Shown here: positions 1 through 60,853 of the stretch, one piece after another
Layout of the letters: each line of letters begins with the position of its first letter
How positions within the stretch are numbered: position 1 is the stretch's first letter
IMG/VR virus record: IMGVR_UViG_3300034375_004361
Span: 1 to 60,853 of that record
DNA length: 60,853 nucleotides
From: a virus
Taxonomy: Duplodnaviria; Caudoviricetes
Strand: one strand, 5' to 3'
Notes under the pieces: generated by a model
Told to the model about the DNA's origin: nothing
What the model saw: only the letters and a program-made list of their open reading frames with translations
The model's database searches: none
Program-made: the position numbers and the translations under genes

Positions 1-127
1 GAACCTGACCACCGAGACCTTCAGCCTGCTTGTAGGTCAACCACTCGTTGTGGTCGTACCCCCTGTCCTCCATCTCGGCGAACAGCATGAACACGTTCAT
101 CCCTTTGTACGGACGGCCAGTTGCTCG
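1..127. repeat. 127-nt direct repeat identical to 60727-60853 (circular assembly overlap)
   Basis: gaacctgacc...ccagttgctcg occurs at both ends; it falls inside a gene and 127 is a common assembler k-mer. Confidence 0.95.
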
Positions 128-241
128 ATTGATAGGTGCCAGACCACCAGAGCCTTCCCATGGTCGGAACCATGCCATGCCTTTCTTCTTCAGCCCATCC
201 AACACACGTTGGGTCACCTTGTCATATACGTCTTGCTTCAT
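1..241 (-). CDS. ardC: ArdC-family antirestriction protein, N-terminal part (gene spans the circular junction, 296 aa total)
   Basis: MKQDVYDKVTQRVLDGLKKKGMAWFRPW...PINRATGRPYKGMN continues in frame into 60077..60826; typical ArdC-N W.rPW / N..TG..Y.G.N motifs. Confidence 0.85.
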   Translation of the reverse strand, partial: MKQDVYDKVTQRVLDGLKKKGMAWFRPWEGSGGLAPINRATGRPYKGMNVFMLFAEMEDRGYDHNEWLTYKQAEGLGGQV

Positions 242-408
242 CCCTTTGCGAGTTTGTGGATTGACAACTGAATGTTGTGTTCCTGAAGGTCTGCCTTGGC
301 TCCATTGAACTTGGCTTCTGCCTTCTGGACGGCCTCACGTGCGCGTAGCATCGACACGTATGCATCGTTCTTGGCGCGGAGGAGTTTGTGGTACTTGGTC
401 TCTTTCAT
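238..408 (-). CDS. Small early coiled-coil protein, 56 aa (not in ORF track)
   Basis: MKETKYHKLLRAKNDAYVSMLRAREAVQKAEAKF...; ATGA overlap with ardC start; preceded by early promoter motif. Confidence 0.7.
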   Translation of the reverse strand: MKETKYHKLLRAKNDAYVSMLRAREAVQKAEAKFNGAKADLQEHNIQLSIHKLAKG

Positions 409-419
409 CTGAATTGGGT

Positions 420-455
420 TTCTAGTAGTACAACGTGGTTGTCTCTCTCTTATTG
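420..455 (-). promoter_or_regulatory. Early promoter motif CAATA-N15-CGT-N9-AGAA
   Basis: CAATA AGAGAGAGACAACCA CGT TGTACTACT AGAA upstream of ORF starting at 408. Confidence 0.7.
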
Positions 456-740
456 TGTGACCTGCATGGTCTCAAAATCAAACGGGATGGACACACCGAA
501 GTCTCGCAAGACCTGCTCTGCGTCAGCCAACGGGGATGCGATGCTCATGTTCGGGATGTCGGGCGCGTTCACCACACTGACGAACAGACTCATGCCGCGC
601 TCGGGATGGATGGTGACCTTGGTTCTCGTGCCGCGTACGTTCACGCCACACATGTTGTCGAAGCAGAACTTCTTGCCGTCCATGAAGGTGAACTTGGCGG
701 GTGCCAGTTGGCTCATGTGGTGCTGATGGATGTGCTTCAT
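450..740 (-). CDS. Hypothetical early protein, 96 aa
   Basis: Part of a chain of ORFs with ATGA overlaps. Confidence 0.65.
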   Translation of the reverse strand: MKHIHQHHMSQLAPAKFTFMDGKKFCFDNMCGVNVRGTRTKVTIHPERGMSLFVSVVNAPDIPNMSIASPLADAEQVLRDFGVSIPFDFETMQVTQ

Positions 741-940
741 CGTGCTTGGGTTTGGGTTGCCATTGCCTTGGATGCCTGCAGGAGAATCTCGCAGACAGAC
801 TTCAGTTCTGGTGTCTGGATTTGAGCCACGTGGTAGCAGAAGCCATTGACCATGACGTGGGTTGTGTCGCCCATGGTTTCAATGCTGTAGTCTGCTGTGG
901 AGCCGATGAACTCGGTGTTGATTTTGGGGAGCATGCTCAT
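737..940 (-). CDS. Hypothetical early protein, 67 aa
   Basis: 4-nt overlaps with both neighbours. Confidence 0.65.
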   Translation of the reverse strand: MSMLPKINTEFIGSTADYSIETMGDTTHVMVNGFCYHVAQIQTPELKSVCEILLQASKAMATQTQAR

Positions 941-1119
941 GATGATTCGTTTGTGTAGTAGTTAATCATATCTATGTTCGCTTGGTCAGGGTTGGCTTCG
1001 TACCACTCTACCATGTGATGCACAAGGGACTCGATGATGTCCGCAGTGTCCATCTCATTCACTTGGTCGTAGCAAAACTGCCTGATGTCTTGCCGTTCTT
1101 TGTTATCAATCTCTCTCAT
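937..1119 (-). CDS. Hypothetical early protein, 60 aa, acidic
   Basis: 4-nt overlaps with both neighbours. Confidence 0.65.
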   Translation of the reverse strand: MREIDNKERQDIRQFCYDQVNEMDTADIIESLVHHMVEWYEANPDQANIDMINYYTNESS

Positions 1120-1277
1120 GCTTTCTGGGATTTGAGGATTCGCTTGATGGTCTCTGGGTCAGTGGTGCCGTACTGCCGCAACAGCCTGCGCTCACGTTCC
1201 GCTCTGGCTCGTTGCTCTCGCTCGGCCAACAGGGTGCCCAACGTGGCTCCCTTGGGGTGCAGTTCCCACACGTTCAT
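1116..1277 (-). CDS. Hypothetical early protein, 53 aa (not in ORF track)
   Basis: MNVWELHPKGATLGTLLAEREQRARAERERR...; fills the gap with 4-nt overlaps on both sides. Confidence 0.65.
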   Translation of the reverse strand: MNVWELHPKGATLGTLLAEREQRARAERERRLLRQYGTTDPETIKRILKSQKA

Positions 1278-1534
1278 GATTCACGTGTTGGGGCGTACAC
1301 AATCTCTGCCGCGTTCACCAAGGCGTTTGCCATGGGCCCGTCCACACCTTGGGCGCGGATGCGCTCCTTGATGATGGGGCGACACTGCTCGATGACCTTG
1401 AGCGCAGTTGCCACACGAACTGCTTGGTCGCCGTCTCCTTGCGGGACGTTCTCTCCTGCAATCTCGCAGGCGTTGTACATGGTGGCAGCCAAGGTTGCAT
1501 CGTTGGCGTTCTGGAGTTGTTGGATGAATGTCAT
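1274..1534 (-). CDS. First gene of the minus-strand (early) arm, 86 aa hypothetical
   Basis: ORF directly downstream of promoter motif at 1578-1613. Confidence 0.7.
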   Translation of the reverse strand: MTFIQQLQNANDATLAATMYNACEIAGENVPQGDGDQAVRVATALKVIEQCRPIIKERIRAQGVDGPMANALVNAAEIVYAPTRES

Positions 1535-1577
1535 CTCGGTTGGGTTTGTGGTTTGTGGCTAGGATTCAGCTCCCGCC

Positions 1578-1613
1578 TTCTGATACCTACACGCACCAAG
1601 GTCTGGGATATTG
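1578..1613 (-). promoter_or_regulatory. Early promoter motif CAATA-N15-CGT-N9-AGAA
   Basis: CAATA TCCCAGACCTTGGTG CGT GTAGGTATC AGAA. Confidence 0.6.
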
Positions 1614-2012
1614 CATGGGCGTTTGTTAATCGGTGTTAACGTATAGGCATGGGGTTTCGTGGTGACCCATGGATGGGTGCTAGTCCTTGCCTTCTAGAAT
1701 GGTGGGGGAGATTGTGCCTGTGGCCTGTGGGTCTCCTCCTCTTGCGTGGATTGCGTGCTGTTTGCTCCCTGTATGGAAACGCCAAAAGGAAAGCCAGAAC
1801 CTAGAGCCAGAAACGGGAAAAGCAACAACCCCTGGGTTTCGGCAATCGGTTTCGGTTGACGTGCTGCACCGCTACCGTATACGTATAATCACGGGGCTCT
1901 GTATGTCTCACCTATTTTCACATAGATTTACAATGTGTATCTGCTTTACGGAATAGTCTCTGTATGCTTATTAGCCATAGTACTGAACCTGCTATACGCT
2001 GACTAGCTTTAC
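1614..2012. other. Non-coding divergence region between the two arms (candidate genome end/origin)
   Basis: ~400 nt without a convincing ORF between divergent promoters. Confidence 0.4.
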
Positions 2013-2043
2013 TTGACTTTGAAAAAAAAATGTAGTACCTTTG
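2013..2043 (+). promoter_or_regulatory. Bacteroidota housekeeping-sigma promoter (-33/-7)
   Basis: TTG-N20-TACCTTTG with A-tract spacer at the head of the plus arm. Confidence 0.75.
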
Positions 2044-2169
2044 CTAAGTACCTTGAGAGGACAGGTCTTGAGGGTGCGGCTCCTTGGGGGCCTTCCCTCC
2101 TCGACACAGAGCTGACTCACAGATACCTCAAGTCCTCTGGTAAAAAAAGTATCAAGGGATAGCTATATC

Positions 2170-2346
2170 ATGGAGCCAGTCAATCTACATCCAGCAGCAT
2201 TAGAGCTGTTGTCGAAGGCGTTAGCTAAGAGCAATGGGTATCACACTCCGAGAGCACGGAGGCGAGCCATGGATAGGGCCTTGAAGGAACTAACGAAGCA
2301 GAGCAATAAGGAGCGCGGTGATTCGTTAGGTAGTCATGACGACTAA
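2170..2346 (+). CDS. Hypothetical protein, 58 aa (not in ORF track)
   Basis: MEPVNLHPAALELLSKALAKS...; overlaps next start. Confidence 0.5.
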   Translation: MEPVNLHPAALELLSKALAKSNGYHTPRARRRAMDRALKELTKQSNKERGDSLGSHDD

Positions 2347-2608
2347 AGAACCCATCCACATGTGCGACGTAGTCTTGTACGACAGCAAGGCGAAACGTCA
2401 CTACCGTCTCTTCGATGCCGTATTAGTAGGCAACGACAAGAGGCTTATCTGGAGGAACAATTACTTCAGGGATAAGATTATCAGGGACGTCTTCAAGACG
2501 AAGACCCGTATCCAGAAACAGCGGGACAACCTCCACCTTATGTGCGAGTCCATCGAGTTCAAGAAGTTCATCAACTATTCGGACGCAAAATGGGGTTGCA
2601 CCAAATGA
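2336..2608 (+). CDS. Hypothetical protein, 90 aa
   Basis: ORF in plus-strand operon. Confidence 0.65.
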   Translation: MTTKEPIHMCDVVLYDSKAKRHYRLFDAVLVGNDKRLIWRNNYFRDKIIRDVFKTKTRIQKQRDNLHLMCESIEFKKFINYSDAKWGCTK

Positions 2609-2621
2609 GTATATTTGCTGT

Positions 2622-2855
2622 ATGCTCGTTTCAAAGATTTCACAGAAAGGGAAGCCTAAGACAGGAGCTCGCAAGAGCGCAGCGGTGAGTGATGACGCGA
2701 AGGCTATGACAGCAGAGGTTAAAGACTACCTCATGAAAGCTGTACCCGATGCACAGATTAGTGAAGACTTCCTGGTTAAGGTAGCTTCTACTTACGGTCT
2801 CTCAAACCGCAACCCCCAGATTCTGGACGCGGCAGTCAAACAGCTGAGGAAATGA
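2622..2855 (+). CDS. Hypothetical protein, 77 aa
   Basis: TATATTTG 4 nt before ATG; overlaps next gene. Confidence 0.7.
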   Translation: MLVSKISQKGKPKTGARKSAAVSDDAKAMTAEVKDYLMKAVPDAQISEDFLVKVASTYGLSNRNPQILDAAVKQLRK

Positions 2856-3040
2856 AGACCGCTAAGAAGTCCGAACGCCCCAAGCTCAAAGTTTCATCTA
2901 AGAAGGTCTCTGTCCCTCCCCCTGATGGATACCACTGGATGGAGGAGCAGGGGCGTTTTTACCTTATGAAGGGCGACTACAAACCACATCCTGGCGCTGT
3001 AAAGGAAGCTGGGTTCAAGCTTGTCGACCATGCCAAATAA
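2852..3040 (+). CDS. Small basic phage protein
   Basis: PPPDGYHWM...LMKGDYKPH, a motif I associate with marine phage small proteins. Confidence 0.7.
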   Translation: MKTAKKSERPKLKVSSKKVSVPPPDGYHWMEEQGRFYLMKGDYKPHPGAVKEAGFKLVDHAK

Positions 3041-3488
3041 GAAAAAGGGTAGAGTCAACTATCTACTCACTCAACTCAAGGGTTCTAAGGACGGAACAAT
3101 CGGTGGCACACCTGTAGATAAGGCTGCCCACTTATCTTATATGGATACGACTCTAAAGGATATGATTCCAGATGTCCAAGAACGAGGTGATGTCCAGTCA
3201 ATGCTCGCTGGAAGAAGACTGCGCGGTGAGTCTGCAAAGGAGCAGGCAGATGCCATAGAGAAGATGAGTGATAGGGAGATGGAATTTGGGAAGGGTGGCA
3301 AGATAAAGTTCAACAAGAAGTATACCGCTGGTTCTAAGAATGCAGAGAGGCGTAAGAAGCTCATGGCTCAGATTGCGGAAATCTACAAGAAGTACCGTGG
3401 CACCAAGGCCAAGCGGAAGAAGAAAGGATTCCCGCCCGCCGTCGAAGCTAGACTCAAGAAGCTGATGGCAGAAAGAGATAGGCTATGA
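3030..3488 (+). CDS. Basic protein with xxGGK motif (candidate internal head protein)
   Basis: ATG at 3030; Lys/Arg-rich C-terminal half after FGKGGKI. Confidence 0.7.
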   Translation: MPNKKKGRVNYLLTQLKGSKDGTIGGTPVDKAAHLSYMDTTLKDMIPDVQERGDVQSMLAGRRLRGESAKEQADAIEKMSDREMEFGKGGKIKFNKKYTAGSKNAERRKKLMAQIAEIYKKYRGTKAKRKKKGFPPAVEARLKKLMAERDRL

Positions 3489-3733
3489 TGATTCTCAAGA
3501 AAGGCGGGAAGGTTAAGAAGTCCAAGAAGTCCAAGAAGAAAGGAAAGGGCAAGGGCTACAACAGCCTAACCGCAGCTCAGAAGGAGGTGTACCGTCGCGG
3601 GCTCGCGGCATACATGAGTTCTGGCAACAGACCAAAGACGTCACAACACGCATGGGCGATGGCCCGTGTCAAGTCTGCCTTCGGAAAGCGCGAAGCCGCT
3701 AAAATTGCAGCCAAAAAGAAAAAGAAGAAGTAA
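3485..3733 (+). CDS. Highly basic small phage protein
   Basis: LKKGGKV; VYRRGLAAY..SG.RP..SQHAWAMARV motif; poly-Lys tail. Confidence 0.75.
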   Translation: MMILKKGGKVKKSKKSKKKGKGKGYNSLTAAQKEVYRRGLAAYMSSGNRPKTSQHAWAMARVKSAFGKREAAKIAAKKKKKK

Positions 3734-3747
3734 GTTATCTTTGAGCC

Positions 3748-4653
3748 ATGCACAGCAAAAAACGATACCACTATAAAGGCGGAGGAAAGATGCCTTCCTG
3801 GTTGCTTGACAAGTTCAAGAAGATGGCCGACCGAAAGGCTCAGCGAGAGATGGGTGATGGAGGGAAGGTTTACTACGTCACTGGCGGTAAGATGGGTGAA
3901 GGTGACCCCATCCCAGGTGGGTTGTCTTTTATTGAAGAGGCCAACCGTAGGGCTGAAGAAGCCCGCCGTGCGGACAGAAGAGATGCTAGAGCCGATGGCT
4001 TTAGAATTGAAGGAGATGAGGATGGTTCTATCATGGGTGTGACTCTTGGGTCTGAAACAACGAATCGTCTTGGCGGTGTTGCTCCAGAAGAGGCCACCAT
4101 GTTCTTGAGAAAAGGAAAGCCCCAGGAGCCTGTGATTGAAAATCGAGAGAAAGAGGAAGACCCCAAAGTCCCTACACCCCCAAAACCCCCACTGAAGAAA
4201 CCTCCAACTAAAACTCCTGAGGTAGATTATAGCACCCCTGGCGGTGTTCAATCAGTTCCTAACTTTAAGAAAGGTATCCAGGAGTCTGGTTTCAGAGGTC
4301 AAGGAACTACAGGTGATTTGGATGGGGCGAGATTCGAGCTTGTCGATGACAAAGGCATGTTGCTTGAGCGAGGAAGGACAAAGATGGAAGACCTTCCTGA
4401 CTACATCACTCAAGACCCTACCTTCAAAAAACTCGTGGAGGAAGCTAACAGCACAAAGTACCGTCAGGATATTGGAAGAGCTGAAGGCCGATTTAGAAAT
4501 CCAGGAGGACAGGCTGCTCAAGACTTGGCTGATATCATGAACGGTGTAATTACTCTTGAAGAGTACAAGAAGAGAAAAAACATCGAGTCAGCCTCTTTCG
4601 GATTCGGAGGCAAAGTCCCAGGCTTCGGAGTAAAGAAGAAGTCTAGGTCGTGA
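3748..4653 (+). CDS. Hypothetical protein with four xxGGK motifs and Pro-rich linker
   Basis: YKGGGKM, MGDGGKV, VTGGKM, FGFGGKV. Confidence 0.75.
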   Translation: MHSKKRYHYKGGGKMPSWLLDKFKKMADRKAQREMGDGGKVYYVTGGKMGEGDPIPGGLSFIEEANRRAEEARRADRRDARADGFRIEGDEDGSIMGVTLGSETTNRLGGVAPEEATMFLRKGKPQEPVIENREKEEDPKVPTPPKPPLKKPPTKTPEVDYSTPGGVQSVPNFKKGIQESGFRGQGTTGDLDGARFELVDDKGMLLERGRTKMEDLPDYITQDPTFKKLVEEANSTKYRQDIGRAEGRFRNPGGQAAQDLADIMNGVITLEEYKKRKNIESASFGFGGKVPGFGVKKKSRS

Positions 4654-4838
4654 GCAACGCAAGTTGGACAATGGGGTTTCTAGCACTACTCGCTTTATAT
4701 GGTAGTGTATTGTCCCCAGATAGCACTGGACATTATCTAGACTATAATGGCGATGGTGTTATCGACTTACACGATTTGCTTGACCACCTTACCTATAAGC
4801 CTCAGATGACTGGGGTTACGGTCTGGCAGGACAGTTAA
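4650..4838 (+). CDS. Small exported/membrane protein with EF-hand/dockerin-like loop
   Basis: Hydrophobic N-terminus; DYNGDGVIDLHD. Confidence 0.6.
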   Translation: MSNASWTMGFLALLALYGSVLSPDSTGHYLDYNGDGVIDLHDLLDHLTYKPQMTGVTVWQDS

Positions 4839-4998
4839 ACCCTGGGTCGTTGAATGGAAGTGGTCGGTTCAGAGCCACAACAGTACCAATGTCTGCACCC
4901 TTACGGAGGATAAGGCGGTTGTTCTTCTTTGCTTCAGTGTCAACGAATGGGGTCAACACTCCAACGAGCAGCGCGAGGCGGATAAGGAAATTTTTCAT
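4816..4998 (-). CDS. Small secreted peptide on the opposite strand
   Basis: MKNFLIRLALLVGVL signal-like N-terminus; A-rich leader and own promoter motif at 5029-5064. Confidence 0.6.
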   Translation of the reverse strand: MKNFLIRLALLVGVLTPFVDTEAKKNNRLILRKGADIGTVVALNRPLPFNDPGFNCPARP

Positions 4999-5028
4999 GG
5001 TATTGAATTGATTAGATTTGTTTCGTGT

Positions 5029-5064
5029 TTCTGTCTCTATAACGACGCAGGATTCTGGATATTG
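5029..5064 (-). promoter_or_regulatory. Early promoter motif CAATA-N15-CGT-N9-AGAA
   Basis: CAATA TCCAGAATCCTGCGT CGT TATAGAGAC AGAA. Confidence 0.65.
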
Positions 5065-5081
5065 TGTAAACGAACGTTAAA

Positions 5082-5741
5082 ATGGTTCCGAAGAAAAAAC
5101 CCAAGTCAGATAAGAGTAGGTACTACTTCTTTGGTTCTTACCCAGAGCAAGCAAAAGCACCAGAGGGTTATCAATATACGGAAGGACTCGATATGGTCCC
5201 AGAAGGATGGAGCGAATATCACTCTGAGTCAAATGATACTATCGACCTTGAGAGGATGATTGACCGACAAATGGGAGTCGAGTCATCGTACCTCCCAGGC
5301 CGCACTTCTAGTGCGGGGGCCAGGGGCCTCGGTCAATTCACAGACATCGCAGAGAAAGAGGTCGTCCGTCTCGGAATCATGGACGAGGGATGGAATCCCA
5401 ACGACCCAGTGCAGGCTAGGGAAGCTATGTCTGGATATATGGAGAACCTGTACGATAGGGAGTTCATTCATTCAGACAAGAGTGACCCCAAGGTTGCTTA
5501 CGCTAAAGCTGCTTTCGCCTATAATGCTGGGGAGGGAACAGCGAGGAAAGAACTGACCAGGCTTAGAGAGGAGGGCTATGATATCTACAACAGCCTGGAT
5601 TGGATTAACGACATCAACACCGAGAGCCGAGAGTACATCGAAAGGCTCTATGGCTTGGACACACCTAAGGGAAGGAAGTTCGAGGAGGACTGGCCCATCA
5701 TGGACCGTCGCCGCCAGCAGATTTTCGGGGAGCAATCTTAA
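5082..5741 (+). CDS. Lytic transglycosylase (SLT domain)
   Basis: ESS catalytic motif, GARGLGQF, AYNAG, ESREY. Confidence 0.85.
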   Translation: MVPKKKPKSDKSRYYFFGSYPEQAKAPEGYQYTEGLDMVPEGWSEYHSESNDTIDLERMIDRQMGVESSYLPGRTSSAGARGLGQFTDIAEKEVVRLGIMDEGWNPNDPVQAREAMSGYMENLYDREFIHSDKSDPKVAYAKAAFAYNAGEGTARKELTRLREEGYDIYNSLDWINDINTESREYIERLYGLDTPKGRKFEEDWPIMDRRRQQIFGEQS

Positions 5742-6168
5742 TCGTCTCCTCTCCCTCTAGTTTCCTGTAGAACCGCTGTACCAGTAACCTGGCCTTCTGG
5801 GTTATCTGGTATCTGGCCCTGTAGTTATTCCTGTCGTACTTGAGGAACGCGAGCTGTTCCATGGTTGCGTTCTCCAGGTCTGTCTTGTCGTATATCTTCT
5901 CGACGTATCCCTTCTTGATTAGGGACAGCAGGACTCTCTCGTAGAACTTGGCGAAGTTTTGATGCAGCGCTTCGGCGATGTGCTTGCGAGTAAAGAACTC
6001 GTAGTCGTACATGAATAGTAGGGACTCCAGCTCATTCTCGCTTACGTCGTGGTTCGTACAGATGTCTCGCTTTGCGAGCTTGTAGTACTTGAGGTAGTTG
6101 TTGTTGACGTACCTCTGGTTCAGCATCGAGAACTCACGGAACTTGCGTCCTTTATGCGTTCTGCTCAT
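5698..6168 (-). CDS. Winged-helix (MarR-like) DNA-binding protein
   Basis: Likely start MSRTH at 6168; ELESLLFMY..FTRKHIAEAL..LIKKGYVEK..YQITQKAR pattern. Confidence 0.6.
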   Translation of the reverse strand: MSRTHKGRKFREFSMLNQRYVNNNYLKYYKLAKRDICTNHDVSENELESLLFMYDYEFFTRKHIAEALHQNFAKFYERVLLSLIKKGYVEKIYDKTDLENATMEQLAFLKYDRNNYRARYQITQKARLLVQRFYRKLEGEETIKIAPRKSAGGDGP

Positions 6169-6199
6169 TGAAGTATATTTGTGAGGTAAAATTAAGGAT

Positions 6200-7111
6200 A
6201 TGGCTACTCTTACTGGAGGACAGATAAAAGACACATACACGGGGCTTATCAAGACCACAGACAACGCTGGCATTACAGGGAGTCTTAAAAGAATCACTGA
6301 TGGCGCTGGTGCATCAACGGGGATTCAACTTTCTAGTGCGAAGCTCCGTGCGGATGCTCTAGAGATAAATACGGTTGTCGAAAACAATTCTAGAACGAAG
6401 CTTCTTAACTGGGATGCTTCCGATGGGGTTGTTGGTTTCTACTCTTTCTCTACAGCCGACCCTGCTGTATCTGCGTCTATTAGTAGTGATGATGTAACCA
6501 TCACCACAGGCACCAACGCAGCGAACAATTTTACTCTGGTTAGCGGGACCAATGTTACCATGTCCCTGACAGGCACCGATGTGACAATCTCAGCTACTGG
6601 TGGTCTGGACGATTTGTTTGCAAGAAACCTTGGTCAGGGTGTTGATGCTTCCTACACAGTCGCTACTTCTGAGGCTGGTCAGACATTTACGCTTGGCGCA
6701 AGCTCTGGAACGACAACGACTATTACCCTTCCAGATGCTGCAGATGGATTGTCTTTTGAGTTCAAGGTTATTAGTGAGGGCACCTACTTTATTGATTGTG
6801 CTTCAGGAGATGGGTTCAAGGGAGCTATCGCTCTGACTAACAATGGAGTTAGAGGTTCCCTTTCGGATGGAAGCGATACAAAACTTCCATATACAATGTT
6901 TCAGGTTGCTGCAGTAGGCGATAACAGAATCAACATCAATGGATTGGTGACATCAGGAAATCACATTGGTGGATACATTAGAGTTGTTGCTACGAGCTCA
7001 AGTGTTTGGCAAGTTGAGGGTCACCTCTTTAATGAGATTGATTACGCCTTCTATGCTACTGTAAACGGTATGCCATCCACGACCCCAGACATCCTTACTA
7101 CTCAACCTTAA
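6200..7111 (+). CDS. Virion structural/fibre-like protein
   Basis: Thr/Ser/Gly-rich; MATLTG..IKDTY N-terminus; TITLPDAADGLSFEF. Confidence 0.65.
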   Translation: MATLTGGQIKDTYTGLIKTTDNAGITGSLKRITDGAGASTGIQLSSAKLRADALEINTVVENNSRTKLLNWDASDGVVGFYSFSTADPAVSASISSDDVTITTGTNAANNFTLVSGTNVTMSLTGTDVTISATGGLDDLFARNLGQGVDASYTVATSEAGQTFTLGASSGTTTTITLPDAADGLSFEFKVISEGTYFIDCASGDGFKGAIALTNNGVRGSLSDGSDTKLPYTMFQVAAVGDNRININGLVTSGNHIGGYIRVVATSSSVWQVEGHLFNEIDYAFYATVNGMPSTTPDILTTQP

Positions 7112-7126
7112 TTCGTAACTTAGGGC

Positions 7127-7405
7127 ATGGACGATATTTTGAAGAAGACCATGTTCGAGGAGATTGATGAAGCCTTCGAGCAGATTGAGCAGATTGTATC
7201 CAAGTACAACGTGTCTGGAAACATCGTCTACATGGGATGCGTCGGCCTCATGGAGGAGGAATCCGAGGATGTCCACGAGTGGCAGGTGAAGTACACATGG
7301 AATGTAAAAGACAAAGACGAGTTGCAGGAGGTACTGCAGTTGCAGGCTGAAGCCTATATCCAGGCTGAGCCCGACGACCCCCTCGACTTTCTTTTTATGA
7401 ACTGA
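7127..7405 (+). CDS. Acidic hypothetical protein, 92 aa
   Basis: ORF with TAACTTAG 3 nt before ATG. Confidence 0.75.
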   Translation: MDDILKKTMFEEIDEAFEQIEQIVSKYNVSGNIVYMGCVGLMEEESEDVHEWQVKYTWNVKDKDELQEVLQLQAEAYIQAEPDDPLDFLFMN

Positions 7406-7406
7406 T

Positions 7407-7640
7407 ATGATTATTAGAAAGATTGTCGTTGGGCCAAACCCCAAGGACGCAATGGCCTACTTCGTAGGCATGAAGGCTGGTCACGGAAAAGTCTCTGCTA
7501 TTGTGGAGGACGAGCGAGCCGCGTTTAAGTACAGCATCCGCAGGTACAACGTATTCATTGAAGACGAGGATTCTACCTATATTTGGAAAACGGTTGAGAA
7601 TCAACCAGTCTTAATTGAGTACGATTGTAACTTTAGATGA
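7407..7640 (+). CDS. Conserved phage protein upstream of co-chaperonin
   Basis: IRKIVVG..PKDAMAYFVG...WK......V.IEYD. Confidence 0.75.
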   Translation: MIIRKIVVGPNPKDAMAYFVGMKAGHGKVSAIVEDERAAFKYSIRRYNVFIEDEDSTYIWKTVENQPVLIEYDCNFR

Positions 7641-8218
7641 AGTCATTGAACCACTTCATCGTTAAGGTGGAGAAACGCTTTAACGATACCCTTGATGTAA
7701 ACGGACAAGAAATCTTTCTCGATTCCAAGTGGAACGAGTTTGACCACCGCATCTGCTATGGAGAGATTACCTCCGCCCCTATTCGTCACAACACAGGAGC
7801 GAAAGAGGGGGATATCCTTTTCTTTCATCACCACGTAACCACGACGGAACACTTTAAGGTTGATGAGGATTTGTACCTCTCTACCTACCAGGAGTACCGT
7901 CCGCATTCTATTGCCTACAGGCGAAAGGAGGATGGTGAGATTGTGATGCTTGGGGACTGGCTCTTTGTAGAGCCTGCCGAGGTCGAGAAGGTTGACCAGG
8001 TCACCGATAGTGGTATTGTCACCGAGCTTGGCATCAACGTCAAGGACCGAGACGTAGCTACGGTAGTTGCACCTACTGAGTATCTAAAGGTACAGGGCGT
8101 TAAGGCTGGTGACAGAGTTGGCTTCAGCAAAGACGCTGACTACAAGATGAAGCTCGACGACGGAAGCATCGTTTTCAGAATGACTGAAGACCATTTGCTG
8201 TATGTCGAAGAGAGCTAA
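7637..8218 (+). CDS. groES: GroES/Cpn10-like co-chaperonin (tandem domains)
   Basis: LGDWLFVEP...TDSGIV mobile-loop motif, VKAGDRV; N-half has AKEGDILFF. Confidence 0.7.
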   Translation: MKSLNHFIVKVEKRFNDTLDVNGQEIFLDSKWNEFDHRICYGEITSAPIRHNTGAKEGDILFFHHHVTTTEHFKVDEDLYLSTYQEYRPHSIAYRRKEDGEIVMLGDWLFVEPAEVEKVDQVTDSGIVTELGINVKDRDVATVVAPTEYLKVQGVKAGDRVGFSKDADYKMKLDDGSIVFRMTEDHLLYVEES

Positions 8219-8495
8219 GTTCACAACCATCGAAGCTTCTTCGAGGCTGATGGAGAGTATGGCTATCGCCATCGACAACATGATTGAGGAAATCAAGAAG
8301 CCCGTTGACCCTGAGGTCAATGGTAGCGCACGTAAGGCGGAGCTTCAATCCATCAAGCAGACTGCTGTCGATTGCAAGGAGCTGATTGTAGAACGGCAAA
8401 GACTGGAGCAGATGGTCAAGGACTTGAGACAGAACGGGGAGATTGAGTCTGACCGAGATTACTCTGGAGGCTTTGCGGAAAGGTTCAGTAAATAA
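8202..8495 (+). CDS. Putative terminase small subunit
   Basis: Helical 97 aa directly upstream of and abutting terL; ends GFAERFSK. Confidence 0.55.
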   Translation: MSKRAKFTTIEASSRLMESMAIAIDNMIEEIKKPVDPEVNGSARKAELQSIKQTAVDCKELIVERQRLEQMVKDLRQNGEIESDRDYSGGFAERFSK

Positions 8496-10606
8496 TGCCG
8501 CTGGTATACAGAGACGATGAAGAGGCTCTTATCTCAATTTGTCCCAACGGTACGGAGGGAGAAGTTTACGAACTTGCGGGGCTACGCATTCTTCTTCCCG
8601 CTCAGCCCCCCGAGAGCGAAATACAGGGATATCAAGAGGCAGACGATTTGCACGTGTGGCAAAGGCGGGCTATGCCTGCAGAACTGCTTCGCATTAAGTC
8701 TATGGATGAGTGGGGGGAGATGCCCCGAGAGTTTAGAGAAAAGTTTCGTCCATATATCGAAGAGGAGTTTCGCCGTAGGCGTGAAGGCTTTTGGTTTTTC
8801 AATAAAGGTATTCCTACATATATTACGGGGCGTCACTACATGATGCTTCAGTGGACGAAGCTCGACATCGGTTACCCCGACTACCTGGCTTTCCAACGAG
8901 ACATCTTCTTACACATGGCAGCATGTGAGGCTGACCCAAGATGCATGGGGCAGCTCTACACCAAATGCCGTCGTAGTGGCTACACAAATATCTGTTCGTC
9001 GGTCCTCTTGGATGAGGCCACGCAGATTAAGGACAAGCTCCTGGGTATCCAGTCGAAGACAGGTAAGGACGCGCAGGAGAATATATTCATGAAGAAGGTC
9101 GTGCAGATGTTTCGGCATTACCCCTTCTTCTTCAAACCCATTCAGGATGGTACCACTAACCCACGCATGGAGCTGGCTTTTCGCGAGCCGAGTAAGAGAA
9201 TCACGAAGAACAATAAGACTGCGACGAAGGGCGAGGCTCTTAATACGGTAATCAACTGGAAGAACACGACCAACAACGCATACGATGGTGAGAAGCTTCA
9301 CATGCTCTACCTTGATGAGGCAGGCAAGTGGGAGAAGCCAACGGATATACGTGAGGCTTGGCGCATTGAGCGAACGTGCCTTATTGTTGGGCGGAAGATT
9401 ATTGGAAAGGCTTTGGTGGGTTCTACTGTAAACCCAATGGACAAAGGTGGAAACCAATTCAAACAACTCTGGGAAGATTCTGATGTGGCGAAGAGAAACG
9501 CCAATGGGAGAACAGTGTCTGGTCTATACAGAATCTTTATCCCTGCTTACGACGCACTGGAGGGGTTTTTTGATAAGCATGGAAATCCTATCGTAGATAC
9601 CGACAAGCCCGTTGAGGCTATGGACGGAGAGCTTATGCAGTTCGGCTCCAGGAAGTTCTTGAAGAACGAACGCGATGCTTTGAAGCATGATGCCCGAGAA
9701 CTGAACGAGTTCATCCGACAGTTTCCATTCACCACCGACGAAGCCTTCAGGGATTCTGTCGAGGGAAGCCTGTTCAACATTGGTAAGATTTACGAGCAGA
9801 TTGAATACAACGAGACCATGTTTCCTAACCCAGTCGTCCGTGGCAACTTTGTTTGGAAGGGTGGTGTTCAGGATAGCACCGTCTTGTTTCACCCAGACTC
9901 TCAGGGAAGGTGGTATGTATCATGGATGCCTGAGGTTCAGAACAGGAGCAAAATCCTAGAAGAGCGTGGCAAGAAGGTTCCGCCCAACTCTAACGTAGGT
10001 TGTGGTGGTGTTGACTCGTATGATATTGACGCTACTGTTGATTCCAGCAGGGGGTCAAAGGGTGCGTGCCACATCTACAACAAGTTCAATCTAGACGGCG
10101 CGAGCAACATGTTTGTTGCGGAGTATGCCAGCCGTCCACCCCTTGCCAAAATTTTCTATGAGGATGTTCTGATGGCTGCCGTGTTTTACGGTTACCCTCT
10201 GCTCATTGAGAATAACAAGTATGGAATCGTAAGGTACTTTGAATCAAGGGGTTATGACGGCTACGTCATGGACCGCCCCGACCACTTGAGGAACAACTCC
10301 TCTTCGTCTAATGTCAAGACCAAGGGTATCCCGTCGAACTCCCAGGATGTGATTCATGCTCACGCCCAAGCCATCGAGGACTACATCCACAACCACGTTG
10401 GTTACAGCGAGGATGGTAAGATGGGGAACATGTACTTCAACAGAACACTGGAGGACTGGGTTGGATTTAAGATTGACAACCGAACCAAGTTTGACTTGAC
10501 TATTAGCGCGGGCTTGGCACTCCTTGCTGCACAGAAAGTAAAGAAGAAACAGAAGAAATCTAACTTCGACGAGAAGGTGTTCTTCCGCCGCTATAGCCTG
10601 AAATAA
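8495..10606 (+). CDS. terL: Terminase large subunit
   Basis: Walker A-like KCRRSGYT, Walker B LYLDEAGKW, VGST coupling motif, nuclease GGVDSYD and terminal D. Confidence 0.9.
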   Translation: MPLVYRDDEEALISICPNGTEGEVYELAGLRILLPAQPPESEIQGYQEADDLHVWQRRAMPAELLRIKSMDEWGEMPREFREKFRPYIEEEFRRRREGFWFFNKGIPTYITGRHYMMLQWTKLDIGYPDYLAFQRDIFLHMAACEADPRCMGQLYTKCRRSGYTNICSSVLLDEATQIKDKLLGIQSKTGKDAQENIFMKKVVQMFRHYPFFFKPIQDGTTNPRMELAFREPSKRITKNNKTATKGEALNTVINWKNTTNNAYDGEKLHMLYLDEAGKWEKPTDIREAWRIERTCLIVGRKIIGKALVGSTVNPMDKGGNQFKQLWEDSDVAKRNANGRTVSGLYRIFIPAYDALEGFFDKHGNPIVDTDKPVEAMDGELMQFGSRKFLKNERDALKHDARELNEFIRQFPFTTDEAFRDSVEGSLFNIGKIYEQIEYNETMFPNPVVRGNFVWKGGVQDSTVLFHPDSQGRWYVSWMPEVQNRSKILEERGKKVPPNSNVGCGGVDSYDIDATVDSSRGSKGACHIYNKFNLDGASNMFVAEYASRPPLAKIFYEDVLMAAVFYGYPLLIENNKYGIVRYFESRGYDGYVMDRPDHLRNNSSSSNVKTKGIPSNSQDVIHAHAQAIEDYIHNHVGYSEDGKMGNMYFNRTLEDWVGFKIDNRTKFDLTISAGLALLAAQKVKKKQKKSNFDEKVFFRRYSLK

Positions 10607-10655
10607 TTAGTCATTCTGAGTATTGCTATATTTGCGATAGCCCAAATAGCAACCG

Positions 10656-13100
10656 ATGACGTCAGGCAAAAAAAAATACGGTAAGTTTCCCAATCCGATG
10701 GCTTCTCCTATGGAGAAACTTTCTCAGGAATACGGGATGCAATACGCCAAGGCGATTGAGGGGCAGTGGGGTAGTATGGATGACGCCAGCTCTGTTGTTG
10801 GTGGAAGACAAAGAGACTTTGAGCGTAACCGTGACTATGCCAATGGCACTCAGGACACATCTGTTTACAAGCAAATTCTCAGCTCCCTCGACCCCAACAA
10901 TGGCGATGGTACACTTCTAAACTTGGACTGGAGTCCAGTTCCAATCATCCCGAAGTTTGTTAAGGTGGTTGTGAACAAGGTGCTGTCGAGAAAACCGTAT
11001 CCGTCTGTCGAAGCTATTGACCCTATCTCAAAAACTGAGAAGGATGAGGAGCGGGCTAGAACACTTTTTGCTGTAAAGAATAAGGCAGAGTTTGCTAGAG
11101 CTAAGTCTCTCGGAGCAAAGGTTGACGTCGATATTGACAGTCTACCTGAGACAACGGAGGAGGCGGAGCTCTTCATGGAGCACAACATGAAGACCAATGC
11201 AGAGATTGCTGCTCAGATGGGTGCGGCTCTGACTTTGGACTGGAGTGAGTTCGATGACACCACCTACCGTCGATGTGTGGAAGATTTGGTGGTTTGTGGT
11301 ATGGGTGTGGCTAAGCGCCGCAACGACCCCAACTACGGAATCACCCTTGAGTACGTTGACCCTTCTCGTTTCGTTCACAGCTATACGGAAGACCCGAACA
11401 TGTCGGACTTGGTGTACGGCGGGCACATCAAGAGAATCAGCATTCAAGAATTGAAGCGCTTGGCTGGTGGTCAATTCTCTGAGGAGGAGTACGAGAAGAT
11501 TGCGTCTTCTGCTCGAAACAAGTCTTACAACGATACATCTAAGTTCTCGACCAGCAGCTACGACAAGGTGTCTGGTTCCATGAAGTATGGTTACGACGAC
11601 TACCTCGTTGAGGTGTTGGACTTTGAGTTCAAGTCTGTCGATTGCGTATACTACGAAAGCAAGGAGTCTCGCTTCGGCAACATCGGATTCTATTTCAAAG
11701 GAGGAGACTACAGGCCTCCCGCAGAGTCTGTCTACAATAGGCAGCCCATTAAGATGGAGCGAGAAACCATTTACGGTGGCAGCTATGTCTTGGGCGTGGG
11801 CAAGCTGTTTAACTACGGCCCTCTCTCTAACATCCCACGGAACGTTCACGACCTGACCAAAGCCAAGCTGTCTTACAGTGTTGCTTGCACTAATCTGCGT
11901 CGCATGCGTCCCAAGTCGATGGTGGGCTCTATCATTGGGTTCGCTGACCAGCTTCAGCTGACACACTTGAAGATTCAGCAGGCGGTTGCCAAGGCTAAGC
12001 CTGACGGCATCATCGTGGACATCGAGGGGTTGGAGAATGTTCAGCTCGGTAGAGGTGGTGAGTTGCAGCCACTTCAGATTCAAGACATCTACGAGCAGAC
12101 TGGTGTGTTCTACTACAGGAGCAAGAACCCTGACGGTAGCTTCCAGAACCCACCTATCCGCCCCCTCGACAACACTATCAGAAACATCCAGCAGTACGTT
12201 CAGTTGTACAACCACTACCTCACTATGATTCGTGATGCGAGTGGGGTGAACGAGGTTATGGATGCGAGCACGCCTAAGGGTGACGCTCTGGTTGGCGTTC
12301 GTCAGCAGGCTATGGCTGCGGGTAATAACGCCCTCTACGATATCACAAATGCCTCTATGCTTTTGTACAAGAGGGTTTGTCAGGACATCGTGAAGTGCTT
12401 GCAGATTGTACCACCTGACTCTGTTCTATTCAGAGTTTACGAGAAGGCGATTGGGAAGCACGGCATGGAGATTCTCGCCTCGTTTGAAGACCTGCCGATG
12501 TACAACTTCGGTGTGATGGTCATCAAGGAGATGAGTGAGGAGGACAGGATTTACCTGGAGCAGAACATCCAGCAGTCTCTTGCACAGAGAGAGATTGACT
12601 TGGAGGACGCCCTCGCCATCCGCAATGTGAAGGATATCGAGCAGGCCGAGCGGTTGCTGGTTATCCGTCGCAAGAGAAGGCTGAAGAAGACTCAGCAAAT
12701 GCAGCAGCAGAATATGCAGATGCAGCAGCAGATGAACATGCAGGCTCAACAGGCGGCAGCTCAGATGAAGCAGCAGCAGATGCAGATGGAAGCTCAGATT
12801 GAAGCTCAGAAGATTCAGATGAAGGGTCAGACTGAGATTGCTGTTGGGCAGGCCCTGCACCAGCTCAGAAAGGAAATCGAAATGATTCGCGCTCAGGCGA
12901 CCGTGGGTATGCGTTCTACAGAACAAGAGTTCAGAGAAAAGATTGACATCCTCAAGGAGGACAGGAAGGACGCCAGAGTTGACAAGGCAGCCTCAGCTCA
13001 GTCTAAGCTCATTGCTCAGCGCAAGGGCGAACGCCCAGTGATGGAGGATACCCCCGACGCTCAAGACGATATCATCTCTCAAATTTTGAACAATGGCTAA
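10656..13100 (+). CDS. Portal protein
   Basis: 814 aa after terL; PIIPKFV motif; long Gln/Met-rich C-terminal coiled coil like P22-type portal barrel. Confidence 0.85.
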   Translation: MTSGKKKYGKFPNPMASPMEKLSQEYGMQYAKAIEGQWGSMDDASSVVGGRQRDFERNRDYANGTQDTSVYKQILSSLDPNNGDGTLLNLDWSPVPIIPKFVKVVVNKVLSRKPYPSVEAIDPISKTEKDEERARTLFAVKNKAEFARAKSLGAKVDVDIDSLPETTEEAELFMEHNMKTNAEIAAQMGAALTLDWSEFDDTTYRRCVEDLVVCGMGVAKRRNDPNYGITLEYVDPSRFVHSYTEDPNMSDLVYGGHIKRISIQELKRLAGGQFSEEEYEKIASSARNKSYNDTSKFSTSSYDKVSGSMKYGYDDYLVEVLDFEFKSVDCVYYESKESRFGNIGFYFKGGDYRPPAESVYNRQPIKMERETIYGGSYVLGVGKLFNYGPLSNIPRNVHDLTKAKLSYSVACTNLRRMRPKSMVGSIIGFADQLQLTHLKIQQAVAKAKPDGIIVDIEGLENVQLGRGGELQPLQIQDIYEQTGVFYYRSKNPDGSFQNPPIRPLDNTIRNIQQYVQLYNHYLTMIRDASGVNEVMDASTPKGDALVGVRQQAMAAGNNALYDITNASMLLYKRVCQDIVKCLQIVPPDSVLFRVYEKAIGKHGMEILASFEDLPMYNFGVMVIKEMSEEDRIYLEQNIQQSLAQREIDLEDALAIRNVKDIEQAERLLVIRRKRRLKKTQQMQQQNMQMQQQMNMQAQQAAAQMKQQQMQMEAQIEAQKIQMKGQTEIAVGQALHQLRKEIEMIRAQATVGMRSTEQEFREKIDILKEDRKDARVDKAASAQSKLIAQRKGERPVMEDTPDAQDDIISQILNNG

Positions 13101-13512
13101 CTCGATAAATCTAGATACAGCAGAAAGGCTTGACATCACATGTCGCAGGGGTGATAGCTTCGCGTTAGACCTTGACGTTACAGACTCTAGTGGCACGGCT
13201 TTGAATATGAGTGGTTACAACTTTATCATGGAGGTTAGGACTGCAGATACGATTAACACTACAGACCTTACCAACTCAGCAATCATCTTGAGCACTGAGG
13301 ATTCTAGTAACTCGAATAACAAGCAGATTACTCATACGACAGACAGTGATGACTTGACTGCTGGAGATGTTGTGTTTAGCGTTACTGCTGCTAACATGAA
13401 AGTTGTTACTGGTGGCGCATACGTGTATGACATTCAGGCCGTCGATGGTACGGGTAAGGTTACAACTTGGTTGTACGGGGCATTCATTGTGAATGAGGAT
13501 GTCAGTGTCTGA
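13093..13512 (+). CDS. BppU-N-like adaptor/baseplate-type protein
   Basis: RRGDSF..LDVTD.SG.ALNMSGY...YVYDIQ...WLYG.F.V. Confidence 0.6.
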   Translation: MANSINLDTAERLDITCRRGDSFALDLDVTDSSGTALNMSGYNFIMEVRTADTINTTDLTNSAIILSTEDSSNSNNKQITHTTDSDDLTAGDVVFSVTAANMKVVTGGAYVYDIQAVDGTGKVTTWLYGAFIVNEDVSV

Positions 13513-16500
13513 TGAATGTCTCCATATCTGTAAATAAGGACAACACTGTAAGTGTTAACCCGACTACGGCGGTTAACACCGTTTCTGTATCTACAAAGTC
13601 ACAATCCGTTACGGTTGCTGAGGGGTCTCAGCTTACGGCATCGGTGTCTGCGAAGGGAGCTACTCCGCTCTCTGTCGTGCAGCCATCTACGGTCACTGCT
13701 ATTAAGGCGGTGCAGCCAAAGAACAACATCACGGTTAGTGGACTAATCTTCGGCGGCGGAGGCGGGGCCGCTGGAGGTAGAGACCTCAACGAAGACGGTA
13801 GCATCACCCAGGTGATTGAGGACACATCTCCTCAGCTGGGCAACAACCTGGATGTCAACGGATTCACTATTACCAGTGCCAGCGGGCTTCCAGTTGTTAT
13901 CGACCCCAACGGAAACGGTGATGTTCTGTTTAGGTCTAACAGCACAGACTTCGTTGCATTCAAGGGAGCGAACCAGAGGGTTGGTATTGGCACCACAACA
14001 CCTGACACTAAGTTCCAGGTAGAGTACAACGGTGGTCACACCTCTGGTACTGTTGGTGTAGCCAATGCAGCCATCGACTTGTACAACCCTCTTGAGCAAG
14101 ACATTGACGAGAAGGGTTCTATCATCACGTTCTCTGACAACTACGAGGACCAGAACGGATTCCACAGAACTACTCGTGCTGCAATCAAGGGTGGTACTGA
14201 CGTCGCGGGCAACACGGCTAATGGATTCCTTGCCTTCTACACAGACTCGACTAACGCAAACAGCGCTGAAGAGCGCATGCGTATTGACAAGGATGGAAAG
14301 GTTGGTATTGGCACGACGTCTCCATTTAGAGAACTCGACGTAACTGGAAGAGTTAGAGCCATGGCGGAGTGGGGTAGTGTCGGTGCTCAGTTCAGAGCTG
14401 AAGACCCCAACACCAATGTGGTGATGGAGATGGGTGTGTCTAGCACGACATCTTACTTCAAGAGAAACCAGACTGACGGTCAGTTCAGATTCCGCAACTC
14501 AGCGAACTACGACCTCCTCGCCATTGACATGGGCACTAAGAGGGTTGGCATTAAAACCACCGCTCCAGAAAGAGCCTTCCACGTCTACGACAACGTAATG
14601 CGTTACGGCACGGGCAACTCTCCAAGAGTGTTGTTCGAGACTGACGGCGACACAAAGGTCATTCAGTTCAAGAGGACCAGTGGGGCTTGGGGCGGGTTGG
14701 AAGCAAGCGGAATCAACATCGGTTCTTTTGTGTCTGATGTCTACCCCACGTATGGTAAGATTCTGGTTGGTGATTACAACTTCAGGGTTGACGGAACTAA
14801 CGGCACCCACCTGTTTATCACAGAGGATACTGGGAACGTCGGCATCGGAACCACTTCTCCATCTACTAAGCTTCATGTAGACGGTGCATTTAAGCAAGAG
14901 GGGGATACCTACAATCTGACCATCAATCATGGTCACAACATTGTTGGAAGTAACCACTTGTTCCTTCTTGGTCAATCAAGCTACCTTCACTTCAGGTCGA
15001 GCACCAACTCCATCTATCACGACGCAGCTCAGGGTCACGTATTCAGGAACTCTGACGGGACCACCGAGTATGCGAGGTTGATGACTTCTGGCGGCACCGC
15101 TGGCAACTTCGGTATCGGAACAAACAGTCCATCAAGGAAGCTTGATGTCAGTGGGGCTTTTAAGCTTCTTGACAGTAACAACAGTGTGCTTATCACTGGG
15201 GGTACTGAGACTACGGCAACAAATGTGGTTGCCGTTGGTCTTAGAACTCTTGAGTACTCAGGTAATAGGGGTGTCGGATTAGGGGTCGACGCAGGTAGAT
15301 ACACCACGGGACTGAACAACACGCTCATTGGTCATGGTGCGGGATATGGAACATCAGAGTCCACCTTTGGTGGTACGGTTGCCGTTGGTACTTACTCTCT
15401 TCTCGACCTTACAACAGGTTCTGGAAACACTGCTGTGGGATACAGTGCTGGTAAAGAAATCAGTACTGGCAGTTACAACACGGCGCTTGGTCAGTACTCA
15501 CTTGAGACAGCTACTGGTAGCTACAACACTGGGTTGGGATACCAAGCTGGTCACGGAGCACAGTCCTATAGTGTCTCTGTAGGCCACCAGGCTAATCATC
15601 ACCATGCAGGCAACAACAACGTAGCTGTCGGTTACGAGGCTTTGACAGGTGTTGACGGTAATGCAACTGCTGCTAACACAGTGGCTGTTGGGTATAGAGC
15701 CCTCGCTGTCCTTGAAGGGGCTGACGGAAACTCTGCGTTTGGTCATGGGGCACAAGAGGCGAACACTACTGGTCAGAGCAACACTGCAGTAGGCACCAAT
15801 GCACTAGGGGATTTGACCACAGCAGCCAACAACGTTGCGGTAGGAAGGCAGGCTCTTGGCAGTGCCAATACAGCGAACAACGTCGGCATCGGCTTCCATG
15901 CCTTAAAGTCTGTTACAAGCGGAAACAACATTGGCATTGGGTTCAGAGTTGGTGAAGGAGCTACCTCTAATAACACTCTTGTCGGTCACCAGGCCGCTAG
16001 GTATAATGTCGGTGGCAACAACACCATCATTGGTTATGAGGCTGGTTACGGAACTGATGGGGGTTCTACTTACACGAACACCACAGCCGTAGGTGCTTAT
16101 GCTTTGAATGACCTCACTACGGGCCTGGCAAACACCGCGTTTGGTTACCAGGCTCTGTCAAAGAACACAACAGGAAACTACAGCACATCTATAGGTTACG
16201 GAGCGAATAGAGACACTACAGGTAACAGCAATACCGCCTTAGGAATCTTCGCAGGCATGGACGCAGGCGGGGCTACGGTTTCTGTTGGTTCTAACGCAAA
16301 CCAATACAATGCTGGAAACAATACCGTCGCTGTTGGATATGCTGCAGCGAAGGGAGTTGAGGACGTTACTTCTACATCAGGTGTTACTGCTGTTGGGTAT
16401 GGCGCTCTTAGAAGCGTGACCACTGTATCCAATGCGACCGCAGTAGGCTACGAAGCAGGTAGGGATAATACGACAGGAAACAACCTTTCGGCTTTTGGTG

Positions 16501-17465
16501 TTTACGCCGCCCTTAAAAACACGACAGGCATTGACAATACTGCGATTGGAAGAAGCGCAGGATACGACAACACTACTGGTCAATACAACACCTCTGTGGG
16601 TGCTTACGCTGCAACGTATAACGTTACAGGTAGCTACAACGTTTCTATCGGTAGAGCTGCTAACCACAGGAACACTAGTGGAAACAACAACACCGTTGTT
16701 GGATTCTCTGCAGCCTATGGTGAGACCACATCTGATTTCTCAAACACCACAGCGATTGGACACAAAGCCCTTCACGAGCTTACCACGGGTGACGACAACA
16801 CAGCTGTTGGTCATGAGGCTGGTAAGAATCTAACTACGGGCCACAGCAACACGCTAATCGGTAAGGATGCTGGTGAGACTCTAACCACCACAAACAACAA
16901 TGTCTTAATCGGAGATTCTGCTGGTCAGCTCTCTTCAGGTGATGCGAACCACTTCATCGGTTCTAGCGCTGGTATCTACAGCACTACAGGTAACAACAAC
17001 GTAGGTATTGGTTGGTCTGCTTTGAGGGGTAAACAAGACGTGTCTACATACGCGAATAACAACGCGATTGGATACAGGGCTTTGTACCAGCTTGAGACGG
17101 GTAACTTGAACCAAGCCTTTGGTCGTGATGCAGGATATGCCTTGAAGACTGGTGGCAACAACGTATTCTTCGGTCACGAGGCAGGGTACTCTGTGACGGG
17201 TAGCGGCAACGTAATGCTCGGTTACAGAGCGGGTAAGAATGAGACTGGTAGCAATAAGTTGTATATTGCGAACAGCGACACTGCTACCCCACTTATCTAT
17301 GGAGACTTCTCTGCAGCCAAGGTGGGTATCGGAGTTAACAGTCCTGCAGCTACACTCGATGTCGACGGAACAATCAAACTCAAGAGGGATTCAAGCACGC
17401 CTACGGCAGTTGCGGGTGCCCTTTACGCAGACGACTCAGACAACCTTTATTTTGGAATTGCTTAA
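13512..17465 (+). CDS. Long tail fibre/adhesin with beta-roll repeats
   Basis: Multiple VGIGTTSP motifs then dozens of ~14-aa NTAVGxxA repeats (YadA-head-like). Confidence 0.85.
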   Translation: MNVSISVNKDNTVSVNPTTAVNTVSVSTKSQSVTVAEGSQLTASVSAKGATPLSVVQPSTVTAIKAVQPKNNITVSGLIFGGGGGAAGGRDLNEDGSITQVIEDTSPQLGNNLDVNGFTITSASGLPVVIDPNGNGDVLFRSNSTDFVAFKGANQRVGIGTTTPDTKFQVEYNGGHTSGTVGVANAAIDLYNPLEQDIDEKGSIITFSDNYEDQNGFHRTTRAAIKGGTDVAGNTANGFLAFYTDSTNANSAEERMRIDKDGKVGIGTTSPFRELDVTGRVRAMAEWGSVGAQFRAEDPNTNVVMEMGVSSTTSYFKRNQTDGQFRFRNSANYDLLAIDMGTKRVGIKTTAPERAFHVYDNVMRYGTGNSPRVLFETDGDTKVIQFKRTSGAWGGLEASGINIGSFVSDVYPTYGKILVGDYNFRVDGTNGTHLFITEDTGNVGIGTTSPSTKLHVDGAFKQEGDTYNLTINHGHNIVGSNHLFLLGQSSYLHFRSSTNSIYHDAAQGHVFRNSDGTTEYARLMTSGGTAGNFGIGTNSPSRKLDVSGAFKLLDSNNSVLITGGTETTATNVVAVGLRTLEYSGNRGVGLGVDAGRYTTGLNNTLIGHGAGYGTSESTFGGTVAVGTYSLLDLTTGSGNTAVGYSAGKEISTGSYNTALGQYSLETATGSYNTGLGYQAGHGAQSYSVSVGHQANHHHAGNNNVAVGYEALTGVDGNATAANTVAVGYRALAVLEGADGNSAFGHGAQEANTTGQSNTAVGTNALGDLTTAANNVAVGRQALGSANTANNVGIGFHALKSVTSGNNIGIGFRVGEGATSNNTLVGHQAARYNVGGNNTIIGYEAGYGTDGGSTYTNTTAVGAYALNDLTTGLANTAFGYQALSKNTTGNYSTSIGYGANRDTTGNSNTALGIFAGMDAGGATVSVGSNANQYNAGNNTVAVGYAAAKGVEDVTSTSGVTAVGYGALRSVTTVSNATAVGYEAGRDNTTGNNLSAFGVYAALKNTTGIDNTAIGRSAGYDNTTGQYNTSVGAYAATYNVTGSYNVSIGRAANHRNTSGNNNTVVGFSAAYGETTSDFSNTTAIGHKALHELTTGDDNTAVGHEAGKNLTTGHSNTLIGKDAGETLTTTNNNVLIGDSAGQLSSGDANHFIGSSAGIYSTTGNNNVGIGWSALRGKQDVSTYANNNAIGYRALYQLETGNLNQAFGRDAGYALKTGGNNVFFGHEAGYSVTGSGNVMLGYRAGKNETGSNKLYIANSDTATPLIYGDFSAAKVGIGVNSPAATLDVDGTIKLKRDSSTPTAVAGALYADDSDNLYFGIA

Positions 17466-17498
17466 TCATTATATTTGTAACGACTAAACAACGGATTC

Positions 17499-19049
17499 AT
17501 GTCAGCTAGTTGGAAAAAAATTGCTCTTGAAGAGCAGCTTGGTATTGTAAACGACGGTTCGGGGACGGTGACGTTGGGCACGAGTGTTACCGCAGGAGCG
17601 CTTCAGACACTTATTGGAGTTGACGCTTCTGGCACCGACAACTCTACCGACGTCACGTTAGCGAGTGTAGGTTCCAACTACCTTAGCATTAGCGGTCAAG
17701 AAATCACAGCGGGCACCGTCCCCTTGGCCCTCGGGGGTACTGGCGCAACTAATGCTAGTACCGCACGCTCAAACCTTGGTGTAGACGCTGCGGGTACTGA
17801 TAATTCAACTGACGTAACTCTTGCCTCTGTAGGTTCTAACTACCTGTCTATTTCAGGTCAAGAAATCACAGCGGGAACGGTTCCTGTTGCTCTCGGCGGT
17901 ACGGGAGCAACTAACGCGAGTACCGCACGCTCAAACCTTGGTGTCGATGCAGCAGGCACTGATAACTCGACTGACGTCACGCTTGCTAGTGTTGGCTCTA
18001 ACTACCTGTCTATTTCAGGACAGGAGATTACAGCAGGTACTGTGCCTGTTGCGCTTGGCGGTACGGGAGCTACTAATGCCAGCACTGCTCGTTCAAACCT
18101 TGGTGTTGATGCAGCAGGCACAGACAATTCAACAGACGTCACCCTCGCGAGTGTAGGTTCCAACTACCTATCTATTTCAGGTCAAGAAATCACAGCAGGT
18201 ACCGTGCCAGTTGCCTTGGGTGGAACTGGCGCAACTAATGCTAGTACTGCTCGTAGCAACTTGGGAGTTGATGCAGCAGGCACTGATAACTCTACAGATG
18301 TCACTCTGACTGGTACCTATGATTACCTGACTATTTCTGGTCAGGCAATTACTCTCGGTCAGATTACCAACGACGACCTTGCAAATAATAAGGTCACTGT
18401 TGGTTCTACAGATATCAACCTTGGCGCTTCTGCAACTTCGATTGCTGGTATGGTGGCTATGTCTGCTGTTGATATCGCCGCTGGAACAGACGACGGTACT
18501 GGTGGTGATTTGACATTCAAGGGTGGTATCAGTACGGGTACTGGTCTTGGTGGTAGCATCAAGTTCCAGGTCTCTGATGCTCCACAGAACACAAGTGCGA
18601 ACACGCAAAACACTCTTGCGGATGCCATGACCATCGCGTCAGGTTCTACAACTGGCGCGGACTCTACCGTTACAGTTCACGGTGACCTTGTTGTGACTGG
18701 TAACACATCAAGCATTGAAGTTCAGACTCTTCAAGTTGAGGACGCTACAATTCTGCTTTCAGAAGGTGCGACCAACGCAGCTGGTGCTGATGGTTCTGGT
18801 CTGATTGTTTCCAGCACGTCCACCCCTGCCAACCGCGCAGACTTCATCTGGAAGAATACCAACCTCGGTGTTGCTGGATGGCAGTTCAAAGACGACGGGT
18901 CCCCAACAGCCGCAGGAAGCGCACCTATGGGTGTTGCAGCCTTGACTAAGGGCACCGCCAACCCATCCTCCAACCTAATGCCGACTGGAGCTTTGTGGTA
19001 CAACACTGGTGGTACTGGTACAAAGGGACTGTATATTTACGTCGACTAA
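17499..19049 (+). CDS. Tail fibre protein with 54-aa tandem repeats
   Basis: GGTGAT.A..ARSNLG fibre repeats; VHGDLVVTG; VEDATI. Confidence 0.85.
   Translation: MSASWKKIALEEQLGIVNDGSGTVTLGTSVTAGALQTLIGVDASGTDNSTDVTLASVGSNYLSISGQEITAGTVPLALGGTGATNASTARSNLGVDAAGTDNSTDVTLASVGSNYLSISGQEITAGTVPVALGGTGATNASTARSNLGVDAAGTDNSTDVTLASVGSNYLSISGQEITAGTVPVALGGTGATNASTARSNLGVDAAGTDNSTDVTLASVGSNYLSISGQEITAGTVPVALGGTGATNASTARSNLGVDAAGTDNSTDVTLTGTYDYLTISGQAITLGQITNDDLANNKVTVGSTDINLGASATSIAGMVAMSAVDIAAGTDDGTGGDLTFKGGISTGTGLGGSIKFQVSDAPQNTSANTQNTLADAMTIASGSTTGADSTVTVHGDLVVTGNTSSIEVQTLQVEDATILLSEGATNAAGADGSGLIVSSTSTPANRADFIWKNTNLGVAGWQFKDDGSPTAAGSAPMGVAALTKGTANPSSNLMPTGALWYNTGGTGTKGLYIYVD
17616..18310 (+). repeat. 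Tandem 162-nt coding repeat (4 full + partial fifth)
   Basis: Units start at 17616, 17778, 17940, 18102, 18264. Confidence 0.9.
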
Positions 19050-19059
19050 TAATTAAGTA

Positions 19060-19248
19060 ATGGCTGTAATTAAAAAATCCCCTGTGATGCAAGCATCTCA
19101 ACCCCAATCTCAAGACGTACCTGAACTTACAGAGCAGGAAGTTAGGTTCATGCTCCAGCACTTTAGCTCATGCACCTTTGAAGGTCGTGACGTGCTTCTG
19201 CTTGCCTCTGTAGTTGCAAAGCTGCAAGGCATGCTCCAGGAAGGGTAA
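19060..19248 (+). CDS. Small helical protein, candidate fibre assembly chaperone
   Basis: LTEQEVRFML....F.G.DV.....VV.KL; between fibre genes. Confidence 0.65.
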   Translation: MAVIKKSPVMQASQPQSQDVPELTEQEVRFMLQHFSSCTFEGRDVLLLASVVAKLQGMLQEG

Positions 19249-19265
19249 TCCCAAAACACAATACA

Positions 19266-19433
19266 ATGAAGTTTGAAATTAACGAAGTGTTCTTTTTGAA
19301 GAACGCTGCTGAGGCGACCAATATCAAAGCCTCTGATGCCCACACGGTATCTGCTCTCCTTACTAAGCTCGACAAAGAATTTATGAGACTCCAGAAGTTG
19401 GAAGAAAAGAAGCAGCAACAGCAGGTGGCATAA
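19266..19433 (+). CDS. Small helical protein, likely paralog of preceding gene (not in ORF track)
   Basis: MKFEINEVFFLKNAAEATNIKASDAHTVSALLTKLD, 55 aa, A-rich leader. Confidence 0.7.
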   Translation: MKFEINEVFFLKNAAEATNIKASDAHTVSALLTKLDKEFMRLQKLEEKKQQQQVA

Positions 19434-19453
19434 CGTCCTTATCTTAGTAGCCA

Positions 19454-20476
19454 ATGCCTAGTTGGAAAAAGATACTTATTGCTGGTGATATTTCGGACAC
19501 CCATATTGGTAGTGCCAACAAAACGATAACTACGTCAGCACGTACTCTGACGTTAGGTGATTTATCTTCAGGGGTTGGCATCTTTGCTATCCAAGATAGT
19601 TCAGGCAACCAAATCCTGACGGTATCGCATGTATCAGACGAAAACTCTATCACCATTGCTGGAGATGTGTCAATAAAAGATGACGGTGCTGGCGGTGACA
19701 ATTCGACCCTGAAGATTTACAATGGTGCAAGCAACTTTATCGGTTTCAAGTCACCCAGCCTTACTGGGGCTACAACGTTCACATTGCCTGACTCTGACGG
19801 TAACGCTAACCAAGTCCTAAAGACCGATGGTAGCGGCAACCTTTCTTGGGTCGACCAGTCTGGAGGAAGCGTTGACGGTAGTGGTTCTAGCGGTAAAGTA
19901 GCTCTCTGGCAAGATTCCAATACGCTTACGTTTGATACAGGAATCACTTACGATGGTTCCGCTGATAGCGTAACTGTAGGTGGTTTAACTGCAACTTCTG
20001 GTGGAAGTGGAAACGGTGGTGTTAGTGGAGTCTTTGGAGGTTTCGGCCACATCCAGGTGGCTGCAACTATGAGTCCCAACGGCACAACCGATGGAGCTTT
20101 TGGTATAGGAACAAGAATGTTCGAGAAGCTTGCTGTAACCGCAGGTATAGAGGCAGGACACGTGTACTACTACAGAGATGGGTGGGCTCTTGCAGACAAA
20201 GACAACACTGAATCAATCAATCTTTTAGCTGTTTCCACTGATGCCGAGAACTCTGGAGCAGAGATGATATGTGAAGGCTTTGTAAGGATGGATTCTGGTA
20301 ACGGATTCACTGGTCAACCAGCAGGTACGCCAGTATACATCGGCGACAGTGGAGATGTTACGGCTTCAGCCCCTACGGGTTCAGGTGACATTGCTCGTGT
20401 TGTTGGCTACGTCATCAGCGCCTCTTCCAAGTTTATCTACTTCAAGCCAGACAACACCTGGGTTACTGTTGAGTAA
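19454..20476 (+). CDS. Fibre/structural protein
   Basis: TFTLPDSDG.ANQVLKTDGSGNLSW fibre motif; C-terminal GTPVYI...APTGSGD..RVVGY domain. Confidence 0.8.
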   Translation: MPSWKKILIAGDISDTHIGSANKTITTSARTLTLGDLSSGVGIFAIQDSSGNQILTVSHVSDENSITIAGDVSIKDDGAGGDNSTLKIYNGASNFIGFKSPSLTGATTFTLPDSDGNANQVLKTDGSGNLSWVDQSGGSVDGSGSSGKVALWQDSNTLTFDTGITYDGSADSVTVGGLTATSGGSGNGGVSGVFGGFGHIQVAATMSPNGTTDGAFGIGTRMFEKLAVTAGIEAGHVYYYRDGWALADKDNTESINLLAVSTDAENSGAEMICEGFVRMDSGNGFTGQPAGTPVYIGDSGDVTASAPTGSGDIARVVGYVISASSKFIYFKPDNTWVTVE

Positions 20477-21438
20477 TGCCTAACATTTCCAACGTCCTTG
20501 GTGTATCTGCCGCCGACATCAACAAGGTCATCAATGTTGCTGAGGCAGATATTGACCAAGTCATTGGTTACGACCTAGTTACGTTTGAGAACACCAAGTC
20601 GTTGTTCACCGACGGGGTCAATGATTTCGTTACGATTACACTGTCGTCTGATATCATCCCTCACAACTCAGGTTCTATTTCTTCTTGGGTTAAGGTTGAC
20701 TCATCCAACACATCGACTAAGTTCTTCTACAGCATCTATGATGACTCTGCCACAAGCCGTGGTAGAATCGAACTGCAGTACTTCAACACCAGCGGCAGCA
20801 ACGTGTTTGCTCTCAACGGGGCGTTTAGGGATGAGATAGCAAGCAATAGTTTTGCTGTGAGGATGTGTAACGCTAAAACACATCCAGACCACCATGGAGA
20901 GCCATGGAACAGGATTGCAAGCACCTATGGCCCCTTTAACCACGCGACAGACACCATCTACAACGCGAATGCGATGAAGGGGAACTGGCATCATGTAGTC
21001 TGGACCTGGAATAAGGACGCCACCTACACCTATGATGGCACAACCTATAATGGTAGGATGAGGCTTTACTTCGACGGTGTTAAAGTGAACGAGGGCGTTT
21101 CTTCTTTTGCGTCACACAACGGAACTGGTACAGCACAGGGCTTGGCTGGCATTAGTCTCGGAACGACTTTTGACAAGATTAGAATCGGAGCTAGATTCAA
21201 TGAGAACAACGATATTGATTGTCTCACTGATGAGCTTGCAATCTTTGACGGAGAGTTGACCGACGCTCAGGCGGCAGCGCTTTACAACAACGGTGTCCCA
21301 GGAGACGTGTCTTCACAGGTGAGCAATACTCTTGTTGGTTGGTGGAGATTCGAGGGTAACCTAAACGACAGCTCGACAAATGGCAACAATGGTGTCGCTT
21401 CCAACGGGGCTACCTTTAGTACAGATGTGCCGTCATGA
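20476..21438 (+). CDS. LamG/concanavalin-A-like lectin domain protein (candidate receptor-binding tip)
   Basis: SISSWVK, WHHVVWTW, LYFDG, DELAIFD..LT, LVGWWRFE. Confidence 0.8.
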   Translation: MPNISNVLGVSAADINKVINVAEADIDQVIGYDLVTFENTKSLFTDGVNDFVTITLSSDIIPHNSGSISSWVKVDSSNTSTKFFYSIYDDSATSRGRIELQYFNTSGSNVFALNGAFRDEIASNSFAVRMCNAKTHPDHHGEPWNRIASTYGPFNHATDTIYNANAMKGNWHHVVWTWNKDATYTYDGTTYNGRMRLYFDGVKVNEGVSSFASHNGTGTAQGLAGISLGTTFDKIRIGARFNENNDIDCLTDELAIFDGELTDAQAAALYNNGVPGDVSSQVSNTLVGWWRFEGNLNDSSTNGNNGVASNGATFSTDVPS

Positions 21439-21665
21439 GTTACTATGTAATTATAGATTCTTCTGAAATAGATTCAATGGACTTCTCTAAGTTGCTCGAC
21501 GATGAGGCAACTGTAAGAAGGAACCTCGCTGGAACTAAGGCAGTTGTAGAGTACGAGGGGAGAAAGCCAGGCTTTTTGTACGGTAAGGACAGGTACACGA
21601 AGTCTCAGATTCAAGTCATCATGAACGACTACGACGAGGGCTGGAATCTCCAAGACGAAGAATAA
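21435..21665 (+). CDS. Small conserved phage protein following LamG gene
   Basis: YVII...ID..DFS......TVRRNL.GTK..V.Y. Confidence 0.7.
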   Translation: MSYYVIIDSSEIDSMDFSKLLDDEATVRRNLAGTKAVVEYEGRKPGFLYGKDRYTKSQIQVIMNDYDEGWNLQDEE

Positions 21666-21678
21666 CTATATTTGTTGC

Positions 21679-21972
21679 ATGTCCAACACGCGGATTAAGA
21701 ACCTTTTGAAGAAGCATGGCTTGTCAGGTGTTAACAAACCTAAAGCCACGCCGAAGCACCCAAAGAAGTCACACATGGTGTTGGCTAAGGTGGGTGACAA
21801 GGTTCGTCTTATCCGATTTGGAGAGAAAGGCGCAAAGACAGCAGGCAAGCCTAAGGCAGGTGAGTCTTCAAAGATGAAGGCCAAGCGTAAGTCGTTCAAG
21901 GCACGTCATGCCAAGAACATTGCCAAGGGTAAGATGTCTGCTGCATATTGGGCAAATAAAGTAAAGTGGTAA
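21679..21972 (+). CDS. Basic conserved phage protein
   Basis: KKSH.VLAK.G...LIRFG..G...RKSFKARH......KMSAAYWA.KVKW. Confidence 0.8.
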   Translation: MSNTRIKNLLKKHGLSGVNKPKATPKHPKKSHMVLAKVGDKVRLIRFGEKGAKTAGKPKAGESSKMKAKRKSFKARHAKNIAKGKMSAAYWANKVKW

Positions 21973-21982
21973 AATATATTTC

Positions 21983-23107
21983 ATGAAAGACCTAGCTACA
22001 GCACTGGGTGATGCGGGTTTGACTTTGTCAGATACGCCCCCAACACAAGAAACACCTCAACAAGATGTACAGACTGACGCGCCTGTTGAACAAGCTGCTC
22101 CTGTCATTGAGGAACCAGTTTCTCAACCTGAAAATCAACCTGTTCAAGAGCCTCAGCTGGTGGATGAACCGCCAGTCACTGAAGCTCCGCAGCAAGTTGA
22201 GCAAGCTCCGCAGGAGCAAGTAACCACGGAAGACTTCTCCGAGAAAGACCTCGACGCAGAAGTTCTCAGATACATGAGCGAAAGGCTCGGGTCTGAGTTC
22301 GACAGCTTCGATTCTATCAAGGAGAGATTCAATACAGCTCCCGTCGAAATCGACGAGCGGGTGGCTGCCATTAACAAATTCGTCCGAGACACAGGGCGGA
22401 GTCCAGAAGACTGGTACCGTTACCAGCGGTTGAACACATCCGAAATGGATGACATGACAGCTGTTCGGAACCACATGCAGATGGAGCATTCAAACCTCAA
22501 CAATGAGGAGATTGACATGCTGCTCGGAAGCAAGTACAAGCTGGACTCTGACTTGAACTCAGAGGGAGATGTTAAGATGGCGCAGCTCCAGCTCAAGATG
22601 GATGCGGAAGCGGCAAGGAATGCTATCGAGGGTGTCCGTAAATCTTACGAGGCTCCTGAGGTTCAGCAATCCGAACCAGAATCCTTCATCAATGACGAAT
22701 GGATTTCTACGATGAGAGGTGAGGTTGAAGACCTTGACGGGTTAGTGTTCGGTTTGCCCAACGGCAATCAGTTCACCTACGGTTTGAACAAGGACTACAA
22801 ATCAAAGCTCATCGACAAGAACGCAAAGCTCGACCAATACTTTGATGACTACATCAGCGAACAAGGCAACTGGGACTTCGATAAGCTCAGTTCTCACAGG
22901 GCGTTGATTGACAACATCGACGAGATTGTTGCTTCTGTCTACAGGCAAGGTATCAGTGATGGACAACGAAAGGTTGTTACCGACGCTGGAAACGTTTCTA
23001 CGAATACCAACCCACAGCAGAACATTCAACAGTCGCAAGCATCTAAGCTGGAAGAGCAGCTGAGAAATGCATTAGGTCAAGGAGGAGGGATGACTTTCAA
23101 ACTCTAA
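21983..23107 (+). CDS. Putative capsid scaffolding protein
   Basis: Acidic, disordered N-terminus, helical; immediately upstream of capsid gene. Confidence 0.65.
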   Translation: MKDLATALGDAGLTLSDTPPTQETPQQDVQTDAPVEQAAPVIEEPVSQPENQPVQEPQLVDEPPVTEAPQQVEQAPQEQVTTEDFSEKDLDAEVLRYMSERLGSEFDSFDSIKERFNTAPVEIDERVAAINKFVRDTGRSPEDWYRYQRLNTSEMDDMTAVRNHMQMEHSNLNNEEIDMLLGSKYKLDSDLNSEGDVKMAQLQLKMDAEAARNAIEGVRKSYEAPEVQQSEPESFINDEWISTMRGEVEDLDGLVFGLPNGNQFTYGLNKDYKSKLIDKNAKLDQYFDDYISEQGNWDFDKLSSHRALIDNIDEIVASVYRQGISDGQRKVVTDAGNVSTNTNPQQNIQQSQASKLEEQLRNALGQGGGMTFKL

Positions 23108-23125
23108 CGCCTAAAAAAACTAATC

Positions 23126-24562
23126 ATGGCTATTACCGTAACTAACAACGGTGGAAACCCTGGACCAAAGGGTATCAACAACTCGGTCTTTAACAGACTC
23201 GACCCCGCGAAGTACACTTCTTTGCACGATTTTATTGACGAAGTCAACGCACCTGACATCCGTGCTCAGCTCGTGAAGACTTTCGGTGACCAGGGTATCA
23301 CTGGTTTCCTGAAGTTGACTGGTGCTGTGAACAGCGCAGGTACTGCTGACGAAGTCACTTACTGGGAAGAAGCTCGCTTGCACCAAAGACAAACAGGTCT
23401 CGCTAAAGGCGCTGTGACCGCTGCGGACAAGTCATTCATCATTGACGGCATCCACGCTCAAGGCGGTTCTGGATACGACGCCGACGGTGAAGACGCAACT
23501 GTCAAGCCTCTCGTGGCTCGCAAGGGTGACATCCTCTTGGTGGGTGGTGTCGACAGATTCATCGTCAGCGACGTGTCTGTCACCACCGCAACTGGAGCGA
23601 CTGAGATTACACTGAAGTCATTGCTCGATGGTGGTATCACCACAGGCATCTCTGACAACGGCGCCTGCGACTTCCCAATCGTGGGTAACATGTTCGAGCA
23701 AGGCACCGACCAGCCCGACCGTTACTTGGAGTCTAACGTGGTTAAGAGAACCAACCCATACGCCATCGTGAAGGAAGTCTTCAAGGTGACTGGTTCTCAA
23801 GCTACCAACATCGGCTACGTCGACCTCGGTGGTGGTGACTACAGATGGTACCTCAAGGGTGAGGGTGACACTCGTCAACGCTTCATGGACAAGCGTGAGA
23901 TGACTCTCTTGCTCGGCGAGAAAGCCACTAGCACTGACTCTGGATTGCCTTCTATCGACGGCACTGAGGGTTACTTCGCTGCATTGGAAGACAGAGGTAT
24001 GGTTACCAGCAACATCATCGGTAACACTACCAGTGACTTTGGCGACATCGACGCCCTCATCACACAGATGGACAAGCAAGGTTCTCCTTCTGAGTACGCT
24101 ATCTACGCAAACACCGCGCAGATGTTGGCCTTGGATAACATGCTCGCTAATGGTGGTACCGCAGCCTCAACCTCTGGTTTGGCTGCTAACTACGGTGCAT
24201 TCAACAACGACAAGGACATGGCTCTGAACTTGGGCTTCCAATCCTTCGCACGTGGCGGATACACCTTCCACAAGCACAGCTGGAAGCTCTTGAACGACCC
24301 AACCTTGTTGGCTGGCTCTGCATTCAAGGGTGTCTGCATTCCTTTGGCTAACGTTACTGACCCTCAGACTGGTGCTAAGGCTCCAGCTTTGGAGATGAAC
24401 TACAAGGCCTCTGGCGGATACAGCAGAGAGATGGAGCACTGGGTAACTGGTGGTGGTGTCCTCGGATTCAACAACAACGGAAAGGACGTTGCTGAGTTCA
24501 ACTACCGCTCTGAGTGCAACTTGATTACTCGCGCTGCTAACCAGCACGTGTTGATTAAGTAA
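23126..24562 (+). CDS. Major capsid protein
   Basis: 478 aa, strongly biased codons, position after scaffold, followed by terminator; VTGSQATN, LGFQSF.RGGYTFHK. Confidence 0.8.
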   Translation: MAITVTNNGGNPGPKGINNSVFNRLDPAKYTSLHDFIDEVNAPDIRAQLVKTFGDQGITGFLKLTGAVNSAGTADEVTYWEEARLHQRQTGLAKGAVTAADKSFIIDGIHAQGGSGYDADGEDATVKPLVARKGDILLVGGVDRFIVSDVSVTTATGATEITLKSLLDGGITTGISDNGACDFPIVGNMFEQGTDQPDRYLESNVVKRTNPYAIVKEVFKVTGSQATNIGYVDLGGGDYRWYLKGEGDTRQRFMDKREMTLLLGEKATSTDSGLPSIDGTEGYFAALEDRGMVTSNIIGNTTSDFGDIDALITQMDKQGSPSEYAIYANTAQMLALDNMLANGGTAASTSGLAANYGAFNNDKDMALNLGFQSFARGGYTFHKHSWKLLNDPTLLAGSAFKGVCIPLANVTDPQTGAKAPALEMNYKASGGYSREMEHWVTGGGVLGFNNNGKDVAEFNYRSECNLITRAANQHVLIK

Positions 24563-24576
24563 TCTGATTGGTAATT

Positions 24577-24604
24577 GGAGGGGGGAATCGGCCTCCCTCC
24601 TTTT
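24577..24604 (+). terminator. Intrinsic terminator after capsid gene
   Basis: GGAGGGGGG-loop-CCTCCCTCC followed by TTTT. Confidence 0.7.
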
Positions 24605-24631
24605 ACTTCCCACATCATAAAATTCATTATC

Positions 24632-25468
24632 ATGGAAAAGCAACCCGCAAAAAGAGGGCGGCCAGCGAAGTCGGCTCCTCAGGTAGCTGTTGAAACAGCT
24701 ACACCGAAGGCAAAGAAGCCTTCTATCAAGAGAAACATCCCTGACCTTGAAGCAAAGCCCTCGGCATTTGTTCCAGTCAACGGTAAGGGAGGAATCATCC
24801 TGAAGCTCAGGAACAGCAAGATTTCTACGTTCGACAAGGAGACAAACGCTGTGAGGGAGATTAGATATGCTCCTCTTGAGCAATCAATCTATGTAGACGA
24901 GCAGTCCGCGAACCCAACAGTTGAGCAGGTCTTCATCTACGACAAGCTTCTTGTTGTTCCTCTTGAAAAGCCTAACCTCAGAGAGTTCTTGCAAAAGCAC
25001 CCAGATAACAGAGCCAACGGTGGCTCCGTGTTTGAGGAACTGAACACGCAGGCTCCAAAAGCAACCGAGGTTAACAACGAATTTTTGGTTCACGATGCAG
25101 TGGCAATCATCAAGTCCAAGCCTTTGGCAGATTTGATTCCGCTTGCTATGTCATTGAGAATCAACATCGACCAGGACGACCTTAGTGTCAAGAGAGACTT
25201 GGTTCGCTACGCTCGTCGTAAGCCACAAGAGTTCCTTGATATGACCACCAACCCATTGGTTGAAATCAGAGGCCTAGTATCTCAAGCCTTTGACTTCGAC
25301 ATTGTTCGGGACAACGGTGGGGCTGTCGTTTGGTACGATACAAACAAAGTCATTGTGACTATCCCTGCTGGACAGAGTCACACAGAAACCCTGTCTAGAT
25401 TCTGCATGACCGATGCAGGTGCGACCGTGCGTTCTGAAATCGAAAGGCAGCTTGCAGAGATAGCCTAA
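24632..25468 (+). CDS. Conserved protein downstream of capsid gene
   Basis: Likely start MEKQPAKRGRP at 24632 (A-rich leader); REIRYA..EQSIYVDEQ, FLQKHP. Confidence 0.75.
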   Translation: MEKQPAKRGRPAKSAPQVAVETATPKAKKPSIKRNIPDLEAKPSAFVPVNGKGGIILKLRNSKISTFDKETNAVREIRYAPLEQSIYVDEQSANPTVEQVFIYDKLLVVPLEKPNLREFLQKHPDNRANGGSVFEELNTQAPKATEVNNEFLVHDAVAIIKSKPLADLIPLAMSLRINIDQDDLSVKRDLVRYARRKPQEFLDMTTNPLVEIRGLVSQAFDFDIVRDNGGAVVWYDTNKVIVTIPAGQSHTETLSRFCMTDAGATVRSEIERQLAEIA

Positions 25469-25488
25469 CACCGCGTGTGAGGCAGCAG

Positions 25489-25520
25489 AGGGGGAGTGGC
25501 CGAAAGGCCCTCCCCTTTTT
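25489..25520 (+). terminator. Intrinsic terminator
   Basis: GGGGAG(T)GGCC-GAAA-GGCCCTCCCC-TTTTT. Confidence 0.8.
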
Positions 25521-25552
25521 CGTTATATTTGCTGAGGCCCAAACTCGTAGAA

Positions 25553-26299
25553 ATGATAAGCGTTAAGCGGATATATGAAGTGTTAAAAGACCTCGCCAAC
25601 AAGGAGCAGCGGGGCTTTGTCAGTCCAACTGAGTTTAACACCATGGCTCCTATCGCTCAGATGGCTGTTTACAACAAGATGTGGGATGAGGTTCTTCTTG
25701 CCGAAAACATCGCACGCAGAAACCTTGACGGACAGCGGGGCATGTCTAAAGTTGACGACGTCAGAAATGAGCTGGCTATGTACATCAGCTTGGCTGAGAG
25801 AACTGCAAGCACAGGAACTACTCTTGCCAGAGGAGCGTCTTTGTTCTCTTACCCGTCGGACTACTACAGATTAGATTCTATTGAGACGGCGGGTGTAGAG
25901 GTTGGTGGTGAGACTACGTCGAAAGCCATCGACATCTTGTACGACCCATTCAAGTTGAACTACATTAGACGTAGCCCCCTGTCTAAACCTACGGTTGACA
26001 GACCCGTTGCACTTGTCACAACTTCTATCGAAATCTACCCAAGCTTAATAAAAAGGGCGAGACTGAGGTACTGGAGAATCCCTCAGGGGCGACTGCCGAG
26101 TGACGGCACCACATCTGTGTCACAGCCTCAGTACAACTTTACCGTTGTGGGTGGTGACGAGGTTTTTGATTCAGCCACCAGCATCAACTTCGACCTCCCT
26201 CAAGACAGGGAAGCAGAGCTCGTGGTGGAGATGGCAGGCATGATTGGAACAGCTCTTCGTGACGCGGCCTTGATTAACTACGGAAGACAGCAGAAATAA
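25553..26299 (+). CDS. Putative head-tail adaptor/tail ring protein
   Basis: Start MISVKRIY at 25553 after TATATTTG; LANKEQRGFVSPTEFN motif. Confidence 0.65.
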   Translation: MISVKRIYEVLKDLANKEQRGFVSPTEFNTMAPIAQMAVYNKMWDEVLLAENIARRNLDGQRGMSKVDDVRNELAMYISLAERTASTGTTLARGASLFSYPSDYYRLDSIETAGVEVGGETTSKAIDILYDPFKLNYIRRSPLSKPTVDRPVALVTTSIEIYPSLIKRARLRYWRIPQGRLPSDGTTSVSQPQYNFTVVGGDEVFDSATSINFDLPQDREAELVVEMAGMIGTALRDAALINYGRQQK

Positions 26300-27108
26300 T
26301 GGCACGTAACCTAGTAACAGTATCGGAGGTTGTAAGCGACTTCATGCTCTCTCTAGAGTACGACGACTACACCAAAAATGTATCTGACACCCTCGTTCAC
26401 AACTACGCCCTGCGTGGTATCCGAGAGATGGGATTCGATATGCTGCAGCGTGTTCGGTCCATCAAGCTTTCCAAGGGAAGTAACGACACCGTGGCTTTGC
26501 CTGACGACTTTGTGTCTCTGGTTAAGATTGGCGTCGTCGGTAGTGACGGATTGGTTTACGTGCTTTCGTCCAACCCCAACATCAACTACTCGCAGAAGTA
26601 CAAGAAGACATCTGGAGGTACACTGATTGACAGTGACGGTGATGGCGTGTACGACAGAGAGTCGGCAAAGGGTAAGACATCTGCTACAGGTATCGGTGGG
26701 GATGACGACCACATCGTCTTCAGCAACTACATCTACCAGAATAACGTTGGACAGCTGTACGGTCTGGGTGGTGGCAGGTACGAGGGGCAATACAGACTGA
26801 ACCTCGACCAGAACAGAATCGAGCTGATGCTCAACTCAGCATTCTCTGAAGTTGTGATTGAGTACATCGCAGATGAGGCAAGAAGCGTGAATCCAACAGT
26901 TCACACTATGGCGGAGGAAGCCCTGAGAGCGTACATCTACTACAAGATTATTCAGCGTAAGAGCGCTGTTCCTGCCGCTGAAAAAGCCAGGGCTAGGGCA
27001 GAGTACTTCAACGAGCTTAGAAGGGCTAATTCACGCTTGCAGGCGTTCAGCAAAGAGGATGCACTCCAGGTTATTCGTAAGAACTTCAAACAAGCTCCTA
27101 AGTACTGA
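26299..27108 (+). CDS. Putative tail ring/tubular protein
   Basis: LPDDFVS.VKI, VVIEYIAD, EEALRAYI; between adaptor and nozzle genes. Confidence 0.65.
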   Translation: MARNLVTVSEVVSDFMLSLEYDDYTKNVSDTLVHNYALRGIREMGFDMLQRVRSIKLSKGSNDTVALPDDFVSLVKIGVVGSDGLVYVLSSNPNINYSQKYKKTSGGTLIDSDGDGVYDRESAKGKTSATGIGGDDDHIVFSNYIYQNNVGQLYGLGGGRYEGQYRLNLDQNRIELMLNSAFSEVVIEYIADEARSVNPTVHTMAEEALRAYIYYKIIQRKSAVPAAEKARARAEYFNELRRANSRLQAFSKEDALQVIRKNFKQAPKY

Positions 27109-30100
27109 TGGCTATTGACAAGCTTACTCCCCAATATCTCAACCAAGACGACGACGAGAGAATCATCCAGCCGTTTGAGATGGTGGATGCTCTCAACATC
27201 CGTGTGTCTCACGAAGAGGATGGTGACGCTGGAGTCATCAAGAACGTAGAGGGTAACTCAACTGTTGCCGCTAAGAGTTCGTCAGATACTATTCCATCAA
27301 CGGGTCTTAACAAAGTCATTGGGGCTGTAAGCTCTGAGGCGTATCGTGCTGTATACTTTTTTCTGTATAACGGTGCTGGGAATCACGGCATCTACAAGTA
27401 CACGGCTAGGCCAACATCTGAGGGTGGTGATGCTTACCAAAAAGTTTACCAGTCATCTGATTTGAACTTTGGTCTGAAGACATACGTGTCTGCGGACATT
27501 ATTGTAAATCAGCAGGGCGAACACCTTTTGTACTTCACAGACAACAGGAACGAGCCGAGAAAGATTAACGCTACCAAGGCTCTTTCAAACATCTACCCTA
27601 CTGAGTTCAACACGGGGACAGCGGCACAGAAGGAGTTGTTCCTCACCGTCTGCAAGGCGCCACCAGTTACAGCTCCGACACATGAGTTTAAGAACAACGA
27701 TGCGATTGAAAGAAATCAGCTTTCCAACAAGTTGTTTCAGTTTGCATATCAATACGTTTATGATGACGGCGAAATCAGCGCCCTGTCTCCTTACTCTAAG
27801 ATTGCGGTAAGCCCAAATCACCTCGCCTTCAACTCTGCTCAGCGTGAACTTTTCAATGGCCTGAACAACGAGATTGAGATTACAGTCAAGTGTACTGTTG
27901 GGCCAGTAGAAAAGATTAGAGTTTTTGCCAGAGAGGGGCAGACGGGGTTCTTTCACAGGATTGCTGAGATTGACAACAACAGAAGTCTAGACACTGAAAC
28001 TGTTGTCTTTAGAAATGACGGCTTGTATTCTCAACTAGATGAGGACTCAGCTAATAAGCCGTTTGATGCTGTGCCAAGAAAGGCTCTTGCTCAAACCTTT
28101 TCAAACAGCAGACTGTTTTACGGAAACTACCTTGAGGGTTTTGATAACCTCAGCAGGGTGAGCTCTATTCAGTACCCCGTGTACAATGTAGAGCTGCTTC
28201 CTAGTACCATACCGTCGGCACCGAGAACGACCTACAATACAGGGCCATTCTTTGGGGATTTGGTTAATACTGACACAGAATACATTCAGACTGGTCTTGC
28301 GGTTGGTGGTCTTTTTGAAAACCTTTCTCAAGGTAACCTGTTTGAGATTCCAGAAATTGGTCAGCTACCTGTCCCTACAGGAAACTTTGAAGACGTCCAA
28401 CAATCTTTTTCTGGTAAGCCTGTTGGATTTAAGATTGACACCTCTGAGATTCCTTCTGCAGGTCTTGCTGTAGCATCAAAGCTACTTCTATCCTACACCG
28501 TATCTGGAGACTCTATCGGTATTGCAAATATCTCCGAGTATACAACTGCAGATGTGGCTCACAACTACGAGCGGAATGCCTTTGATATCGACATTAAGCT
28601 ATTCAAAGACAACACCGTAGTCAGCGGGGCTCCTGATAAAATCTCGGTTCTAAACCCTGCCAGTCACTCTAGAAGAAATTCTTCAGGAACCTATGTGGGT
28701 GGAGTAGAAAACAGAGAGCGTGTAGGTTCTTTGAATAATCTTCAGATTCAAGGAGGCTTCGACATTAACGCTGAAATTTCTGTACCTGCTGGTACGGATA
28801 AGGACGGGATTATTGAACTTATTGTCGGAGCAATGAATGCTCTTGACCCTGTAGTTGTGGGTGTTCGGTCTACTAAGACAAACAGCTCAGACATTGAACT
28901 TGCCAGTTTGCTCGGCCTTACTAACACCAATCACATACTGTCTGCTGTAAACACCAACAGTGTTCTTCTCGGTGAAGACATTTCAAACAACGTCTATCAG
29001 GCTCACGACGAGACCACAAACGAGTTCAACAGCTGGATTTTCATTGATTGGGATGGGGCGTTCACAATGACTTCAGATGCATTCTATAGTGCATCTAATG
29101 ATGCTGTCCTGGTTCGCTTCCAAACAAGTCAAGTAGACCTCGTTGCTGTTGGTGCTGCGAGTGGCCTTGTTGGTCTTAGCCAATCGCACTGGTCACCAGC
29201 AAACTTTACCTCTGGATACGTTTACACATCCACAGAAGTTCAGTGTGAAATCCACACTGGTGATGTTTCCAGTAATGTTGGTGGTCATCCTTTTAGAGAC
29301 TTTGATTCTTCGGACACAACGTATGCAACAACGATTAGGAACATGTCTGTTGCTGGTACGGGTTTGCTTGTCCCTGAAGATTCCGATGTTAACGAAAACA
29401 AGTCTTTCAAGACTGGCGCAACTCACGAGTTTGGAGTGGTTTACTACGACCACAGAAACAGAAGCGGCGGTGTGCAGAAGCTGGGCTCAGTAGATGTTGT
29501 TCCTTTTGGCAACATTAAGAGAGGAGGGAGAAATGGAAGAACACAGATTGATTTAAGGATTATGCACGAGCCACCCGAGTGGGCTACAAGATGGGCTCCT
29601 GTGTATTCATCCAACACAAGCTATGAGTCTTTCTTACAGTTTACTGTATCAGAAGCTCTTCTTCCAAACCTTACGCTATTCAGAGACATTCTATCACCAG
29701 CTGGTGTAGATAATGTTTCGGGTGATGACGTTTCGGATTCTTTAGCAAACAGCAGGCTAATCAACAGCTCCTTAGGTGGAGACATCCGCTCTGCCATTTT
29801 TCTTTCTATGCGTCCGCTTGAGGGTAAGAACAATTCTTACAAAGAGTTCAAGGGTGGGGAATTGTCATATCAATATCAAGAAGGTGACATCCTTAGGGTT
29901 GTGTCTTATGAAAGTCCAGATGGACAAACTATCTTCCCTCAGTCCAAAGAGTTTAAGATTACTGGATACAACTACTTTGTTGACGATGAGAGTAATCCCC
30001 TCGAAGTATCCAGACCATCTGAAAACACACCTGAAGAAGCCGAGAGCGAAAAGAAAGATGACATCTACAGAAGGACGGGGTGGTTTTTGAGCGTAAGGGA

Positions 30101-32582
30101 TAACGACCACGAAGGATTCAAAAGAGGTGAGGTCGAGTTGGGTACAGATTTCTTCAGTCAAAAGTGTGTCATTGAAATCCTTAGACCAAAGAAGGCCGTC
30201 GAAGAGCCTGTGTACTACGAGATTGGGGAGTCATACCCTATTGTGACTGTTGCCAACAGAAGGACTCATGGAGGAGACAGGGTGAACACAGGCATCAGCG
30301 GACTTCAGTGTACTGTACTTAATTCAAACAACTTTGAATCGGCCCATCGTTTTTACATTGGGGACAAGGTTGTGTTTCATGACTCTGACGACTCTCAAGC
30401 CGAGGCGAATGGGAATGGATTTGCATTTGTTGCAGGTGTAGCACCACTCGGCAATAAGTTTAGGTACTTCGTATCCTCTACAAATCCATTTGTCCCAGCT
30501 TCGTTTGGACTAGACTTTGACAGCTGTTCTGTAGACTCCGCGCCTGATTCATCAAACGGAACGTTTGTAGGCGTAGTGACGTTGAACGATGGAGACGTTT
30601 ATCTCAAGCAAAGAGAAATGCTTGTGAATGAAAGAAGCAACTACGAGCCACTGGCTACCTCAGTTGCTACTAGAAGATACAACCCAACCTCTCCAAGAAA
30701 ACAAGCTTACGACATCATGCATGTGGAGTCAGAGAGAGCTAGTGACTTCTTTGATAGTAGCGGAAAGTCTCTTGGTCGTACACATATTGAAACGCCTGAC
30801 CAAGAAAAAATAACACGGTACTCTTCAATTACCTACAGCGACCCATTGTCGTTTGATTCGACTCAACTTCATCTTTCATCCTTCAATCCAAGCAAGTTCC
30901 CGTACAAGGACATGCCCGCTCAATATGGTGGGGTTACTGCGATTGAAGATGGTAATGAGTCGTTGACAGTGTTGCAGCAGAGCAAAGTATCCTTTGTGCC
31001 CATCAACAGAAACGTTGTGAAGATGGGGGAGGACAGCAGTCTCGTTACATCCACAGACGTGATGGGAACAGCTACCTTCTTGGCTGGGTCATACGGTCCT
31101 GGGGATTGCCCCGAGGGTGTCTTGAATAGGTTTGGAGTAATCTACTTCTCTGACCCTAATAGCGGTGTAGTTTGTTCTGTGAGCAGCAAGGGTGTTCTGC
31201 CAATTAGCACGGCTAAGATGGAGTCTTATTTTGAAAAGACTCTGTGTGATTTGAGTAACGCTGTGCCTAGACCAAGAATCCCAGCAGGTTTCGACCCAGA
31301 GAACTCAGAGCTTGTCATTACCACAGAGCCCATTGACTTTGTAAAGATTGTCATTGACAGTGTGACTATTGGATATGCCGAGGCAGCTCCTGCAGCGGCA
31401 GACCAAGATGACGTTTTTGTATCCCCTGTTTTTGGAAACGCTCTTTTGATGCGTTGGGACAACGACCCTCTGCTTTGGAATGAATCGAGTGCTTTTTCAG
31501 GAACCTGTATCCCTAAGTGGGATGACGCTCATCAAGGAGTTGTTTACCTCGACAGAATAAACGACGTGAACGGATGTTACATTCATCCAGAGTTTCAAGA
31601 AAATCAAACCAATACAGCGCTGCGTGTAGAGGTTATAGATGAGAACAGACTTTACAGAGGTAGTGCTCACCTGTCTTTGAGAGATAACTCAATTACTTTT
31701 TGCGACAACGTCGCTGAGACAGATGCAGATGGAGGAAGTCAAGCTCTTTCTATTACAAGCGTAGTAGACCCAGGGAATGCTACTATTGCATGGAGCCCAA
31801 CGTCTGAGAAGTGGTTGACATTCTATTCGTTTGTTCCAGAGATGTACGCCAACATTCAGAACAAATTCTTTTCGTTCAAGGATGGTCAGATGTGGTTCCA
31901 CAACAAGAACACTGCAAGGAACAATTTCTATGGTACTGGATATGACTCAAAGATTGAGATTATCTCTAAGGGTAACCCCAGTAGTGTAAAGGGTTACAAG
32001 GCAATCAGTCTTGAAGGCGACTCCAAGTGGAAAGCAACTCTGAGCAATGACAAGCACAGAGCTGCTGTAATTCAAGCTGACCACTTCAACGAAAAGGAAG
32101 GCATGTATTATGCCAATGTTCCCAGAGTCAACGATGACAATGTGAATAACGCAAACGAGTTTGAGTTGGCGTCTAGCTCATTCCGAGTTATCGGGACAGT
32201 CGAGTCAGTAGACGGAGACAACAATAAGCTCACATTCACCACGTTTGTAAACGACAGCCCTGTGATAACTGGCTCTGGTGTATTGTATAGAATCAGAAGC
32301 ACTGACACAAACTGGACTGCTGTTGGCAGTGGCGTAAAGATTACTGGCGTTGATGACAGGGACACCTTGAACACTAACGTCAGCGCTCGCGACATTATTG
32401 AACCAGGCGATATCCTCGCAAATGCTTACGGCTCTGGTGTTAGTGGAGACATGCTCAGAGGGTACTATGCAAAGGTCAAGCTGGAGAATAACGGCAGCAC
32501 ACCCAATGAGTTATATGCTGTAAACCTTGTGTATGACCCGTCCTCTCTGCACAACGACGGAGGCCAACCTAATAATCAGTAA
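27108..32582 (+). CDS. Large tail stabilization/nozzle protein (P22 gp10-like), 1824 aa
   Basis: LN.DDDER....E.VDALNIRV, LYFTDN.NEPRKIN, FQFAYQYVY.DGE.SA.SP, FGVVYYD, WLTFYSF, EKEG.YYA. Confidence 0.75.
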   Translation: MAIDKLTPQYLNQDDDERIIQPFEMVDALNIRVSHEEDGDAGVIKNVEGNSTVAAKSSSDTIPSTGLNKVIGAVSSEAYRAVYFFLYNGAGNHGIYKYTARPTSEGGDAYQKVYQSSDLNFGLKTYVSADIIVNQQGEHLLYFTDNRNEPRKINATKALSNIYPTEFNTGTAAQKELFLTVCKAPPVTAPTHEFKNNDAIERNQLSNKLFQFAYQYVYDDGEISALSPYSKIAVSPNHLAFNSAQRELFNGLNNEIEITVKCTVGPVEKIRVFAREGQTGFFHRIAEIDNNRSLDTETVVFRNDGLYSQLDEDSANKPFDAVPRKALAQTFSNSRLFYGNYLEGFDNLSRVSSIQYPVYNVELLPSTIPSAPRTTYNTGPFFGDLVNTDTEYIQTGLAVGGLFENLSQGNLFEIPEIGQLPVPTGNFEDVQQSFSGKPVGFKIDTSEIPSAGLAVASKLLLSYTVSGDSIGIANISEYTTADVAHNYERNAFDIDIKLFKDNTVVSGAPDKISVLNPASHSRRNSSGTYVGGVENRERVGSLNNLQIQGGFDINAEISVPAGTDKDGIIELIVGAMNALDPVVVGVRSTKTNSSDIELASLLGLTNTNHILSAVNTNSVLLGEDISNNVYQAHDETTNEFNSWIFIDWDGAFTMTSDAFYSASNDAVLVRFQTSQVDLVAVGAASGLVGLSQSHWSPANFTSGYVYTSTEVQCEIHTGDVSSNVGGHPFRDFDSSDTTYATTIRNMSVAGTGLLVPEDSDVNENKSFKTGATHEFGVVYYDHRNRSGGVQKLGSVDVVPFGNIKRGGRNGRTQIDLRIMHEPPEWATRWAPVYSSNTSYESFLQFTVSEALLPNLTLFRDILSPAGVDNVSGDDVSDSLANSRLINSSLGGDIRSAIFLSMRPLEGKNNSYKEFKGGELSYQYQEGDILRVVSYESPDGQTIFPQSKEFKITGYNYFVDDESNPLEVSRPSENTPEEAESEKKDDIYRRTGWFLSVRDNDHEGFKRGEVELGTDFFSQKCVIEILRPKKAVEEPVYYEIGESYPIVTVANRRTHGGDRVNTGISGLQCTVLNSNNFESAHRFYIGDKVVFHDSDDSQAEANGNGFAFVAGVAPLGNKFRYFVSSTNPFVPASFGLDFDSCSVDSAPDSSNGTFVGVVTLNDGDVYLKQREMLVNERSNYEPLATSVATRRYNPTSPRKQAYDIMHVESERASDFFDSSGKSLGRTHIETPDQEKITRYSSITYSDPLSFDSTQLHLSSFNPSKFPYKDMPAQYGGVTAIEDGNESLTVLQQSKVSFVPINRNVVKMGEDSSLVTSTDVMGTATFLAGSYGPGDCPEGVLNRFGVIYFSDPNSGVVCSVSSKGVLPISTAKMESYFEKTLCDLSNAVPRPRIPAGFDPENSELVITTEPIDFVKIVIDSVTIGYAEAAPAAADQDDVFVSPVFGNALLMRWDNDPLLWNESSAFSGTCIPKWDDAHQGVVYLDRINDVNGCYIHPEFQENQTNTALRVEVIDENRLYRGSAHLSLRDNSITFCDNVAETDADGGSQALSITSVVDPGNATIAWSPTSEKWLTFYSFVPEMYANIQNKFFSFKDGQMWFHNKNTARNNFYGTGYDSKIEIISKGNPSSVKGYKAISLEGDSKWKATLSNDKHRAAVIQADHFNEKEGMYYANVPRVNDDNVNNANEFELASSSFRVIGTVESVDGDNNKLTFTTFVNDSPVITGSGVLYRIRSTDTNWTAVGSGVKITGVDDRDTLNTNVSARDIIEPGDILANAYGSGVSGDMLRGYYAKVKLENNGSTPNELYAVNLVYDPSSLHNDGGQPNNQ

Positions 32583-32591
32583 ATTAGCATC

Positions 32592-33764
32592 ATGTCTTAC
32601 CTCAACCAATTCAAGCTGCCTGACGGTATTAACGACCCTAACGCAGCACCAGGCATAACAACGCCGCAATCTGCAGGTCAGTACAGTCAAGCTGAGTTGG
32701 ATGCAGCTAAGGCTAATGCTGCGGCGCAAGCAAACCTTGATGCAAGAATGGCACAGGGATACGGCGCGACAAGTCCCATGCAGACTGCGGGTTCAGACAT
32801 GTTCTTGGCGGGTCAAGGTATGCAGGCATCTGGTCTTGTTGGCGTGCTTGGAGGGGCATACGATATTTACCAGGGTATTCAAAATATGAATACCGCTCGT
32901 GATTCTGTTGCTAAGTATCAAGGGAAGCTTGATGACCTTCAGGCAAATCAACCGTCTTTGGCAACGCCATCACAATACTACGAGATGGCGAAGAACGCAT
33001 ACGACTCTAGGCTTATGCAAATGAGGGTTGATGACATCAATAGGGGGCTTGCTAATACTACGGCAGCAGCATCACAGTTTGGCTCTAGAGGTCTTGGTGC
33101 TTTGGCTGGTGCTACGCAATCAGCAAACAGAGCTCAACAGGAAGAAGTTCTTAGACAGCAACAAATGCAGACTGCAGCCATGGGTCAGCTGGCTGACGCT
33201 AGAATGCAGAGTCAACAAATGCAATTACAGCAAAACCAGTTCAACCAAAACATGAGCTTCGAGCAGCTGTCAATGGCTAATCAACAGTTGGCTGGGGCTC
33301 AAGAACAAATTGGTGCTGGTGTTGGTGCAGCCGTTGGCGGGCTTGGAAACCTTTCTATGGCTGGTCAGGTGATGGATATGGGAACTGACATGCTTGGCAT
33401 GAAAAACGCAGAAAGCGTTACTGGCCCAGACATTCCTAAAGACGAAATGACTCTTCGACAGCTGCGCAAGAGTGGTGCCCAGAAGCTTCCGCTATCTCAG
33501 CGAGGGGCCATCTTTGGTCGCGGCGCATACTTTAACGAAGACGGGGGTAAGATTCAAAAGACACCAGGTAAGTTTTCTCATGAAGAGAACGAGATGGCTG
33601 TCATTACAGAGGAGGGTAAAGACACAGGAATCAGAGTTACTGGGGGTGAGTACGTTCTCAACCCAGACCAATCAAAAACAATCAAGAAACTCGTGGAAGC
33701 AGGCGACAAGGATGCCTTGATGAAGTTCATGGACGACTTGCTCGACGAACCACAATTCGCATAA
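32592..33764 (+). CDS. Putative ejection (internal virion) protein 1
   Basis: Ala/Gln/Gly-rich helical, Gly-rich hydrophobic segments; C-terminal DGGKI..TPG.FSH..N...GGEYVLNP. Confidence 0.65.
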   Translation: MSYLNQFKLPDGINDPNAAPGITTPQSAGQYSQAELDAAKANAAAQANLDARMAQGYGATSPMQTAGSDMFLAGQGMQASGLVGVLGGAYDIYQGIQNMNTARDSVAKYQGKLDDLQANQPSLATPSQYYEMAKNAYDSRLMQMRVDDINRGLANTTAAASQFGSRGLGALAGATQSANRAQQEEVLRQQQMQTAAMGQLADARMQSQQMQLQQNQFNQNMSFEQLSMANQQLAGAQEQIGAGVGAAVGGLGNLSMAGQVMDMGTDMLGMKNAESVTGPDIPKDEMTLRQLRKSGAQKLPLSQRGAIFGRGAYFNEDGGKIQKTPGKFSHEENEMAVITEEGKDTGIRVTGGEYVLNPDQSKTIKKLVEAGDKDALMKFMDDLLDEPQFA

Positions 33765-33765
33765 G

Positions 33766-35787
33766 ATGGCTAAGAAGTACGCATCGGATTACGCACGGGA
33801 TATTGGAGCTCAGATTCAGGGTAATGTTTCTCAGGTCATTGCACTGAAGCAAAAGGCCAGAGCAGAGGAAGCTGAGGCAAAGAGGTATGCAGAACAGCAG
33901 GCTAGGCTTGACCGTCAGGAAGCTGCGGCGTTGAGAAAGGAAGCGCGTCAAATTGAAATCGACAAGCTCAATCGCGAGAACCTTGAGTTTGAAAGACAGT
34001 TCAAGATTTCTGCAGAGGAGCGTGCTGTTAAAGCTGATGAGAGAGCTGACCGAGCAGCAGACAGAGCTGACGAACAGTTTGAGTTTCAGAAAGATGAAGC
34101 CGAAGACAGAAAGACTCAGAAGTATCTGCAGCGCCGTGGCGTAGACAAAATCGCTACCTCTGTATTAGACCCAAGCATTATTGATGCAAGAGATTCTCAA
34201 GCCATGGATTTGGCTTGGAAAGAATATGAAGCTGCTGGGGCTAATCTCGAAGCCAACGTTGGTGACCCTGCTGCAGAAGCAAGATGGGCTCAGGCTCAAA
34301 GACAATGGACGCAGGTTTCTGGAGTCTCAGAAGGTAGGAGCAAAAGAAACCAAGAGACGTTTCAAGGTGTTCAGACTGGTGGGTTCGACAACCTGTCTAC
34401 AGATATTACCACAGAGCAAGAGCGTTGGGCTAACTACAACCTGACCCCTAAGCTTGATGAGAATGGTGAGGTCGTTCGTGATGCGAATGGCGAGCCTGTT
34501 ATGGTAGAACCAAGCTTCTTTATGCAGGAAGGCGTTCTCATGGTTGGAGAAGAAGGTAGCGCTAATGCTGTCCCTTGGACCGATAGCAGATACGCAGACG
34601 CTTCAGATGTATACACACCATTGTTGGTAGCAAAGGAGACCGCGTTCAACTCGACAGACTACGCAAACACCGTTGCTGAAGAAACCTTTGACCCTAGCAA
34701 GATGCGAGCCTTTACGGTTCTTGATGAAGAGACAAAGCTTGGCACGGGTGAACTAGATATCGAAGCTTTTGATGGGGCTATGACTGACCGAGCGCGGACA
34801 GATTTTAATCAGAACGTTCACCTACGCAATCAGATTGCTCTTGAGCAGTACAATGAGGACACCCCAGGAAAGGATTACCTCGATTCAGATGACCAGAGGA
34901 AAGCTCTTGAGAAGTACAACCCAGAAGCTGCCAACGTTAAGTTTGGAAATGACCAGACCCCTGCAATCTACGGGGAGTACAAGAATGGTGAGTGGGAGTT
35001 TGCTGTGACCGATGCCGACATTGAAGATAGTAACCTCACTAGGGAAGAAAAGGACGCTGTTAAAGAGTACAGAAAGGCCTACAAGAACTACGCTGACAAG
35101 GAGTCAGCCAATGTGCAGTCTAAGATTATCCCTATTGACGAGAGACCTCAGATTGAATCAGAACGTCAAAGAAGAGAAGAGCTTGAACAAAGAAGGAGGG
35201 ATGCTCAGAATGCAGCTACTACAAGCACGTCTAGCGGACCCACCGCGCCAACCTTTACGGCACTTACAACAACACCATCCACTACCGCACCAGACGGTAG
35301 CACCGTTGCTGGTGTTCCTACATTCAACTTCCCAGGAAACGAGACCGTAACTATTCCAGGAACAGAATTTGGATTCAGCAAGGTTGCTGTTCAGGGTGTA
35401 GAGCTCGACCCCGCTACAGGAGAAGTCGCAGCATACACCCTCACTGTCCCTAACGACATTATGACGGCAGCGATGAACCAAGCTGGTGCCGACCCTGATG
35501 CCCGAGCTCAAGTTCAAAACTTGTTCGATGACGCTGTTTCAACGAAGATTACTCCTGACAACCCGTTGTTTGCCAGCATTAGCAACGACATGCGTAACAC
35601 GACGTCGGGCTCTAGCCGCCGCCCTGGACCTCAGGCAAGAATTGAGCAGGCTCAAAACGAGATTTCTATCTTCAACTACTTTGCAGAACAGGGCATGCTT
35701 GGTATGTACGGTGTCGACAGTATTGATGAGTTGACACCTGAGACAATGAGACAGATGGCAGAGGACTACGAAGCCGCTGGTCAGTAA
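33766..35787 (+). CDS. Putative ejection protein 2
   Basis: Charged coiled-coil N-terminus; middle gene of three increasing in size after tail genes. Confidence 0.6.
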   Translation: MAKKYASDYARDIGAQIQGNVSQVIALKQKARAEEAEAKRYAEQQARLDRQEAAALRKEARQIEIDKLNRENLEFERQFKISAEERAVKADERADRAADRADEQFEFQKDEAEDRKTQKYLQRRGVDKIATSVLDPSIIDARDSQAMDLAWKEYEAAGANLEANVGDPAAEARWAQAQRQWTQVSGVSEGRSKRNQETFQGVQTGGFDNLSTDITTEQERWANYNLTPKLDENGEVVRDANGEPVMVEPSFFMQEGVLMVGEEGSANAVPWTDSRYADASDVYTPLLVAKETAFNSTDYANTVAEETFDPSKMRAFTVLDEETKLGTGELDIEAFDGAMTDRARTDFNQNVHLRNQIALEQYNEDTPGKDYLDSDDQRKALEKYNPEAANVKFGNDQTPAIYGEYKNGEWEFAVTDADIEDSNLTREEKDAVKEYRKAYKNYADKESANVQSKIIPIDERPQIESERQRREELEQRRRDAQNAATTSTSSGPTAPTFTALTTTPSTTAPDGSTVAGVPTFNFPGNETVTIPGTEFGFSKVAVQGVELDPATGEVAAYTLTVPNDIMTAAMNQAGADPDARAQVQNLFDDAVSTKITPDNPLFASISNDMRNTTSGSSRRPGPQARIEQAQNEISIFNYFAEQGMLGMYGVDSIDELTPETMRQMAEDYEAAGQ

Positions 35788-35816
35788 GGAACTTTTAAGT
35801 TGGTATATTTGTCTCT

Positions 35817-38800
35817 ATGGAGACAAAGGAACAATTCCTTGCACGTTACCAAGCGGCTGTAGATGCTGGCGCATCAGAGGCTGAACTGCAAGCAATGCGT
35901 CGCGAGAGACTCGCGCAAGTCAGACGACAACAAGAAGAAGACGCTCGCCTTCAGCAAGAAGAAGCTGAGCGAAAAAAAAAAGAGCAAGAAGAGGCCGAGC
36001 GTTTACGTTTGGAGCAAGCTTCGGAGGTGGATTTTGGGGAGTCTACCTTGGCGTCTCCAGCTCAAGCGCCAGAACCACGGAGTGGAGATTCGGATTCTCC
36101 TCCCGTAGTATTTAACCCCCACCAGAACTACGAGTTTCAGGGCAGGCAAATTCCAGGCGCCGATGCCCAGATGGTGTACGATTACGGACAGGCCTATGAG
36201 TCAAACCGTAACAAGTGGATTGAGGAGAACTTTGACATCTTCCAATACTATGATTCCAAAGGCTTAGATACATCTAGGCTGGAGCAAATGTCTCAAGACG
36301 AGCTAGAGCAAGAAAGGCTCTCGATGATTGAGGCTCTTGAGTACGGTGTCCAAAACAACACCGAAGATGGCCTGTTGGAGTTTGCCCGAGGATTGCCTGA
36401 TGCACCGCAACCAGACACTTTCGACCAACTGTTTAATATCCCAGCCAGAGCAATCTATTCTGGAAGGGATAAAGGATTTTACGCTCCAAATTTTGAGCCC
36501 GAAGAGGGCTCCACTCTTGAAGAGCGAGAACAGCAATACAAGGATTTCGTTCTAGACCTTGAGAGAAAGTCTGCAAGCAACGAGATATTCTCTTATATCA
36601 ACGGACAGATTGAGCCTGATGCTTCATCGCAATTCCAGGAAACGTTAGGCTCTGACCTCACATTAGAACAAAGGCGTTCTATTGAGCAAAACCTTTACAG
36701 AAACTACGACATTGCCACTGACCTTACTGGTGAGGGATACGTCAACGAGTCTGGTCAAGGATGGCTTGGTGTAACAGACGTGTTTTCCCCTGGATTCAGG
36801 AAGAGTTCCTTGAGCATGTGGGACGGTGTTGCTACCGCAGTGGAGAATGCACTAGGAGGAAACGAGGAGGACCAAACAGCACGGAGAGAACGTATCGAAG
36901 AAATCCGTAAGGAGATGGCGGTGTCCAATAAATCTCTTGAGGAGAAGCTTTTAGAAGGAGATGTCGGAGGATTTTTCTCTGACAGTATTGGTATGCTCGG
37001 GGCTTCAGCCCCTTTGATGGGTGCTGCAATGCTTACTGGTGCGGTAAGTCGTGGTAATGTGCGGGCTGTTGGTAGTGTTACATCCCTCCTAGGTGGGGCA
37101 ACAGTTTACTCAGAAAACAAAGACACTGATTGGTTTAAGAACTTGAGCGATGCTCAAGCACTTGGGTTTGTGGTTAGCAGTGGTGTGGCCGAGGGACTGC
37201 CCGCAGCTGTGGGTTCTCAAATCTTTGCTGGAAAAACTATTGCTGGCGCAATTTTTAAGAACATTGTCACAGAGGGTGCCGAGCAATCATTCAAGCAGTG
37301 GACAAAGGGTCTCTTGATTGGTGCAGGCTTGGGCGCTGTTGAGGAAGGTATCACAGAGGGGGTTACCGCAGGCTGGCAGTATACCTCTAGAATCAATGCT
37401 CAACGCGCAGGGGGCGAAGCTGTCAAGTGGGATTACGACGAGTTCTGGAGGCAAACGCGGGAGGGTGCTCTCGCGGGTATGTCTATGGGTGCTACAATGG
37501 CAAGCTCTGGTGACGTTGCTAGAACTGTAGCAAGCAAGGGAATAGACCTTATCAAAACAACAGCGGTAATCAAGGAGTTGCAGCAGTCGTTTACTCAAGC
37601 GGAGAGCAAGCAAGAAAGAGCTGCAATCGGAAAGAGGATTGTTGAAGCTGTTAGTGCCTTCAGCAAGCTTAGCGAAAAGCGGGTTGCCTTGATGGAGGAG
37701 TTGGAGCAATCTAACCCCGAAGCCTACAAGCGTCTTGTTGAGATTCACAACAGGGTTGAGGTTCTTGCAGAGAAGTACACACGAGCTGACCGTACTGCAA
37801 GAGCAGGAATTACCAAGGAGGTTCGCAAGCTCCTCGACGAAAGGGGAACTATTGAAGGTGAAATGGACGCCATCTTTGAGACAGACGGCAAGGTTGAGTC
37901 TCAACTTCTAGCAAGGGCAGCTCGTAAGGCTGGTAAGCGCAGAAGTAATTATGGTGGTTTGTTTGAAGACGGTAGAGGAAAGGTCACCGTCAGCTCGGAA
38001 AACTTTGGTTCAGTATCTAAGATTCTTTCTAAGCTTACAGAATTTGATGTGAGCCCATTCACTACCGTAACACAGGACGGCAAAGAGCGTCAGGTAACTA
38101 CTGGTGCTCGTATTGTCAAGGGTGTTCAGAACGCCATGAACGTCGTCAAGGCGATGTCTTCTCTTGGAGACTTTCAGTTTGAAATCTACAAGGACTTTGA
38201 CACTATGGTCGAAGACCTCATGGAGATGGAAACGAAAGACCCAGAGACTGGTGAGGTAAGAAAGATGAACCGTGAGGAGGCTGCGAACATGGTTGCTCGT
38301 GGCTTGTACATTGGTCAAGGAAAAGCCAAGCTGTTTCTTCCTGGAATGCTTGAGAACACAGCTTACCACGAGGGGTATCACGACTTCGTCATCCAAAGCC
38401 TTGGTACTCAGGCTGCTGTTGGTCTCGCAAAGAAGCTTTTCCAAGCCCTGCCAGACAACCTGAAGCAACGCTACGGAAACTTCCTCAAGGATTACGGAGA
38501 TGGAACTGGAGACCTTACTGGAACCCTCCGCAATAAGAACGTAAACAAGGGTGTTAAGGTCGAGTCTGCCGATGAGTTCTTGATGGAGTTCTTGGCTGAC
38601 CTCAGTGCTGGTAATATCAGCGTTGACATCCAGAAGAGCGCCATCAGAAAGTTCATGGAGTTCTTGTCACCGCATCTCGGGAGGATTGGGGTGAGAGATA
38701 TCCCATCTGCTAAGATTGAAGACGTTGTATCTGCGGTCAACAGATTGACTTCAGATGTTAGAGAAGGTCGCCGCATCGACTCTATCGAACAGCTCAAAGC

Positions 38801-41800
38801 TGCTACCATCAGAGCCAACTATGCAGGGATTGCTATGAAGGCTGGCATCATTTCAGATGACGATGCAGAAGACGGGTTTGATGAAACCAAGAAGCAGGCC
38901 ATGGAGTCTGGTGGCAACAAGATTTTTGCTACTGTAGTATTTAAGGTAAGCTTGAGCGGCAAGGCTAACTGGCCCGTCAAGAAAGTGTTTGAGAACCAAG
39001 CACACCTCGACAACTTCGTGTCCTACATGGAGCGTAATCGCGGGTGGAAGTTTGATGAGCTGTATGTCCACGAAGGTGAGTACAACTCTGAAACCAGACA
39101 GGCCACAAGACAGAAGTCTGAGCCTATTAGAGAGACGAGAGACGCGACAAGCATTGACATCATTGATGCTTCAGATGCAAAGGGCATCAGCTTCTTCGCT
39201 CGCTCTATGGACAGAGCCATGAAGATGATGGCTGAGCGTGGCATTAACATTGGTTTGCAAGTCACCCAGCTTTCAGAAGAGGACGTACAGAAAATCGTAG
39301 ACGAGGGTGGTACAATCTTCATGACATCAGACTACGGTGCTGGAGGCTACATCACCAAGGAGGGATACGTTGGCGGCATCTTCAAGAACCCTGACTCTGT
39401 ATTCAAGAGAATCACCAAACCCATGTTCGCATGGATGGAAGCTTGGGCGGCAGAGAGAGACCTTGAGATTTTCTTTGATGCATTTGCTACAGAACTTGAG
39501 GACATCTACATCGGACTCGGATATAAGCCAGTAGGAAGAACCTCGTTCAACAGGGAGTACGCTCCAGATGGATGGGATGCAGAGAACTCACCTCTGCTTG
39601 ACGAGCCTGACGTGGTGTTCTTTACCAAGGGTGAGGGTAGCAAGGGCGAAGGCGTTAGATACGACGACTATATGGAGGCCTATGACGTGGTAAGCAATAG
39701 CGTCAAGAAGCCCAAGGCACAATCCTTGCCCAACCCTGAGCTAGAGCAGAACGCTCCCGTTCCATTCCAGCAAGCAGCGAACGTTAGCGAAGCTCAGATG
39801 GCTGAGCGCCGCAAGGAGATTAAGCTGCCAGAGTCTCAGAGACAGACACGTAATGCTGTTGTATTGGACGTGCTCAACAAGTACGAGCTTGGAGAAATCA
39901 CACAGGAGGATTACTTGCGTGCGGTCAGGGAAAACATGCCCATCAAACCATTTGAGACCGTACCAGAAATCCCAACAGTTCTCGACGTCGCTTCTTCGCT
40001 TACCTCAGACAAAGTCACTAAGGGAATCATTGGGGTAAACAAGGAGTTGCCCGACGGATACTACGTGGGCCTTCGTCTCGACATCCCTGCCTACGACACC
40101 TACGACACATGGGTAGTGTCTGTACACCAGGGTAAAAGAGCTGAAGAGAGAACACCATTCTTGGGTGGCAAGGCTATCGGATACGGTCAGACAGCGGTAA
40201 TTACAAACGCAACGTTTGACTCTACACCTATGGCTTCCCTCAACATTGCAAGGGGCAAGGGTAAGCAGACCATTGCTCGCATGTTCGGTGACTACAAGAA
40301 CGAGTCCCCTGAGTCCGTGTACCAGAGAGCTGTCGATATCATGAATGGGTCAGAATACAACTCTGACTACAAGCAGATTGGTAAGATGGAAGGCTGGATT
40401 CAGGTCGGGATGAACCCGTTCCGTCACAGCTGGTTCTACGACAAGCGAGATGGCAGACCTATCGCCGAATCTTCTGAGGTCATTCAAGTGGGTGCCCTCG
40501 TTCTCGCCAAAGATGCAGTCAAAATTTCTGAGTCCGATGAAAGATTCAATGCGAAAAGCCGCGTTAGTGGGCAGACGATTAAGTTCCAAAGGGTTGGCTC
40601 TCAAGGAGTTGACCCCGTTGCGCTCGTCAAGCCACAACAGCTCGGCATATTCAACCTTGAGTTCAGCGCCACTACAACTCAGATGGATGAGTGGCTTGCC
40701 AGTGGTACTGTAAGAACAGAAGACCTGTCCATGCTCGAAGGACGTGCAGTTCTATCTCACTCACCAGATAACATGATGGTTGGCACAGCAAGTGTCGACG
40801 GTCGGGTGATTGCAAAGAACGGTGGTGGTCTCTTCTACTCTGCAAACACGGGAGACGTGTGGGCGGTGGCTGGCGAATCCGCTGGCAAGAACATGGCGGG
40901 TGAGCTCAACAAGTTGCTCAAGGAGTCCCGAGACGGAAAGGCATACATGCTTCTCATCAGTGGGGGCAGGATGAAGCACAGGAGCTCCACCAACGGCGTT
41001 GTCACATTTGCAAACTTGGGACTTGAGCTAGTCAATCAAGGTGTCTTGACGAAGACTGAGTACAAGAATGCCTTGAAGAAAACCATCGCTCTTACTGAAG
41101 AAAGGTCTATTGCCGCTCAGATTAAGGCTAACGAAACGAAGGTCAAGAAAGGAGGTAAGGCTGACCCTCTCAAGAGGGGAACTGCTAAGCTCAGTAGTAT
41201 GGCTGGTAGCACAGAGGCTTTGATGCAGAGGTTCTTCGAGGAGTTTGCCTCAGCAAAGAAGTCAACCTTTGAGCAGAGGAGGGAGTTTGCGGAAACGTTT
41301 GGAACTGTTCTCGGTGAAGTTGTCAAGGCCAAGGCTAGTCAGGACAGCAAGACCAAGGCAGACATCATTGCCAAGTACGAAAAGATGTTTGATGCCAAGC
41401 CGAACATGCGTCAGTTCGGTTCGTTCCTGAAGAACTTCTTCTTCGATTACTTCCAAGAGAAGGTGCTGCAAGGCGTTGAGCCCAATCAGATTTACGGAGC
41501 CATTGAGATTACCTCTGAGGTAAAGCTTGAGAGAGACCCGAACCCTCTTGCTTCATATCCGCTCAAGTTGGTTAACGTTGACACCAACGCTCCAGCTCCG
41601 AAGACTATTGTGTTCAAGACAATGAATGACGCTATCTCCACACTGGAAAGTAGAGATAGAAACATTGAGCAAAACAACAGACTCGGTGTTGGTGACATGA
41701 AGCTTGACGCCAAGGGCAAGCTTTCCTACATCACCAAGCAAGCATTCCAGATGATGGGAGGCATGGGTCAGGCCACTTGGGGTCGGATGTTTGTCAAGGA

Positions 41801-44800
41801 AGCGATTCCTGTAGATGCGATTTCAAGAGAGGTAAAGTCTGTTTCAGAGAGTGTTTCTGTTATCCAAAGTGCTAAGGCTCAGGGCAATCTGATGAAGCTC
41901 ATCGCTGACATGGTTGACCCAGCGGCACCCACTCCAGGCGCGAGAGTGAATAAGCGAGGAAAGCTTATTATTACGCCCTCGAAATCGGAGCTATGGAACA
42001 GAAAAAAGTCGGAGGTAATCGAGCTGCTCACTGCGAGCGGCATGAGCAAAGAGAACGCAGAGGCCTTGTATGCTGCTGCAAAAGCTTACAAGGAAGGAAG
42101 GACAGCGGGAAGGAAGGCTGCAGAAAAAGCTGCTCGTAACACCCTCGGCAAGAGAAACCAAAAGCTTAGCACCGAATCAAAGAGACTCAAGGAAGAACTA
42201 GACAAGCTTAAATCCAAAGCGAAGACAGTTGACGAGTTCTTTGGGTTCGCAGTAAAGCTCATCAACGAGCGTATGAAAGAGTTGGGTACTGTGCCCTTCT
42301 CCAACAAGGACGTTCAAAGGTTGATGAAGATTGCTAGGCAGGCTCACAAAGCTTCTGCTGCAAGGATTAAGAAAGAGGGTGGGGCTGAGGTGATGGACAC
42401 CTTTGTCGAGAAGCTCATCGACATCTTTGACAAGAAGGATTCGCAGAAGGCCATGGCTAATTACTTGGCCTCGGTGTCTGCTGCAAGAAAGCTTCAGCAG
42501 TCTTTGCGTCGTGTGGTCAAGTCACGTAAGAAAGGGGAAGCCCTCAAGTCTACCGCATCCTACAGTTCTGTCATTGGGAAACTTGCTGGCATCAACCCAG
42601 CATTGATTTCTCCTGCAGATATGGGGGACTTCCTCAACACCTTGGCTGCAGCTACAAGCTCTGTGACCAAGGTCAAGACGAAGTTCGACACAGAGGAGCA
42701 GCGCGTTGTTGCCGAAGCTCCGCAGAGAATCTCTGTTGAAGCTCTTGAAGTATTGGCTAACAAGTTCAAGGCCCTTGAAGAGATTGGAAGGAACGCGGCT
42801 ATGGTTGCCAAAGCCAGGGCTGCTGCAGCAAAGAACAACACGAGCTTTGATGAGGAGTATGACAAACTGGTCAAAGCATTCGAGAGGGGCAGACTGAGTG
42901 CAACACGCAAGGCTATCCTTGACTTTATCGACAACAACCCTGCACTCAACCTCGACCCAGCCAACCCAGCTGACGTAGAGTTTGTTTTGGGTAAGCTCGC
43001 AGAAGACAAGGCAGACTTGTTGGAACAGCAAAAGGATGCAATCATCACTGACGTGATTATCCCCAGAATCTTTGGGAACTTGGACAAGCTTCTTGAAGAC
43101 CAGCACATTGCAGAGATATTGGGAATCTTCGCAGAGGATGGGTTTGACCCACAGGCTCTGCGTCAGCGACTCAACAAACTAGACAAGATTACCCTTGCCA
43201 GCCTTGAGTTCAAGCTCGATGACTACATCATGAATGACTCGGTCATGGGTCTCGGATACTTGGCGGCAAGAGTTCGCGGTAAGATTGAGATGGCTGACAA
43301 AATTGATTCTGAGTTGGTAGCGAAAGGTATCGGTGCAGTTGGACAACCATTCTTGGCATTGTTTGATACAGCAGACTCGTTCATCAGACTCATCTTCCCT
43401 CAGGGTAACAAGACCATCGCTGAGATTAGAAACTACATTGGTTTCGCTCAGATGGAGAGAGCCTTTGCTAAGGCGGACATGATTCACGCGATGACTGTAG
43501 AGGCCATCACCGATGAGATGACCCGCATCGAAGAGGAAGGGGGCAGCCTTCGGTCAGTCAAGGACAATGCAATCATGCAAGTGTTCTCTATGGCTAGACA
43601 GATGCCGATGCTTGAGGAGGGGGCTCCAGGTCAGAACGCGGCAGAGTGGTACCTGAACTTGCGCGACGCTATGAAGCGAAGCATCGAGCACTACTCTGAG
43701 CAGAAAGACCTGTACAGCAACGAGGAGATTCAGGAGATGCAGGAGGCTTTCGACTACCTCTTCTCTGAACCTAATCTTGAAGGTTTGATTGACAAGGTTA
43801 CTAGTGAGCGTGCTGACCTTGCAGAGTTTGTCGACTTCATGGTCAACATCCACGGCACACAGCAAGACACCTTCGCCAACTACGTTGAGAGATACCTCGG
43901 TAAAACACTCAAAGTAGAGTCAAACTACACACCCTTCCAGGTTAAGACCAAGGTCCGTAATGACGCTGTCGATGAACAGCTCGCTATGCGTCAAGCTATC
44001 ATGGATAGCATGCGTACCTCTTCATTGGCAAACGCCAAGAAAGTTGCAGGTTCCTCTTACGAGCGTAATCCAAAAAGCATCAGCGGTGGTAACAATATCA
44101 TCGGCTTGAACTTCTTGAAGATTAACGAGCGTACACTTAGAGAGAACACAATCCTTACCAACACCGTTGGCGATGTGATGGCGTTGCAGGGAGCCTTCGC
44201 AAGTGAGGCGATGACTAAGCTTATCAAGGATGACGGTACGAGAAAGCAGCTGCATAACAAGATGATGCAGTACATCACTCAGGATGCGGGGCAAGCACCT
44301 GTTGCTTTCCAGTCAACAATCAGCATCAAGGGAAGAAAGGTGTTTAACCCACTGACCTTGGTTAGGAACGCTGTCGTTGTGAAGGCGTTTGGTTCATTGA
44401 TTATTCAGACCATGAAGCAATCTACTGTTGCTATCAGTGTCATGTCTAACGCAGAAAGGCCAACCGAAACCATCCCGTACTTCATCCAAACGATTGGTGA
44501 ACTCTGGGCTCACGCATTGAGAAACGGATTGTTCAAGGATTCCAAGCTTGCTCTGGAAGCTAACGGTAGATACAAGCTCCTCCAGAACTCTCCCGTGTTC
44601 TCAAGAGACTACGAGGCAGGTAACATCGACCCATACACTGGCAGCATCCAGACAGAAACAAACTGGTTCCAAAGAACCCAGGATAAGTTGACGTCTGTTG
44701 CCCTGCAGAACCTGAAGTCTACAGATAAAGTGGTCGCCGTCTCATCATGGTTTGCCTTCTATGCAGACTACCTCTTGTCCGAGGGTATCGTTGATAGTAT

Positions 44801-46130
44801 CGCCGACATCGACTGGCAAGAGCAGGCAGGTTCTCCTAACCAGGATGCACTTAGCTACGCTGACTCGATGGTTACGAAAGACCAGGCAGCGTCAACCCCA
44901 AGACAGGCAGCTGACGTATACAAGGATGAAGGCGGAGCACTTGCTCCCGCAGTGGCGTTCGTGAGAAACGTTGTCTTGCCCTTCGCAAGATTCGCTGTGA
45001 ACAAGAAGAGAAGCATCTACTCAGACTTCAGAAAGATTACCCAGGGTGATGCCCAAACAAAAAGAGAGGGATACAGATTGATGGCTGGTCACATGGCTGA
45101 ATTGGCTATGTTCCACACAATCGGTCAAGTCCTTATCCCCGCTGTCGCTCAGCTGCTCGCGGGTGAAGACGAAGAAGAGTCGGAGTTCAAGGACAACAAG
45201 TTGCTTAACATCGCAGCCAGTGTGGTCATTGACATGCTTCCCACCCCTCCCGTTGGATACTCTGACGACTTGCTCAAGGAGTTTGCCAACTACGCCATCT
45301 TGTTCAAGCTCCCACAGATGCTGGGTGATGAATCATTGCAGGCCACTCAGGGAGAGAGCGATGCCGAGTTGTTTGAACGCATGAAGCGTACACGTCCGAC
45401 CATCAGAACATACCACCAAGGAGCTGAGCTTACGGCAACATCTGCTATGAGCATGCTTATGGGACCTTACGGACAGTTCATCAACGACGCCGCCAACATT
45501 GTTCAGAACCTGTCCATCACAGATAACAAGGTAATCTCATCCACAGGTAGAGAATACTTCGTTAGACCTGAGGACAAGGACCGAATGGACATCCACCACG
45601 GCGCCAGGTTCCTCCTTGCCCTGAGTCAGATTGCTGGGTTCTCTTCAAAGGAACTCGATGTGATTGTTCGCAGGATGGACGACCTCCCTCGTGAACGTTC
45701 ATTCAACTCTGAAGAAGAACTTGCGGCATACGAAGTAATCATGCAAGGCTTCCGTCAAGAAGATGAGATTGCATCACTGCTTAGTGATGAGGCGGGGACA
45801 GAGAGGATTGCAAGAATCCTTCAGGAGAAGGCGAACATGAGTCCGTTCGAGGCTAGACGTGCAACTACTCGATTCAGAAAGGGTCTCGTCAGAGCTGCTG
45901 CTGAAGAATCCCTCAAGGAATATCCAGGATACTCCAAGCACATCCGAGACATCAGGTCAATCGACAAGGCGGCAAAGGATGCAAAAGACTACTACATCAT
46001 TGTGAATCGTAGAAAAGAACAAATGCCTGCAGCAGAATACGCTGAGTTCAAGTATCTTGCTGATACCTACATGGCTATCCTGAGGCAGGGCATGCTTCAA
46101 GAGAGTTCTTACTACAATATCACACAATGA
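35817..46130 (+). CDS. Giant polyvalent ejection protein, 3437 aa (zincin HExxH, GNAT-like and other domains)
   Basis: Hydrophobic Gly/Ala segments near aa 400-570; AYHEGYH...DEFLME; DAF...L.DIY..LGYKPVGR..FN.EYAP.GW. Confidence 0.7.
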   Translation: METKEQFLARYQAAVDAGASEAELQAMRRERLAQVRRQQEEDARLQQEEAERKKKEQEEAERLRLEQASEVDFGESTLASPAQAPEPRSGDSDSPPVVFNPHQNYEFQGRQIPGADAQMVYDYGQAYESNRNKWIEENFDIFQYYDSKGLDTSRLEQMSQDELEQERLSMIEALEYGVQNNTEDGLLEFARGLPDAPQPDTFDQLFNIPARAIYSGRDKGFYAPNFEPEEGSTLEEREQQYKDFVLDLERKSASNEIFSYINGQIEPDASSQFQETLGSDLTLEQRRSIEQNLYRNYDIATDLTGEGYVNESGQGWLGVTDVFSPGFRKSSLSMWDGVATAVENALGGNEEDQTARRERIEEIRKEMAVSNKSLEEKLLEGDVGGFFSDSIGMLGASAPLMGAAMLTGAVSRGNVRAVGSVTSLLGGATVYSENKDTDWFKNLSDAQALGFVVSSGVAEGLPAAVGSQIFAGKTIAGAIFKNIVTEGAEQSFKQWTKGLLIGAGLGAVEEGITEGVTAGWQYTSRINAQRAGGEAVKWDYDEFWRQTREGALAGMSMGATMASSGDVARTVASKGIDLIKTTAVIKELQQSFTQAESKQERAAIGKRIVEAVSAFSKLSEKRVALMEELEQSNPEAYKRLVEIHNRVEVLAEKYTRADRTARAGITKEVRKLLDERGTIEGEMDAIFETDGKVESQLLARAARKAGKRRSNYGGLFEDGRGKVTVSSENFGSVSKILSKLTEFDVSPFTTVTQDGKERQVTTGARIVKGVQNAMNVVKAMSSLGDFQFEIYKDFDTMVEDLMEMETKDPETGEVRKMNREEAANMVARGLYIGQGKAKLFLPGMLENTAYHEGYHDFVIQSLGTQAAVGLAKKLFQALPDNLKQRYGNFLKDYGDGTGDLTGTLRNKNVNKGVKVESADEFLMEFLADLSAGNISVDIQKSAIRKFMEFLSPHLGRIGVRDIPSAKIEDVVSAVNRLTSDVREGRRIDSIEQLKAATIRANYAGIAMKAGIISDDDAEDGFDETKKQAMESGGNKIFATVVFKVSLSGKANWPVKKVFENQAHLDNFVSYMERNRGWKFDELYVHEGEYNSETRQATRQKSEPIRETRDATSIDIIDASDAKGISFFARSMDRAMKMMAERGINIGLQVTQLSEEDVQKIVDEGGTIFMTSDYGAGGYITKEGYVGGIFKNPDSVFKRITKPMFAWMEAWAAERDLEIFFDAFATELEDIYIGLGYKPVGRTSFNREYAPDGWDAENSPLLDEPDVVFFTKGEGSKGEGVRYDDYMEAYDVVSNSVKKPKAQSLPNPELEQNAPVPFQQAANVSEAQMAERRKEIKLPESQRQTRNAVVLDVLNKYELGEITQEDYLRAVRENMPIKPFETVPEIPTVLDVASSLTSDKVTKGIIGVNKELPDGYYVGLRLDIPAYDTYDTWVVSVHQGKRAEERTPFLGGKAIGYGQTAVITNATFDSTPMASLNIARGKGKQTIARMFGDYKNESPESVYQRAVDIMNGSEYNSDYKQIGKMEGWIQVGMNPFRHSWFYDKRDGRPIAESSEVIQVGALVLAKDAVKISESDERFNAKSRVSGQTIKFQRVGSQGVDPVALVKPQQLGIFNLEFSATTTQMDEWLASGTVRTEDLSMLEGRAVLSHSPDNMMVGTASVDGRVIAKNGGGLFYSANTGDVWAVAGESAGKNMAGELNKLLKESRDGKAYMLLISGGRMKHRSSTNGVVTFANLGLELVNQGVLTKTEYKNALKKTIALTEERSIAAQIKANETKVKKGGKADPLKRGTAKLSSMAGSTEALMQRFFEEFASAKKSTFEQRREFAETFGTVLGEVVKAKASQDSKTKADIIAKYEKMFDAKPNMRQFGSFLKNFFFDYFQEKVLQGVEPNQIYGAIEITSEVKLERDPNPLASYPLKLVNVDTNAPAPKTIVFKTMNDAISTLESRDRNIEQNNRLGVGDMKLDAKGKLSYITKQAFQMMGGMGQATWGRMFVKEAIPVDAISREVKSVSESVSVIQSAKAQGNLMKLIADMVDPAAPTPGARVNKRGKLIITPSKSELWNRKKSEVIELLTASGMSKENAEALYAAAKAYKEGRTAGRKAAEKAARNTLGKRNQKLSTESKRLKEELDKLKSKAKTVDEFFGFAVKLINERMKELGTVPFSNKDVQRLMKIARQAHKASAARIKKEGGAEVMDTFVEKLIDIFDKKDSQKAMANYLASVSAARKLQQSLRRVVKSRKKGEALKSTASYSSVIGKLAGINPALISPADMGDFLNTLAAATSSVTKVKTKFDTEEQRVVAEAPQRISVEALEVLANKFKALEEIGRNAAMVAKARAAAAKNNTSFDEEYDKLVKAFERGRLSATRKAILDFIDNNPALNLDPANPADVEFVLGKLAEDKADLLEQQKDAIITDVIIPRIFGNLDKLLEDQHIAEILGIFAEDGFDPQALRQRLNKLDKITLASLEFKLDDYIMNDSVMGLGYLAARVRGKIEMADKIDSELVAKGIGAVGQPFLALFDTADSFIRLIFPQGNKTIAEIRNYIGFAQMERAFAKADMIHAMTVEAITDEMTRIEEEGGSLRSVKDNAIMQVFSMARQMPMLEEGAPGQNAAEWYLNLRDAMKRSIEHYSEQKDLYSNEEIQEMQEAFDYLFSEPNLEGLIDKVTSERADLAEFVDFMVNIHGTQQDTFANYVERYLGKTLKVESNYTPFQVKTKVRNDAVDEQLAMRQAIMDSMRTSSLANAKKVAGSSYERNPKSISGGNNIIGLNFLKINERTLRENTILTNTVGDVMALQGAFASEAMTKLIKDDGTRKQLHNKMMQYITQDAGQAPVAFQSTISIKGRKVFNPLTLVRNAVVVKAFGSLIIQTMKQSTVAISVMSNAERPTETIPYFIQTIGELWAHALRNGLFKDSKLALEANGRYKLLQNSPVFSRDYEAGNIDPYTGSIQTETNWFQRTQDKLTSVALQNLKSTDKVVAVSSWFAFYADYLLSEGIVDSIADIDWQEQAGSPNQDALSYADSMVTKDQAASTPRQAADVYKDEGGALAPAVAFVRNVVLPFARFAVNKKRSIYSDFRKITQGDAQTKREGYRLMAGHMAELAMFHTIGQVLIPAVAQLLAGEDEEESEFKDNKLLNIAASVVIDMLPTPPVGYSDDLLKEFANYAILFKLPQMLGDESLQATQGESDAELFERMKRTRPTIRTYHQGAELTATSAMSMLMGPYGQFINDAANIVQNLSITDNKVISSTGREYFVRPEDKDRMDIHHGARFLLALSQIAGFSSKELDVIVRRMDDLPRERSFNSEEELAAYEVIMQGFRQEDEIASLLSDEAGTERIARILQEKANMSPFEARRATTRFRKGLVRAAAEESLKEYPGYSKHIRDIRSIDKAAKDAKDYYIIVNRRKEQMPAAEYAEFKYLADTYMAILRQGMLQESSYYNITQ

Positions 46131-46657
46131 AATTAGAAGTTTTAAGAATAAGCAGTCAAGAGGATTCTACTTCGGGAGTTCTCTTTGACGTCACTGGAAA
46201 CAGAGAGTTCCTGTGTTACACACTAGAAGATGAACAAAGAGATACAAAGATTGCTGGAGAGACTCGCGTACCCGCTGGAACTTATCGAATCACTTATCGA
46301 ACAGAGGGTGGCTTCCATAAGAAGTACTCCCACCGCTTCCAAGATATTCATCGGGGTATGCTATGGGTTCGTGATGTTCCTGGCTTTGAGTACATACTTA
46401 TTCATTGCGGTAATACTGACGAGCATACTGCTGGTTGCCTCCTGGTTGGAGAGACTCAGTCGAGCAATGTTAAAACTGCTGACGGGTTTATTGGAAAAAG
46501 CACACAAGCCTACTTCGACTTCTATCCCAGAGTTGCTGAAGCTCTTGACCGAGGCGAAGAAGTAATCATTACATATATCGACTACGATGGAAAACAAAAA
46601 GATAAAAGAAACAAAGCTCGGTTCCTGGCTAAAACAAAAAGCCCCCGCCGTTCTTGA
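46127..46657 (+). CDS. DUF5675-family protein (candidate endolysin)
   Basis: FLCYTLED, ETRVPAGTY, VPGFEYILIH.GN...HTAGCLLVG; adjacent to holin. Confidence 0.75.
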   Translation: MKLEVLRISSQEDSTSGVLFDVTGNREFLCYTLEDEQRDTKIAGETRVPAGTYRITYRTEGGFHKKYSHRFQDIHRGMLWVRDVPGFEYILIHCGNTDEHTAGCLLVGETQSSNVKTADGFIGKSTQAYFDFYPRVAEALDRGEEVIITYIDYDGKQKDKRNKARFLAKTKSPRRS

Positions 46658-47027
46658 CGTAGCTGGTGACATGCTGCCCGACCAGGGTATGCTTGGTGTG
46701 GTCAAGAACCTGCTCGACAAAGAGCCAGGAGTTGACCCATCCGAGGCCAAGGCTATGGTAGATGCAGAGATTGCGTACCAGAACAACGTGACTGAGAGAT
46801 GGAAGGCAGACATGGGCAGCGATGTCAAGCTGGCAAAGCTTATCAGGCCCGTCACTTTGATTGCTTTAATGAGCATGTTTATGGCGACCATGGTGGCTGA
46901 CAGCATGGACAACTGGGCCTTCAACGTAAAAGACAGTTACGTATCTTTGTTAGAGATTCTAATGTTGACTTCTTTCGGTGCATACTTTGCGGGCCGCACC
47001 ATTGAAAAAGCTCGACCAAAAAAATAA
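46587..47027 (+). CDS. Holin (3TM/GTA-type-like)
   Basis: RWKADM.SD..L.K.IRP; two C-terminal TM helices; AYF.GRT.EK. Confidence 0.75.
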   Translation: MENKKIKETKLGSWLKQKAPAVLDVAGDMLPDQGMLGVVKNLLDKEPGVDPSEAKAMVDAEIAYQNNVTERWKADMGSDVKLAKLIRPVTLIALMSMFMATMVADSMDNWAFNVKDSYVSLLEILMLTSFGAYFAGRTIEKARPKK

Positions 47028-47029
47028 TC

Positions 47030-47302
47030 ATGGCATACAGTTTTGCATCTAAACAGTGGACCATTTCTGGTGAACACACTTTCAACGACCAGGGTATCAC
47101 ACTTTTGAACCCAGTCATCAAACCAAACAGCGTCAGAGTTAAAGGGGAGGTGGTGTATGTTGACTTTGAACTCACCGAGAACGGAGGCGTGTACAAGCAC
47201 GGCACTTCATTCAAGTACGACACCACTACAGAAAACAACATCAACGATTTGGTTGACGACGTAGTGGCAGCTGCATTCCCCACCGCAACAGTTGTAGAAT
47301 GA
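47030..47302 (+). CDS. Hypothetical protein, 90 aa, beta-rich
   Basis: ORF with A-rich leader, coupled to next ORF. Confidence 0.7.
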   Translation: MAYSFASKQWTISGEHTFNDQGITLLNPVIKPNSVRVKGEVVYVDFELTENGGVYKHGTSFKYDTTTENNINDLVDDVVAAAFPTATVVE

Positions 47303-47436
47303 GCGAGAAGAGAGACGACTTCGGCTGTGATTTCTTGGACCAAGACAAGCTCAAGGAACAAGAAGCAAAGATTGAGAGCGGAGAGCTGGTATGCAACATG
47401 GAGAATCCAGAGGAGTGTGAGGCTTGCGGTTCCTAA
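47299..47436 (+). CDS. 45-aa acidic peptide ending in an RNR-alpha-like C-terminal Cys tail (not in ORF track)
   Basis: MSEKRDDFGCDFLDQDKLKEQEAKIESGELVCNMENPEECEACGS; ATGA overlap with upstream gene. Confidence 0.75.
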   Translation: MSEKRDDFGCDFLDQDKLKEQEAKIESGELVCNMENPEECEACGS

Positions 47437-48463
47437 TGGGCTGAGGCTTTTCCTCGTCGCATCACTTTTGTGCGTGGCTTCTGTCGCTCAAGGACAGCTG
47501 CTACGATTTTCTACGCTCTACGGTAGCCTCAGTGGTAATGCCCCACTAGTAGAGAACTCTAAGTACAGAGTTAATGGAGTTGCTGGCTCAGGATATCTTG
47601 AAGAGATTACTGAGGTAAACAAAGCAAACTACATTCTCACCGTTGGCCTTAGGAAGATTGCTAGGTTTGACTATCAGGTCAAGCAAGGTCAGTTCTACAC
47701 GGGTCAGGAGAACGAGATTAGTGACAATGCTACTGTGTCAAATGCTCCAGGACTGGAGTACTTGCTTGAGTATTCTGCTGTCAGGAACAGAGGTGATGTC
47801 TTCCGCCAGCAAGAGTACAGGGTAAGGTATATCAGTAACTGGTTCACGTTGAGGGGTAGCTACATCAGTGATGGCCTTATCAATCTGAAGTACACTCAGG
47901 CAGAGCTCAGACTACGCAAGAGGTTTGGAGACTTTGACTTTACAATAGGTGCCGCTCACAGGGCGCACCCAGTGTATGGGTACTCTCCCATCGAGGCTTG
48001 GTTTGATGACCCAAACAACAAGCACTGGTGGCAGCTTGCAAACGAGTTTGGCTTTTACAGTGACGATGATGAGGTCTGGAGACTAAACGGTGATGTCATT
48101 GCCCAATCCGACGTAGAGTTTTACGGGTATCACTTTGGTGATATTGTAAATGACTACAACAGAAGAGAGCTGAGTGAGTTTGGGCTTCAGCAAGAACTAT
48201 CTGGTGTCGTAGGTATTGACTACTACAAGTACGGTGAAGACTCTTGGGTCCACACATGGTGCTCTATTTACAGCATGCACAGAGGACTTGACGACTTCTC
48301 TTTTGACTACGAAGACCCCATGGATATTGAGTGGGACGCTGGTTTAGTCATCGGCTCAAAGCTCAACAATCATCTTAGTATATTTGTAGAAGCCAGACAC
48401 TTACAGTACTGGCAGATTACATCATACGCGGGTAGGTGCGGCTTTAATTATTTATTCTTCTAA
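47417..48463 (+). CDS. Putative outer-membrane beta-barrel protein
   Basis: Likely GTG start at 47417; signal peptide ending VAQG/Q; amphipathic aromatic-rich strands; C-terminal GFNYLFF. Confidence 0.65.
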   Translation: MRLAVPNGLRLFLVASLLCVASVAQGQLLRFSTLYGSLSGNAPLVENSKYRVNGVAGSGYLEEITEVNKANYILTVGLRKIARFDYQVKQGQFYTGQENEISDNATVSNAPGLEYLLEYSAVRNRGDVFRQQEYRVRYISNWFTLRGSYISDGLINLKYTQAELRLRKRFGDFDFTIGAAHRAHPVYGYSPIEAWFDDPNNKHWWQLANEFGFYSDDDEVWRLNGDVIAQSDVEFYGYHFGDIVNDYNRRELSEFGLQQELSGVVGIDYYKYGEDSWVHTWCSIYSMHRGLDDFSFDYEDPMDIEWDAGLVIGSKLNNHLSIFVEARHLQYWQITSYAGRCGFNYLFF

Positions 48464-48465
48464 AA

Positions 48466-48741
48466 ATGGCAAAGGTTGGCGAGAACACTGAGGTAACTCT
48501 AGATTTGAAAACTCTAGGGATGGTAGCCGCAGGGGTTGGGAGCATGGTCGCCATGTGGTTCTCGCTTCAAGCGGACATCGCTGAGGCCAAGGAGTTGCCA
48601 GCTCCTCATGCTCCTGAGATTACTCGAATGGAGTTTGACATGAAGGACCAGCTCGTTCGACAGACAATCATGAGCACACAGGAGGATGTCACCGAGATGA
48701 AGGAGGACATCAAGATGATTAAAGAAAAACTTTATGAGTAA
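48466..48741 (+). CDS. Single-TM protein with C-terminal coiled coil
   Basis: LGMVAAGVGSMVAMWFSL then heptad-like DVTEMKEDIKMIKEKL. Confidence 0.7.
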   Translation: MAKVGENTEVTLDLKTLGMVAAGVGSMVAMWFSLQADIAEAKELPAPHAPEITRMEFDMKDQLVRQTIMSTQEDVTEMKEDIKMIKEKLYE

Positions 48742-49105
48742 GGTTGTTCTTCTTCTGCTCTTCTTACCGCTATCTGCATTGTCTCAAAACTTTGTAACGC
48801 TTGATGACCTTGACTCTAAAAAGTCAAAGGGTATTACGGTGATTGAGTTCTGGGCTGCCTGGAACAAAGGCAATCAAGTTGAGTTCTTAAAAGAACTAAA
48901 AGACTGCAGGTCTTATCGACTATCTATTGATGACAACCCTGTTGCTGTATCGCAGTACACAGTTAGTAGCGTGCCCACATTGCTTGTCTTTGATAACGGG
49001 ACTGAGGTCGCTCGATTCTCTCCGACAATCATGATGCAGCTTTCTGCAACAAGACAAGAAATTCAACAAGAGATAGACCAGATTATTCTAAAAAAGTTTC
49101 AATGA
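48734..49105 (+). CDS. Exported thioredoxin-fold protein lacking the CxxC active site
   Basis: Signal peptide ALS/Q; VIEFWAAWN (for WCxxC), IDDNP, Y.V.SVPTLLVFDNG.EV.R. Confidence 0.75.
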   Translation: MSKVVLLLLFLPLSALSQNFVTLDDLDSKKSKGITVIEFWAAWNKGNQVEFLKELKDCRSYRLSIDDNPVAVSQYTVSSVPTLLVFDNGTEVARFSPTIMMQLSATRQEIQQEIDQIILKKFQ

Positions 49106-49629
49106 TGAAGAGGTTTCTTTCGACTATCGCCACGGCTTTCGTTCTAATCCCAGCGTGGACACAGCCAAATGTAACCCCTGTCTTTGTAGAGTGTACAGCA
49201 GGGGAGTACCCAAACGAGATTACGTGGGAGATTATGACGTGCGACAGCATGGTTCTTCTTGGAGGAGGTGCTCCGTACTTCGGGGCCGCGTTGATGCCAG
49301 ACCCAGATAGGTTCATCATTCACATGATGGACAGCTACGGCGACGGATGGAATGGCGCATACCTTTTCGTAGGTGAGGGGCAGTATGGATTCCTGTCCGA
49401 CGTTGATTGGATTGACTCACTTGGAACCTGGCCCCAAGACCAACCAGAGCAGTGGGTTACTGTAGGATGCGGTCAGCCTATCACAAGCATTGACGAGATT
49501 GTTGAGGACACGTTCTCAGCTACAGAATACTACAACCTCTTCGGTCAACGTGTACAGCTCAACGGTCCTGGATACTACGTTGCCACAGATGGCACGCGCT
49601 CAAAGCTTATCTACAGGAGAGAAGATTAA
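49102..49629 (+). CDS. Secreted protein with T9SS-like C-terminal sorting domain
   Basis: Signal peptide AWT/Q; YPNEITWEI, DSYGDGWNG; C-terminus SIDE...YYNLFGQRV....GYYV....SKLI. Confidence 0.65.
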   Translation: MMKRFLSTIATAFVLIPAWTQPNVTPVFVECTAGEYPNEITWEIMTCDSMVLLGGGAPYFGAALMPDPDRFIIHMMDSYGDGWNGAYLFVGEGQYGFLSDVDWIDSLGTWPQDQPEQWVTVGCGQPITSIDEIVEDTFSATEYYNLFGQRVQLNGPGYYVATDGTRSKLIYRRED

Positions 49630-49823
49630 GGATTGATTGAGTTGTAGAACCGCTCATCAATATCCTTGATGGGGAGAATAAACTCCCTATCACAATAGTC
49701 ATTGATTTCTTTCTGCTGTTCTGGCGTATTCGTCACACAGTTATTGGCGGCTTGATACTGCGCGTTCTTGGTGAGGAGCTCGTGAATCTTGGCTCGCTTC
49801 TCTGGGCATTTGATATCTCTCAT
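49626..49823 (-). CDS. Hypothetical protein, last gene of minus arm
   Basis: Stop overlaps convergent gene's stop (TTAA). Confidence 0.65.
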   Translation of the reverse strand: MRDIKCPEKRAKIHELLTKNAQYQAANNCVTNTPEQQKEINDYCDREFILPIKDIDERFYNSINP

Positions 49824-50152
49824 CTCATTGAAATAAATAGTGGTGACTTCTCCCCTACGTATGCGCCTACGACATTGAACTCCATGAACTCAATAGCGCT
49901 GACGCAATCCATACCATCTCGTTCAATCAGGATGTTTACGCAGTGCTCGTAGTCATAAACAGCGACAGGATTACTACCGTGAGTATGACCCATCAACGCA
50001 TCCCCAAAACCATCAGCAAGTAGGGCCTTGTTGTCTTCAAGGACAGTCATCACTTGCTCATCTCTCATCTCTCTCATCCCGTTGAAAAACTCTTCTGTGC
50101 CGTCAAGCCAGTTCTGGTCGACGTCGTTGTCCCAAAGCTTTGGATATCTCAT
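49820..50152 (-). CDS. Conserved phage protein, 110 aa
   Basis: LADGF.DA.MG...AVYDY....IL..RDGM....A.EF.EFN..GAYVGE.SP. Confidence 0.75.
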   Translation of the reverse strand: MRYPKLWDNDVDQNWLDGTEEFFNGMREMRDEQVMTVLEDNKALLADGFGDALMGHTHGSNPVAVYDYEHCVNILIERDGMDCVSAIEFMEFNVVGAYVGEKSPLFISMR

Positions 50153-50715
50153 AGCTCGATTGTTTTAATGTATCCGTTTACGTGTTTGTTTTTAAGCATC
50201 TCTTGTTCTGGAACGAGCCAACCCCTCGCATTATTGTCTCCCTTCACACTACATGGGACATCTTTCCATCCATGTTTCTTACCTCCGCTGTCATCCACCC
50301 ATACAGCAAAGTCCTCTAGGTAAAACACGTGAGCGTAATCGCAAAGGTGCTCACCCTCAGGTGATGTTTTCTTGAAAATGTAAACGAATATGTCTGCCTC
50401 TCCAACGCTTGAATAAATGCCACACTTCTTGCCCGTGGTTAAACTCATCCACTCCATGAAGAGGTTGGGACAATCGCTCCCTCGTCGGTTCATGTATTCA
50501 TATCCTGACGTGTCGTACTTGACCTCGAACCGAGTGTTCTTCTGGTTCTCCAAGTCCCAGTAGAGACGTTTGTTTGGAGGCTTTACGTCTGAAGAACGGA
50601 TAACAGTATCACCCCTTGACACAAGGTACCTCTCCCATAAGCGTTCCCCTTCGTCTCCCTCTCTTATCTTCTTACGAAAGTTTGAACTGCCCATCGTTCG
50701 ATTCATTGTACTCAT
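50149..50715 (-). CDS. PD-(D/E)xK nuclease-like protein
   Basis: G..GE, WDL......FEVKYD, NLFMEW. Confidence 0.6.
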   Translation of the reverse strand: MSTMNRTMGSSNFRKKIREGDEGERLWERYLVSRGDTVIRSSDVKPPNKRLYWDLENQKNTRFEVKYDTSGYEYMNRRGSDCPNLFMEWMSLTTGKKCGIYSSVGEADIFVYIFKKTSPEGEHLCDYAHVFYLEDFAVWVDDSGGKKHGWKDVPCSVKGDNNARGWLVPEQEMLKNKHVNGYIKTIEL

Positions 50716-50908
50716 CGCACGCTGTAGTTACTGTGTCAAGCTCAACACTCACCCTGCTCTTGAACGCCTTGACTAATTCCATGACGCGAATCCAGTTGAT
50801 GTGAGGTTGACCACACTCAGTGTGCAGGTCTTCGTAAAGCTCGGTGGCTTCTCTCTGAATGTTTGCGGTCGATGAGCAGTAAATCTCACTTAGAGTTTTT
50901 GATTTCAC
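50672..50908 (-). CDS. Hypothetical protein, 78 aa
   Basis: Fills gap in minus-strand operon. Confidence 0.55.
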   Translation of the reverse strand: MKSKTLSEIYCSSTANIQREATELYEDLHTECGQPHINWIRVMELVKAFKSRVSVELDTVTTACDEYNESNDGQFKLS

Positions 50909-51368
50909 GGCAGATGGTTTGGATGGTTTCGTCTACTTGTTTCTTGTTCTTTGGAATAAAGAGCATATAGTCTTCCATTCCGTTGTCGACTAGGTACTTC
51001 AAGAACATCTTCCACCTGATGGGGAAGGTGTGCTGTGATGGGACATAGCCCTTGGTCTCAATGATGAACTTGTGCTCGTGCGATACGAAGTCTGGGGTGT
51101 ACTTCACCTGCAAGACTGCGTTGCCCGTGGCGTTCCTCATGTAGTCCTTTCCCTTCGTCGACTTGAAGTAGATACCAGGGTACCTAAATCCATCTTGCAC
51201 TATGAAGGTCTCACCCTCATAAACAAAACTGATGTCGAACTCCTTTAATTGGTCGTAGCAGTAGGTCTCAAGGTTGGACTTCAACTGCATCCCATCGCGC
51301 CGAAGGTTGCGCGACTTGGCGCTTTTCTTCTTGGGACGAGTGAGATTCTTCCTTGGTCTCCTCTGCAT
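50886..51368 (-). CDS. T7 endonuclease I-like Holliday junction resolvase
   Basis: KSNLE, F.YE, YTPDF, IIETKG. Confidence 0.8.
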   Translation of the reverse strand: MQRRPRKNLTRPKKKSAKSRNLRRDGMQLKSNLETYCYDQLKEFDISFVYEGETFIVQDGFRYPGIYFKSTKGKDYMRNATGNAVLQVKYTPDFVSHEHKFIIETKGYVPSQHTFPIRWKMFLKYLVDNGMEDYMLFIPKNKKQVDETIQTICREIKNSK

Positions 51369-51378
51369 GCGCCATAGT

Positions 51379-53181
51379 TTACAACAGGTCAGGGTGTATT
51401 CTGGACTGCGTTCCCACTACTTTTTCACCAAGTGGAGAAAAGAAACCTTGAACAGGCCCCTCAAGAGAGAAGGCGCTGTGTGTGTTGTTGAACTTAAAGA
51501 ACAAAGGCTCTGCGTATGGCGTCGGGGTGCCGCCTGTATCTGTCTCCCTCACCTTTCGTACGTGCATCTCTGTACAGAACCTTACGTTCGGGTCAGTGTG
51601 TTGCACCTTTCTGTGAAGGGTGATGAAGCAGTCAGCCCTGTTCACCCACTTGCCACCACCCTCGGTGTCTTCTGCAAAAGGAGCACGGGGATATCCGTCA
51701 GGGTCTTTCTGCCTCTGAGATTCTGTAACGCTATGCGCGTTGACCCAGACAGCCACACCCAACCTGTTGCTGAATGTCAAGAAGTCTGACGCGGCTTCGT
51801 AGTGGTACTCGTGTGAGTTAAGGTGCTTCCCCTTCATGCCATCAATTCTCAGGCTGTTGTAAGGGTCAATAAACAAACCGTCGATGGCTTTCATTCGGTG
51901 CAGTTTCTCTGCAAACAGAAGGACATCTGTGTAGCTGAGGACTTCATCGTTTTTGATAACCACAAAGTGTTCCTTCACCCACTGGTATGCACGCTTCTGT
52001 TCTTGATATGACATGCTCGTGATGTGCTTGTCCAAACAGAACTGCATGAGCTTCATCTTGAGGGCGGCTGTAGTGTTCTCCGCGCTGTAGATAACCCATC
52101 TCCATCCGTGGTTCATGCTTGCACTGACCATGAGGAACAGAGTGAACGTCGTCTTACCGATGTTACTGTGGCCGTTAATCATGACGAACTCCTTCTTGAA
52201 TCGGAAGTTCTCGTCCAACCTAGTGTTGCCTGTCGACAGACCGACCTCAATGTTGCCCTCCCTGTACTGGTCAATCCATGCGAAGTCAGCGTCGTCAGAA
52301 GAGACGAAGGACATGTCACCATCCTGCAACAGGATGTCCCTCTTAATCTGCTCCTCGTCTGCAAGAACCTCCTTGATAGGCATGGTCTTGCCATGAGCCA
52401 CTCCGTCCTTGATGGTGCGACGAGCAAGCTCCATGTCATCCAAGTCGTGCTTCTCAATCTCTCTCTCCAGAACGTAGTAAGCTACGTCCTCTTCAATCTT
52501 ACCTGCCCCGACGTAACCACCGATGAGATGAGCCGCACGAATCAGAGTGCTGTGCTTCTCTCCATCACTGGCCTTGGCAATCATGCGTGCCGCAATGTTC
52601 AGCTTCTCGTAGTCTGTCTTGTCCTCAATGTTCTGGATGTAGGTGGCATTGGTCTGCTCACCAATCATGCCGCTGAACACGTCAGCATCTTTGACTACAA
52701 TCTCTGGGTCACAGCTTTCAAAGCAAGCGCGTGATTCATTGATGCCAGTGGAGTCTACCTCCAGTCCATACTGACTGTCGAAGTACTTCTGGAGACTGCG
52801 GAAGTGGTCTCTGTGTCGGGATGGTTCTTGCACCTCGACCAGTGCCTTGATGCCGTTACCCGATGGGCTGACCCAACAGCTACGAACGTATCGGTCTGAG
52901 CCAATGACATTCTTCCCACGCTCTACGTCGATGTGGTCAAAGTCTAGGACGATGAGGCCACTGTGCCTCTTGAGATTGTCGTCCTTCCTGCCGCTGAACT
53001 CCCCGCTGAAAAGAACTATTGGAAGCTTTGTCTTCTCGCTCTTCTCTCCGTCACGGATTCTATCAATCCTCGTTGTGTGTTTCCCTTGTCGTATCCTGTT
53101 CAGCGCTGTCTCCAACGAAATGTACGTTGGCTCCTGTACTTGATGTATGGAAGGGAATATGGTGACGATGGGGTTGCTCAT
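51379..53181 (-). CDS. Primase-helicase (BT4734/VirE-N-like domain + SF4/DnaB-like helicase)
   Basis: KTKLP...SG.F..R, HSGLIVLDFDH, SPSGNG.K, SRACF; helicase GHSNIGKT, SAEN, IDPYN, AH, KVR. Confidence 0.85.
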   Translation of the reverse strand: MSNPIVTIFPSIHQVQEPTYISLETALNRIRQGKHTTRIDRIRDGEKSEKTKLPIVLFSGEFSGRKDDNLKRHSGLIVLDFDHIDVERGKNVIGSDRYVRSCWVSPSGNGIKALVEVQEPSRHRDHFRSLQKYFDSQYGLEVDSTGINESRACFESCDPEIVVKDADVFSGMIGEQTNATYIQNIEDKTDYEKLNIAARMIAKASDGEKHSTLIRAAHLIGGYVGAGKIEEDVAYYVLEREIEKHDLDDMELARRTIKDGVAHGKTMPIKEVLADEEQIKRDILLQDGDMSFVSSDDADFAWIDQYREGNIEVGLSTGNTRLDENFRFKKEFVMINGHSNIGKTTFTLFLMVSASMNHGWRWVIYSAENTTAALKMKLMQFCLDKHITSMSYQEQKRAYQWVKEHFVVIKNDEVLSYTDVLLFAEKLHRMKAIDGLFIDPYNSLRIDGMKGKHLNSHEYHYEAASDFLTFSNRLGVAVWVNAHSVTESQRQKDPDGYPRAPFAEDTEGGGKWVNRADCFITLHRKVQHTDPNVRFCTEMHVRKVRETDTGGTPTPYAEPLFFKFNNTHSAFSLEGPVQGFFSPLGEKVVGTQSRIHPDLL

Positions 53182-53437
53182 TTAATTTAATTTCTAGCAG
53201 GATTAGGTAGCCGATAAGGTCTCGGACAACGTCCTCGTCTTCAACTCCTTCCTTGAAGTTCATAAGACGATTAAGTTTGTCGTCGATGCGAACCTTCAGT
53301 TGCTCAACAGAGTCAGCCTTGCTGAAGATTCTTACTGGGTCTAACGCGGAGTTCCCGTACTTATTGTTCTTCTCTATCAGAAACTCTGCGATAGTCTCGC
53401 AGTGGTCCTTGATTCTTTTGGACGCGGTTTTTGACAT
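53063..53437 (-). CDS. DUF1599-like nucleotide-modification-associated protein
   Basis: Start MSKT at 53437; KN.KYGNS, VRIDDKLNR, D.V.DLIGY. Confidence 0.75.
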   Translation of the reverse strand: MSKTASKRIKDHCETIAEFLIEKNNKYGNSALDPVRIFSKADSVEQLKVRIDDKLNRLMNFKEGVEDEDVVRDLIGYLILLEIKLNEQPHRHHIPFHTSSTGANVHFVGDSAEQDTTRETHNED

Positions 53438-53861
53438 GGTCAATAGTTTTTTGGATGTTATCGAGAGTCTTCTGAAGAACGTCAAGCTCTGCCTCGTTGC
53501 TGATGTAGTGACGATACTGTCCGATAGGATACACGTTCATCTCCTTTGAGCACTCAACAACTACACGTGTGGCTTTCTCATAAAACTGCCCATACTTGGA
53601 GCTGTATGCCATGTACATGTCATGGTTCTTGATGGCATGCAAGATAGTGCTGTGGTCCTTCCAAAACATAGACGCCGCCTCAGCTCTACCAACAAACGGC
53701 GACACGGCATTGAACACTGCGGCTCGGGCCTCGACAGACGAGCGGCTTCTGTTTGCCGCCCACCGACGCAGGGACCGAGGGCTGAGGTGGTGCAGATTCA
53801 GCTCTTCCATGTACCTCTCACGGACTGCGTTAATAAATGGGTTGGTCGAACGCTTCTTCAT
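53361..53861 (-). CDS. DnaA domain IV-like HTH protein
   Basis: R.R..VEAR......A..F.KDHSTILHAIK; C-terminal coiled coil. Confidence 0.7.
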   Translation of the reverse strand: MKKRSTNPFINAVRERYMEELNLHHLSPRSLRRWAANRSRSSVEARAAVFNAVSPFVGRAEAASMFWKDHSTILHAIKNHDMYMAYSSKYGQFYEKATRVVVECSKEMNVYPIGQYRHYISNEAELDVLQKTLDNIQKTIDHVKNRVQKNQGPLRDYRRVSDREEQ

Positions 53862-53940
53862 CCTTCGTTGTTTTCAATGTAGACAGCCCACAACAAAACG
53901 AATGCGAGCATAATAAATGGAACTAGTGAAATAAACATAG

Positions 53941-54003
53941 AAGGGAGGAGGTGAGTCGAACACCTCACGTGCCACCAACAAAAGCACGGCTCCGAGCTCC
54001 CTT
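53941..54003 (-). ncRNA. tRNA-like element lacking a D-arm
   Basis: AAGGGAG/CTCCCTT outer stem, CGTGC/GCACG arm, GAGGTG-TTCGACT-CACCTC T-arm. Confidence 0.5.
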
Positions 54004-54004
54004 T

Positions 54005-54195
54005 GTACTTGTCTTTCCAAGCTGTCAGTCTTTGATGCCCATAAGGGGAAATGAGTCTTCAACCTTGCGGCCCCACTTAATCAATGTTCTCGGTGCGATA
54101 TCACTCCAAGTTCTTTTCAATCGACCAGCACGAGAACTGACTGGACATCCCACCTCACCCGACAAGGTTGAGTTCTTTACACCGCAAAGGGCTAG
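54005..54195 (-). ncRNA. Putative structured ncRNA between tRNA-Arg and the tRNA-like element
   Basis: Nested stems GTTCTCGTGC/GCACCGAGAAC, AACCTTGTCGG or CCTTTGCGG with CCGCAAGGTT, CTTG-GAAAGA-CAAG. Confidence 0.4.
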
Positions 54196-54209
54196 AAAGA
54201 AAAGAGATG

Positions 54210-54283
54210 TACCCCCGACAGGAATCGAACCTGTGACCGTCTGCTTAGAAGGCAGATGCTCTATCCAACTGAGCTACGAGGGC
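54210..54283 (-). tRNA. tRNA-Arg, anticodon TCT (CCA not encoded)
   Basis: GCCCTCGTAGCTCAGTTGGATAGAGCATCTGCCTTCTAAGCAGACGGTCACAGGTTCGATTCCTGTCGGGGGTA, full cloverleaf. Confidence 0.95.
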
Positions 54284-54289
54284 GGGGTC

Positions 54290-54363
54290 GGGGTGGCTTT
54301 GTTTCCTGAGGAAAATGAATTAAACCTCGTTGCAGGTTCTCCCTGCACACCATGCGCCACCCC
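54290..54363 (-). ncRNA. Three-way-junction RNA element upstream of tRNA
   Basis: GGGGTGGC/GCCACCCC enclosing TGCAGG-GAGAA-CCTGCA and GAGG/CCTC hairpins. Confidence 0.45.
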
Positions 54364-54369
54364 TAGGGA

Positions 54370-54624
54370 TTAGAACGGCATGCCGTCTGCTGACGTTTCA
54401 GCTGGCTTGCTAGACTGCCATGAGGCGGGGTCTTCGATGACAGCCCAAGCGTTGCCTTTGTTGTTCTGCTCCTTGTTCTTGGTGATGTTCACCTTGACAT
54501 ACACGTTGCCTTTCTCTGTGGCAAAGCGCTTCATCTGGTCCAACTCAGCCAAGGTGAACTTGACCTTGAGAGAGACGTGGGGTTCTACGTAACCTACGTA
54601 GTTGTTGTTGTTTTCCTTAGACAT
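54370..54624 (-). CDS. Putative single-stranded DNA-binding protein
   Basis: Small beta-rich protein with acidic C-terminal DGMPF tail, in recombination cluster. Confidence 0.6.
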   Translation of the reverse strand: MSKENNNNYVGYVEPHVSLKVKFTLAELDQMKRFATEKGNVYVKVNITKNKEQNNKGNAWAVIEDPASWQSSKPAETSADGMPF

Positions 54625-54634
54625 GGCTAAAGGT

Positions 54635-54907
54635 TTAGGGGTTAATTGTTTTAACGAAATCGTTGTACTGATTACGAAACGCAGGAATCATCATCTTATT
54701 GTCTGCATGTGCATTGAGCAACCAGAGCTCGTTGCTTGTGCAGTTCAACAGAGCGTGCAAGTCTTTGTATGGGATGTTCTTATCCCCGACGAGGTACCTG
54801 ACGACGCTACACTTGGCGTCCCAAAGAGGTGTCTGGTACTTGGTGGGGCAGGTGACGTCCACGCCAAAGTACTTGCTTGCTCCGATGATGATATCCTGTG
54901 TGTTCAT
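54635..54907 (-). CDS. Second, divergent DnaA domain IV-like protein
   Basis: DIII..SKYFGVD......DAK..V.YL......Y..L...LN. Confidence 0.45.
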   Translation of the reverse strand: MNTQDIIIGASKYFGVDVTCPTKYQTPLWDAKCSVVRYLVGDKNIPYKDLHALLNCTSNELWLLNAHADNKMMIPAFRNQYNDFVKTINP

Positions 54908-55689
54908 ATTTCTTCGTAGTTGTAGTAAGCGTCGGAGATGAGAGCACCGTCCAAGTACGCTTTTATTTTTTCAATGGCCGTGTTGAACTTGCGTTCTCCA
55001 GACTCTAGTGTTTGTGGTGATGCCTTGTACACACCGACAGCGTAGGGGAATGTCTTCTCCTGTACCACCCAGTAGTAGTCCTTCACATCAAAGACTCGGC
55101 AGTAGATGTAAGCTTGGATGTCGTATCCAAACTTGAAGACATCATACCTGAAGCCACTCATGCGTTGGGTGGTCTTGCTGTCAGAGATGTAGTCATCCCC
55201 CTTGCAGTCTAGGAATCCTCGGACAGGGATGTCATCCCCTTGGATACCCTCGATGAACTTGTTGAACTCTACCTGATAGTCCCCGCTGAGGAACTGGTCA
55301 CGGACAGGTGTCCTGTCGAGACGTTCAATCATCTCCATCGCTTTCTTGTAGTCGTTGGCATTGACTACAACCTTGCCGTCGGTGGTTGCTTGGATTGTCT
55401 GTTCCTTCAACCAGTCCTTGTACTTCTTCGTGGCCCTTGGGGACTTACCCCCAACCTCCTCGACAATCTTGTCGTCGTTAACTACAACGAACTCCTTGTC
55501 AAAAAATTGTGGCTCGAACAGAAGCTTGTCGTACACCGAGCCAAAGCGGAGGGCATCTGTATCCTTCCTGATGCGACCCTGCATGTACATCTCCCAAAGC
55601 TTGATGTCTTTGAGAGCCTCCTTGCAGGAGGAATAGGACAGGTAACCTTTGCCTACCCTCTCTGCAAGTCGGTTCGCAAACTCCATCAT
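54904..55689 (-). CDS. RecE/exonuclease VIII-like PD-(D/E)xK exonuclease
   Basis: LSYSS, AL.FGS, RGFLD, DSKTT, YDIQAYIY, QEK..PY. Confidence 0.8.
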   Translation of the reverse strand: MMEFANRLAERVGKGYLSYSSCKEALKDIKLWEMYMQGRIRKDTDALRFGSVYDKLLFEPQFFDKEFVVVNDDKIVEEVGGKSPRATKKYKDWLKEQTIQATTDGKVVVNANDYKKAMEMIERLDRTPVRDQFLSGDYQVEFNKFIEGIQGDDIPVRGFLDCKGDDYISDSKTTQRMSGFRYDVFKFGYDIQAYIYCRVFDVKDYYWVVQEKTFPYAVGVYKASPQTLESGERKFNTAIEKIKAYLDGALISDAYYNYEEI

Positions 55690-56303
55690 CCGCAGGCCGC
55701 CTTCAAGGTGTCCTGTTGCTTCGGAGTCATGCGCTTTCCGTGCTTCTCATCAACAGCTTGGAACGCGGCAAGAGAGTTCTTGCTACTGCGGATGTAGCTC
55801 TCCAACTGTTCCATCTCTTCATCGCTCAAGCCTTTCGATGGTGACGCTTTCTTTGGGGCGGCCTTACGAGCTGGGGCTGGAGCTGTACGTCCATGGTTGT
55901 TGGTCGCGTCGCTGTCCTTCGTGTCGTCGATGCAGAACAATCCATTCAATGCATACTTGCGAGCGTAGCTTGACGCAGAGCCTGTGATTTGAGCGGCATC
56001 CATACCCTTCTTGGTCTCCTCTTCACGAGCGAAGCCTGAGGTCTGTACAGCTTGACCATCTCCGTTGTGTACGACTGCTGTTGCCTTGACGTACACTCGG
56101 CCAGACACATCGACCATCTCGTCGGTTACGGTGAGGATGAGACCATGCTGATTGAGGTGAGGCTTGACAGCTTCGAGGATGTCCTCGCAAGACCGATACT
56201 TATAGCCTCCAAACTTGTTGGTCTGACCTTTAGGTGCCTTGAGAGCTGACTGAATTGCCGATAGGCTGTCGACAATGGCCTTGTAGTTGTTGTCTTCTGA
56301 CAT
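55686..56303 (-). CDS. erf: ERF-family single-strand annealing protein
   Basis: KAPK.Q.N.FG.Y.YRS.EDI, Q.TGS.SSYARKYAL.GLF.IDD..D.D. Confidence 0.9.
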   Translation of the reverse strand: MSEDNNYKAIVDSLSAIQSALKAPKGQTNKFGGYKYRSCEDILEAVKPHLNQHGLILTVTDEMVDVSGRVYVKATAVVHNGDGQAVQTSGFAREEETKKGMDAAQITGSASSYARKYALNGLFCIDDTKDSDATNNHGRTAPAPARKAAPKKASPSKGLSDEEMEQLESYIRSSKNSLAAFQAVDEKHGKRMTPKQQDTLKAACG

Positions 56304-56322
56304 TTTACTATGGGTTTGAATT

Positions 56323-56487
56323 TTAATCTATTGGAATGTTGAAGCCTTTGGATAAGCACTTCTCGCTTGCTGTTCTTGCCACAAGAATACTGTTCTTAAA
56401 TACCTTGTTGAGTATTCTGACAGGCAAAAATAACAGCAGGGATGTGATGAGAGCAGTCAGCATGACTACCCAGTGTAGTATCTTCAT
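56323..56487 (-). CDS. Small membrane peptide, 54 aa (not in ORF track)
   Basis: MKILHWVVMLTALITSLLLFLPV; upstream TTG-N20-GAACTTTG promoter variant. Confidence 0.5.
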   Translation of the reverse strand: MKILHWVVMLTALITSLLLFLPVRILNKVFKNSILVARTASEKCLSKGFNIPID

Positions 56488-56541
56488 TTGATTTGGTTAC
56501 AAAGTTCGTGAAGATTTTCTACAAATTCAAGGTTTGACATG

Positions 56542-56784
56542 TTAATTGTGTTTAACAGATTGTGGATTGACTGTGGATTGGGCTGATTCAAAGAAGCCAT
56601 ACTGCTCTGCGTCTCTCATAACCTTGTTGACTTGCATTGTAAAGAAGCTCTGTGCTCCATAGCCATCGACCAAGGGCTTCTTCAGTGTTTCTACCTTGTG
56701 TCGGTGTGCTCGCACAATCTTGTCAAACAGACGGGCTTTATCTTCGAGGACCGCGAGGCGGTCGTGTGGAAGTTGGTTCATCAT
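56542..56784 (-). CDS. Hypothetical protein, 80 aa
   Basis: 4-nt overlap with upstream gene. Confidence 0.65.
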   Translation of the reverse strand: MMNQLPHDRLAVLEDKARLFDKIVRAHRHKVETLKKPLVDGYGAQSFFTMQVNKVMRDAEQYGFFESAQSTVNPQSVKHN

Positions 56785-57890
56785 TGCTGTGTATTTAAGT
56801 GTTGTTCTACTTTCTCTTTAACGCCTACACCCCATGTGTTATTGTCCAAGGATGTAGCCAATGTCATTCTTTCTTCGGAGAGCAACGACGTCTCTTCCGA
56901 GACACGTGCCGTGATAGACGCAAGCTCTTTTTCAAGTCTAGCCTTCGTGACCATGAGGTTTTTGAGGGTGGCGTTGCAAGCCTCCACCGCCCCAACCTTT
57001 GAGTACAGCTCCCGAGCCTTTGAGAAACTCACATCCCCCACGATAACTTCCAAGGTGGTGTTGAGGTACTTATCCTTGTCTTTTGTTTCCTCTTGGTCAA
57101 GAACCTGAAGCGTTCTCCATCCTGTGTTGCCGTAAGAGATGAGGTTGTATGTCTTCTCTTTGCAAGTCATCATAGTCAGCTTCACAGCCTCATCCCAATC
57201 CTGTTCGGTGATGAAGCAGTCGAACTTGAACGCAGGTGACTGACGTAGCTCACCTCGCTCACACTTGTCCACTAGGTTGCGAGCTACGGAAGCCTTGGCT
57301 TGGTTGTACTTGTGACGGATGTTCATCGCAAGTTCCTTGTGGTCGTTGACCCAGATAGGAACACGTGTGAAGTCTCCCGCTTTGGTTGGTTGCTCGTCGC
57401 CATGGTACAGAGCCACAGTGAGGTCTTGGGGACCGTGCTTCAAGACGTATGTATTAGGTACAGGAGAGTTCATAACCTTACGGACGTTGCTACACCCCGT
57501 GACACTGAACTTCTTGCTGAAGTGTTGAGTGATGGTGTACTCGTTGGCCTGTGTAGAAATCCACTGCTCTACACGAGATGCAACAGGGTCATACTTATCC
57601 ATGAAGCGTCTGTAGATATTCAGACACAGCTCTTCGTTGTTACTGCTCCAGTTGAAGTCTCTGATGTTCACAACCTCACCGAAGATGCGCTCCTCGAATA
57701 GCGGCATCAACCTTTGCCTCATCAACCATTGTGTGTTGTCTTTGTAGGATGCAAGGAGCTCGGCTCCGAGAGGTGAATTGATAACTGCCTTGGACTCCTC
57801 AATCTCGTTGACGTCGGCCTCTTTGACCAAGGTCAACAGCTTGTCCAACAACTCTTTGTCGTCTGTGATGTCTCTGTTACTGAATTTCAT
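56781..57890 (-). CDS. Hypothetical protein, 369 aa, C-terminal coiled coil
   Basis: Long ORF with A-rich leader; no motif recognised. Confidence 0.8.
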   Translation of the reverse strand: MKFSNRDITDDKELLDKLLTLVKEADVNEIEESKAVINSPLGAELLASYKDNTQWLMRQRLMPLFEERIFGEVVNIRDFNWSSNNEELCLNIYRRFMDKYDPVASRVEQWISTQANEYTITQHFSKKFSVTGCSNVRKVMNSPVPNTYVLKHGPQDLTVALYHGDEQPTKAGDFTRVPIWVNDHKELAMNIRHKYNQAKASVARNLVDKCERGELRQSPAFKFDCFITEQDWDEAVKLTMMTCKEKTYNLISYGNTGWRTLQVLDQEETKDKDKYLNTTLEVIVGDVSFSKARELYSKVGAVEACNATLKNLMVTKARLEKELASITARVSEETSLLSEERMTLATSLDNNTWGVGVKEKVEQHLNTQQ

Positions 57891-57988
57891 AGCTTATTTA
57901 TTTTGATTTATTCTGATAATACATAGGACAAGTAGTCCTGATAGGTATGCTGTAAGTACAGCGAGGGCGGTGATGTCGATGATGGTCA

Positions 57989-58153
57989 TCATTCTTTTTG
58001 TTTTATCTGAACCTTCACGACCATGCTTGACGGCCTACCATCGTTCTTGTGAAACCATACCACAGCTTCCTTTCTGTTGTCAAACACAGGAGTTCCATCG
58101 TAGATGCGGTCGTCTATCTCGTTGTAGATGGTGTAGTAAGTTTCAATCTTCAT
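57989..58153 (-). CDS. Hypothetical early protein
   Basis: Likely start MKIETYY at 58153. Confidence 0.6.
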   Translation of the reverse strand: MKIETYYTIYNEIDDRIYDGTPVFDNRKEAVVWFHKNDGRPSSMVVKVQIKQKE

Positions 58154-58383
58154 TGTTTTTGTTTTATCTGGCCTGATTCTACCATGTATTCGATGCAATC
58201 CTTCATGCGTTGGTTGATGGCCTCCATCAGGCCTTCGTTCTGAAAGAAGGTTTGGACGACCACAAGCAATGCTTCGTCCCTTGTCAGCTCGTAGCCGAGC
58301 AGGTATGCCTGTTCCTCTGCATCCTCGATGCCCCAGACAAGTTCACTGCCTGTGTATTGTCCGTCTTTGTTAATCAAATCCAT
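58150..58383 (-). CDS. Hypothetical early protein, 77 aa
   Basis: Downstream of promoter motif 58404-58439. Confidence 0.7.
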   Translation of the reverse strand: MDLINKDGQYTGSELVWGIEDAEEQAYLLGYELTRDEALLVVVQTFFQNEGLMEAINQRMKDCIEYMVESGQIKQKQ

Positions 58384-58403
58384 CGTGTATTGTATTTAAG
58401 GGG

Positions 58404-58439
58404 TTCTAGTATTAGAACGTGGGCGTTCTCGGTTTATTG
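58404..58439 (-). promoter_or_regulatory. Early promoter motif CAATA-N15-CGT-N9-AGAA
   Basis: CAATA AACCGAGAACGCCCA CGT TCTAATACT AGAA. Confidence 0.75.
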
Positions 58440-58598
58440 TATGAACTTGCCCAAAAAATTGTCGGAGATTTCTGCGTGCTCTGCTCGCAAGGCAATCTGC
58501 CTGGCCCTCTCAAGGCTATTGGTTCCGATGCATTGATTCGGTGCCTCGCCTCCATGGTAGAGGTACACTGCGTACCTCATGTATTGATTCTCTTTCAT
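58434..58598 (-). CDS. Hypothetical early protein
   Basis: Likely start MKENQY at 58598, ATGA overlap. Confidence 0.6.
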   Translation of the reverse strand: MKENQYMRYAVYLYHGGEAPNQCIGTNSLERARQIALRAEHAEISDNFLGKFIQ

Positions 58599-58768
58599 TG
58601 CGATTGTGTTTTTTCGTTTGCGCGGACGATTTGAAATCCGTCTGACATCTTGGCCGCCCAACGCTCGATTCGTGGGAGAGTTTCTTGGCACTCCTTGAGT
58701 GTGCCTTCAAACCAAATCACGGAGTCCGCCATAGATTGGTTGCTTGTGCTGATTATCTTGTGGGTCAT
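58595..58768 (-). CDS. Hypothetical early protein
   Basis: Likely start MTHKII at 58768. Confidence 0.6.
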   Translation of the reverse strand: MTHKIISTSNQSMADSVIWFEGTLKECQETLPRIERWAAKMSDGFQIVRANEKTQSQ

Positions 58769-58779
58769 GTGAATGAATG

Positions 58780-58941
58780 TTAAAACGTAGCCCAAAGTTC
58801 TTCGACGCTGTACTTCATGTCGATGGCTTCGATGACCATCCTTTGTGCTTCGATGTCGATGCCTGCGAAAAAGCAGTAGGCATCCACCAATTCGTCTTTG
58901 TTCAAGTCATTGACAATGAATGGGTTATGTCCGTCGTACAT
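58780..58941 (-). CDS. Hypothetical early protein
   Basis: Likely start MYDGHN at 58941, TAATG overlap. Confidence 0.6.
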   Translation of the reverse strand: MYDGHNPFIVNDLNKDELVDAYCFFAGIDIEAQRMVIEAIDMKYSVEELWATF

Positions 58942-59165
58942 TATAATTCTTCTAGGTTGCAGGTGATATCGCCTTTGTTGTCGAGGTATCCTTGGAGGAT
59001 GAGATTGCGTGCGCCACGTCCATAGCTCCCTTGAAGTTGCCATGCCATGCCGCTCTTGATGAGAGATGAGAACAGCTCGATGGTTTGTGGGGCGTTGAGT
59101 TCGCCTGATTCAAAGGCGATGAGATTGGTGACAAGGTCACCCTTGGTTTGCTTTCGTTGATTCAT
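58941..59165 (-). CDS. Conserved small phage protein, 74 aa
   Basis: IAFESGEL......LF..LI.SG.AWQLQGSYGR.A..LI. Confidence 0.75.
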   Translation of the reverse strand: MNQRKQTKGDLVTNLIAFESGELNAPQTIELFSSLIKSGMAWQLQGSYGRGARNLILQGYLDNKGDITCNLEEL

Positions 59166-59285
59166 TGTGCTTTGGATTCGAGGAAGTCAAGTACTTCGTT
59201 AAGTAAGAGACGGGTGCAGGAGAGGACCATGCTCCAACCTGCGTAGACTTGGATGTATACTAGTGGTTCATTCATTGTTCAGGGG

Positions 59286-59321
59286 TTCTAGTATTAAAAC
59301 GTATGGGTTCTCTGTTTATTG
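59286..59321 (-). promoter_or_regulatory. Early promoter motif CAATA-N15-CGT-N9-AGAA
   Basis: CAATA AACAGAGAACCCATA CGT TTTAATACT AGAA. Confidence 0.75.
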
Positions 59322-59333
59322 TGCCAACTGATG

Positions 59334-59570
59334 TTAATTTTCATAAAGGTGAGACACCATGAGAAATTCTCTCCAGACCCAAGACTTGTCTGGGGCTTTA
59401 CCGCGAGCGAACATAACGGGAGACTTCCACACGTGGATGAATGGATGTGAATCAGGAAGTTCTCCTGTGCTGACTAGCTCACGCACCTTGGTCACGACGT
59501 CTTGATAGTTGTCCATCATCTTGATAGACTTGCCTGCGTATTCAATCTGAAAAACGAAGTCCTTTCTCAT
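59334..59570 (-). CDS. Hypothetical early protein, 78 aa
   Basis: 4-nt overlap chain. Confidence 0.65.
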   Translation of the reverse strand: MRKDFVFQIEYAGKSIKMMDNYQDVVTKVRELVSTGELPDSHPFIHVWKSPVMFARGKAPDKSWVWREFLMVSHLYEN

Positions 59571-59758
59571 GGGTTAATTGGTTTGCGTAGCTTGAGACCT
59601 AGGTGGTCTGCCGCATGATTCAAATGCTTCTGGGATGTGACGTTGCAGTACACGAGTTGTTGTAGTATGTCTCCTTCAATACGGCCAACGGGATGACCAT
59701 AGCTGAAGATAGTGCGTCCGTCTGAACAAAGGTTCTCTTGAAACTTGGGGAACTTCAC
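59567..59758 (-). CDS. Hypothetical early protein, 63 aa
   Basis: IFSYG..V..I........TSQKHLN motif; overlap chain. Confidence 0.65.
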   Translation of the reverse strand: MKFPKFQENLCSDGRTIFSYGHPVGRIEGDILQQLVYCNVTSQKHLNHAADHLGLKLRKPINP

Positions 59759-60000
59759 GGCTCCAAGGATTGTGCAAGAGCGATGTTCGAGAGGATGTCC
59801 TCCATGCTCGAAAAGCGAATGCTGTCGGTGATGACCTTCTCTCCATCTTCTGTTCGACGTACCAAGGCAATCTCTTGTGTCGCGTCTGGCAACTCCACCA
59901 TGGAGACGAAGATGTTCTTGGATACGAAGAGTTTCATGTGTCCTCTATTTGAGCCGACCACGTGGCCGATGCTTACTGAAATTTCTTCTGGGTTCTTCAT
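59755..60000 (-). CDS. Hypothetical early protein
   Basis: Likely start MKNPEE at 60000 after promoter motif and A-rich leader. Confidence 0.65.
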   Translation of the reverse strand: MKNPEEISVSIGHVVGSNRGHMKLFVSKNIFVSMVELPDATQEIALVRRTEDGEKVITDSIRFSSMEDILSNIALAQSLEP

Positions 60001-60017
60001 TGTAATTGTGTTTGGGG

Positions 60018-60054
60018 TTCTGTTAGTAGAACGTTGGTGGGGAGGACGATATTG
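60018..60054 (-). promoter_or_regulatory. Early promoter motif CAATA-N16-CGT-N9-AGAA
   Basis: CAATA TCGTCCTCCCCACCAA CGT TCTACTAAC AGAA. Confidence 0.7.
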
Positions 60055-60076
60055 CCCTCCCGCTTGCCAACCAGTG

Positions 60077-60853
60077 TTAATTTCCAAGGATGCAGTCAAC
60101 AGCCTTCATCGCTTGGGTGCATGCGCTGACAAGGAACTTCTTGTCGTTGCCAATCTTGGCAATCCATCCGTTGATGTATGCCTGTGAGTTCGTCTCGTCA
60201 GACTTGGGTTGCAGACCCACGATGCCCGTGAGGAACTGCGCTCCAACTTCTGCCACGAGTTCTTCCTTGCTGTAGTTCTCGTCACCGAATGCGTTCATGT
60301 CAACCAAGGTCTTTCGATTCAACAGCGTCTCGTGTCCTGTGCTGTGCGTCAACTCGTGGAAGAGCACCTTGTAGTAGTCGTCGGAGGACACGAAGGTCTC
60401 CATCTTCGGCATCTGGACGTGGTGTGTCGCAGGCTTGTAGTATGCTCGGTCACCTCCCTGCTTCAGGCTTGGCCGTCCCTTGAACTGCTCGTAGATAGCT
60501 TCGGCTCGCTCGATGGGCGTTGCATCATTGCTTGCCTCCACGGATTCTCGCTTGGGTTCGATGCCGTCACATTGAGCAACGTTGAACACGTTGTAGGCTC
60601 GAAGTGAGAACATTTTCTCGTAGGCCATGCCGATAGGAATGTCAGACTCCTTCTTGTAGATTTTCTTGTCCTCTCCCTTGAAGAAGATGTTCCAGAAGAT
60701 GACCATGGTGGATTTCTCTCCCTTGCGAACCTGACCACCGAGACCTTCAGCCTGCTTGTAGGTCAACCACTCGTTGTGGTCGTACCCCCTGTCCTCCATC
60801 TCGGCGAACAGCATGAACACGTTCATCCCTTTGTACGGACGGCCAGTTGCTCG
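60077..60853 (-). CDS. ardC: ArdC-family antirestriction protein, main part (ssDNA-binding domain + zincin-like MPTase domain)
   Basis: WLTYKQAEGLGGQVRKGEK, YNVFNVAQCDG, AYYKP, LFHELTHSTGH, YSKEELVAE motifs. Confidence 0.9.
   Translation of the reverse strand, partial: RATGRPYKGMNVFMLFAEMEDRGYDHNEWLTYKQAEGLGGQVRKGEKSTMVIFWNIFFKGEDKKIYKKESDIPIGMAYEKMFSLRAYNVFNVAQCDGIEPKRESVEASNDATPIERAEAIYEQFKGRPSLKQGGDRAYYKPATHHVQMPKMETFVSSDDYYKVLFHELTHSTGHETLLNRKTLVDMNAFGDENYSKEELVAEVGAQFLTGIVGLQPKSDETNSQAYINGWIAKIGNDKKFLVSACTQAMKAVDCILGN
60727..60853. repeat. Right copy of the 127-nt terminal overlap
   Basis: Identical to 1-127. Confidence 0.95.

Follow-up and report, generated by a model that had tools for sequence, protein, structure and literature searches.

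A conserved block of envelope-protein genes in the lysis cassette of a phage probably infecting Bacteroidota: a candidate outer-membrane lysis module

The way in which phages of Bacteroidota breach the outer membrane (OM) of their hosts is largely unknown, and the locus described here raises the question of whether a block of phage-encoded envelope proteins, located at the place in the lysis cassette that is usually occupied by spanins, performs this step. The window, i.e. the whole stretch of DNA that was analysed, is a complete phage genome of 60.9 kb. Its host is probably a member of the Bacteroidota, since the relatives of its terminase belong to phages of Flavobacterium (68), Cellulophaga (15), Tenacibaculum and Maribacter. 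The preferred reading, with a probability of roughly 0.45, is that the block performs the OM step of lysis in a Bacteroidota host as a substitute for spanins. The module is presented as a cloneable candidate for a third kind of OM lysis device; should the lysis reading be wrong, what is left would still be a large family of phage-encoded envelope proteins that awaits characterisation.

Layout of the block and its surroundings

A preliminary description had noted five tightly coupled genes just after an endolysin candidate and a holin. The coordinates, with all five genes on one strand, and the Pfam and PHROG matches, with DUF5675 for the endolysin candidate, bear this out. The features are as follows.

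46127..46657, + strand: DUF5675 protein, candidate endolysin with an L,D-transpeptidase/C82-like peptidase fold (Pfam DUF5675, 2.3e-26; phrog_1501, 4.6e-31)
46587..47027, + strand: holin (phrog_3427 holin, 2.4e-21)
47030..47302, + strand: g90, an open reading frame (ORF) of 90 aa without a family match
47299..47436, + strand: g45, small acidic protein with four Cys and no signal peptide, conserved in 6 loci
47417..48463, + strand: OM beta-barrel with signal peptide and +1 Gln (predicted model, fold matches, relatives)
48466..48741, + strand: TMcc, predicted bitopic inner-membrane protein (alignment of 39 sequences)
48734..49105, + strand: trx, predicted periplasmic thioredoxin fold with NxxN for CxxC (Pfam Thioredoxin, 5.2e-6)
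49102..49629, + strand: ctd, accessory secreted protein with signal peptide, predicted beta-sandwich and C-terminal tail (model; 139 relatives)
49480..49629, + strand: C-terminal tail module of ctd (profile shared with A7, a second secreted family)

The stop of g90 overlaps the start of g45 at 47299-47302, TMcc and trx overlap by 8 nt, and the trx/ctd junction is an ATGA overlap. For the barrel, the start at 47327 given by the ORF list was replaced by a conserved GTG at 47417, identical to that used in 5 relatives, and with this start the overlap with g45 amounts to 20 nt. g90 matched no family in Pfam, PHROG or NCBIfam, and jackhmmer detected no homolog of it in 107 related loci; g45 likewise had no family match. 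A homolog of g45 with the same C-terminal Cys motif is located elsewhere in a barrel-less relative (L171), and g45 is a small, cytoplasmic-looking protein whose position shifts among relatives. A scan of 45800-50300 for promoters and terminators gave counts not above those of shuffled sequence. In three metatranscriptome runs, short identical contigs with a depth of 2-5 overlie sections of the barrel, of ctd and of holin/g90; these contigs may be DNA carry-over, and the gaps in coverage carry no meaning.

A relative of the DUF5675 protein is annotated as an L,D-carboxypeptidase/transpeptidase in Pseudomonas phage Cygsa01, and excerpts of a preprint term DUF5675 C82-like and list it as a lysin candidate. 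The holin of the window remains below the cut-off of Pfam GTA_holin_3TM (0.02), whereas that of one relative (L010) exceeds it (5.1e-7), and holin homologs adjoin the block in relatives. On its other side, the cassette lies downstream of the structural genes and of a 3437-aa protein, on the same strand, as would be expected if its products were virion or assembly proteins found by chance at the end of the structural arm. This is most improbable, given three cleavable Sec signal peptides, one BAM-type barrel and the position of the block in relatives, which is between the tail genes and endolysin-holin and not among the head/tail genes.

Envelope proteins encoded by the block

The three Sec signal peptides with Gln at position +1 recorded in the preliminary description are conserved across relatives, Q18 being invariant in 53 trx sequences and Q27 conserved in at least 90% of 53 barrels; in A7, a second secreted family, Q19 is invariant in 12/12 members. 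A +1 Gln is reported for Bacteroidetes, as the 'Q-rule', in passages of two papers (PMC5837995, PMC10653852).

The OM barrel that had been proposed is likewise predicted by structural modelling, with 14 strands and a pLDDT of 69, and the model matches solved OM barrels of 12 strands (Z 15.7 for EstA and 15.3 for KdgM; Foldseek E 1.5e-6). The aromatic C-terminal beta-signal is also conserved, the terminal Phe being invariant in 19 sequences, and the protein thus combines the features of a BAM-type barrel, i.e. a signal peptide, an even-numbered antiparallel barrel and a C-terminal aromatic residue. Among 53 barrel sequences, 38 columns are invariant and include His, Ser, Asp, Glu and Arg; the model places a large helical insertion at residues ~186-256, and the segment 82-111 is very conserved and modelled with low confidence. 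The family comprises 260 representatives in 1.84 billion proteins, and 582 of 598 pattern matches in IMG/VR encode barrel relatives, so that at least 582 stretches, in hundreds of contigs of uncultured aquatic phages, carry them. On the other hand, none of 61 pattern matches in bacterial genome contigs is a relative, and tblastn with two family members as queries gave no match in cultured phages. The barrel has no Pfam or PHROG family, its Pfam match at E<=1 being sub-threshold and irrelevant; its language-model neighbours (unnamed bacterial barrels, SlipAM and OMP_b-brl, at 0.95-0.96) are generic. An Ail/Lom identity was rejected, there being no Ail_Lom Pfam match at E<=1. Longer or fused forms of the barrel or trx were sought and none was found, which is weak evidence.

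TMcc, described earlier as an N-terminal membrane anchor with a coiled coil, does possess a conserved N-terminal hydrophobic segment and a tail that is predicted to be helical and heptad-like, according to its sequence and an alignment (A4). The architecture of the 39 aligned sequences consists of a short N-terminal stub, one transmembrane (TM) segment, an acidic Pro-containing linker and an amphipathic helix, and the charge distribution predicts an inner-membrane protein with the helical part, of ~55 residues, facing the periplasm. Over its N-terminal 38 columns the alignment matches a paralog family (hhalign 96.6%, E 6e-10) that is also present in Pelagibacter phages, beside peptidase M15. 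Eleven of the 39 members match phrog_20984 (function unknown), only 1/39 matches the PHROG Rz-like spanin family, and weakly (E 0.0048), and tblastn found no TMcc in cultured phages. When TMcc (35-91) and trx (18-123) were modelled as a complex with the barrel (27-348) as partner, the score was 0.00, where the mark is 0.32, and the prediction is uninformative.

The thioredoxin fold without CxxC is confirmed for trx by Pfam Thioredoxin PF00085 (5.2e-6; 26.8 bits against a cut-off of 23.5), with N44 and N47 in place of the cysteines; the match to TIGR01068 (4.8e-9) is below its cut-off, and identity to TrxA is 35% over 69 residues. The active-site position reads W-N-x-x-N, and in 53 sequences N44 is invariant together with only Q18, P81 and T82, N47 being at least 90% conserved. 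The cis-Pro is retained, while replacement of CxxC by a conserved NxxN makes thiol-disulfide chemistry impossible. Since no Cys is found at or near the cleavage site, where the +1 residue is the invariant Gln, and since there is no membrane anchor either, a link to the OM, or an attack on it, would come from the barrel where one is present.

The product of ctd is modelled (pLDDT 71) as a beta-sandwich (residues ~25-121) followed by the tail; Foldseek returned 0 matches at E<=0.001, the best structural Z of 5.9 is within noise, and all 139 relatives are unnamed. It is found in 33/107 loci, in near relatives only, a distribution that marks ctd as an accessory protein outside the conserved core. 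Its tail recurs in A7, an otherwise different family of distant relatives (hhalign: 37 columns, E 7.4e-5, probability 62%), and 123/130 matches of the tail profile lie no more than 12 residues from a C-terminus. In 10/12 A7 members, a weak LDL-A-like Ca-binding motif was observed (best E 0.01, below cut-off), and beyond it no feature supports the nutrient or metal uptake that had been suggested as a function of the block.

The preliminary description had also assigned a T9SS-CTD-like domain to the fifth gene. What holds of this is a conserved tail of ~45 aa, but every HMM test was negative: Por_Secre_tail (PF18962/TIGR04183) and DUF6383 (PF19910) matched 0/17 ctd and 0/12 A7 members at E<=10 and nothing in the phage genome, and ctd had no NCBIfam match. 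The type A CTD is described as a compact seven-strand Ig-like sandwich of ~70-90 aa (PMC11285876), and the modelled tail, with three short strands (142-144, 157-162 and 167-172), is too short for it. Several observations would nevertheless fit a T9SS-linked display, in which the tail would be a shortened sorting signal and the barrel a PorV-/PorP-like partner that receives or anchors tail-bearing cargo on the surface. Per locus, 38 hold both barrel and tail, 14 the barrel alone, 3 neither and 0 the tail alone; one tail is carried by two unrelated cargo types; its language-model neighbours, which are leads only, are mostly Por_Secre_tail or DUF6383 clusters (0.77-0.84); and its best PDB profile matches fall at the very C-terminal ends of two enzymes (E 0.025 and 0.031). 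Moreover, the Bacteroidota, the host phylum, have a T9SS. Against this stand the negative HMM tests, the size of the tail relative to ~75 model positions, the 14/52 barrel units without a tail protein and the barrel itself, for which a PorV/PorP-like identity was considered and is not supported: it has no PorP/SprF Pfam match at E<=1, no PorP/SprF chain is among its fold matches, and PorV (6h3i_F, Z 9.6) ranks below the 12-strand barrels (Z 13-16). Surface display of this type is thus judged improbable.

Conservation beside lysis genes and the proposed role

Co-occurrence in related phages, the lack of which the preliminary description had named as a refuting result, is extensive: 55/57 well-flanked barrel units also hold TMcc and trx, and TMcc is immediately 5' of trx in 104/104 cases. 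These figures are conditional, because every locus was retrieved through its likeness to barrel or trx and the phages are relatives of one another. The trio is kept despite rearrangement and a divergence of the barrel down to 35% identity, and the conserved core consists of the three genes for barrel, TMcc and trx. In differently ordered relatives, the next gene after the block encodes a Peptidase_M15_3 endolysin (6.9e-17; phrog_894 to 2e-38), and a phrog_3427 holin comes after it. Of the first 28 loci, 22 have an endolysin of the Peptidase_M15_3 or DUF5675 type, a holin or both beside the block, and the remaining 6 loci stop at the block; among the 57 distinct well-flanked barrel units, 45 contain a recognised holin or endolysin, one more (L108) does so by Pfam, and 11 have no lysis gene recognised within the locus. 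A complete relative of 61.5 kb (CheckV 100%) reads TMcc-trx-TMcc2-M15-holin and has no barrel. Its TMcc is nearly the same, so that the barrel is not the obligatory partner of TMcc, and at least one complete relative can do without it. Of the trans-envelope module that had been proposed, the envelope targeting of the encoded proteins is supported, as is their place inside a lysis cassette; a single fixed machine is not supported.

The absence of a lipoprotein o-spanin, noted earlier, also persisted: a lipobox regex scan, applied to every window ORF of 25 aa or more, returned 6 candidates, which reduce to three distinct ORFs once alternative starts are merged. All lie away from the lysis cassette, and their positions suggest frames nested within genes or antisense to them. 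No spanin PHROG was matched among the window ORFs scanned. Passages of Kongari et al. 2018 (PMC6139136) count 91 of 677 phages as spanin-less, including Bacteroides and Croceibacter phages, and state that the part of an o-spanin could be played by an OMP. According to one passage of a 2025 survey, the spanins reported for Bacteroidetes phages are all unimolecular.

On the preferred reading, the substitution for spanins, the module would breach the OM as the last step of lysis, after the action of holin and endolysin. The barrel would be exported by Sec and inserted into the OM by BAM, while TMcc and the translationally coupled trx would stand in for the i-spanin/o-spanin pair. Where present, the phage's own barrel would provide the link to, or the attack on, the OM, either as an anchor ('OMP as o-spanin') or by itself destabilising the membrane, and in many phages it is accompanied by a variable fourth secreted protein with the common C-terminal tail. 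What the sequences show directly is the gene content, the export signals, the folds, the conservation and the position among lysis genes; late expression, localisation, physical contacts and OM-disrupting activity are all presumed here. The reading is favoured by the flanking lysis genes, the co-occurrence, the envelope targeting, the lack of a canonical spanin and the presence of the TMcc module beside M15 elsewhere. It is weakened by the periplasmic part of TMcc, which is far below that of known i-spanins and too short alone to cross the periplasm, as well as by the barrel-less complete relative, the unanchored trx, the near-absence of spanin PHROG matches in TMcc, the conditional nature of the co-occurrence figures and the units without a recognised lysis gene. 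Adjacency to lysis genes, moreover, does not by itself establish a role in lysis; lambda bor, for instance, adjoins Rz/Rz1. More tentatively, a new class of OM disruptor might be built on the integral barrel, which would be the OM arm of a three-part spanin, with TMcc and a dead-thioredoxin adaptor, or an OMPLA-/LpxR-like lipid-attacking enzyme released or activated at lysis; tail proteins would then dock via their shared C-terminal hairpin.

The tightness of the TMcc-trx unit also suits a control of lysis timing, in which the two proteins would form a holin-partner or antiholin-like pair, as do, by analogy, the T4 holin T and the periplasmic RI. Where the barrel is missing, this unit is still found immediately 5' of endolysin and holin, trx is soluble, as is RI, and the stub and TM segment of TMcc are common to paralogs of other lysis cassettes, which fits an inner-membrane interaction module. 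However, neither sequence nor family membership ties the pair to T4 T or RI, a separate holin of the 3TM type is already there, and the strong linkage of the barrel would be left unexplained, its role and that of the tail protein being separate; such control is rather unlikely.

The block might instead remodel the surface or periplasm of the infected cell in a manner dispensable for lysis, by superinfection exclusion or by receptor masking that spares the loss of progeny on debris. Phages do encode OM or periplasmic proteins with roles of this type, for example lambda Lom and Bor or T5 Llp; the accessory tail protein varies in the way that surface-interaction proteins would, and the composition differs between phages. 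Yet the trio is retained across a wide divergence and stays with lysis genes, unlike morons, whose occurrence is usually sporadic; the invariant columns of the barrel are unlike those of surface proteins in an arms race, and its place at the end of the late arm suggests late expression. Remodelling of this kind is accordingly considered unlikely.

Comparison with known systems

No system of such composition was found in the literature and libraries searched, in agreement with the preliminary description; the barrel family is absent from PHROGs, and the module families are absent from the cultured phages searched. The redox-dead NxxN thioredoxin and the unusually conserved phage OM barrel are objects for structural and biochemical study. 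The tail resembles the T9SS type A CTD (Por_Secre_tail) in its C-terminal place on secreted proteins, its short motif and a weak language-model proximity, but differs in length (~45 vs ~75 aa), in strands (three vs seven) and in being HMM-negative. Similarly, trx shares with TrxA and redox-inactive thioredoxin folds the Pfam match, the partial identity and the cis-Pro, and differs in being exported and in its NxxN.

Lambda Lom, of the Ail/Lom family, is also a phage-encoded OM beta-barrel. Lom has 8 strands and is expressed from prophages, whereas the barrel described here is larger, has fixed partners and belongs to a lysis cassette. Its closest folds are the 12-strand OM barrels (the autotransporter beta-domains of EstA and NalP; the porins KdgM/NanC; the OM enzymes LpxR, Z 13.2, and OMPLA, Z 11.3), with which it also shares the signal peptide and the aromatic C-terminus. 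Identity to these is, however, 7-16%, with no common family, the phage barrel has no passenger domain, and the likeness to LpxR and OMPLA is of fold only.

The two-component spanins (lambda Rz/Rz1, T7 gp18.5/18.7) are alike in their place in the lysis cassette of phages with a diderm host and no other spanin, and in gene order, a small inner-membrane protein, for TMcc predicted to be N-in/C-out with a helical domain in the periplasm, being encoded ahead of an exported partner whose gene overlaps its own. The module differs in that trx has a thioredoxin fold and an SPase-I signal, lacks a lipobox Cys and is not an OM lipoprotein, in the shortness of the TMcc periplasmic part, in the additional integral OM barrel and in having no family-level similarity. 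The 'OMP as o-spanin', which in the passages of Kongari et al. 2018 (PMC6139136) is a proposal in print, combines an OM protein with an i-spanin-like protein in the absence of lipoprotein spanins; here the same combination is known from genes, with one relative being barrel-less. If the reading of a three-part spanin with the barrel as its OM arm is true, the module would be the first real case of an 'OMP as o-spanin'.

Lysis genes and their genomic setting

The window corresponds to one complete IMG/VR virus record, which is 60,853 bp long and carries direct terminal repeats, and in which the terminase, portal, structural proteins and a 3437-aa protein are encoded on the + strand, and the replication and recombination genes on the - strand from about 49.6 kb. 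Its large terminase shares 41-47% identity with those of phages of Flavobacterium (68 records), Cellulophaga (15), Tenacibaculum and Maribacter, and a Bacteroidota, Flavobacteriia-like host is therefore likely. The G+C content is about 49%, as against 33-41% in the more distant relatives that bear the module. The 3437-aa protein, a single ORF at 35817-46130 (+) immediately 5' of the lysis genes, has no PHROG match; its counterpart in locus L003 contains Pfam LPD38 (a 'large polyvalent protein' domain, 2e-35), and the product is likely to be a virion protein, either injected or internal. Distant from the lysis cassette, an SLT-domain protein (5082-5741, +; Pfam 2.9e-8) that matches PHROG endolysin and internal virion protein families represents a second peptidoglycan hydrolase, perhaps one associated with the virion. 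The lysis cassette itself is laid out as follows:

46127-46657, +, DUF5675 protein (Pfam, 2.3e-26)
46587-47027, +, holin (phrog_3427, 2.4e-21)
47030-47302, +, g90, small ORF
47299-47436, +, g45, small ORF
47417-48463, +, barrel, predicted outer-membrane (OM) beta-barrel, frame open from 47327, GTG start
48466-48741, +, TMcc, predicted small bitopic inner-membrane protein (ORF)
48734-49105, +, trx, Cys-less thioredoxin-fold protein, predicted periplasmic (ORF)
49102-49629, +, ctd, secreted tail protein (ORF)

The ORFs are as given in the preliminary description, the observations of which were largely right. Gene junctions across the cassette are stop/start overlaps or 2-nt gaps throughout. The GTG at 47417 provides the barrel with a normal signal peptide, and the same start is found in five close relatives. 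The DUF5675 protein is a plausible endolysin: a homolog carries the annotation L,D-carboxypeptidase/transpeptidase, and a 2026 preprint places DUF5675 with C82 peptidases as a lysin candidate. Three metatranscriptome runs contain short contigs, of depth 2-5, that are identical to parts of barrel, ctd and holin/g90; they hint weakly at transcription, DNA carry-over being possible.

Envelope-targeted proteins of the block

Barrel, trx and ctd each begin with an N-terminal hydrophobic leader followed by Gln. In trx this +1 Gln is one of only four invariant columns (53 sequences, mean column identity 44%), in barrel it is at least 90% conserved (53 sequences), and all 12 of 12 members of A7, a further secreted family, possess it. 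This conservation argues for Sec-type export leaders on barrel, trx and ctd, and the +1 Gln matches the Q-rule of Bacteroidetes as set out in PMC5837995 and PMC10653852.

The barrel was modelled from a 19-sequence alignment with 14 strands (pLDDT 69, pTM 0.62), a helical insertion at about 186-256 and a segment, 82-111, that is of low confidence yet extremely conserved. All 115 PDB matches of the model at E<=0.001 (Foldseek) are OM barrels, and a Foldseek-independent fold search ranks 12-strand barrels at the top; fold matches include EstA autotransporter (Z 15.7), KdgM (15.3), NanC (14.0), NalP (13.4), LpxR (13.2), Tsx (13.1), FapF (12.9), OMPLA (11.3) and PorV (9.6). Pfam, NCBIfam and PHROG contain no model for the family, of which a search of 1.84 billion proteins found 260 representatives (E<=1e-3). 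Across 53 sequences with identity down to 37% there are 38 invariant columns, and many of these are occupied by Arg, His, Glu, Asp, Ser, Trp or Tyr.

By sequence, trx is a true homolog of thioredoxin, with 26.8 bits against Pfam Thioredoxin (cut-off 23.5) and 35% identity to TrxA over 69 residues. The active-site Cys pair is replaced by Asn-x-x-Asn, of which the first Asn is invariant and the second at least 90% conserved, and the cis-Pro-Thr is likewise invariant (53 sequences); together these features point to a conserved, non-redox binding site.

TMcc begins with a stub of 15 residues and continues with a single hydrophobic segment, an acidic linker that contains Pro, and an amphipathic helix; we infer an N-in/C-out topology because the C-terminal flank is strongly acidic. 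A family of TMcc paralogs has only the N-terminal stub and TM segment in common with TMcc (hhalign 96.6%, E 6e-10, 38 columns) and is present also in Pelagibacter phages, lying one gene away from a peptidase M15 in HTVC027P and near the terminase and lysozyme in HTVC121P. The corresponding regions are L109 2986-3616 (HTVC027P gp15-gp16) and L110 2501-3099 (HTVC121P gp53-gp54); the stub proteins also carry an EFR[IV]KWPRG motif, and 3' of each of their genes lies one for a small protein (71-74 aa) that has a hydrophobic segment at its N-terminus and shares two conserved Cys. The two genes are possibly uncharacterised pelagiphage lysis genes.

Gene order, the separable barrel and the tail proteins

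A first scan of IMG/VR yielded 28 loci with barrels 50-86% identical, of which 22 have a holin and/or endolysin directly beside the block and the other 6 end in or just after it. A deeper profile scan found barrel relatives encoded in 582 of 598 pattern matches (80 loci kept), and a scan anchored on trx was positive in 421 of 528. The 179 annotated loci were reduced to 124 distinct units by merging those whose barrel ORFs or, in barrel-less loci, trx/TMcc ORFs agree exactly over the final 240 nt. In the window clade the genes run holin-g45-barrel-TMcc-trx-ctd; lower-GC relatives have the arrangement (70-aa TM protein)-barrel-TMcc-trx-ctd-Peptidase_M15_3-holin, the last two genes being recognised by Pfam (6.9e-17 and 5.1e-7) and by phrog_894 and phrog_3427.

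Among the 57 units in which the barrel gene is whole and has flanks of at least 4 kb on both sides, TMcc and trx are present in 55 and a recognised holin or endolysin in 45, with one more holin found via Pfam (L108). In 104 of 104 cases TMcc is the gene immediately 5' of trx. The preliminary description had proposed a single trans-envelope module, an idea that has its limits: the barrel is absent from three of 18 well-flanked trx-anchored units. One of these lies in a record with a completeness rating of 100%, in which profile searching over the full length revealed no barrel; its TMcc is almost the same as that of the window, C-terminus included, and a TMcc paralog lies 3' of trx. TMcc and trx therefore form the most tightly linked pair, which the barrel, with the tail proteins, accompanies often yet separably. 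In this record (L171) the cassette reads TMcc-trx-TMcc paralog-Peptidase M15-holin (5736-7614), and a g45-like small protein is encoded about 0.8 kb downstream (8383-8538).

Several other genes occur in or beside the block. A conserved 70-aa single-TM protein (L010 5771-5983 and 40 other loci), often just 5' of barrel or between barrel and TMcc, has no family match beyond a weak one to TssN (E 0.009) and is a possible extra holin or antiholin. In one lineage a 100-aa protein resembling DUF2279, 'predicted periplasmic lipoprotein' (E 1.3e-5, below cut-off), lies between TMcc and trx (L018 7295-7597) and might be a lipoprotein, because its leader ends in Cys. One distant locus (L102 4505-4912, 6014-6688) has an MscS beta-domain protein (Pfam 1.6e-5) 5' of barrel and a TMcc homolog of 224 aa that is much extended at the N-terminus. 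Near or beside barrel, four loci in which no endolysin was recognised share a conserved ORF of about 202 aa (L052 4412-5020, L055 3070-3678, L057 4379-4987, L098 6993-7610), which has no Pfam match and may be an unrecognised lysin.

The ctd protein is confined to near relatives (33 of 107 loci). Its model is a generic beta-sandwich with three short C-terminal strands, for which Foldseek and a second fold search gave no specific match, and its relatives are all unnamed. A 37-nt piece of its gene (49322-49358), which codes for the invariant SYGDGWNG motif, is matched by contigs from other organisms in both RNA and DNA runs; because the sequences on either side of the match differ from those of the window, the motif is part of a wider domain family. 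In more distant loci the gene after barrel encodes A7 instead (L052 6314-6991 and 11 other loci, directly 3' of barrel). Its N-terminus is Cys-rich with an LDL-receptor-A-like DCxDGSDE motif, a weak Ca-binding motif (best E 0.01, below cut-off) present in 10 of 12 members, and the protein also has long acidic DT/EY repeats.

The last 40 or so residues of A7 align with the tail of ctd (hhalign: 37 columns, E 7.4e-5, probability 62%), and 123 of 130 ORF matches to the tail profile in the loci lie within 12 residues of the C-terminus. In 55 units flanked by 3 kb or more, tail and barrel occur together in 38, barrel only in 14, neither in 3 and tail only in none. A tie of the tail proteins to the barrel is suggestive only, there being just three barrel-less units and the phages being related.

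The tail had been described as T9SS-CTD-like, and display through the T9SS would be one role for it. Weak leads in this direction are its best PDB profile matches (E 0.025 and 0.031), which fall at the very C-terminal ends of two enzymes originating from gut Bacteroidota metagenomes, and its language-model neighbours, the majority of which are Por_Secre_tail or DUF6383 clusters with scores (0.77-0.84) under the threshold. The formal tests of a sorting signal fail: neither Por_Secre_tail nor DUF6383 matches any ctd or A7 member or the phage genome at E<=10, and the tail is too short. T9SS-linked display is kept as an improbable rival.

A possible role in the outer-membrane step of lysis

That no lipoprotein o-spanin is recognisable, as first noted, holds. 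When all ORFs of 25 aa or more were scanned for a lipobox, with each start codon considered, six candidates emerged, representing three distinct ORFs with alternative starts; none is close to the cassette of lysis genes, and their positions resemble those of frames within genes or antisense to them. No spanin PHROG matches the cassette ORFs, nor 32 larger and 34 small ORFs of the window. In Kongari et al. 2018 (PMC6139136), 91 of 677 phages have no spanin, including Bacteroides B124-14 and Croceibacter P2559S/Y, and it is proposed that 'an OMP could act as an o-spanin'. According to a 2025 survey, the spanins that Bacteroidetes phages use are unimolecular only, and Bartlau et al. 2021 annotated unimolecular spanins at most, in some flavophages.

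The best-supported statement on the module is positional and compositional. The original proposal is right in part: a lysis-linked and envelope-targeted module finds support, and a fixed five-gene, T9SS-using trans-envelope machine does not. Action at the outer-membrane step of lysis is the likeliest role (a probability of roughly 0.45), because an envelope-targeted module lies in the lysis cassette of phages without recognisable spanins. TMcc and trx may then act as anchor and adaptor and reach a partner in the OM, which would be the phage barrel or, in barrel-less phages, something else; the barrel might be an OM destabiliser or an enzyme, and the tail proteins could be accessories docking to it. 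The main rival, control of lysis timing by TMcc-trx, is unlikely, and envelope remodelling or exclusion by the module ranks a little below it, ahead of T9SS-linked display.

No barrel/thioredoxin lysis module is described in the open-access papers and preprints searched, and its families were not found in the cultured phages searched. A low but appreciable probability attaches to its being a new class of outer-membrane disruptor. What is new is a barrel/thioredoxin envelope module within an otherwise known setting, the phage lysis cassette and its outer-membrane step.

Follow-up and report, generated by a model that had tools for sequence, protein, structure and literature searches.

The C-terminal tail of NrdA, the large subunit of ribonucleotide reductase (RNR), accepts electrons from thioredoxin or glutaredoxin and, once a turnover is complete, uses them to reduce the active-site disulfide again. 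The supply of DNA precursors has its bottleneck at RNR, and complete RNR genes are found in many phages. In class I alpha subunits, a disordered C-terminal cysteine pair, mostly CXXC, reduces the active site (PMC9669993; bioRxiv 10.1101/2021.07.31.454598). There is a precedent for such a part on a separate chain: in the split class II enzyme NrdJa/NrdJb, the cysteine-bearing C-terminal part of alpha is its own polypeptide (PMC9669993). Chains of the NrdJb type contain folded IscU-like or zinc-finger domains, and the gene for the catalytic chain lies in the same genome. The UN-24 PA incompatibility domain of Neurospora is a free 135-aa C-terminal fragment of the RNR large subunit that acts in trans on R1, forms a non-reducible complex, is toxic and serves fungal allorecognition (PMC3618301). 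Disordered regulators of the Sml1 type are small proteins aimed at the RNR large subunit (PMC11941123). Sml1 itself is a eukaryotic inhibitor under checkpoint control. Zhang et al. are said to have found in 2007 that it competes with the C-terminal domain of R1. Finally, the cytoplasmic lysis regulators and antiholins of phages are small proteins encoded beside, and translationally coupled to, holin and endolysin genes.

Here, we describe a free-standing 45-aa phage peptide whose C-terminus, as sequence comparison strongly supports, mimics the tail that Bacteroidota have on their eukaryote-type class Ia NrdA. It shares with the class Ia NrdA/R1 tails of Bacteroidota, Bdellovibrionota, yeast and human the spacing C-x7-C-x2-C, a (D/E)NPE core, a GS/SG end and a strictly C-terminal position. 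Unlike those tails, it is detached from any catalytic body in a virus without RNR, it bears a conserved half of fixed length in place of a variable linker, and it has Asn for Ser behind the first cysteine. It resembles NrdJb in being a separate cysteine-bearing chain, but it is a mostly unfolded 45-aa peptide with one predicted helix and no Pfam match; it has neither the folded domains of the NrdJb-like chains nor an RNR gene in its genome. The likeness to UN-24 PA and to Sml1 concerns the proposed role and is drawn from their descriptions. The peptide is placed as antiholins are, but it lacks a membrane segment and carries an enzyme-tail mimic; we know of no antiholin that does so.

The peptide gene and its genomic setting

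The window, that is, the whole stretch of 60,853 nucleotides analysed, comprises a complete virus record and has direct repeats at its termini. The features considered here are as follows.

35817..46130, plus strand: 3437-aa ORF lying 5' of the lysis genes; relatives of 2300-3000 aa (clusters c4 and c13)
46127..46657, plus strand: DUF5675 protein, 176 aa, a conserved neighbour in the module (PF18925, E 2.3e-26; phrog_1501)
46587..47027, plus strand: holin, 146 aa (phrog_3427, E 2.4e-21; weak GTA_holin_3TM match)
47030..47302, plus strand: unassigned upstream ORF, 90 aa, its stop overlapping the peptide start; no Pfam or PHROG match
47299..47436, stop included, plus strand: acidic peptide gene, 45 aa (ORF call, homologues, dN/dS 0.08)
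47332..47385, plus strand: residues 12-29, FLDQDKLKEQEAKIESGE, the family-specific conserved half (alignment, per-codon conservation, AlphaFold2 helix)
47386..47433, plus strand: residues 30-45, LVCNMENPEECEACGS, C-terminal thiol tail of NrdA type (human RRM1 and yeast Rnr1 C-termini, hhalign)
48734..49105, plus strand: thioredoxin-fold protein without CxxC (Pfam Thioredoxin, E 5.2e-6)

The peptide ORF begins with ATG and ends VCNMENPEECEACGS-stop. It encodes 14 D/E against 5 K/R (net charge about -9), and its start codon overlaps the TGA of the 90-aa ORF as ATGA. The initial annotation had proposed an acidic 45-aa ORF translationally coupled to its upstream gene; the overlap, the homologues and the purifying selection on them uphold this, and the ORF is a real, strongly conserved late gene. 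Pfam and PHROG searches with the peptide matched no family, and all clusters that the ESM Atlas gave, at about 0.90, were unnamed. AlphaFold2 places a single helix at residues 15-27 (mean pLDDT 68), and the 45-aa sequence has no hydrophobic or membrane segment; as modelled, the peptide is soluble, acidic and largely unfolded, and its tail region is predicted to be flexible. The N-terminal half opens with acidic and aromatic residues, contains an FLDQ motif and is predicted to form one amphipathic helix. Metatranscriptome contigs from two runs match 47490-47900 and 49110-49379, which are small parts of the region; the peptide ORF lies outside both.

The gene sits in the late/lysis module and not among the replication genes, which occupy the minus strand at 49.6-60.8 kb. 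At the 5' side of the lysis genes, the 3437-aa ORF had no PHROG match at 1e-5. A holin homologue is present in 28 of 30 peptide-bearing records, including all 14 of those that are at least 90% complete, and three relatives (L001-L003) have no 90-aa ORF at this position, the holin gene being directly upstream of the peptide gene. Over 80 loci, with neighbours counted from a crude longest-ORF gene caller, the gene directly upstream encodes a holin in 23, an M15 endolysin in 17, an SLT-domain protein in 3 and a DUF5675 protein in 2. The gap is -4 to +2 nt in 37 of the 40 holin or M15 cases, and a lysis-type gene of this kind lies within three genes of the peptide gene in 56 of the 80 loci. The order is reversed in L089, L097, L098, L122 and L124, with the holin just 3' of the peptide gene, and a peptidoglycan-binding endolysin-like gene is directly upstream in L104 and L105 (cluster c78, scanned from L104). 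In one genome of the M15 type (G012), the peptide gene lies near 42 kb, far from the holin gene at 2.7-3.1 kb.

Searches of the window with PF02867 (RNR large subunit), PF00268 (RNR small subunit) and PF00462 (glutaredoxin) gave no match, in agreement with the earlier reading that neither nrdA nor nrdB is encoded. Neither a DNA polymerase nor a nucleotide-metabolism gene was found among the 56 window ORFs scanned, and a search of the window for a tyrosine integrase found none. Only 1 of 30 related records matched RNR, through a 5'-open fragment at a contig start that has a different tail. The nearby thioredoxin-fold protein had been described as apparently exported and devoid of its own cysteines, and this was confirmed: a signal-peptide-like hydrophobic N-terminus and the absence of CxxC at the active-site position were seen in 14/14 distinct sequences listed from a cluster of 15 loci. 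Because all copies look exported, this protein gives no support for a functional link to the peptide.

A conserved family in aquatic viromes

Standalone homologues in viromes, which the initial annotation had suggested seeking, proved to be numerous. All three candidates from a word-indexed search were 45-aa homologues (73-98% identity), and exhaustive phmmer searching returned 33 proteins at E <= 0.001. Genuine small relatives account for 31 of these; the other two are Cna-B-type repeat proteins and were dropped as composition hits. A scan of IMG/VR viral sequences gave 301 loci confirmed by tblastn, of which 80 were kept for further analysis. The family forms 31 clusters at 50% identity and occurs in freshwater and marine runs, being widespread in aquatic viromes. 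It is made up of small proteins of an uncultured-phage clade whose hosts are probably Bacteroidota. Zero records of the GenBank phage collection matched the peptide at E <= 0.01, a DNA search with the peptide region matched nothing, and none of 32 family members matched Pfam below E 0.01.

In 79 viral loci with a pattern-found ORF (of 81), as in the window, the ORF is free-standing and encodes 42-92 aa. In 79 of the 80 loci examined, exactly 34 codons separate the FL motif from the stop. The family is under strong purifying selection, with a median dN/dS of 0.08 over 265 pairs from 63 unique coding sequences. C32, C40 and C43 are invariant in all 63, and F12, L13, K24 and G28 are invariant or nearly so across the family. 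The fourth cysteine of the window copy, C10, is not conserved; it is replaced by V, I, M or others among relatives. Members with N-terminal extensions exist, some of them with a hydrophobic N-terminal segment, and in a different phage type an 83-aa member is encoded just 5' of the portal, protease and major head genes.

Resemblance to the C-terminal tail of NrdA

Aligned as a single sequence, the peptide matches the C-terminus of human RRM1 end to end. When the family profile was compared with 177,635 PDB sequences, the C-terminus of yeast Rnr1 ranked top (E 0.0043), the next match having E >= 0.37. Against 25 NrdA C-termini from Bacteroidota and Bdellovibrionota, hhalign gave 97.5% probability and E 6.8e-12 over residues 26-45 (20 columns). 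The alignment with Bacteroidota NrdA C-termini, proposed earlier as a check, thus came out positive, with fitting cysteine spacing, and the suggested resemblance to the redox tail of RNR alpha can be stated more sharply than at first, as one to the eukaryote-type class Ia NrdA of Bacteroidota.

The details agree with this assignment. The cysteines are spaced C-x7-C-x2-C with GS/SG at the C-terminus, so that the C40-x2-C43 pair (CXXC) ends two residues from the end of the peptide. Across the family the motif is always the C-terminal end of the protein, and the 63 unique coding sequences all end in GS or SG, with no case of GG or SS, a pattern shared with host NrdA tails. Twelve of the last 16 residues are the same as in the Bacteroidia NrdA tail of L006. 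In bacterial genome contigs, the motif ends long NrdA-type frames in 78 of the 80 loci kept, and each of the five long frames tested is an RNR alpha with ATP-cone, lgN and barrel domains. A looser DNA pattern matched 61 of 301 sampled Bacteroidia genomes (reversed control, 2); among the looser-pattern matches listed, 27 of 30 loci are long frames ending CSLDNPE.C..C(GS/SG). The phage copy of the tail is not exact, because the residue after the first cysteine is Asn in 61 of 63 phage sequences and Ser in every aligned NrdA. As an observation on the tails themselves, the third cysteine, C-x7 upstream of the CXXC, occurs without exception in the NrdA of Bacteroidota and in the R1 of yeast and human, and the phage has kept it.

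The resemblance is confined to the end of the peptide. Only the last ~20 columns are statistically NrdA-like by hhalign, and the conserved N-terminal half (residues 12-29) has no significant NrdA counterpart by the same method; in the aligned NrdA C-termini, the linker before the tail varies in length and sequence. A word search for longer homologues gave 0 at E <= 10 among 5 candidates, and the relation to NrdA surfaced in the profile and pattern searches instead. The barrel domain, or RNR catalytic body, is not fused upstream in the viral loci, PF02867 being unmatched in the window; lacking a covalent catalytic body, the peptide is a mimic or derivative of the tail and not an RNR subunit.

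Other origins for the N-terminal half were considered. Homology to the last core strand of NrdA was suggested by eye (KFTVDQ..L against SFLDQDKL), but the hhalign local alignment did not extend over this stretch, and we make no claim for it. Mimicry of the NrdB tail (F-x-L-D-E-D-F) was scored with a position-specific matrix from 24 distinct NrdB tails on 56 peptides with 500 shuffles of each and was rejected; p had a median of 0.71 and was below 0.05 in 1.8% of the peptides.

Possible roles of the peptide

Since a phage without RNR has nearly copied a tail of host type, the peptide probably taps the host DNA-precursor redox chain. The explanation that we favour, with a probability of roughly 40%, is that it serves as a redox-active stand-alone version of the NrdA tail, acting in trans within the relay from thioredoxin through the tail to the active site of host NrdA. 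A host thioredoxin-family reductant would reduce the peptide, which would then exchange thiols with the active site of NrdA, and the net effect would be supportive, not inhibitory, on an enzyme on which the phage would depend wholly for dNTPs. The gene, the selection on it, the mimicry of the tail and the lack of phage RNR genes are shown; the redox activity, the two partners and the sign of the effect we infer. Because NrdA linkers are variable, this model leaves the N-terminal half and its fixed 34-codon spacing unexplained, and the late/lysis operon is an odd place for a helper of dNTP supply. It also counts against a helper that the host enzyme has its own tail, which, being tethered, should outcompete a free peptide.

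Tail mimicry also fits a decoy or poison that would occupy, in place of the NrdA tail, thioredoxin/glutaredoxin or the docking site on NrdA, such that late in infection host RNR would be throttled or locked, or reducing power drained. An effect wanted late suits the operon position, and the fixed Ser-to-Asn change next to the first cysteine could make the peptide an abnormal substrate. There are precedents for inhibition: the free 135-aa Neurospora fragment forms a non-reducible complex with yeast Rnr1 and causes phenotypes like those of RNR loss (PMC3618301), and Sml1, a small R1-binding protein, inhibits RNR (PMC11941123). We nevertheless consider a decoy unlikely, as a phage without its own RNR or polymerase needs host dNTPs, and invariance of all three cysteines would be needless for pure binding; from a trap one would expect loss of the resolving cysteine, but 63/63 sequences retain both cysteines of the CxxC. 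Highly improbable as a group are a metal knuckle, a convergent look-alike and a passive nrdA 3'-end remnant, for instance a copied attachment site. The similarity does span only 16-20 residues, and three cysteines could bind metal, alone or as a dimer; however, the conserved cysteines number three and not four, and a Cys4 zinc ribbon or knuckle, which needs four ligands in CxxC-like pairs, was rejected because only C32, C40 and C43 are conserved. Chance would hardly arrive at 12/16 identity, the same terminal position, the GS/SG alternation and an hhalign E of 6.8e-12. Copies of nrdA 3' ends do arise, as L200 has two extra partial copies 3' of a bacterial nrdA, but the dN/dS of 0.08, the fixed length and the 301 loci rule out a remnant. 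DNA identity to 101 nrdA 3' ends extends over at most 39 nt, inside the tail codons, and the longest stretch that matches exactly is 23 nt; with this limited identity and no tyrosine integrase, a copy of an attachment site or gene end was rejected.

The N-terminal half is accommodated better if the peptide is an adaptor, whose NrdA-like tail captures host thioredoxin/glutaredoxin and whose N-terminal half binds a late phage protein and thereby recruits the redoxin to the lysis machinery or into virion assembly. Conservation of that half and of the exact 34-codon spacing equals that of the tail and would call for a separate partner; the extended members, some with a hydrophobic segment, and the 83-aa member near the portal, protease and major head genes of another phage type would also fit. 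Host thioredoxin is a structural cofactor in T7 DNA polymerase and in filamentous phage assembly, which provides a precedent. The upstream neighbour, however, is not the same in every lineage, being a holin, an M15 peptidase, an SLT-domain protein or a peptidoglycan-binding endolysin, and we find this role rather improbable. Much the same low probability attaches to a cytoplasmic regulator of lysis timing whose thiol/disulfide state, set by host thioredoxin and perhaps by RNR turnover, would report reducing power and gate the holin or endolysin. The gene order speaks for such a switch, with a holin (23/80) or M15 endolysin (17/80) directly upstream at tight gaps, a lysis gene within three genes in 56/80 loci, and a holin just 3' or an endolysin-like gene directly 5' in the seven loci named above. 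Against it, a long distance separates holin and peptide genes in M15-type genomes (G012), the window holin has zero cysteines, the peptide has no membrane segment, and the gene may be where it is simply because the late operon ends there.

Full-text literature searches turned up no report of a virus with a free-standing RNR alpha tail. A more tentative reading, which we regard as possible though doubtful, is that an RNR-less virus supplies nothing of the enzyme but the mobile tail that carries electrons, in the form of a diffusible 'peptide cofactor' by which the host thioredoxin-RNR relay is rewired or read out. Since the peptide is co-translated with holin or endolysin genes, lysis timing may even be coupled to the redox flux of the dNTP factory. 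Members of the family are short enough to be synthesised and can be put to clear-cut tests in vitro; they also bring the unexplained third cysteine of RNR alpha tails into focus. If the proposal is true, the peptide would represent auxiliary metabolic genes of a new type and a rare case in a bacterial virus of short-motif mimicry of a host enzyme, and a tail-only phage family would reveal that the RNR bottleneck can be acted upon far more cheaply.

The peptide gene and its phage genome

The 45-aa peptide MSEKRDDFGCDFLDQDKLKEQEAKIESGELVCNMENPEECEACGS (14 acidic and 5 basic residues) is read from an ATG at 47299 to a TAA at 47434-47436, exactly where the initial annotation had placed it. Consistent with the proposed coupling to the upstream gene, the start codon shares an ATGA with the TGA of a 90-aa ORF. 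The window features discussed here are as follows.

7637-8218: GroES-like co-chaperonin (phrog_13932, E 1e-27)
35817-46130: 3437-aa ORF, no PHROG match at 1e-5
47299-47436, + strand: peptide ORF
47327-48463 (likely start near 47408): ORF downstream of the peptide, weak Pfam match only (DUF5491, E 0.007)
48734-49105: thioredoxin-fold protein
60077-60826: anti-restriction protein (phrog_7245, E 9e-62)

The window, 60,853 bp long and carrying direct terminal repeats, is a complete virus record. In agreement with the earlier remark that the genome lacks nrdA and nrdB, neither the ribonucleotide reductase (RNR) large subunit (PF02867) nor the small subunit (PF00268) had a match in the window; the same was true of glutaredoxin (PF00462) and tyrosine integrase (PF00589). 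A PHROG scan of 56 window ORFs identified terminase, portal, structural proteins, primase/helicase, an Erf-like annealing protein, an exonuclease and the anti-restriction protein, with no DNA polymerase or nucleotide-metabolism gene among them. Owing to this absence of DNA polymerase, nucleotide-metabolism and RNR genes, the phage probably depends on host replication enzymes and the host dNTP supply. The likely host phylum is Bacteroidota, since proteins of close phage relatives carry the CHU_C type IX secretion sorting domain and the window primase/helicase carries a BT4734-like N-terminal domain; type IX secretion is known only from Bacteroidota.

The peptide ORF is a real gene. A word-indexed search returned three 45-aa homologues (3/3 candidates, 73-98% identity), and an exhaustive phmmer search of 1.84 billion representatives returned 33 proteins at E <= 0.001, two of which, giant Cna-B-like repeat proteins without the cysteine motif, were dropped as composition hits. 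The remaining 31 are small proteins (34-161 aa) that all contain the motif, which forms the protein end in 27 and is truncated or extended by unrelated residues in four (P0018, P0027, P0030 and P0032). The family alignment, run against IMG/VR, identified 301 loci that tblastn confirmed (80 were retained), so the standalone homologues in viromes that the initial annotation proposed to look for do exist. A free-standing ORF, mostly of 42-48 aa, was recovered by pattern in 79 of 81 viral loci (the pattern failed on L102 and L125) and also in the window. In 79 of 80 loci the stop lies 34 codons beyond the FL motif, and dN/dS has a median of 0.08 (265 pairs, 63 unique coding sequences). Invariant or nearly invariant positions are F12, L13, K24, G28, C32, N33, P37, E38, C40 and C43, while C10 of the window copy varies across the family. 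AlphaFold2, given the family alignment, predicts one helix (residues 15-27) in an otherwise disordered peptide (mean pLDDT 68). One 83-aa member with an extra N-terminal domain (L100, 716-967) belongs to a different phage type, in which the genes that immediately follow it encode the portal, head protease and major head protein. No family covering the peptide was found in Pfam or PHROGs, and no GenBank phage record matched it.

Resemblance of the tail to RNR alpha

The tail comprises residues 30-45, with C32, C40 and C43 in C-x7-C-x2-C spacing. In a single-sequence search against all PDB chains, peptide residues 14-45 aligned with human RRM1 759-792, both reaching the C-terminus (tails VCNMENPEECEACGS and VCSLENRDECLMCGS, respectively), at an E of only 0.8 and with a ferritin match of similar score. 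Decisive among the sequence comparisons was the family profile: against 177,635 PDB sequences, its best match was the C-terminal 16 residues of yeast Rnr1 (IACAIDNPEACEMCSG, E 0.0043), with the runners-up at E of at least 0.37. A motif scan of one genome per prokaryotic species confirmed 194 stretches, 80 of which were kept. In 78 of these the motif ends a long open frame (..CS[LI]xNPExC[EI]ACGS), mostly of about 780-840 aa unless cut by a contig end; the other two (L004 and L005, on MAG contigs) are free-standing phage-type forms. The five long frames that were tested all proved to be class I RNR alpha, having a barrel, an all-alpha N domain and, in four of them, an ATP-cone, and nearly all record titles behind the motif stretches name Bacteroidota, with some Bdellovibrionota. 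The alignment with Bacteroidota NrdA (RNR alpha) C-termini that had been called for is a clear match: in a profile-profile comparison with 25 NrdA C-termini from Bacteroidota or Bdellovibrionota, the phage family scored 97.5% probability (E 6.8e-12) over the last 20 columns. A looser DNA pattern (NPExCxxCxx-stop) matched 61 of 301 sampled Bacteroidia genomes, against 2 with a reversed control, and 27 of the 30 loci it returned are long frames with a CSLDNPE tail, ending in GS (24) or SG (3, two of them ..CESCSG). The terminal phage dipeptide (window 47425-47433 and relatives) takes the same two forms, SG in 48 of the 63 unique sequences and GS in the other 15, never GG or SS. The cysteine lying C-x7 upstream of the CXXC is invariant in Bacteroidota NrdA and in yeast and human R1; we know of no role assigned to it. 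Because of the profile, motif-scan and Bacteroidia pattern results, the tail similarity is judged to be real, NrdA-specific among cellular proteins and of the enzyme type found in the probable host phylum. The tail very probably mimics that of RNR alpha.

Nevertheless, the likeness has limits. By hhalign, statistical relatedness to NrdA is confined to about 20 C-terminal residues. The N-terminal half (an acidic and aromatic start, FLDQ and the helix) is conserved as strongly as the tail, yet the NrdA stretch opposite this half varies in length and sequence. Two likenesses for the N-half were rejected: that of FLDQDKL to the last NrdA core strand (KFTVDQ..L) was by eye and unsupported by hhalign, and that to the cognate NrdB C-terminus (..F.LDEDF) failed a shuffle test (median p 0.71). 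The first cysteine is followed by Asn in 61 of the 63 phage sequences and by Ser in all aligned NrdA. DNA identity to 101 nrdA 3' ends extends over at most 39 nt, in tail codons only (longest exact match 23 nt), and there is therefore no sign of recent capture of nrdA or of an attachment site in this comparison. The tail may derive either from ancient capture of an nrdA 3' end or from convergent mimicry.

A separate observation concerns a bacterial locus (L200, G076:C69:14000-23500, 1967-7513). Downstream of its nrdA (804 aa), the 3' end of that gene recurs twice more as partial copies, whose open frames end at 6643 and 7513 (147-nt repeat, 93% identical). Each is preceded by a cassette that contains a 155-aa ORF with a weak PIN match (Pfam E 0.0013, below cut-off) and a 55-aa ORF, as though such cassettes were inserted at the nrdA 3' end or duplicated it.

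Genes around the peptide

Neighbours at the 80 loci were called with a crude longest-ORF gene caller and clustered, and cluster representatives were annotated.

Gene directly upstream of the peptide (80 loci)
Holin (phrog_3427): 23
M15 peptidase/endolysin (PF08291, phrog_894): 17
SLT transglycosylase-domain protein (PF01464): 3
DUF5675 protein (PF18925): 2
Other gene: 33
No upstream gene (contig edge): 2

Where a holin or M15 gene is directly upstream (40 loci), the gap to the peptide is -4 to +2 nt at 37, and a gene of one of the four named types lies within three genes of the peptide at 56 of 80 loci. Two loci (L104 and L105) have a peptidoglycan-binding endolysin-like gene directly upstream (cluster c78, scanned from L104), and five (L089, L097, L098, L122 and L124) have the holin just downstream instead. 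Of 30 peptide-bearing records, 28 encode the holin, as do all 14 with a completeness of 90% or more; in M15-type genomes it is distant from the peptide (in record G012, holin at 2.7-3.1 kb and peptide near 42 kb). The shared context is probably late expression, and in the main clade it is a lysis neighbourhood, not a replication module.

An RNR large-subunit match occurred in one of 30 related records. It is a 5'-open fragment of 115 aa with which the contig begins, and its end, ..ILNCAVCEA, is of a different tail type. The fragment (L162, G012:C1:1-2500, 1-348; L163) is the C-terminal part of the RNR barrel domain, and one 98-aa ORF recurs close to each end of the contig; instead of a phage RNR gene, this may reflect a chimeric or permuted assembly.

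The thioredoxin-fold protein belongs to a cluster (c9) found in 15 loci. All 14 distinct sequences examined have signal-peptide-like N-termini and no CxxC at the active-site position, in keeping with the earlier description of an exported fold without its cysteines. It is probably periplasmic, and no link to the peptide was seen. The ORF at 47327-48463, whose start overlaps the last peptide codons in a different frame, starts with a stretch resembling a signal peptide, and its C-terminus (..GFNYLFF) is like that of an outer-membrane beta-barrel. Relatives of the 3437-aa ORF (2300-3000 aa) always lie ahead of the lysis genes, and the ORF may encode an ejected virion protein.

Possible role of a free-standing tail

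Two reports (PMC9669993; bioRxiv 10.1101/2021.07.31.454598) describe a disordered C-terminal cysteine pair in class I RNR alpha, CXXC in most, which re-reduces the active-site disulfide and is itself reduced by thioredoxin or glutaredoxin. Every tail feature conserved from bacteria to human is kept in the peptide, including the third cysteine and the free C-terminus; together with the invariance of the three cysteines, this favours thiol chemistry over binding alone. We tentatively favour, at a probability of roughly 40%, a redox-active stand-alone tail that would enter the relay from thioredoxin through the tail to the NrdA active site of the host RNR, on which the phage would depend. Against this reading stand the late/lysis gene position, the expected kinetic disadvantage of a free peptide relative to the enzyme's own tethered tail, and the conserved N-half, which it leaves unaccounted for.

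A decoy or poison, for which the UN-24 C-terminal fragment (PMC3618301) offers a precedent, is unlikely. The N-half would be engaged if the peptide were a thioredoxin-recruiting adaptor, bound through it to a phage late protein, and the neighbourhood would suit a redox switch of the lysis module; we regard the adaptor as quite unlikely and the switch as no less doubtful. Given the NrdA-specific tail and the low dN/dS, an unrelated metal-binding motif or a remnant ORF is very improbable.

Nothing in the full-text literature searched describes a free-standing RNR alpha tail encoded by a virus. Closest to the peptide are the NrdA tail itself, the split NrdJa/NrdJb enzymes, the UN-24 incompatibility fragment and Sml1-type regulators; the NrdA tail is part of its enzyme, and the peptide differs from all four as a 45-aa viral product encoded without the enzyme. 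We place it with viral mimicry of host protein motifs and with small RNR-directed proteins; confirmation of the relay function would make it highly interesting.
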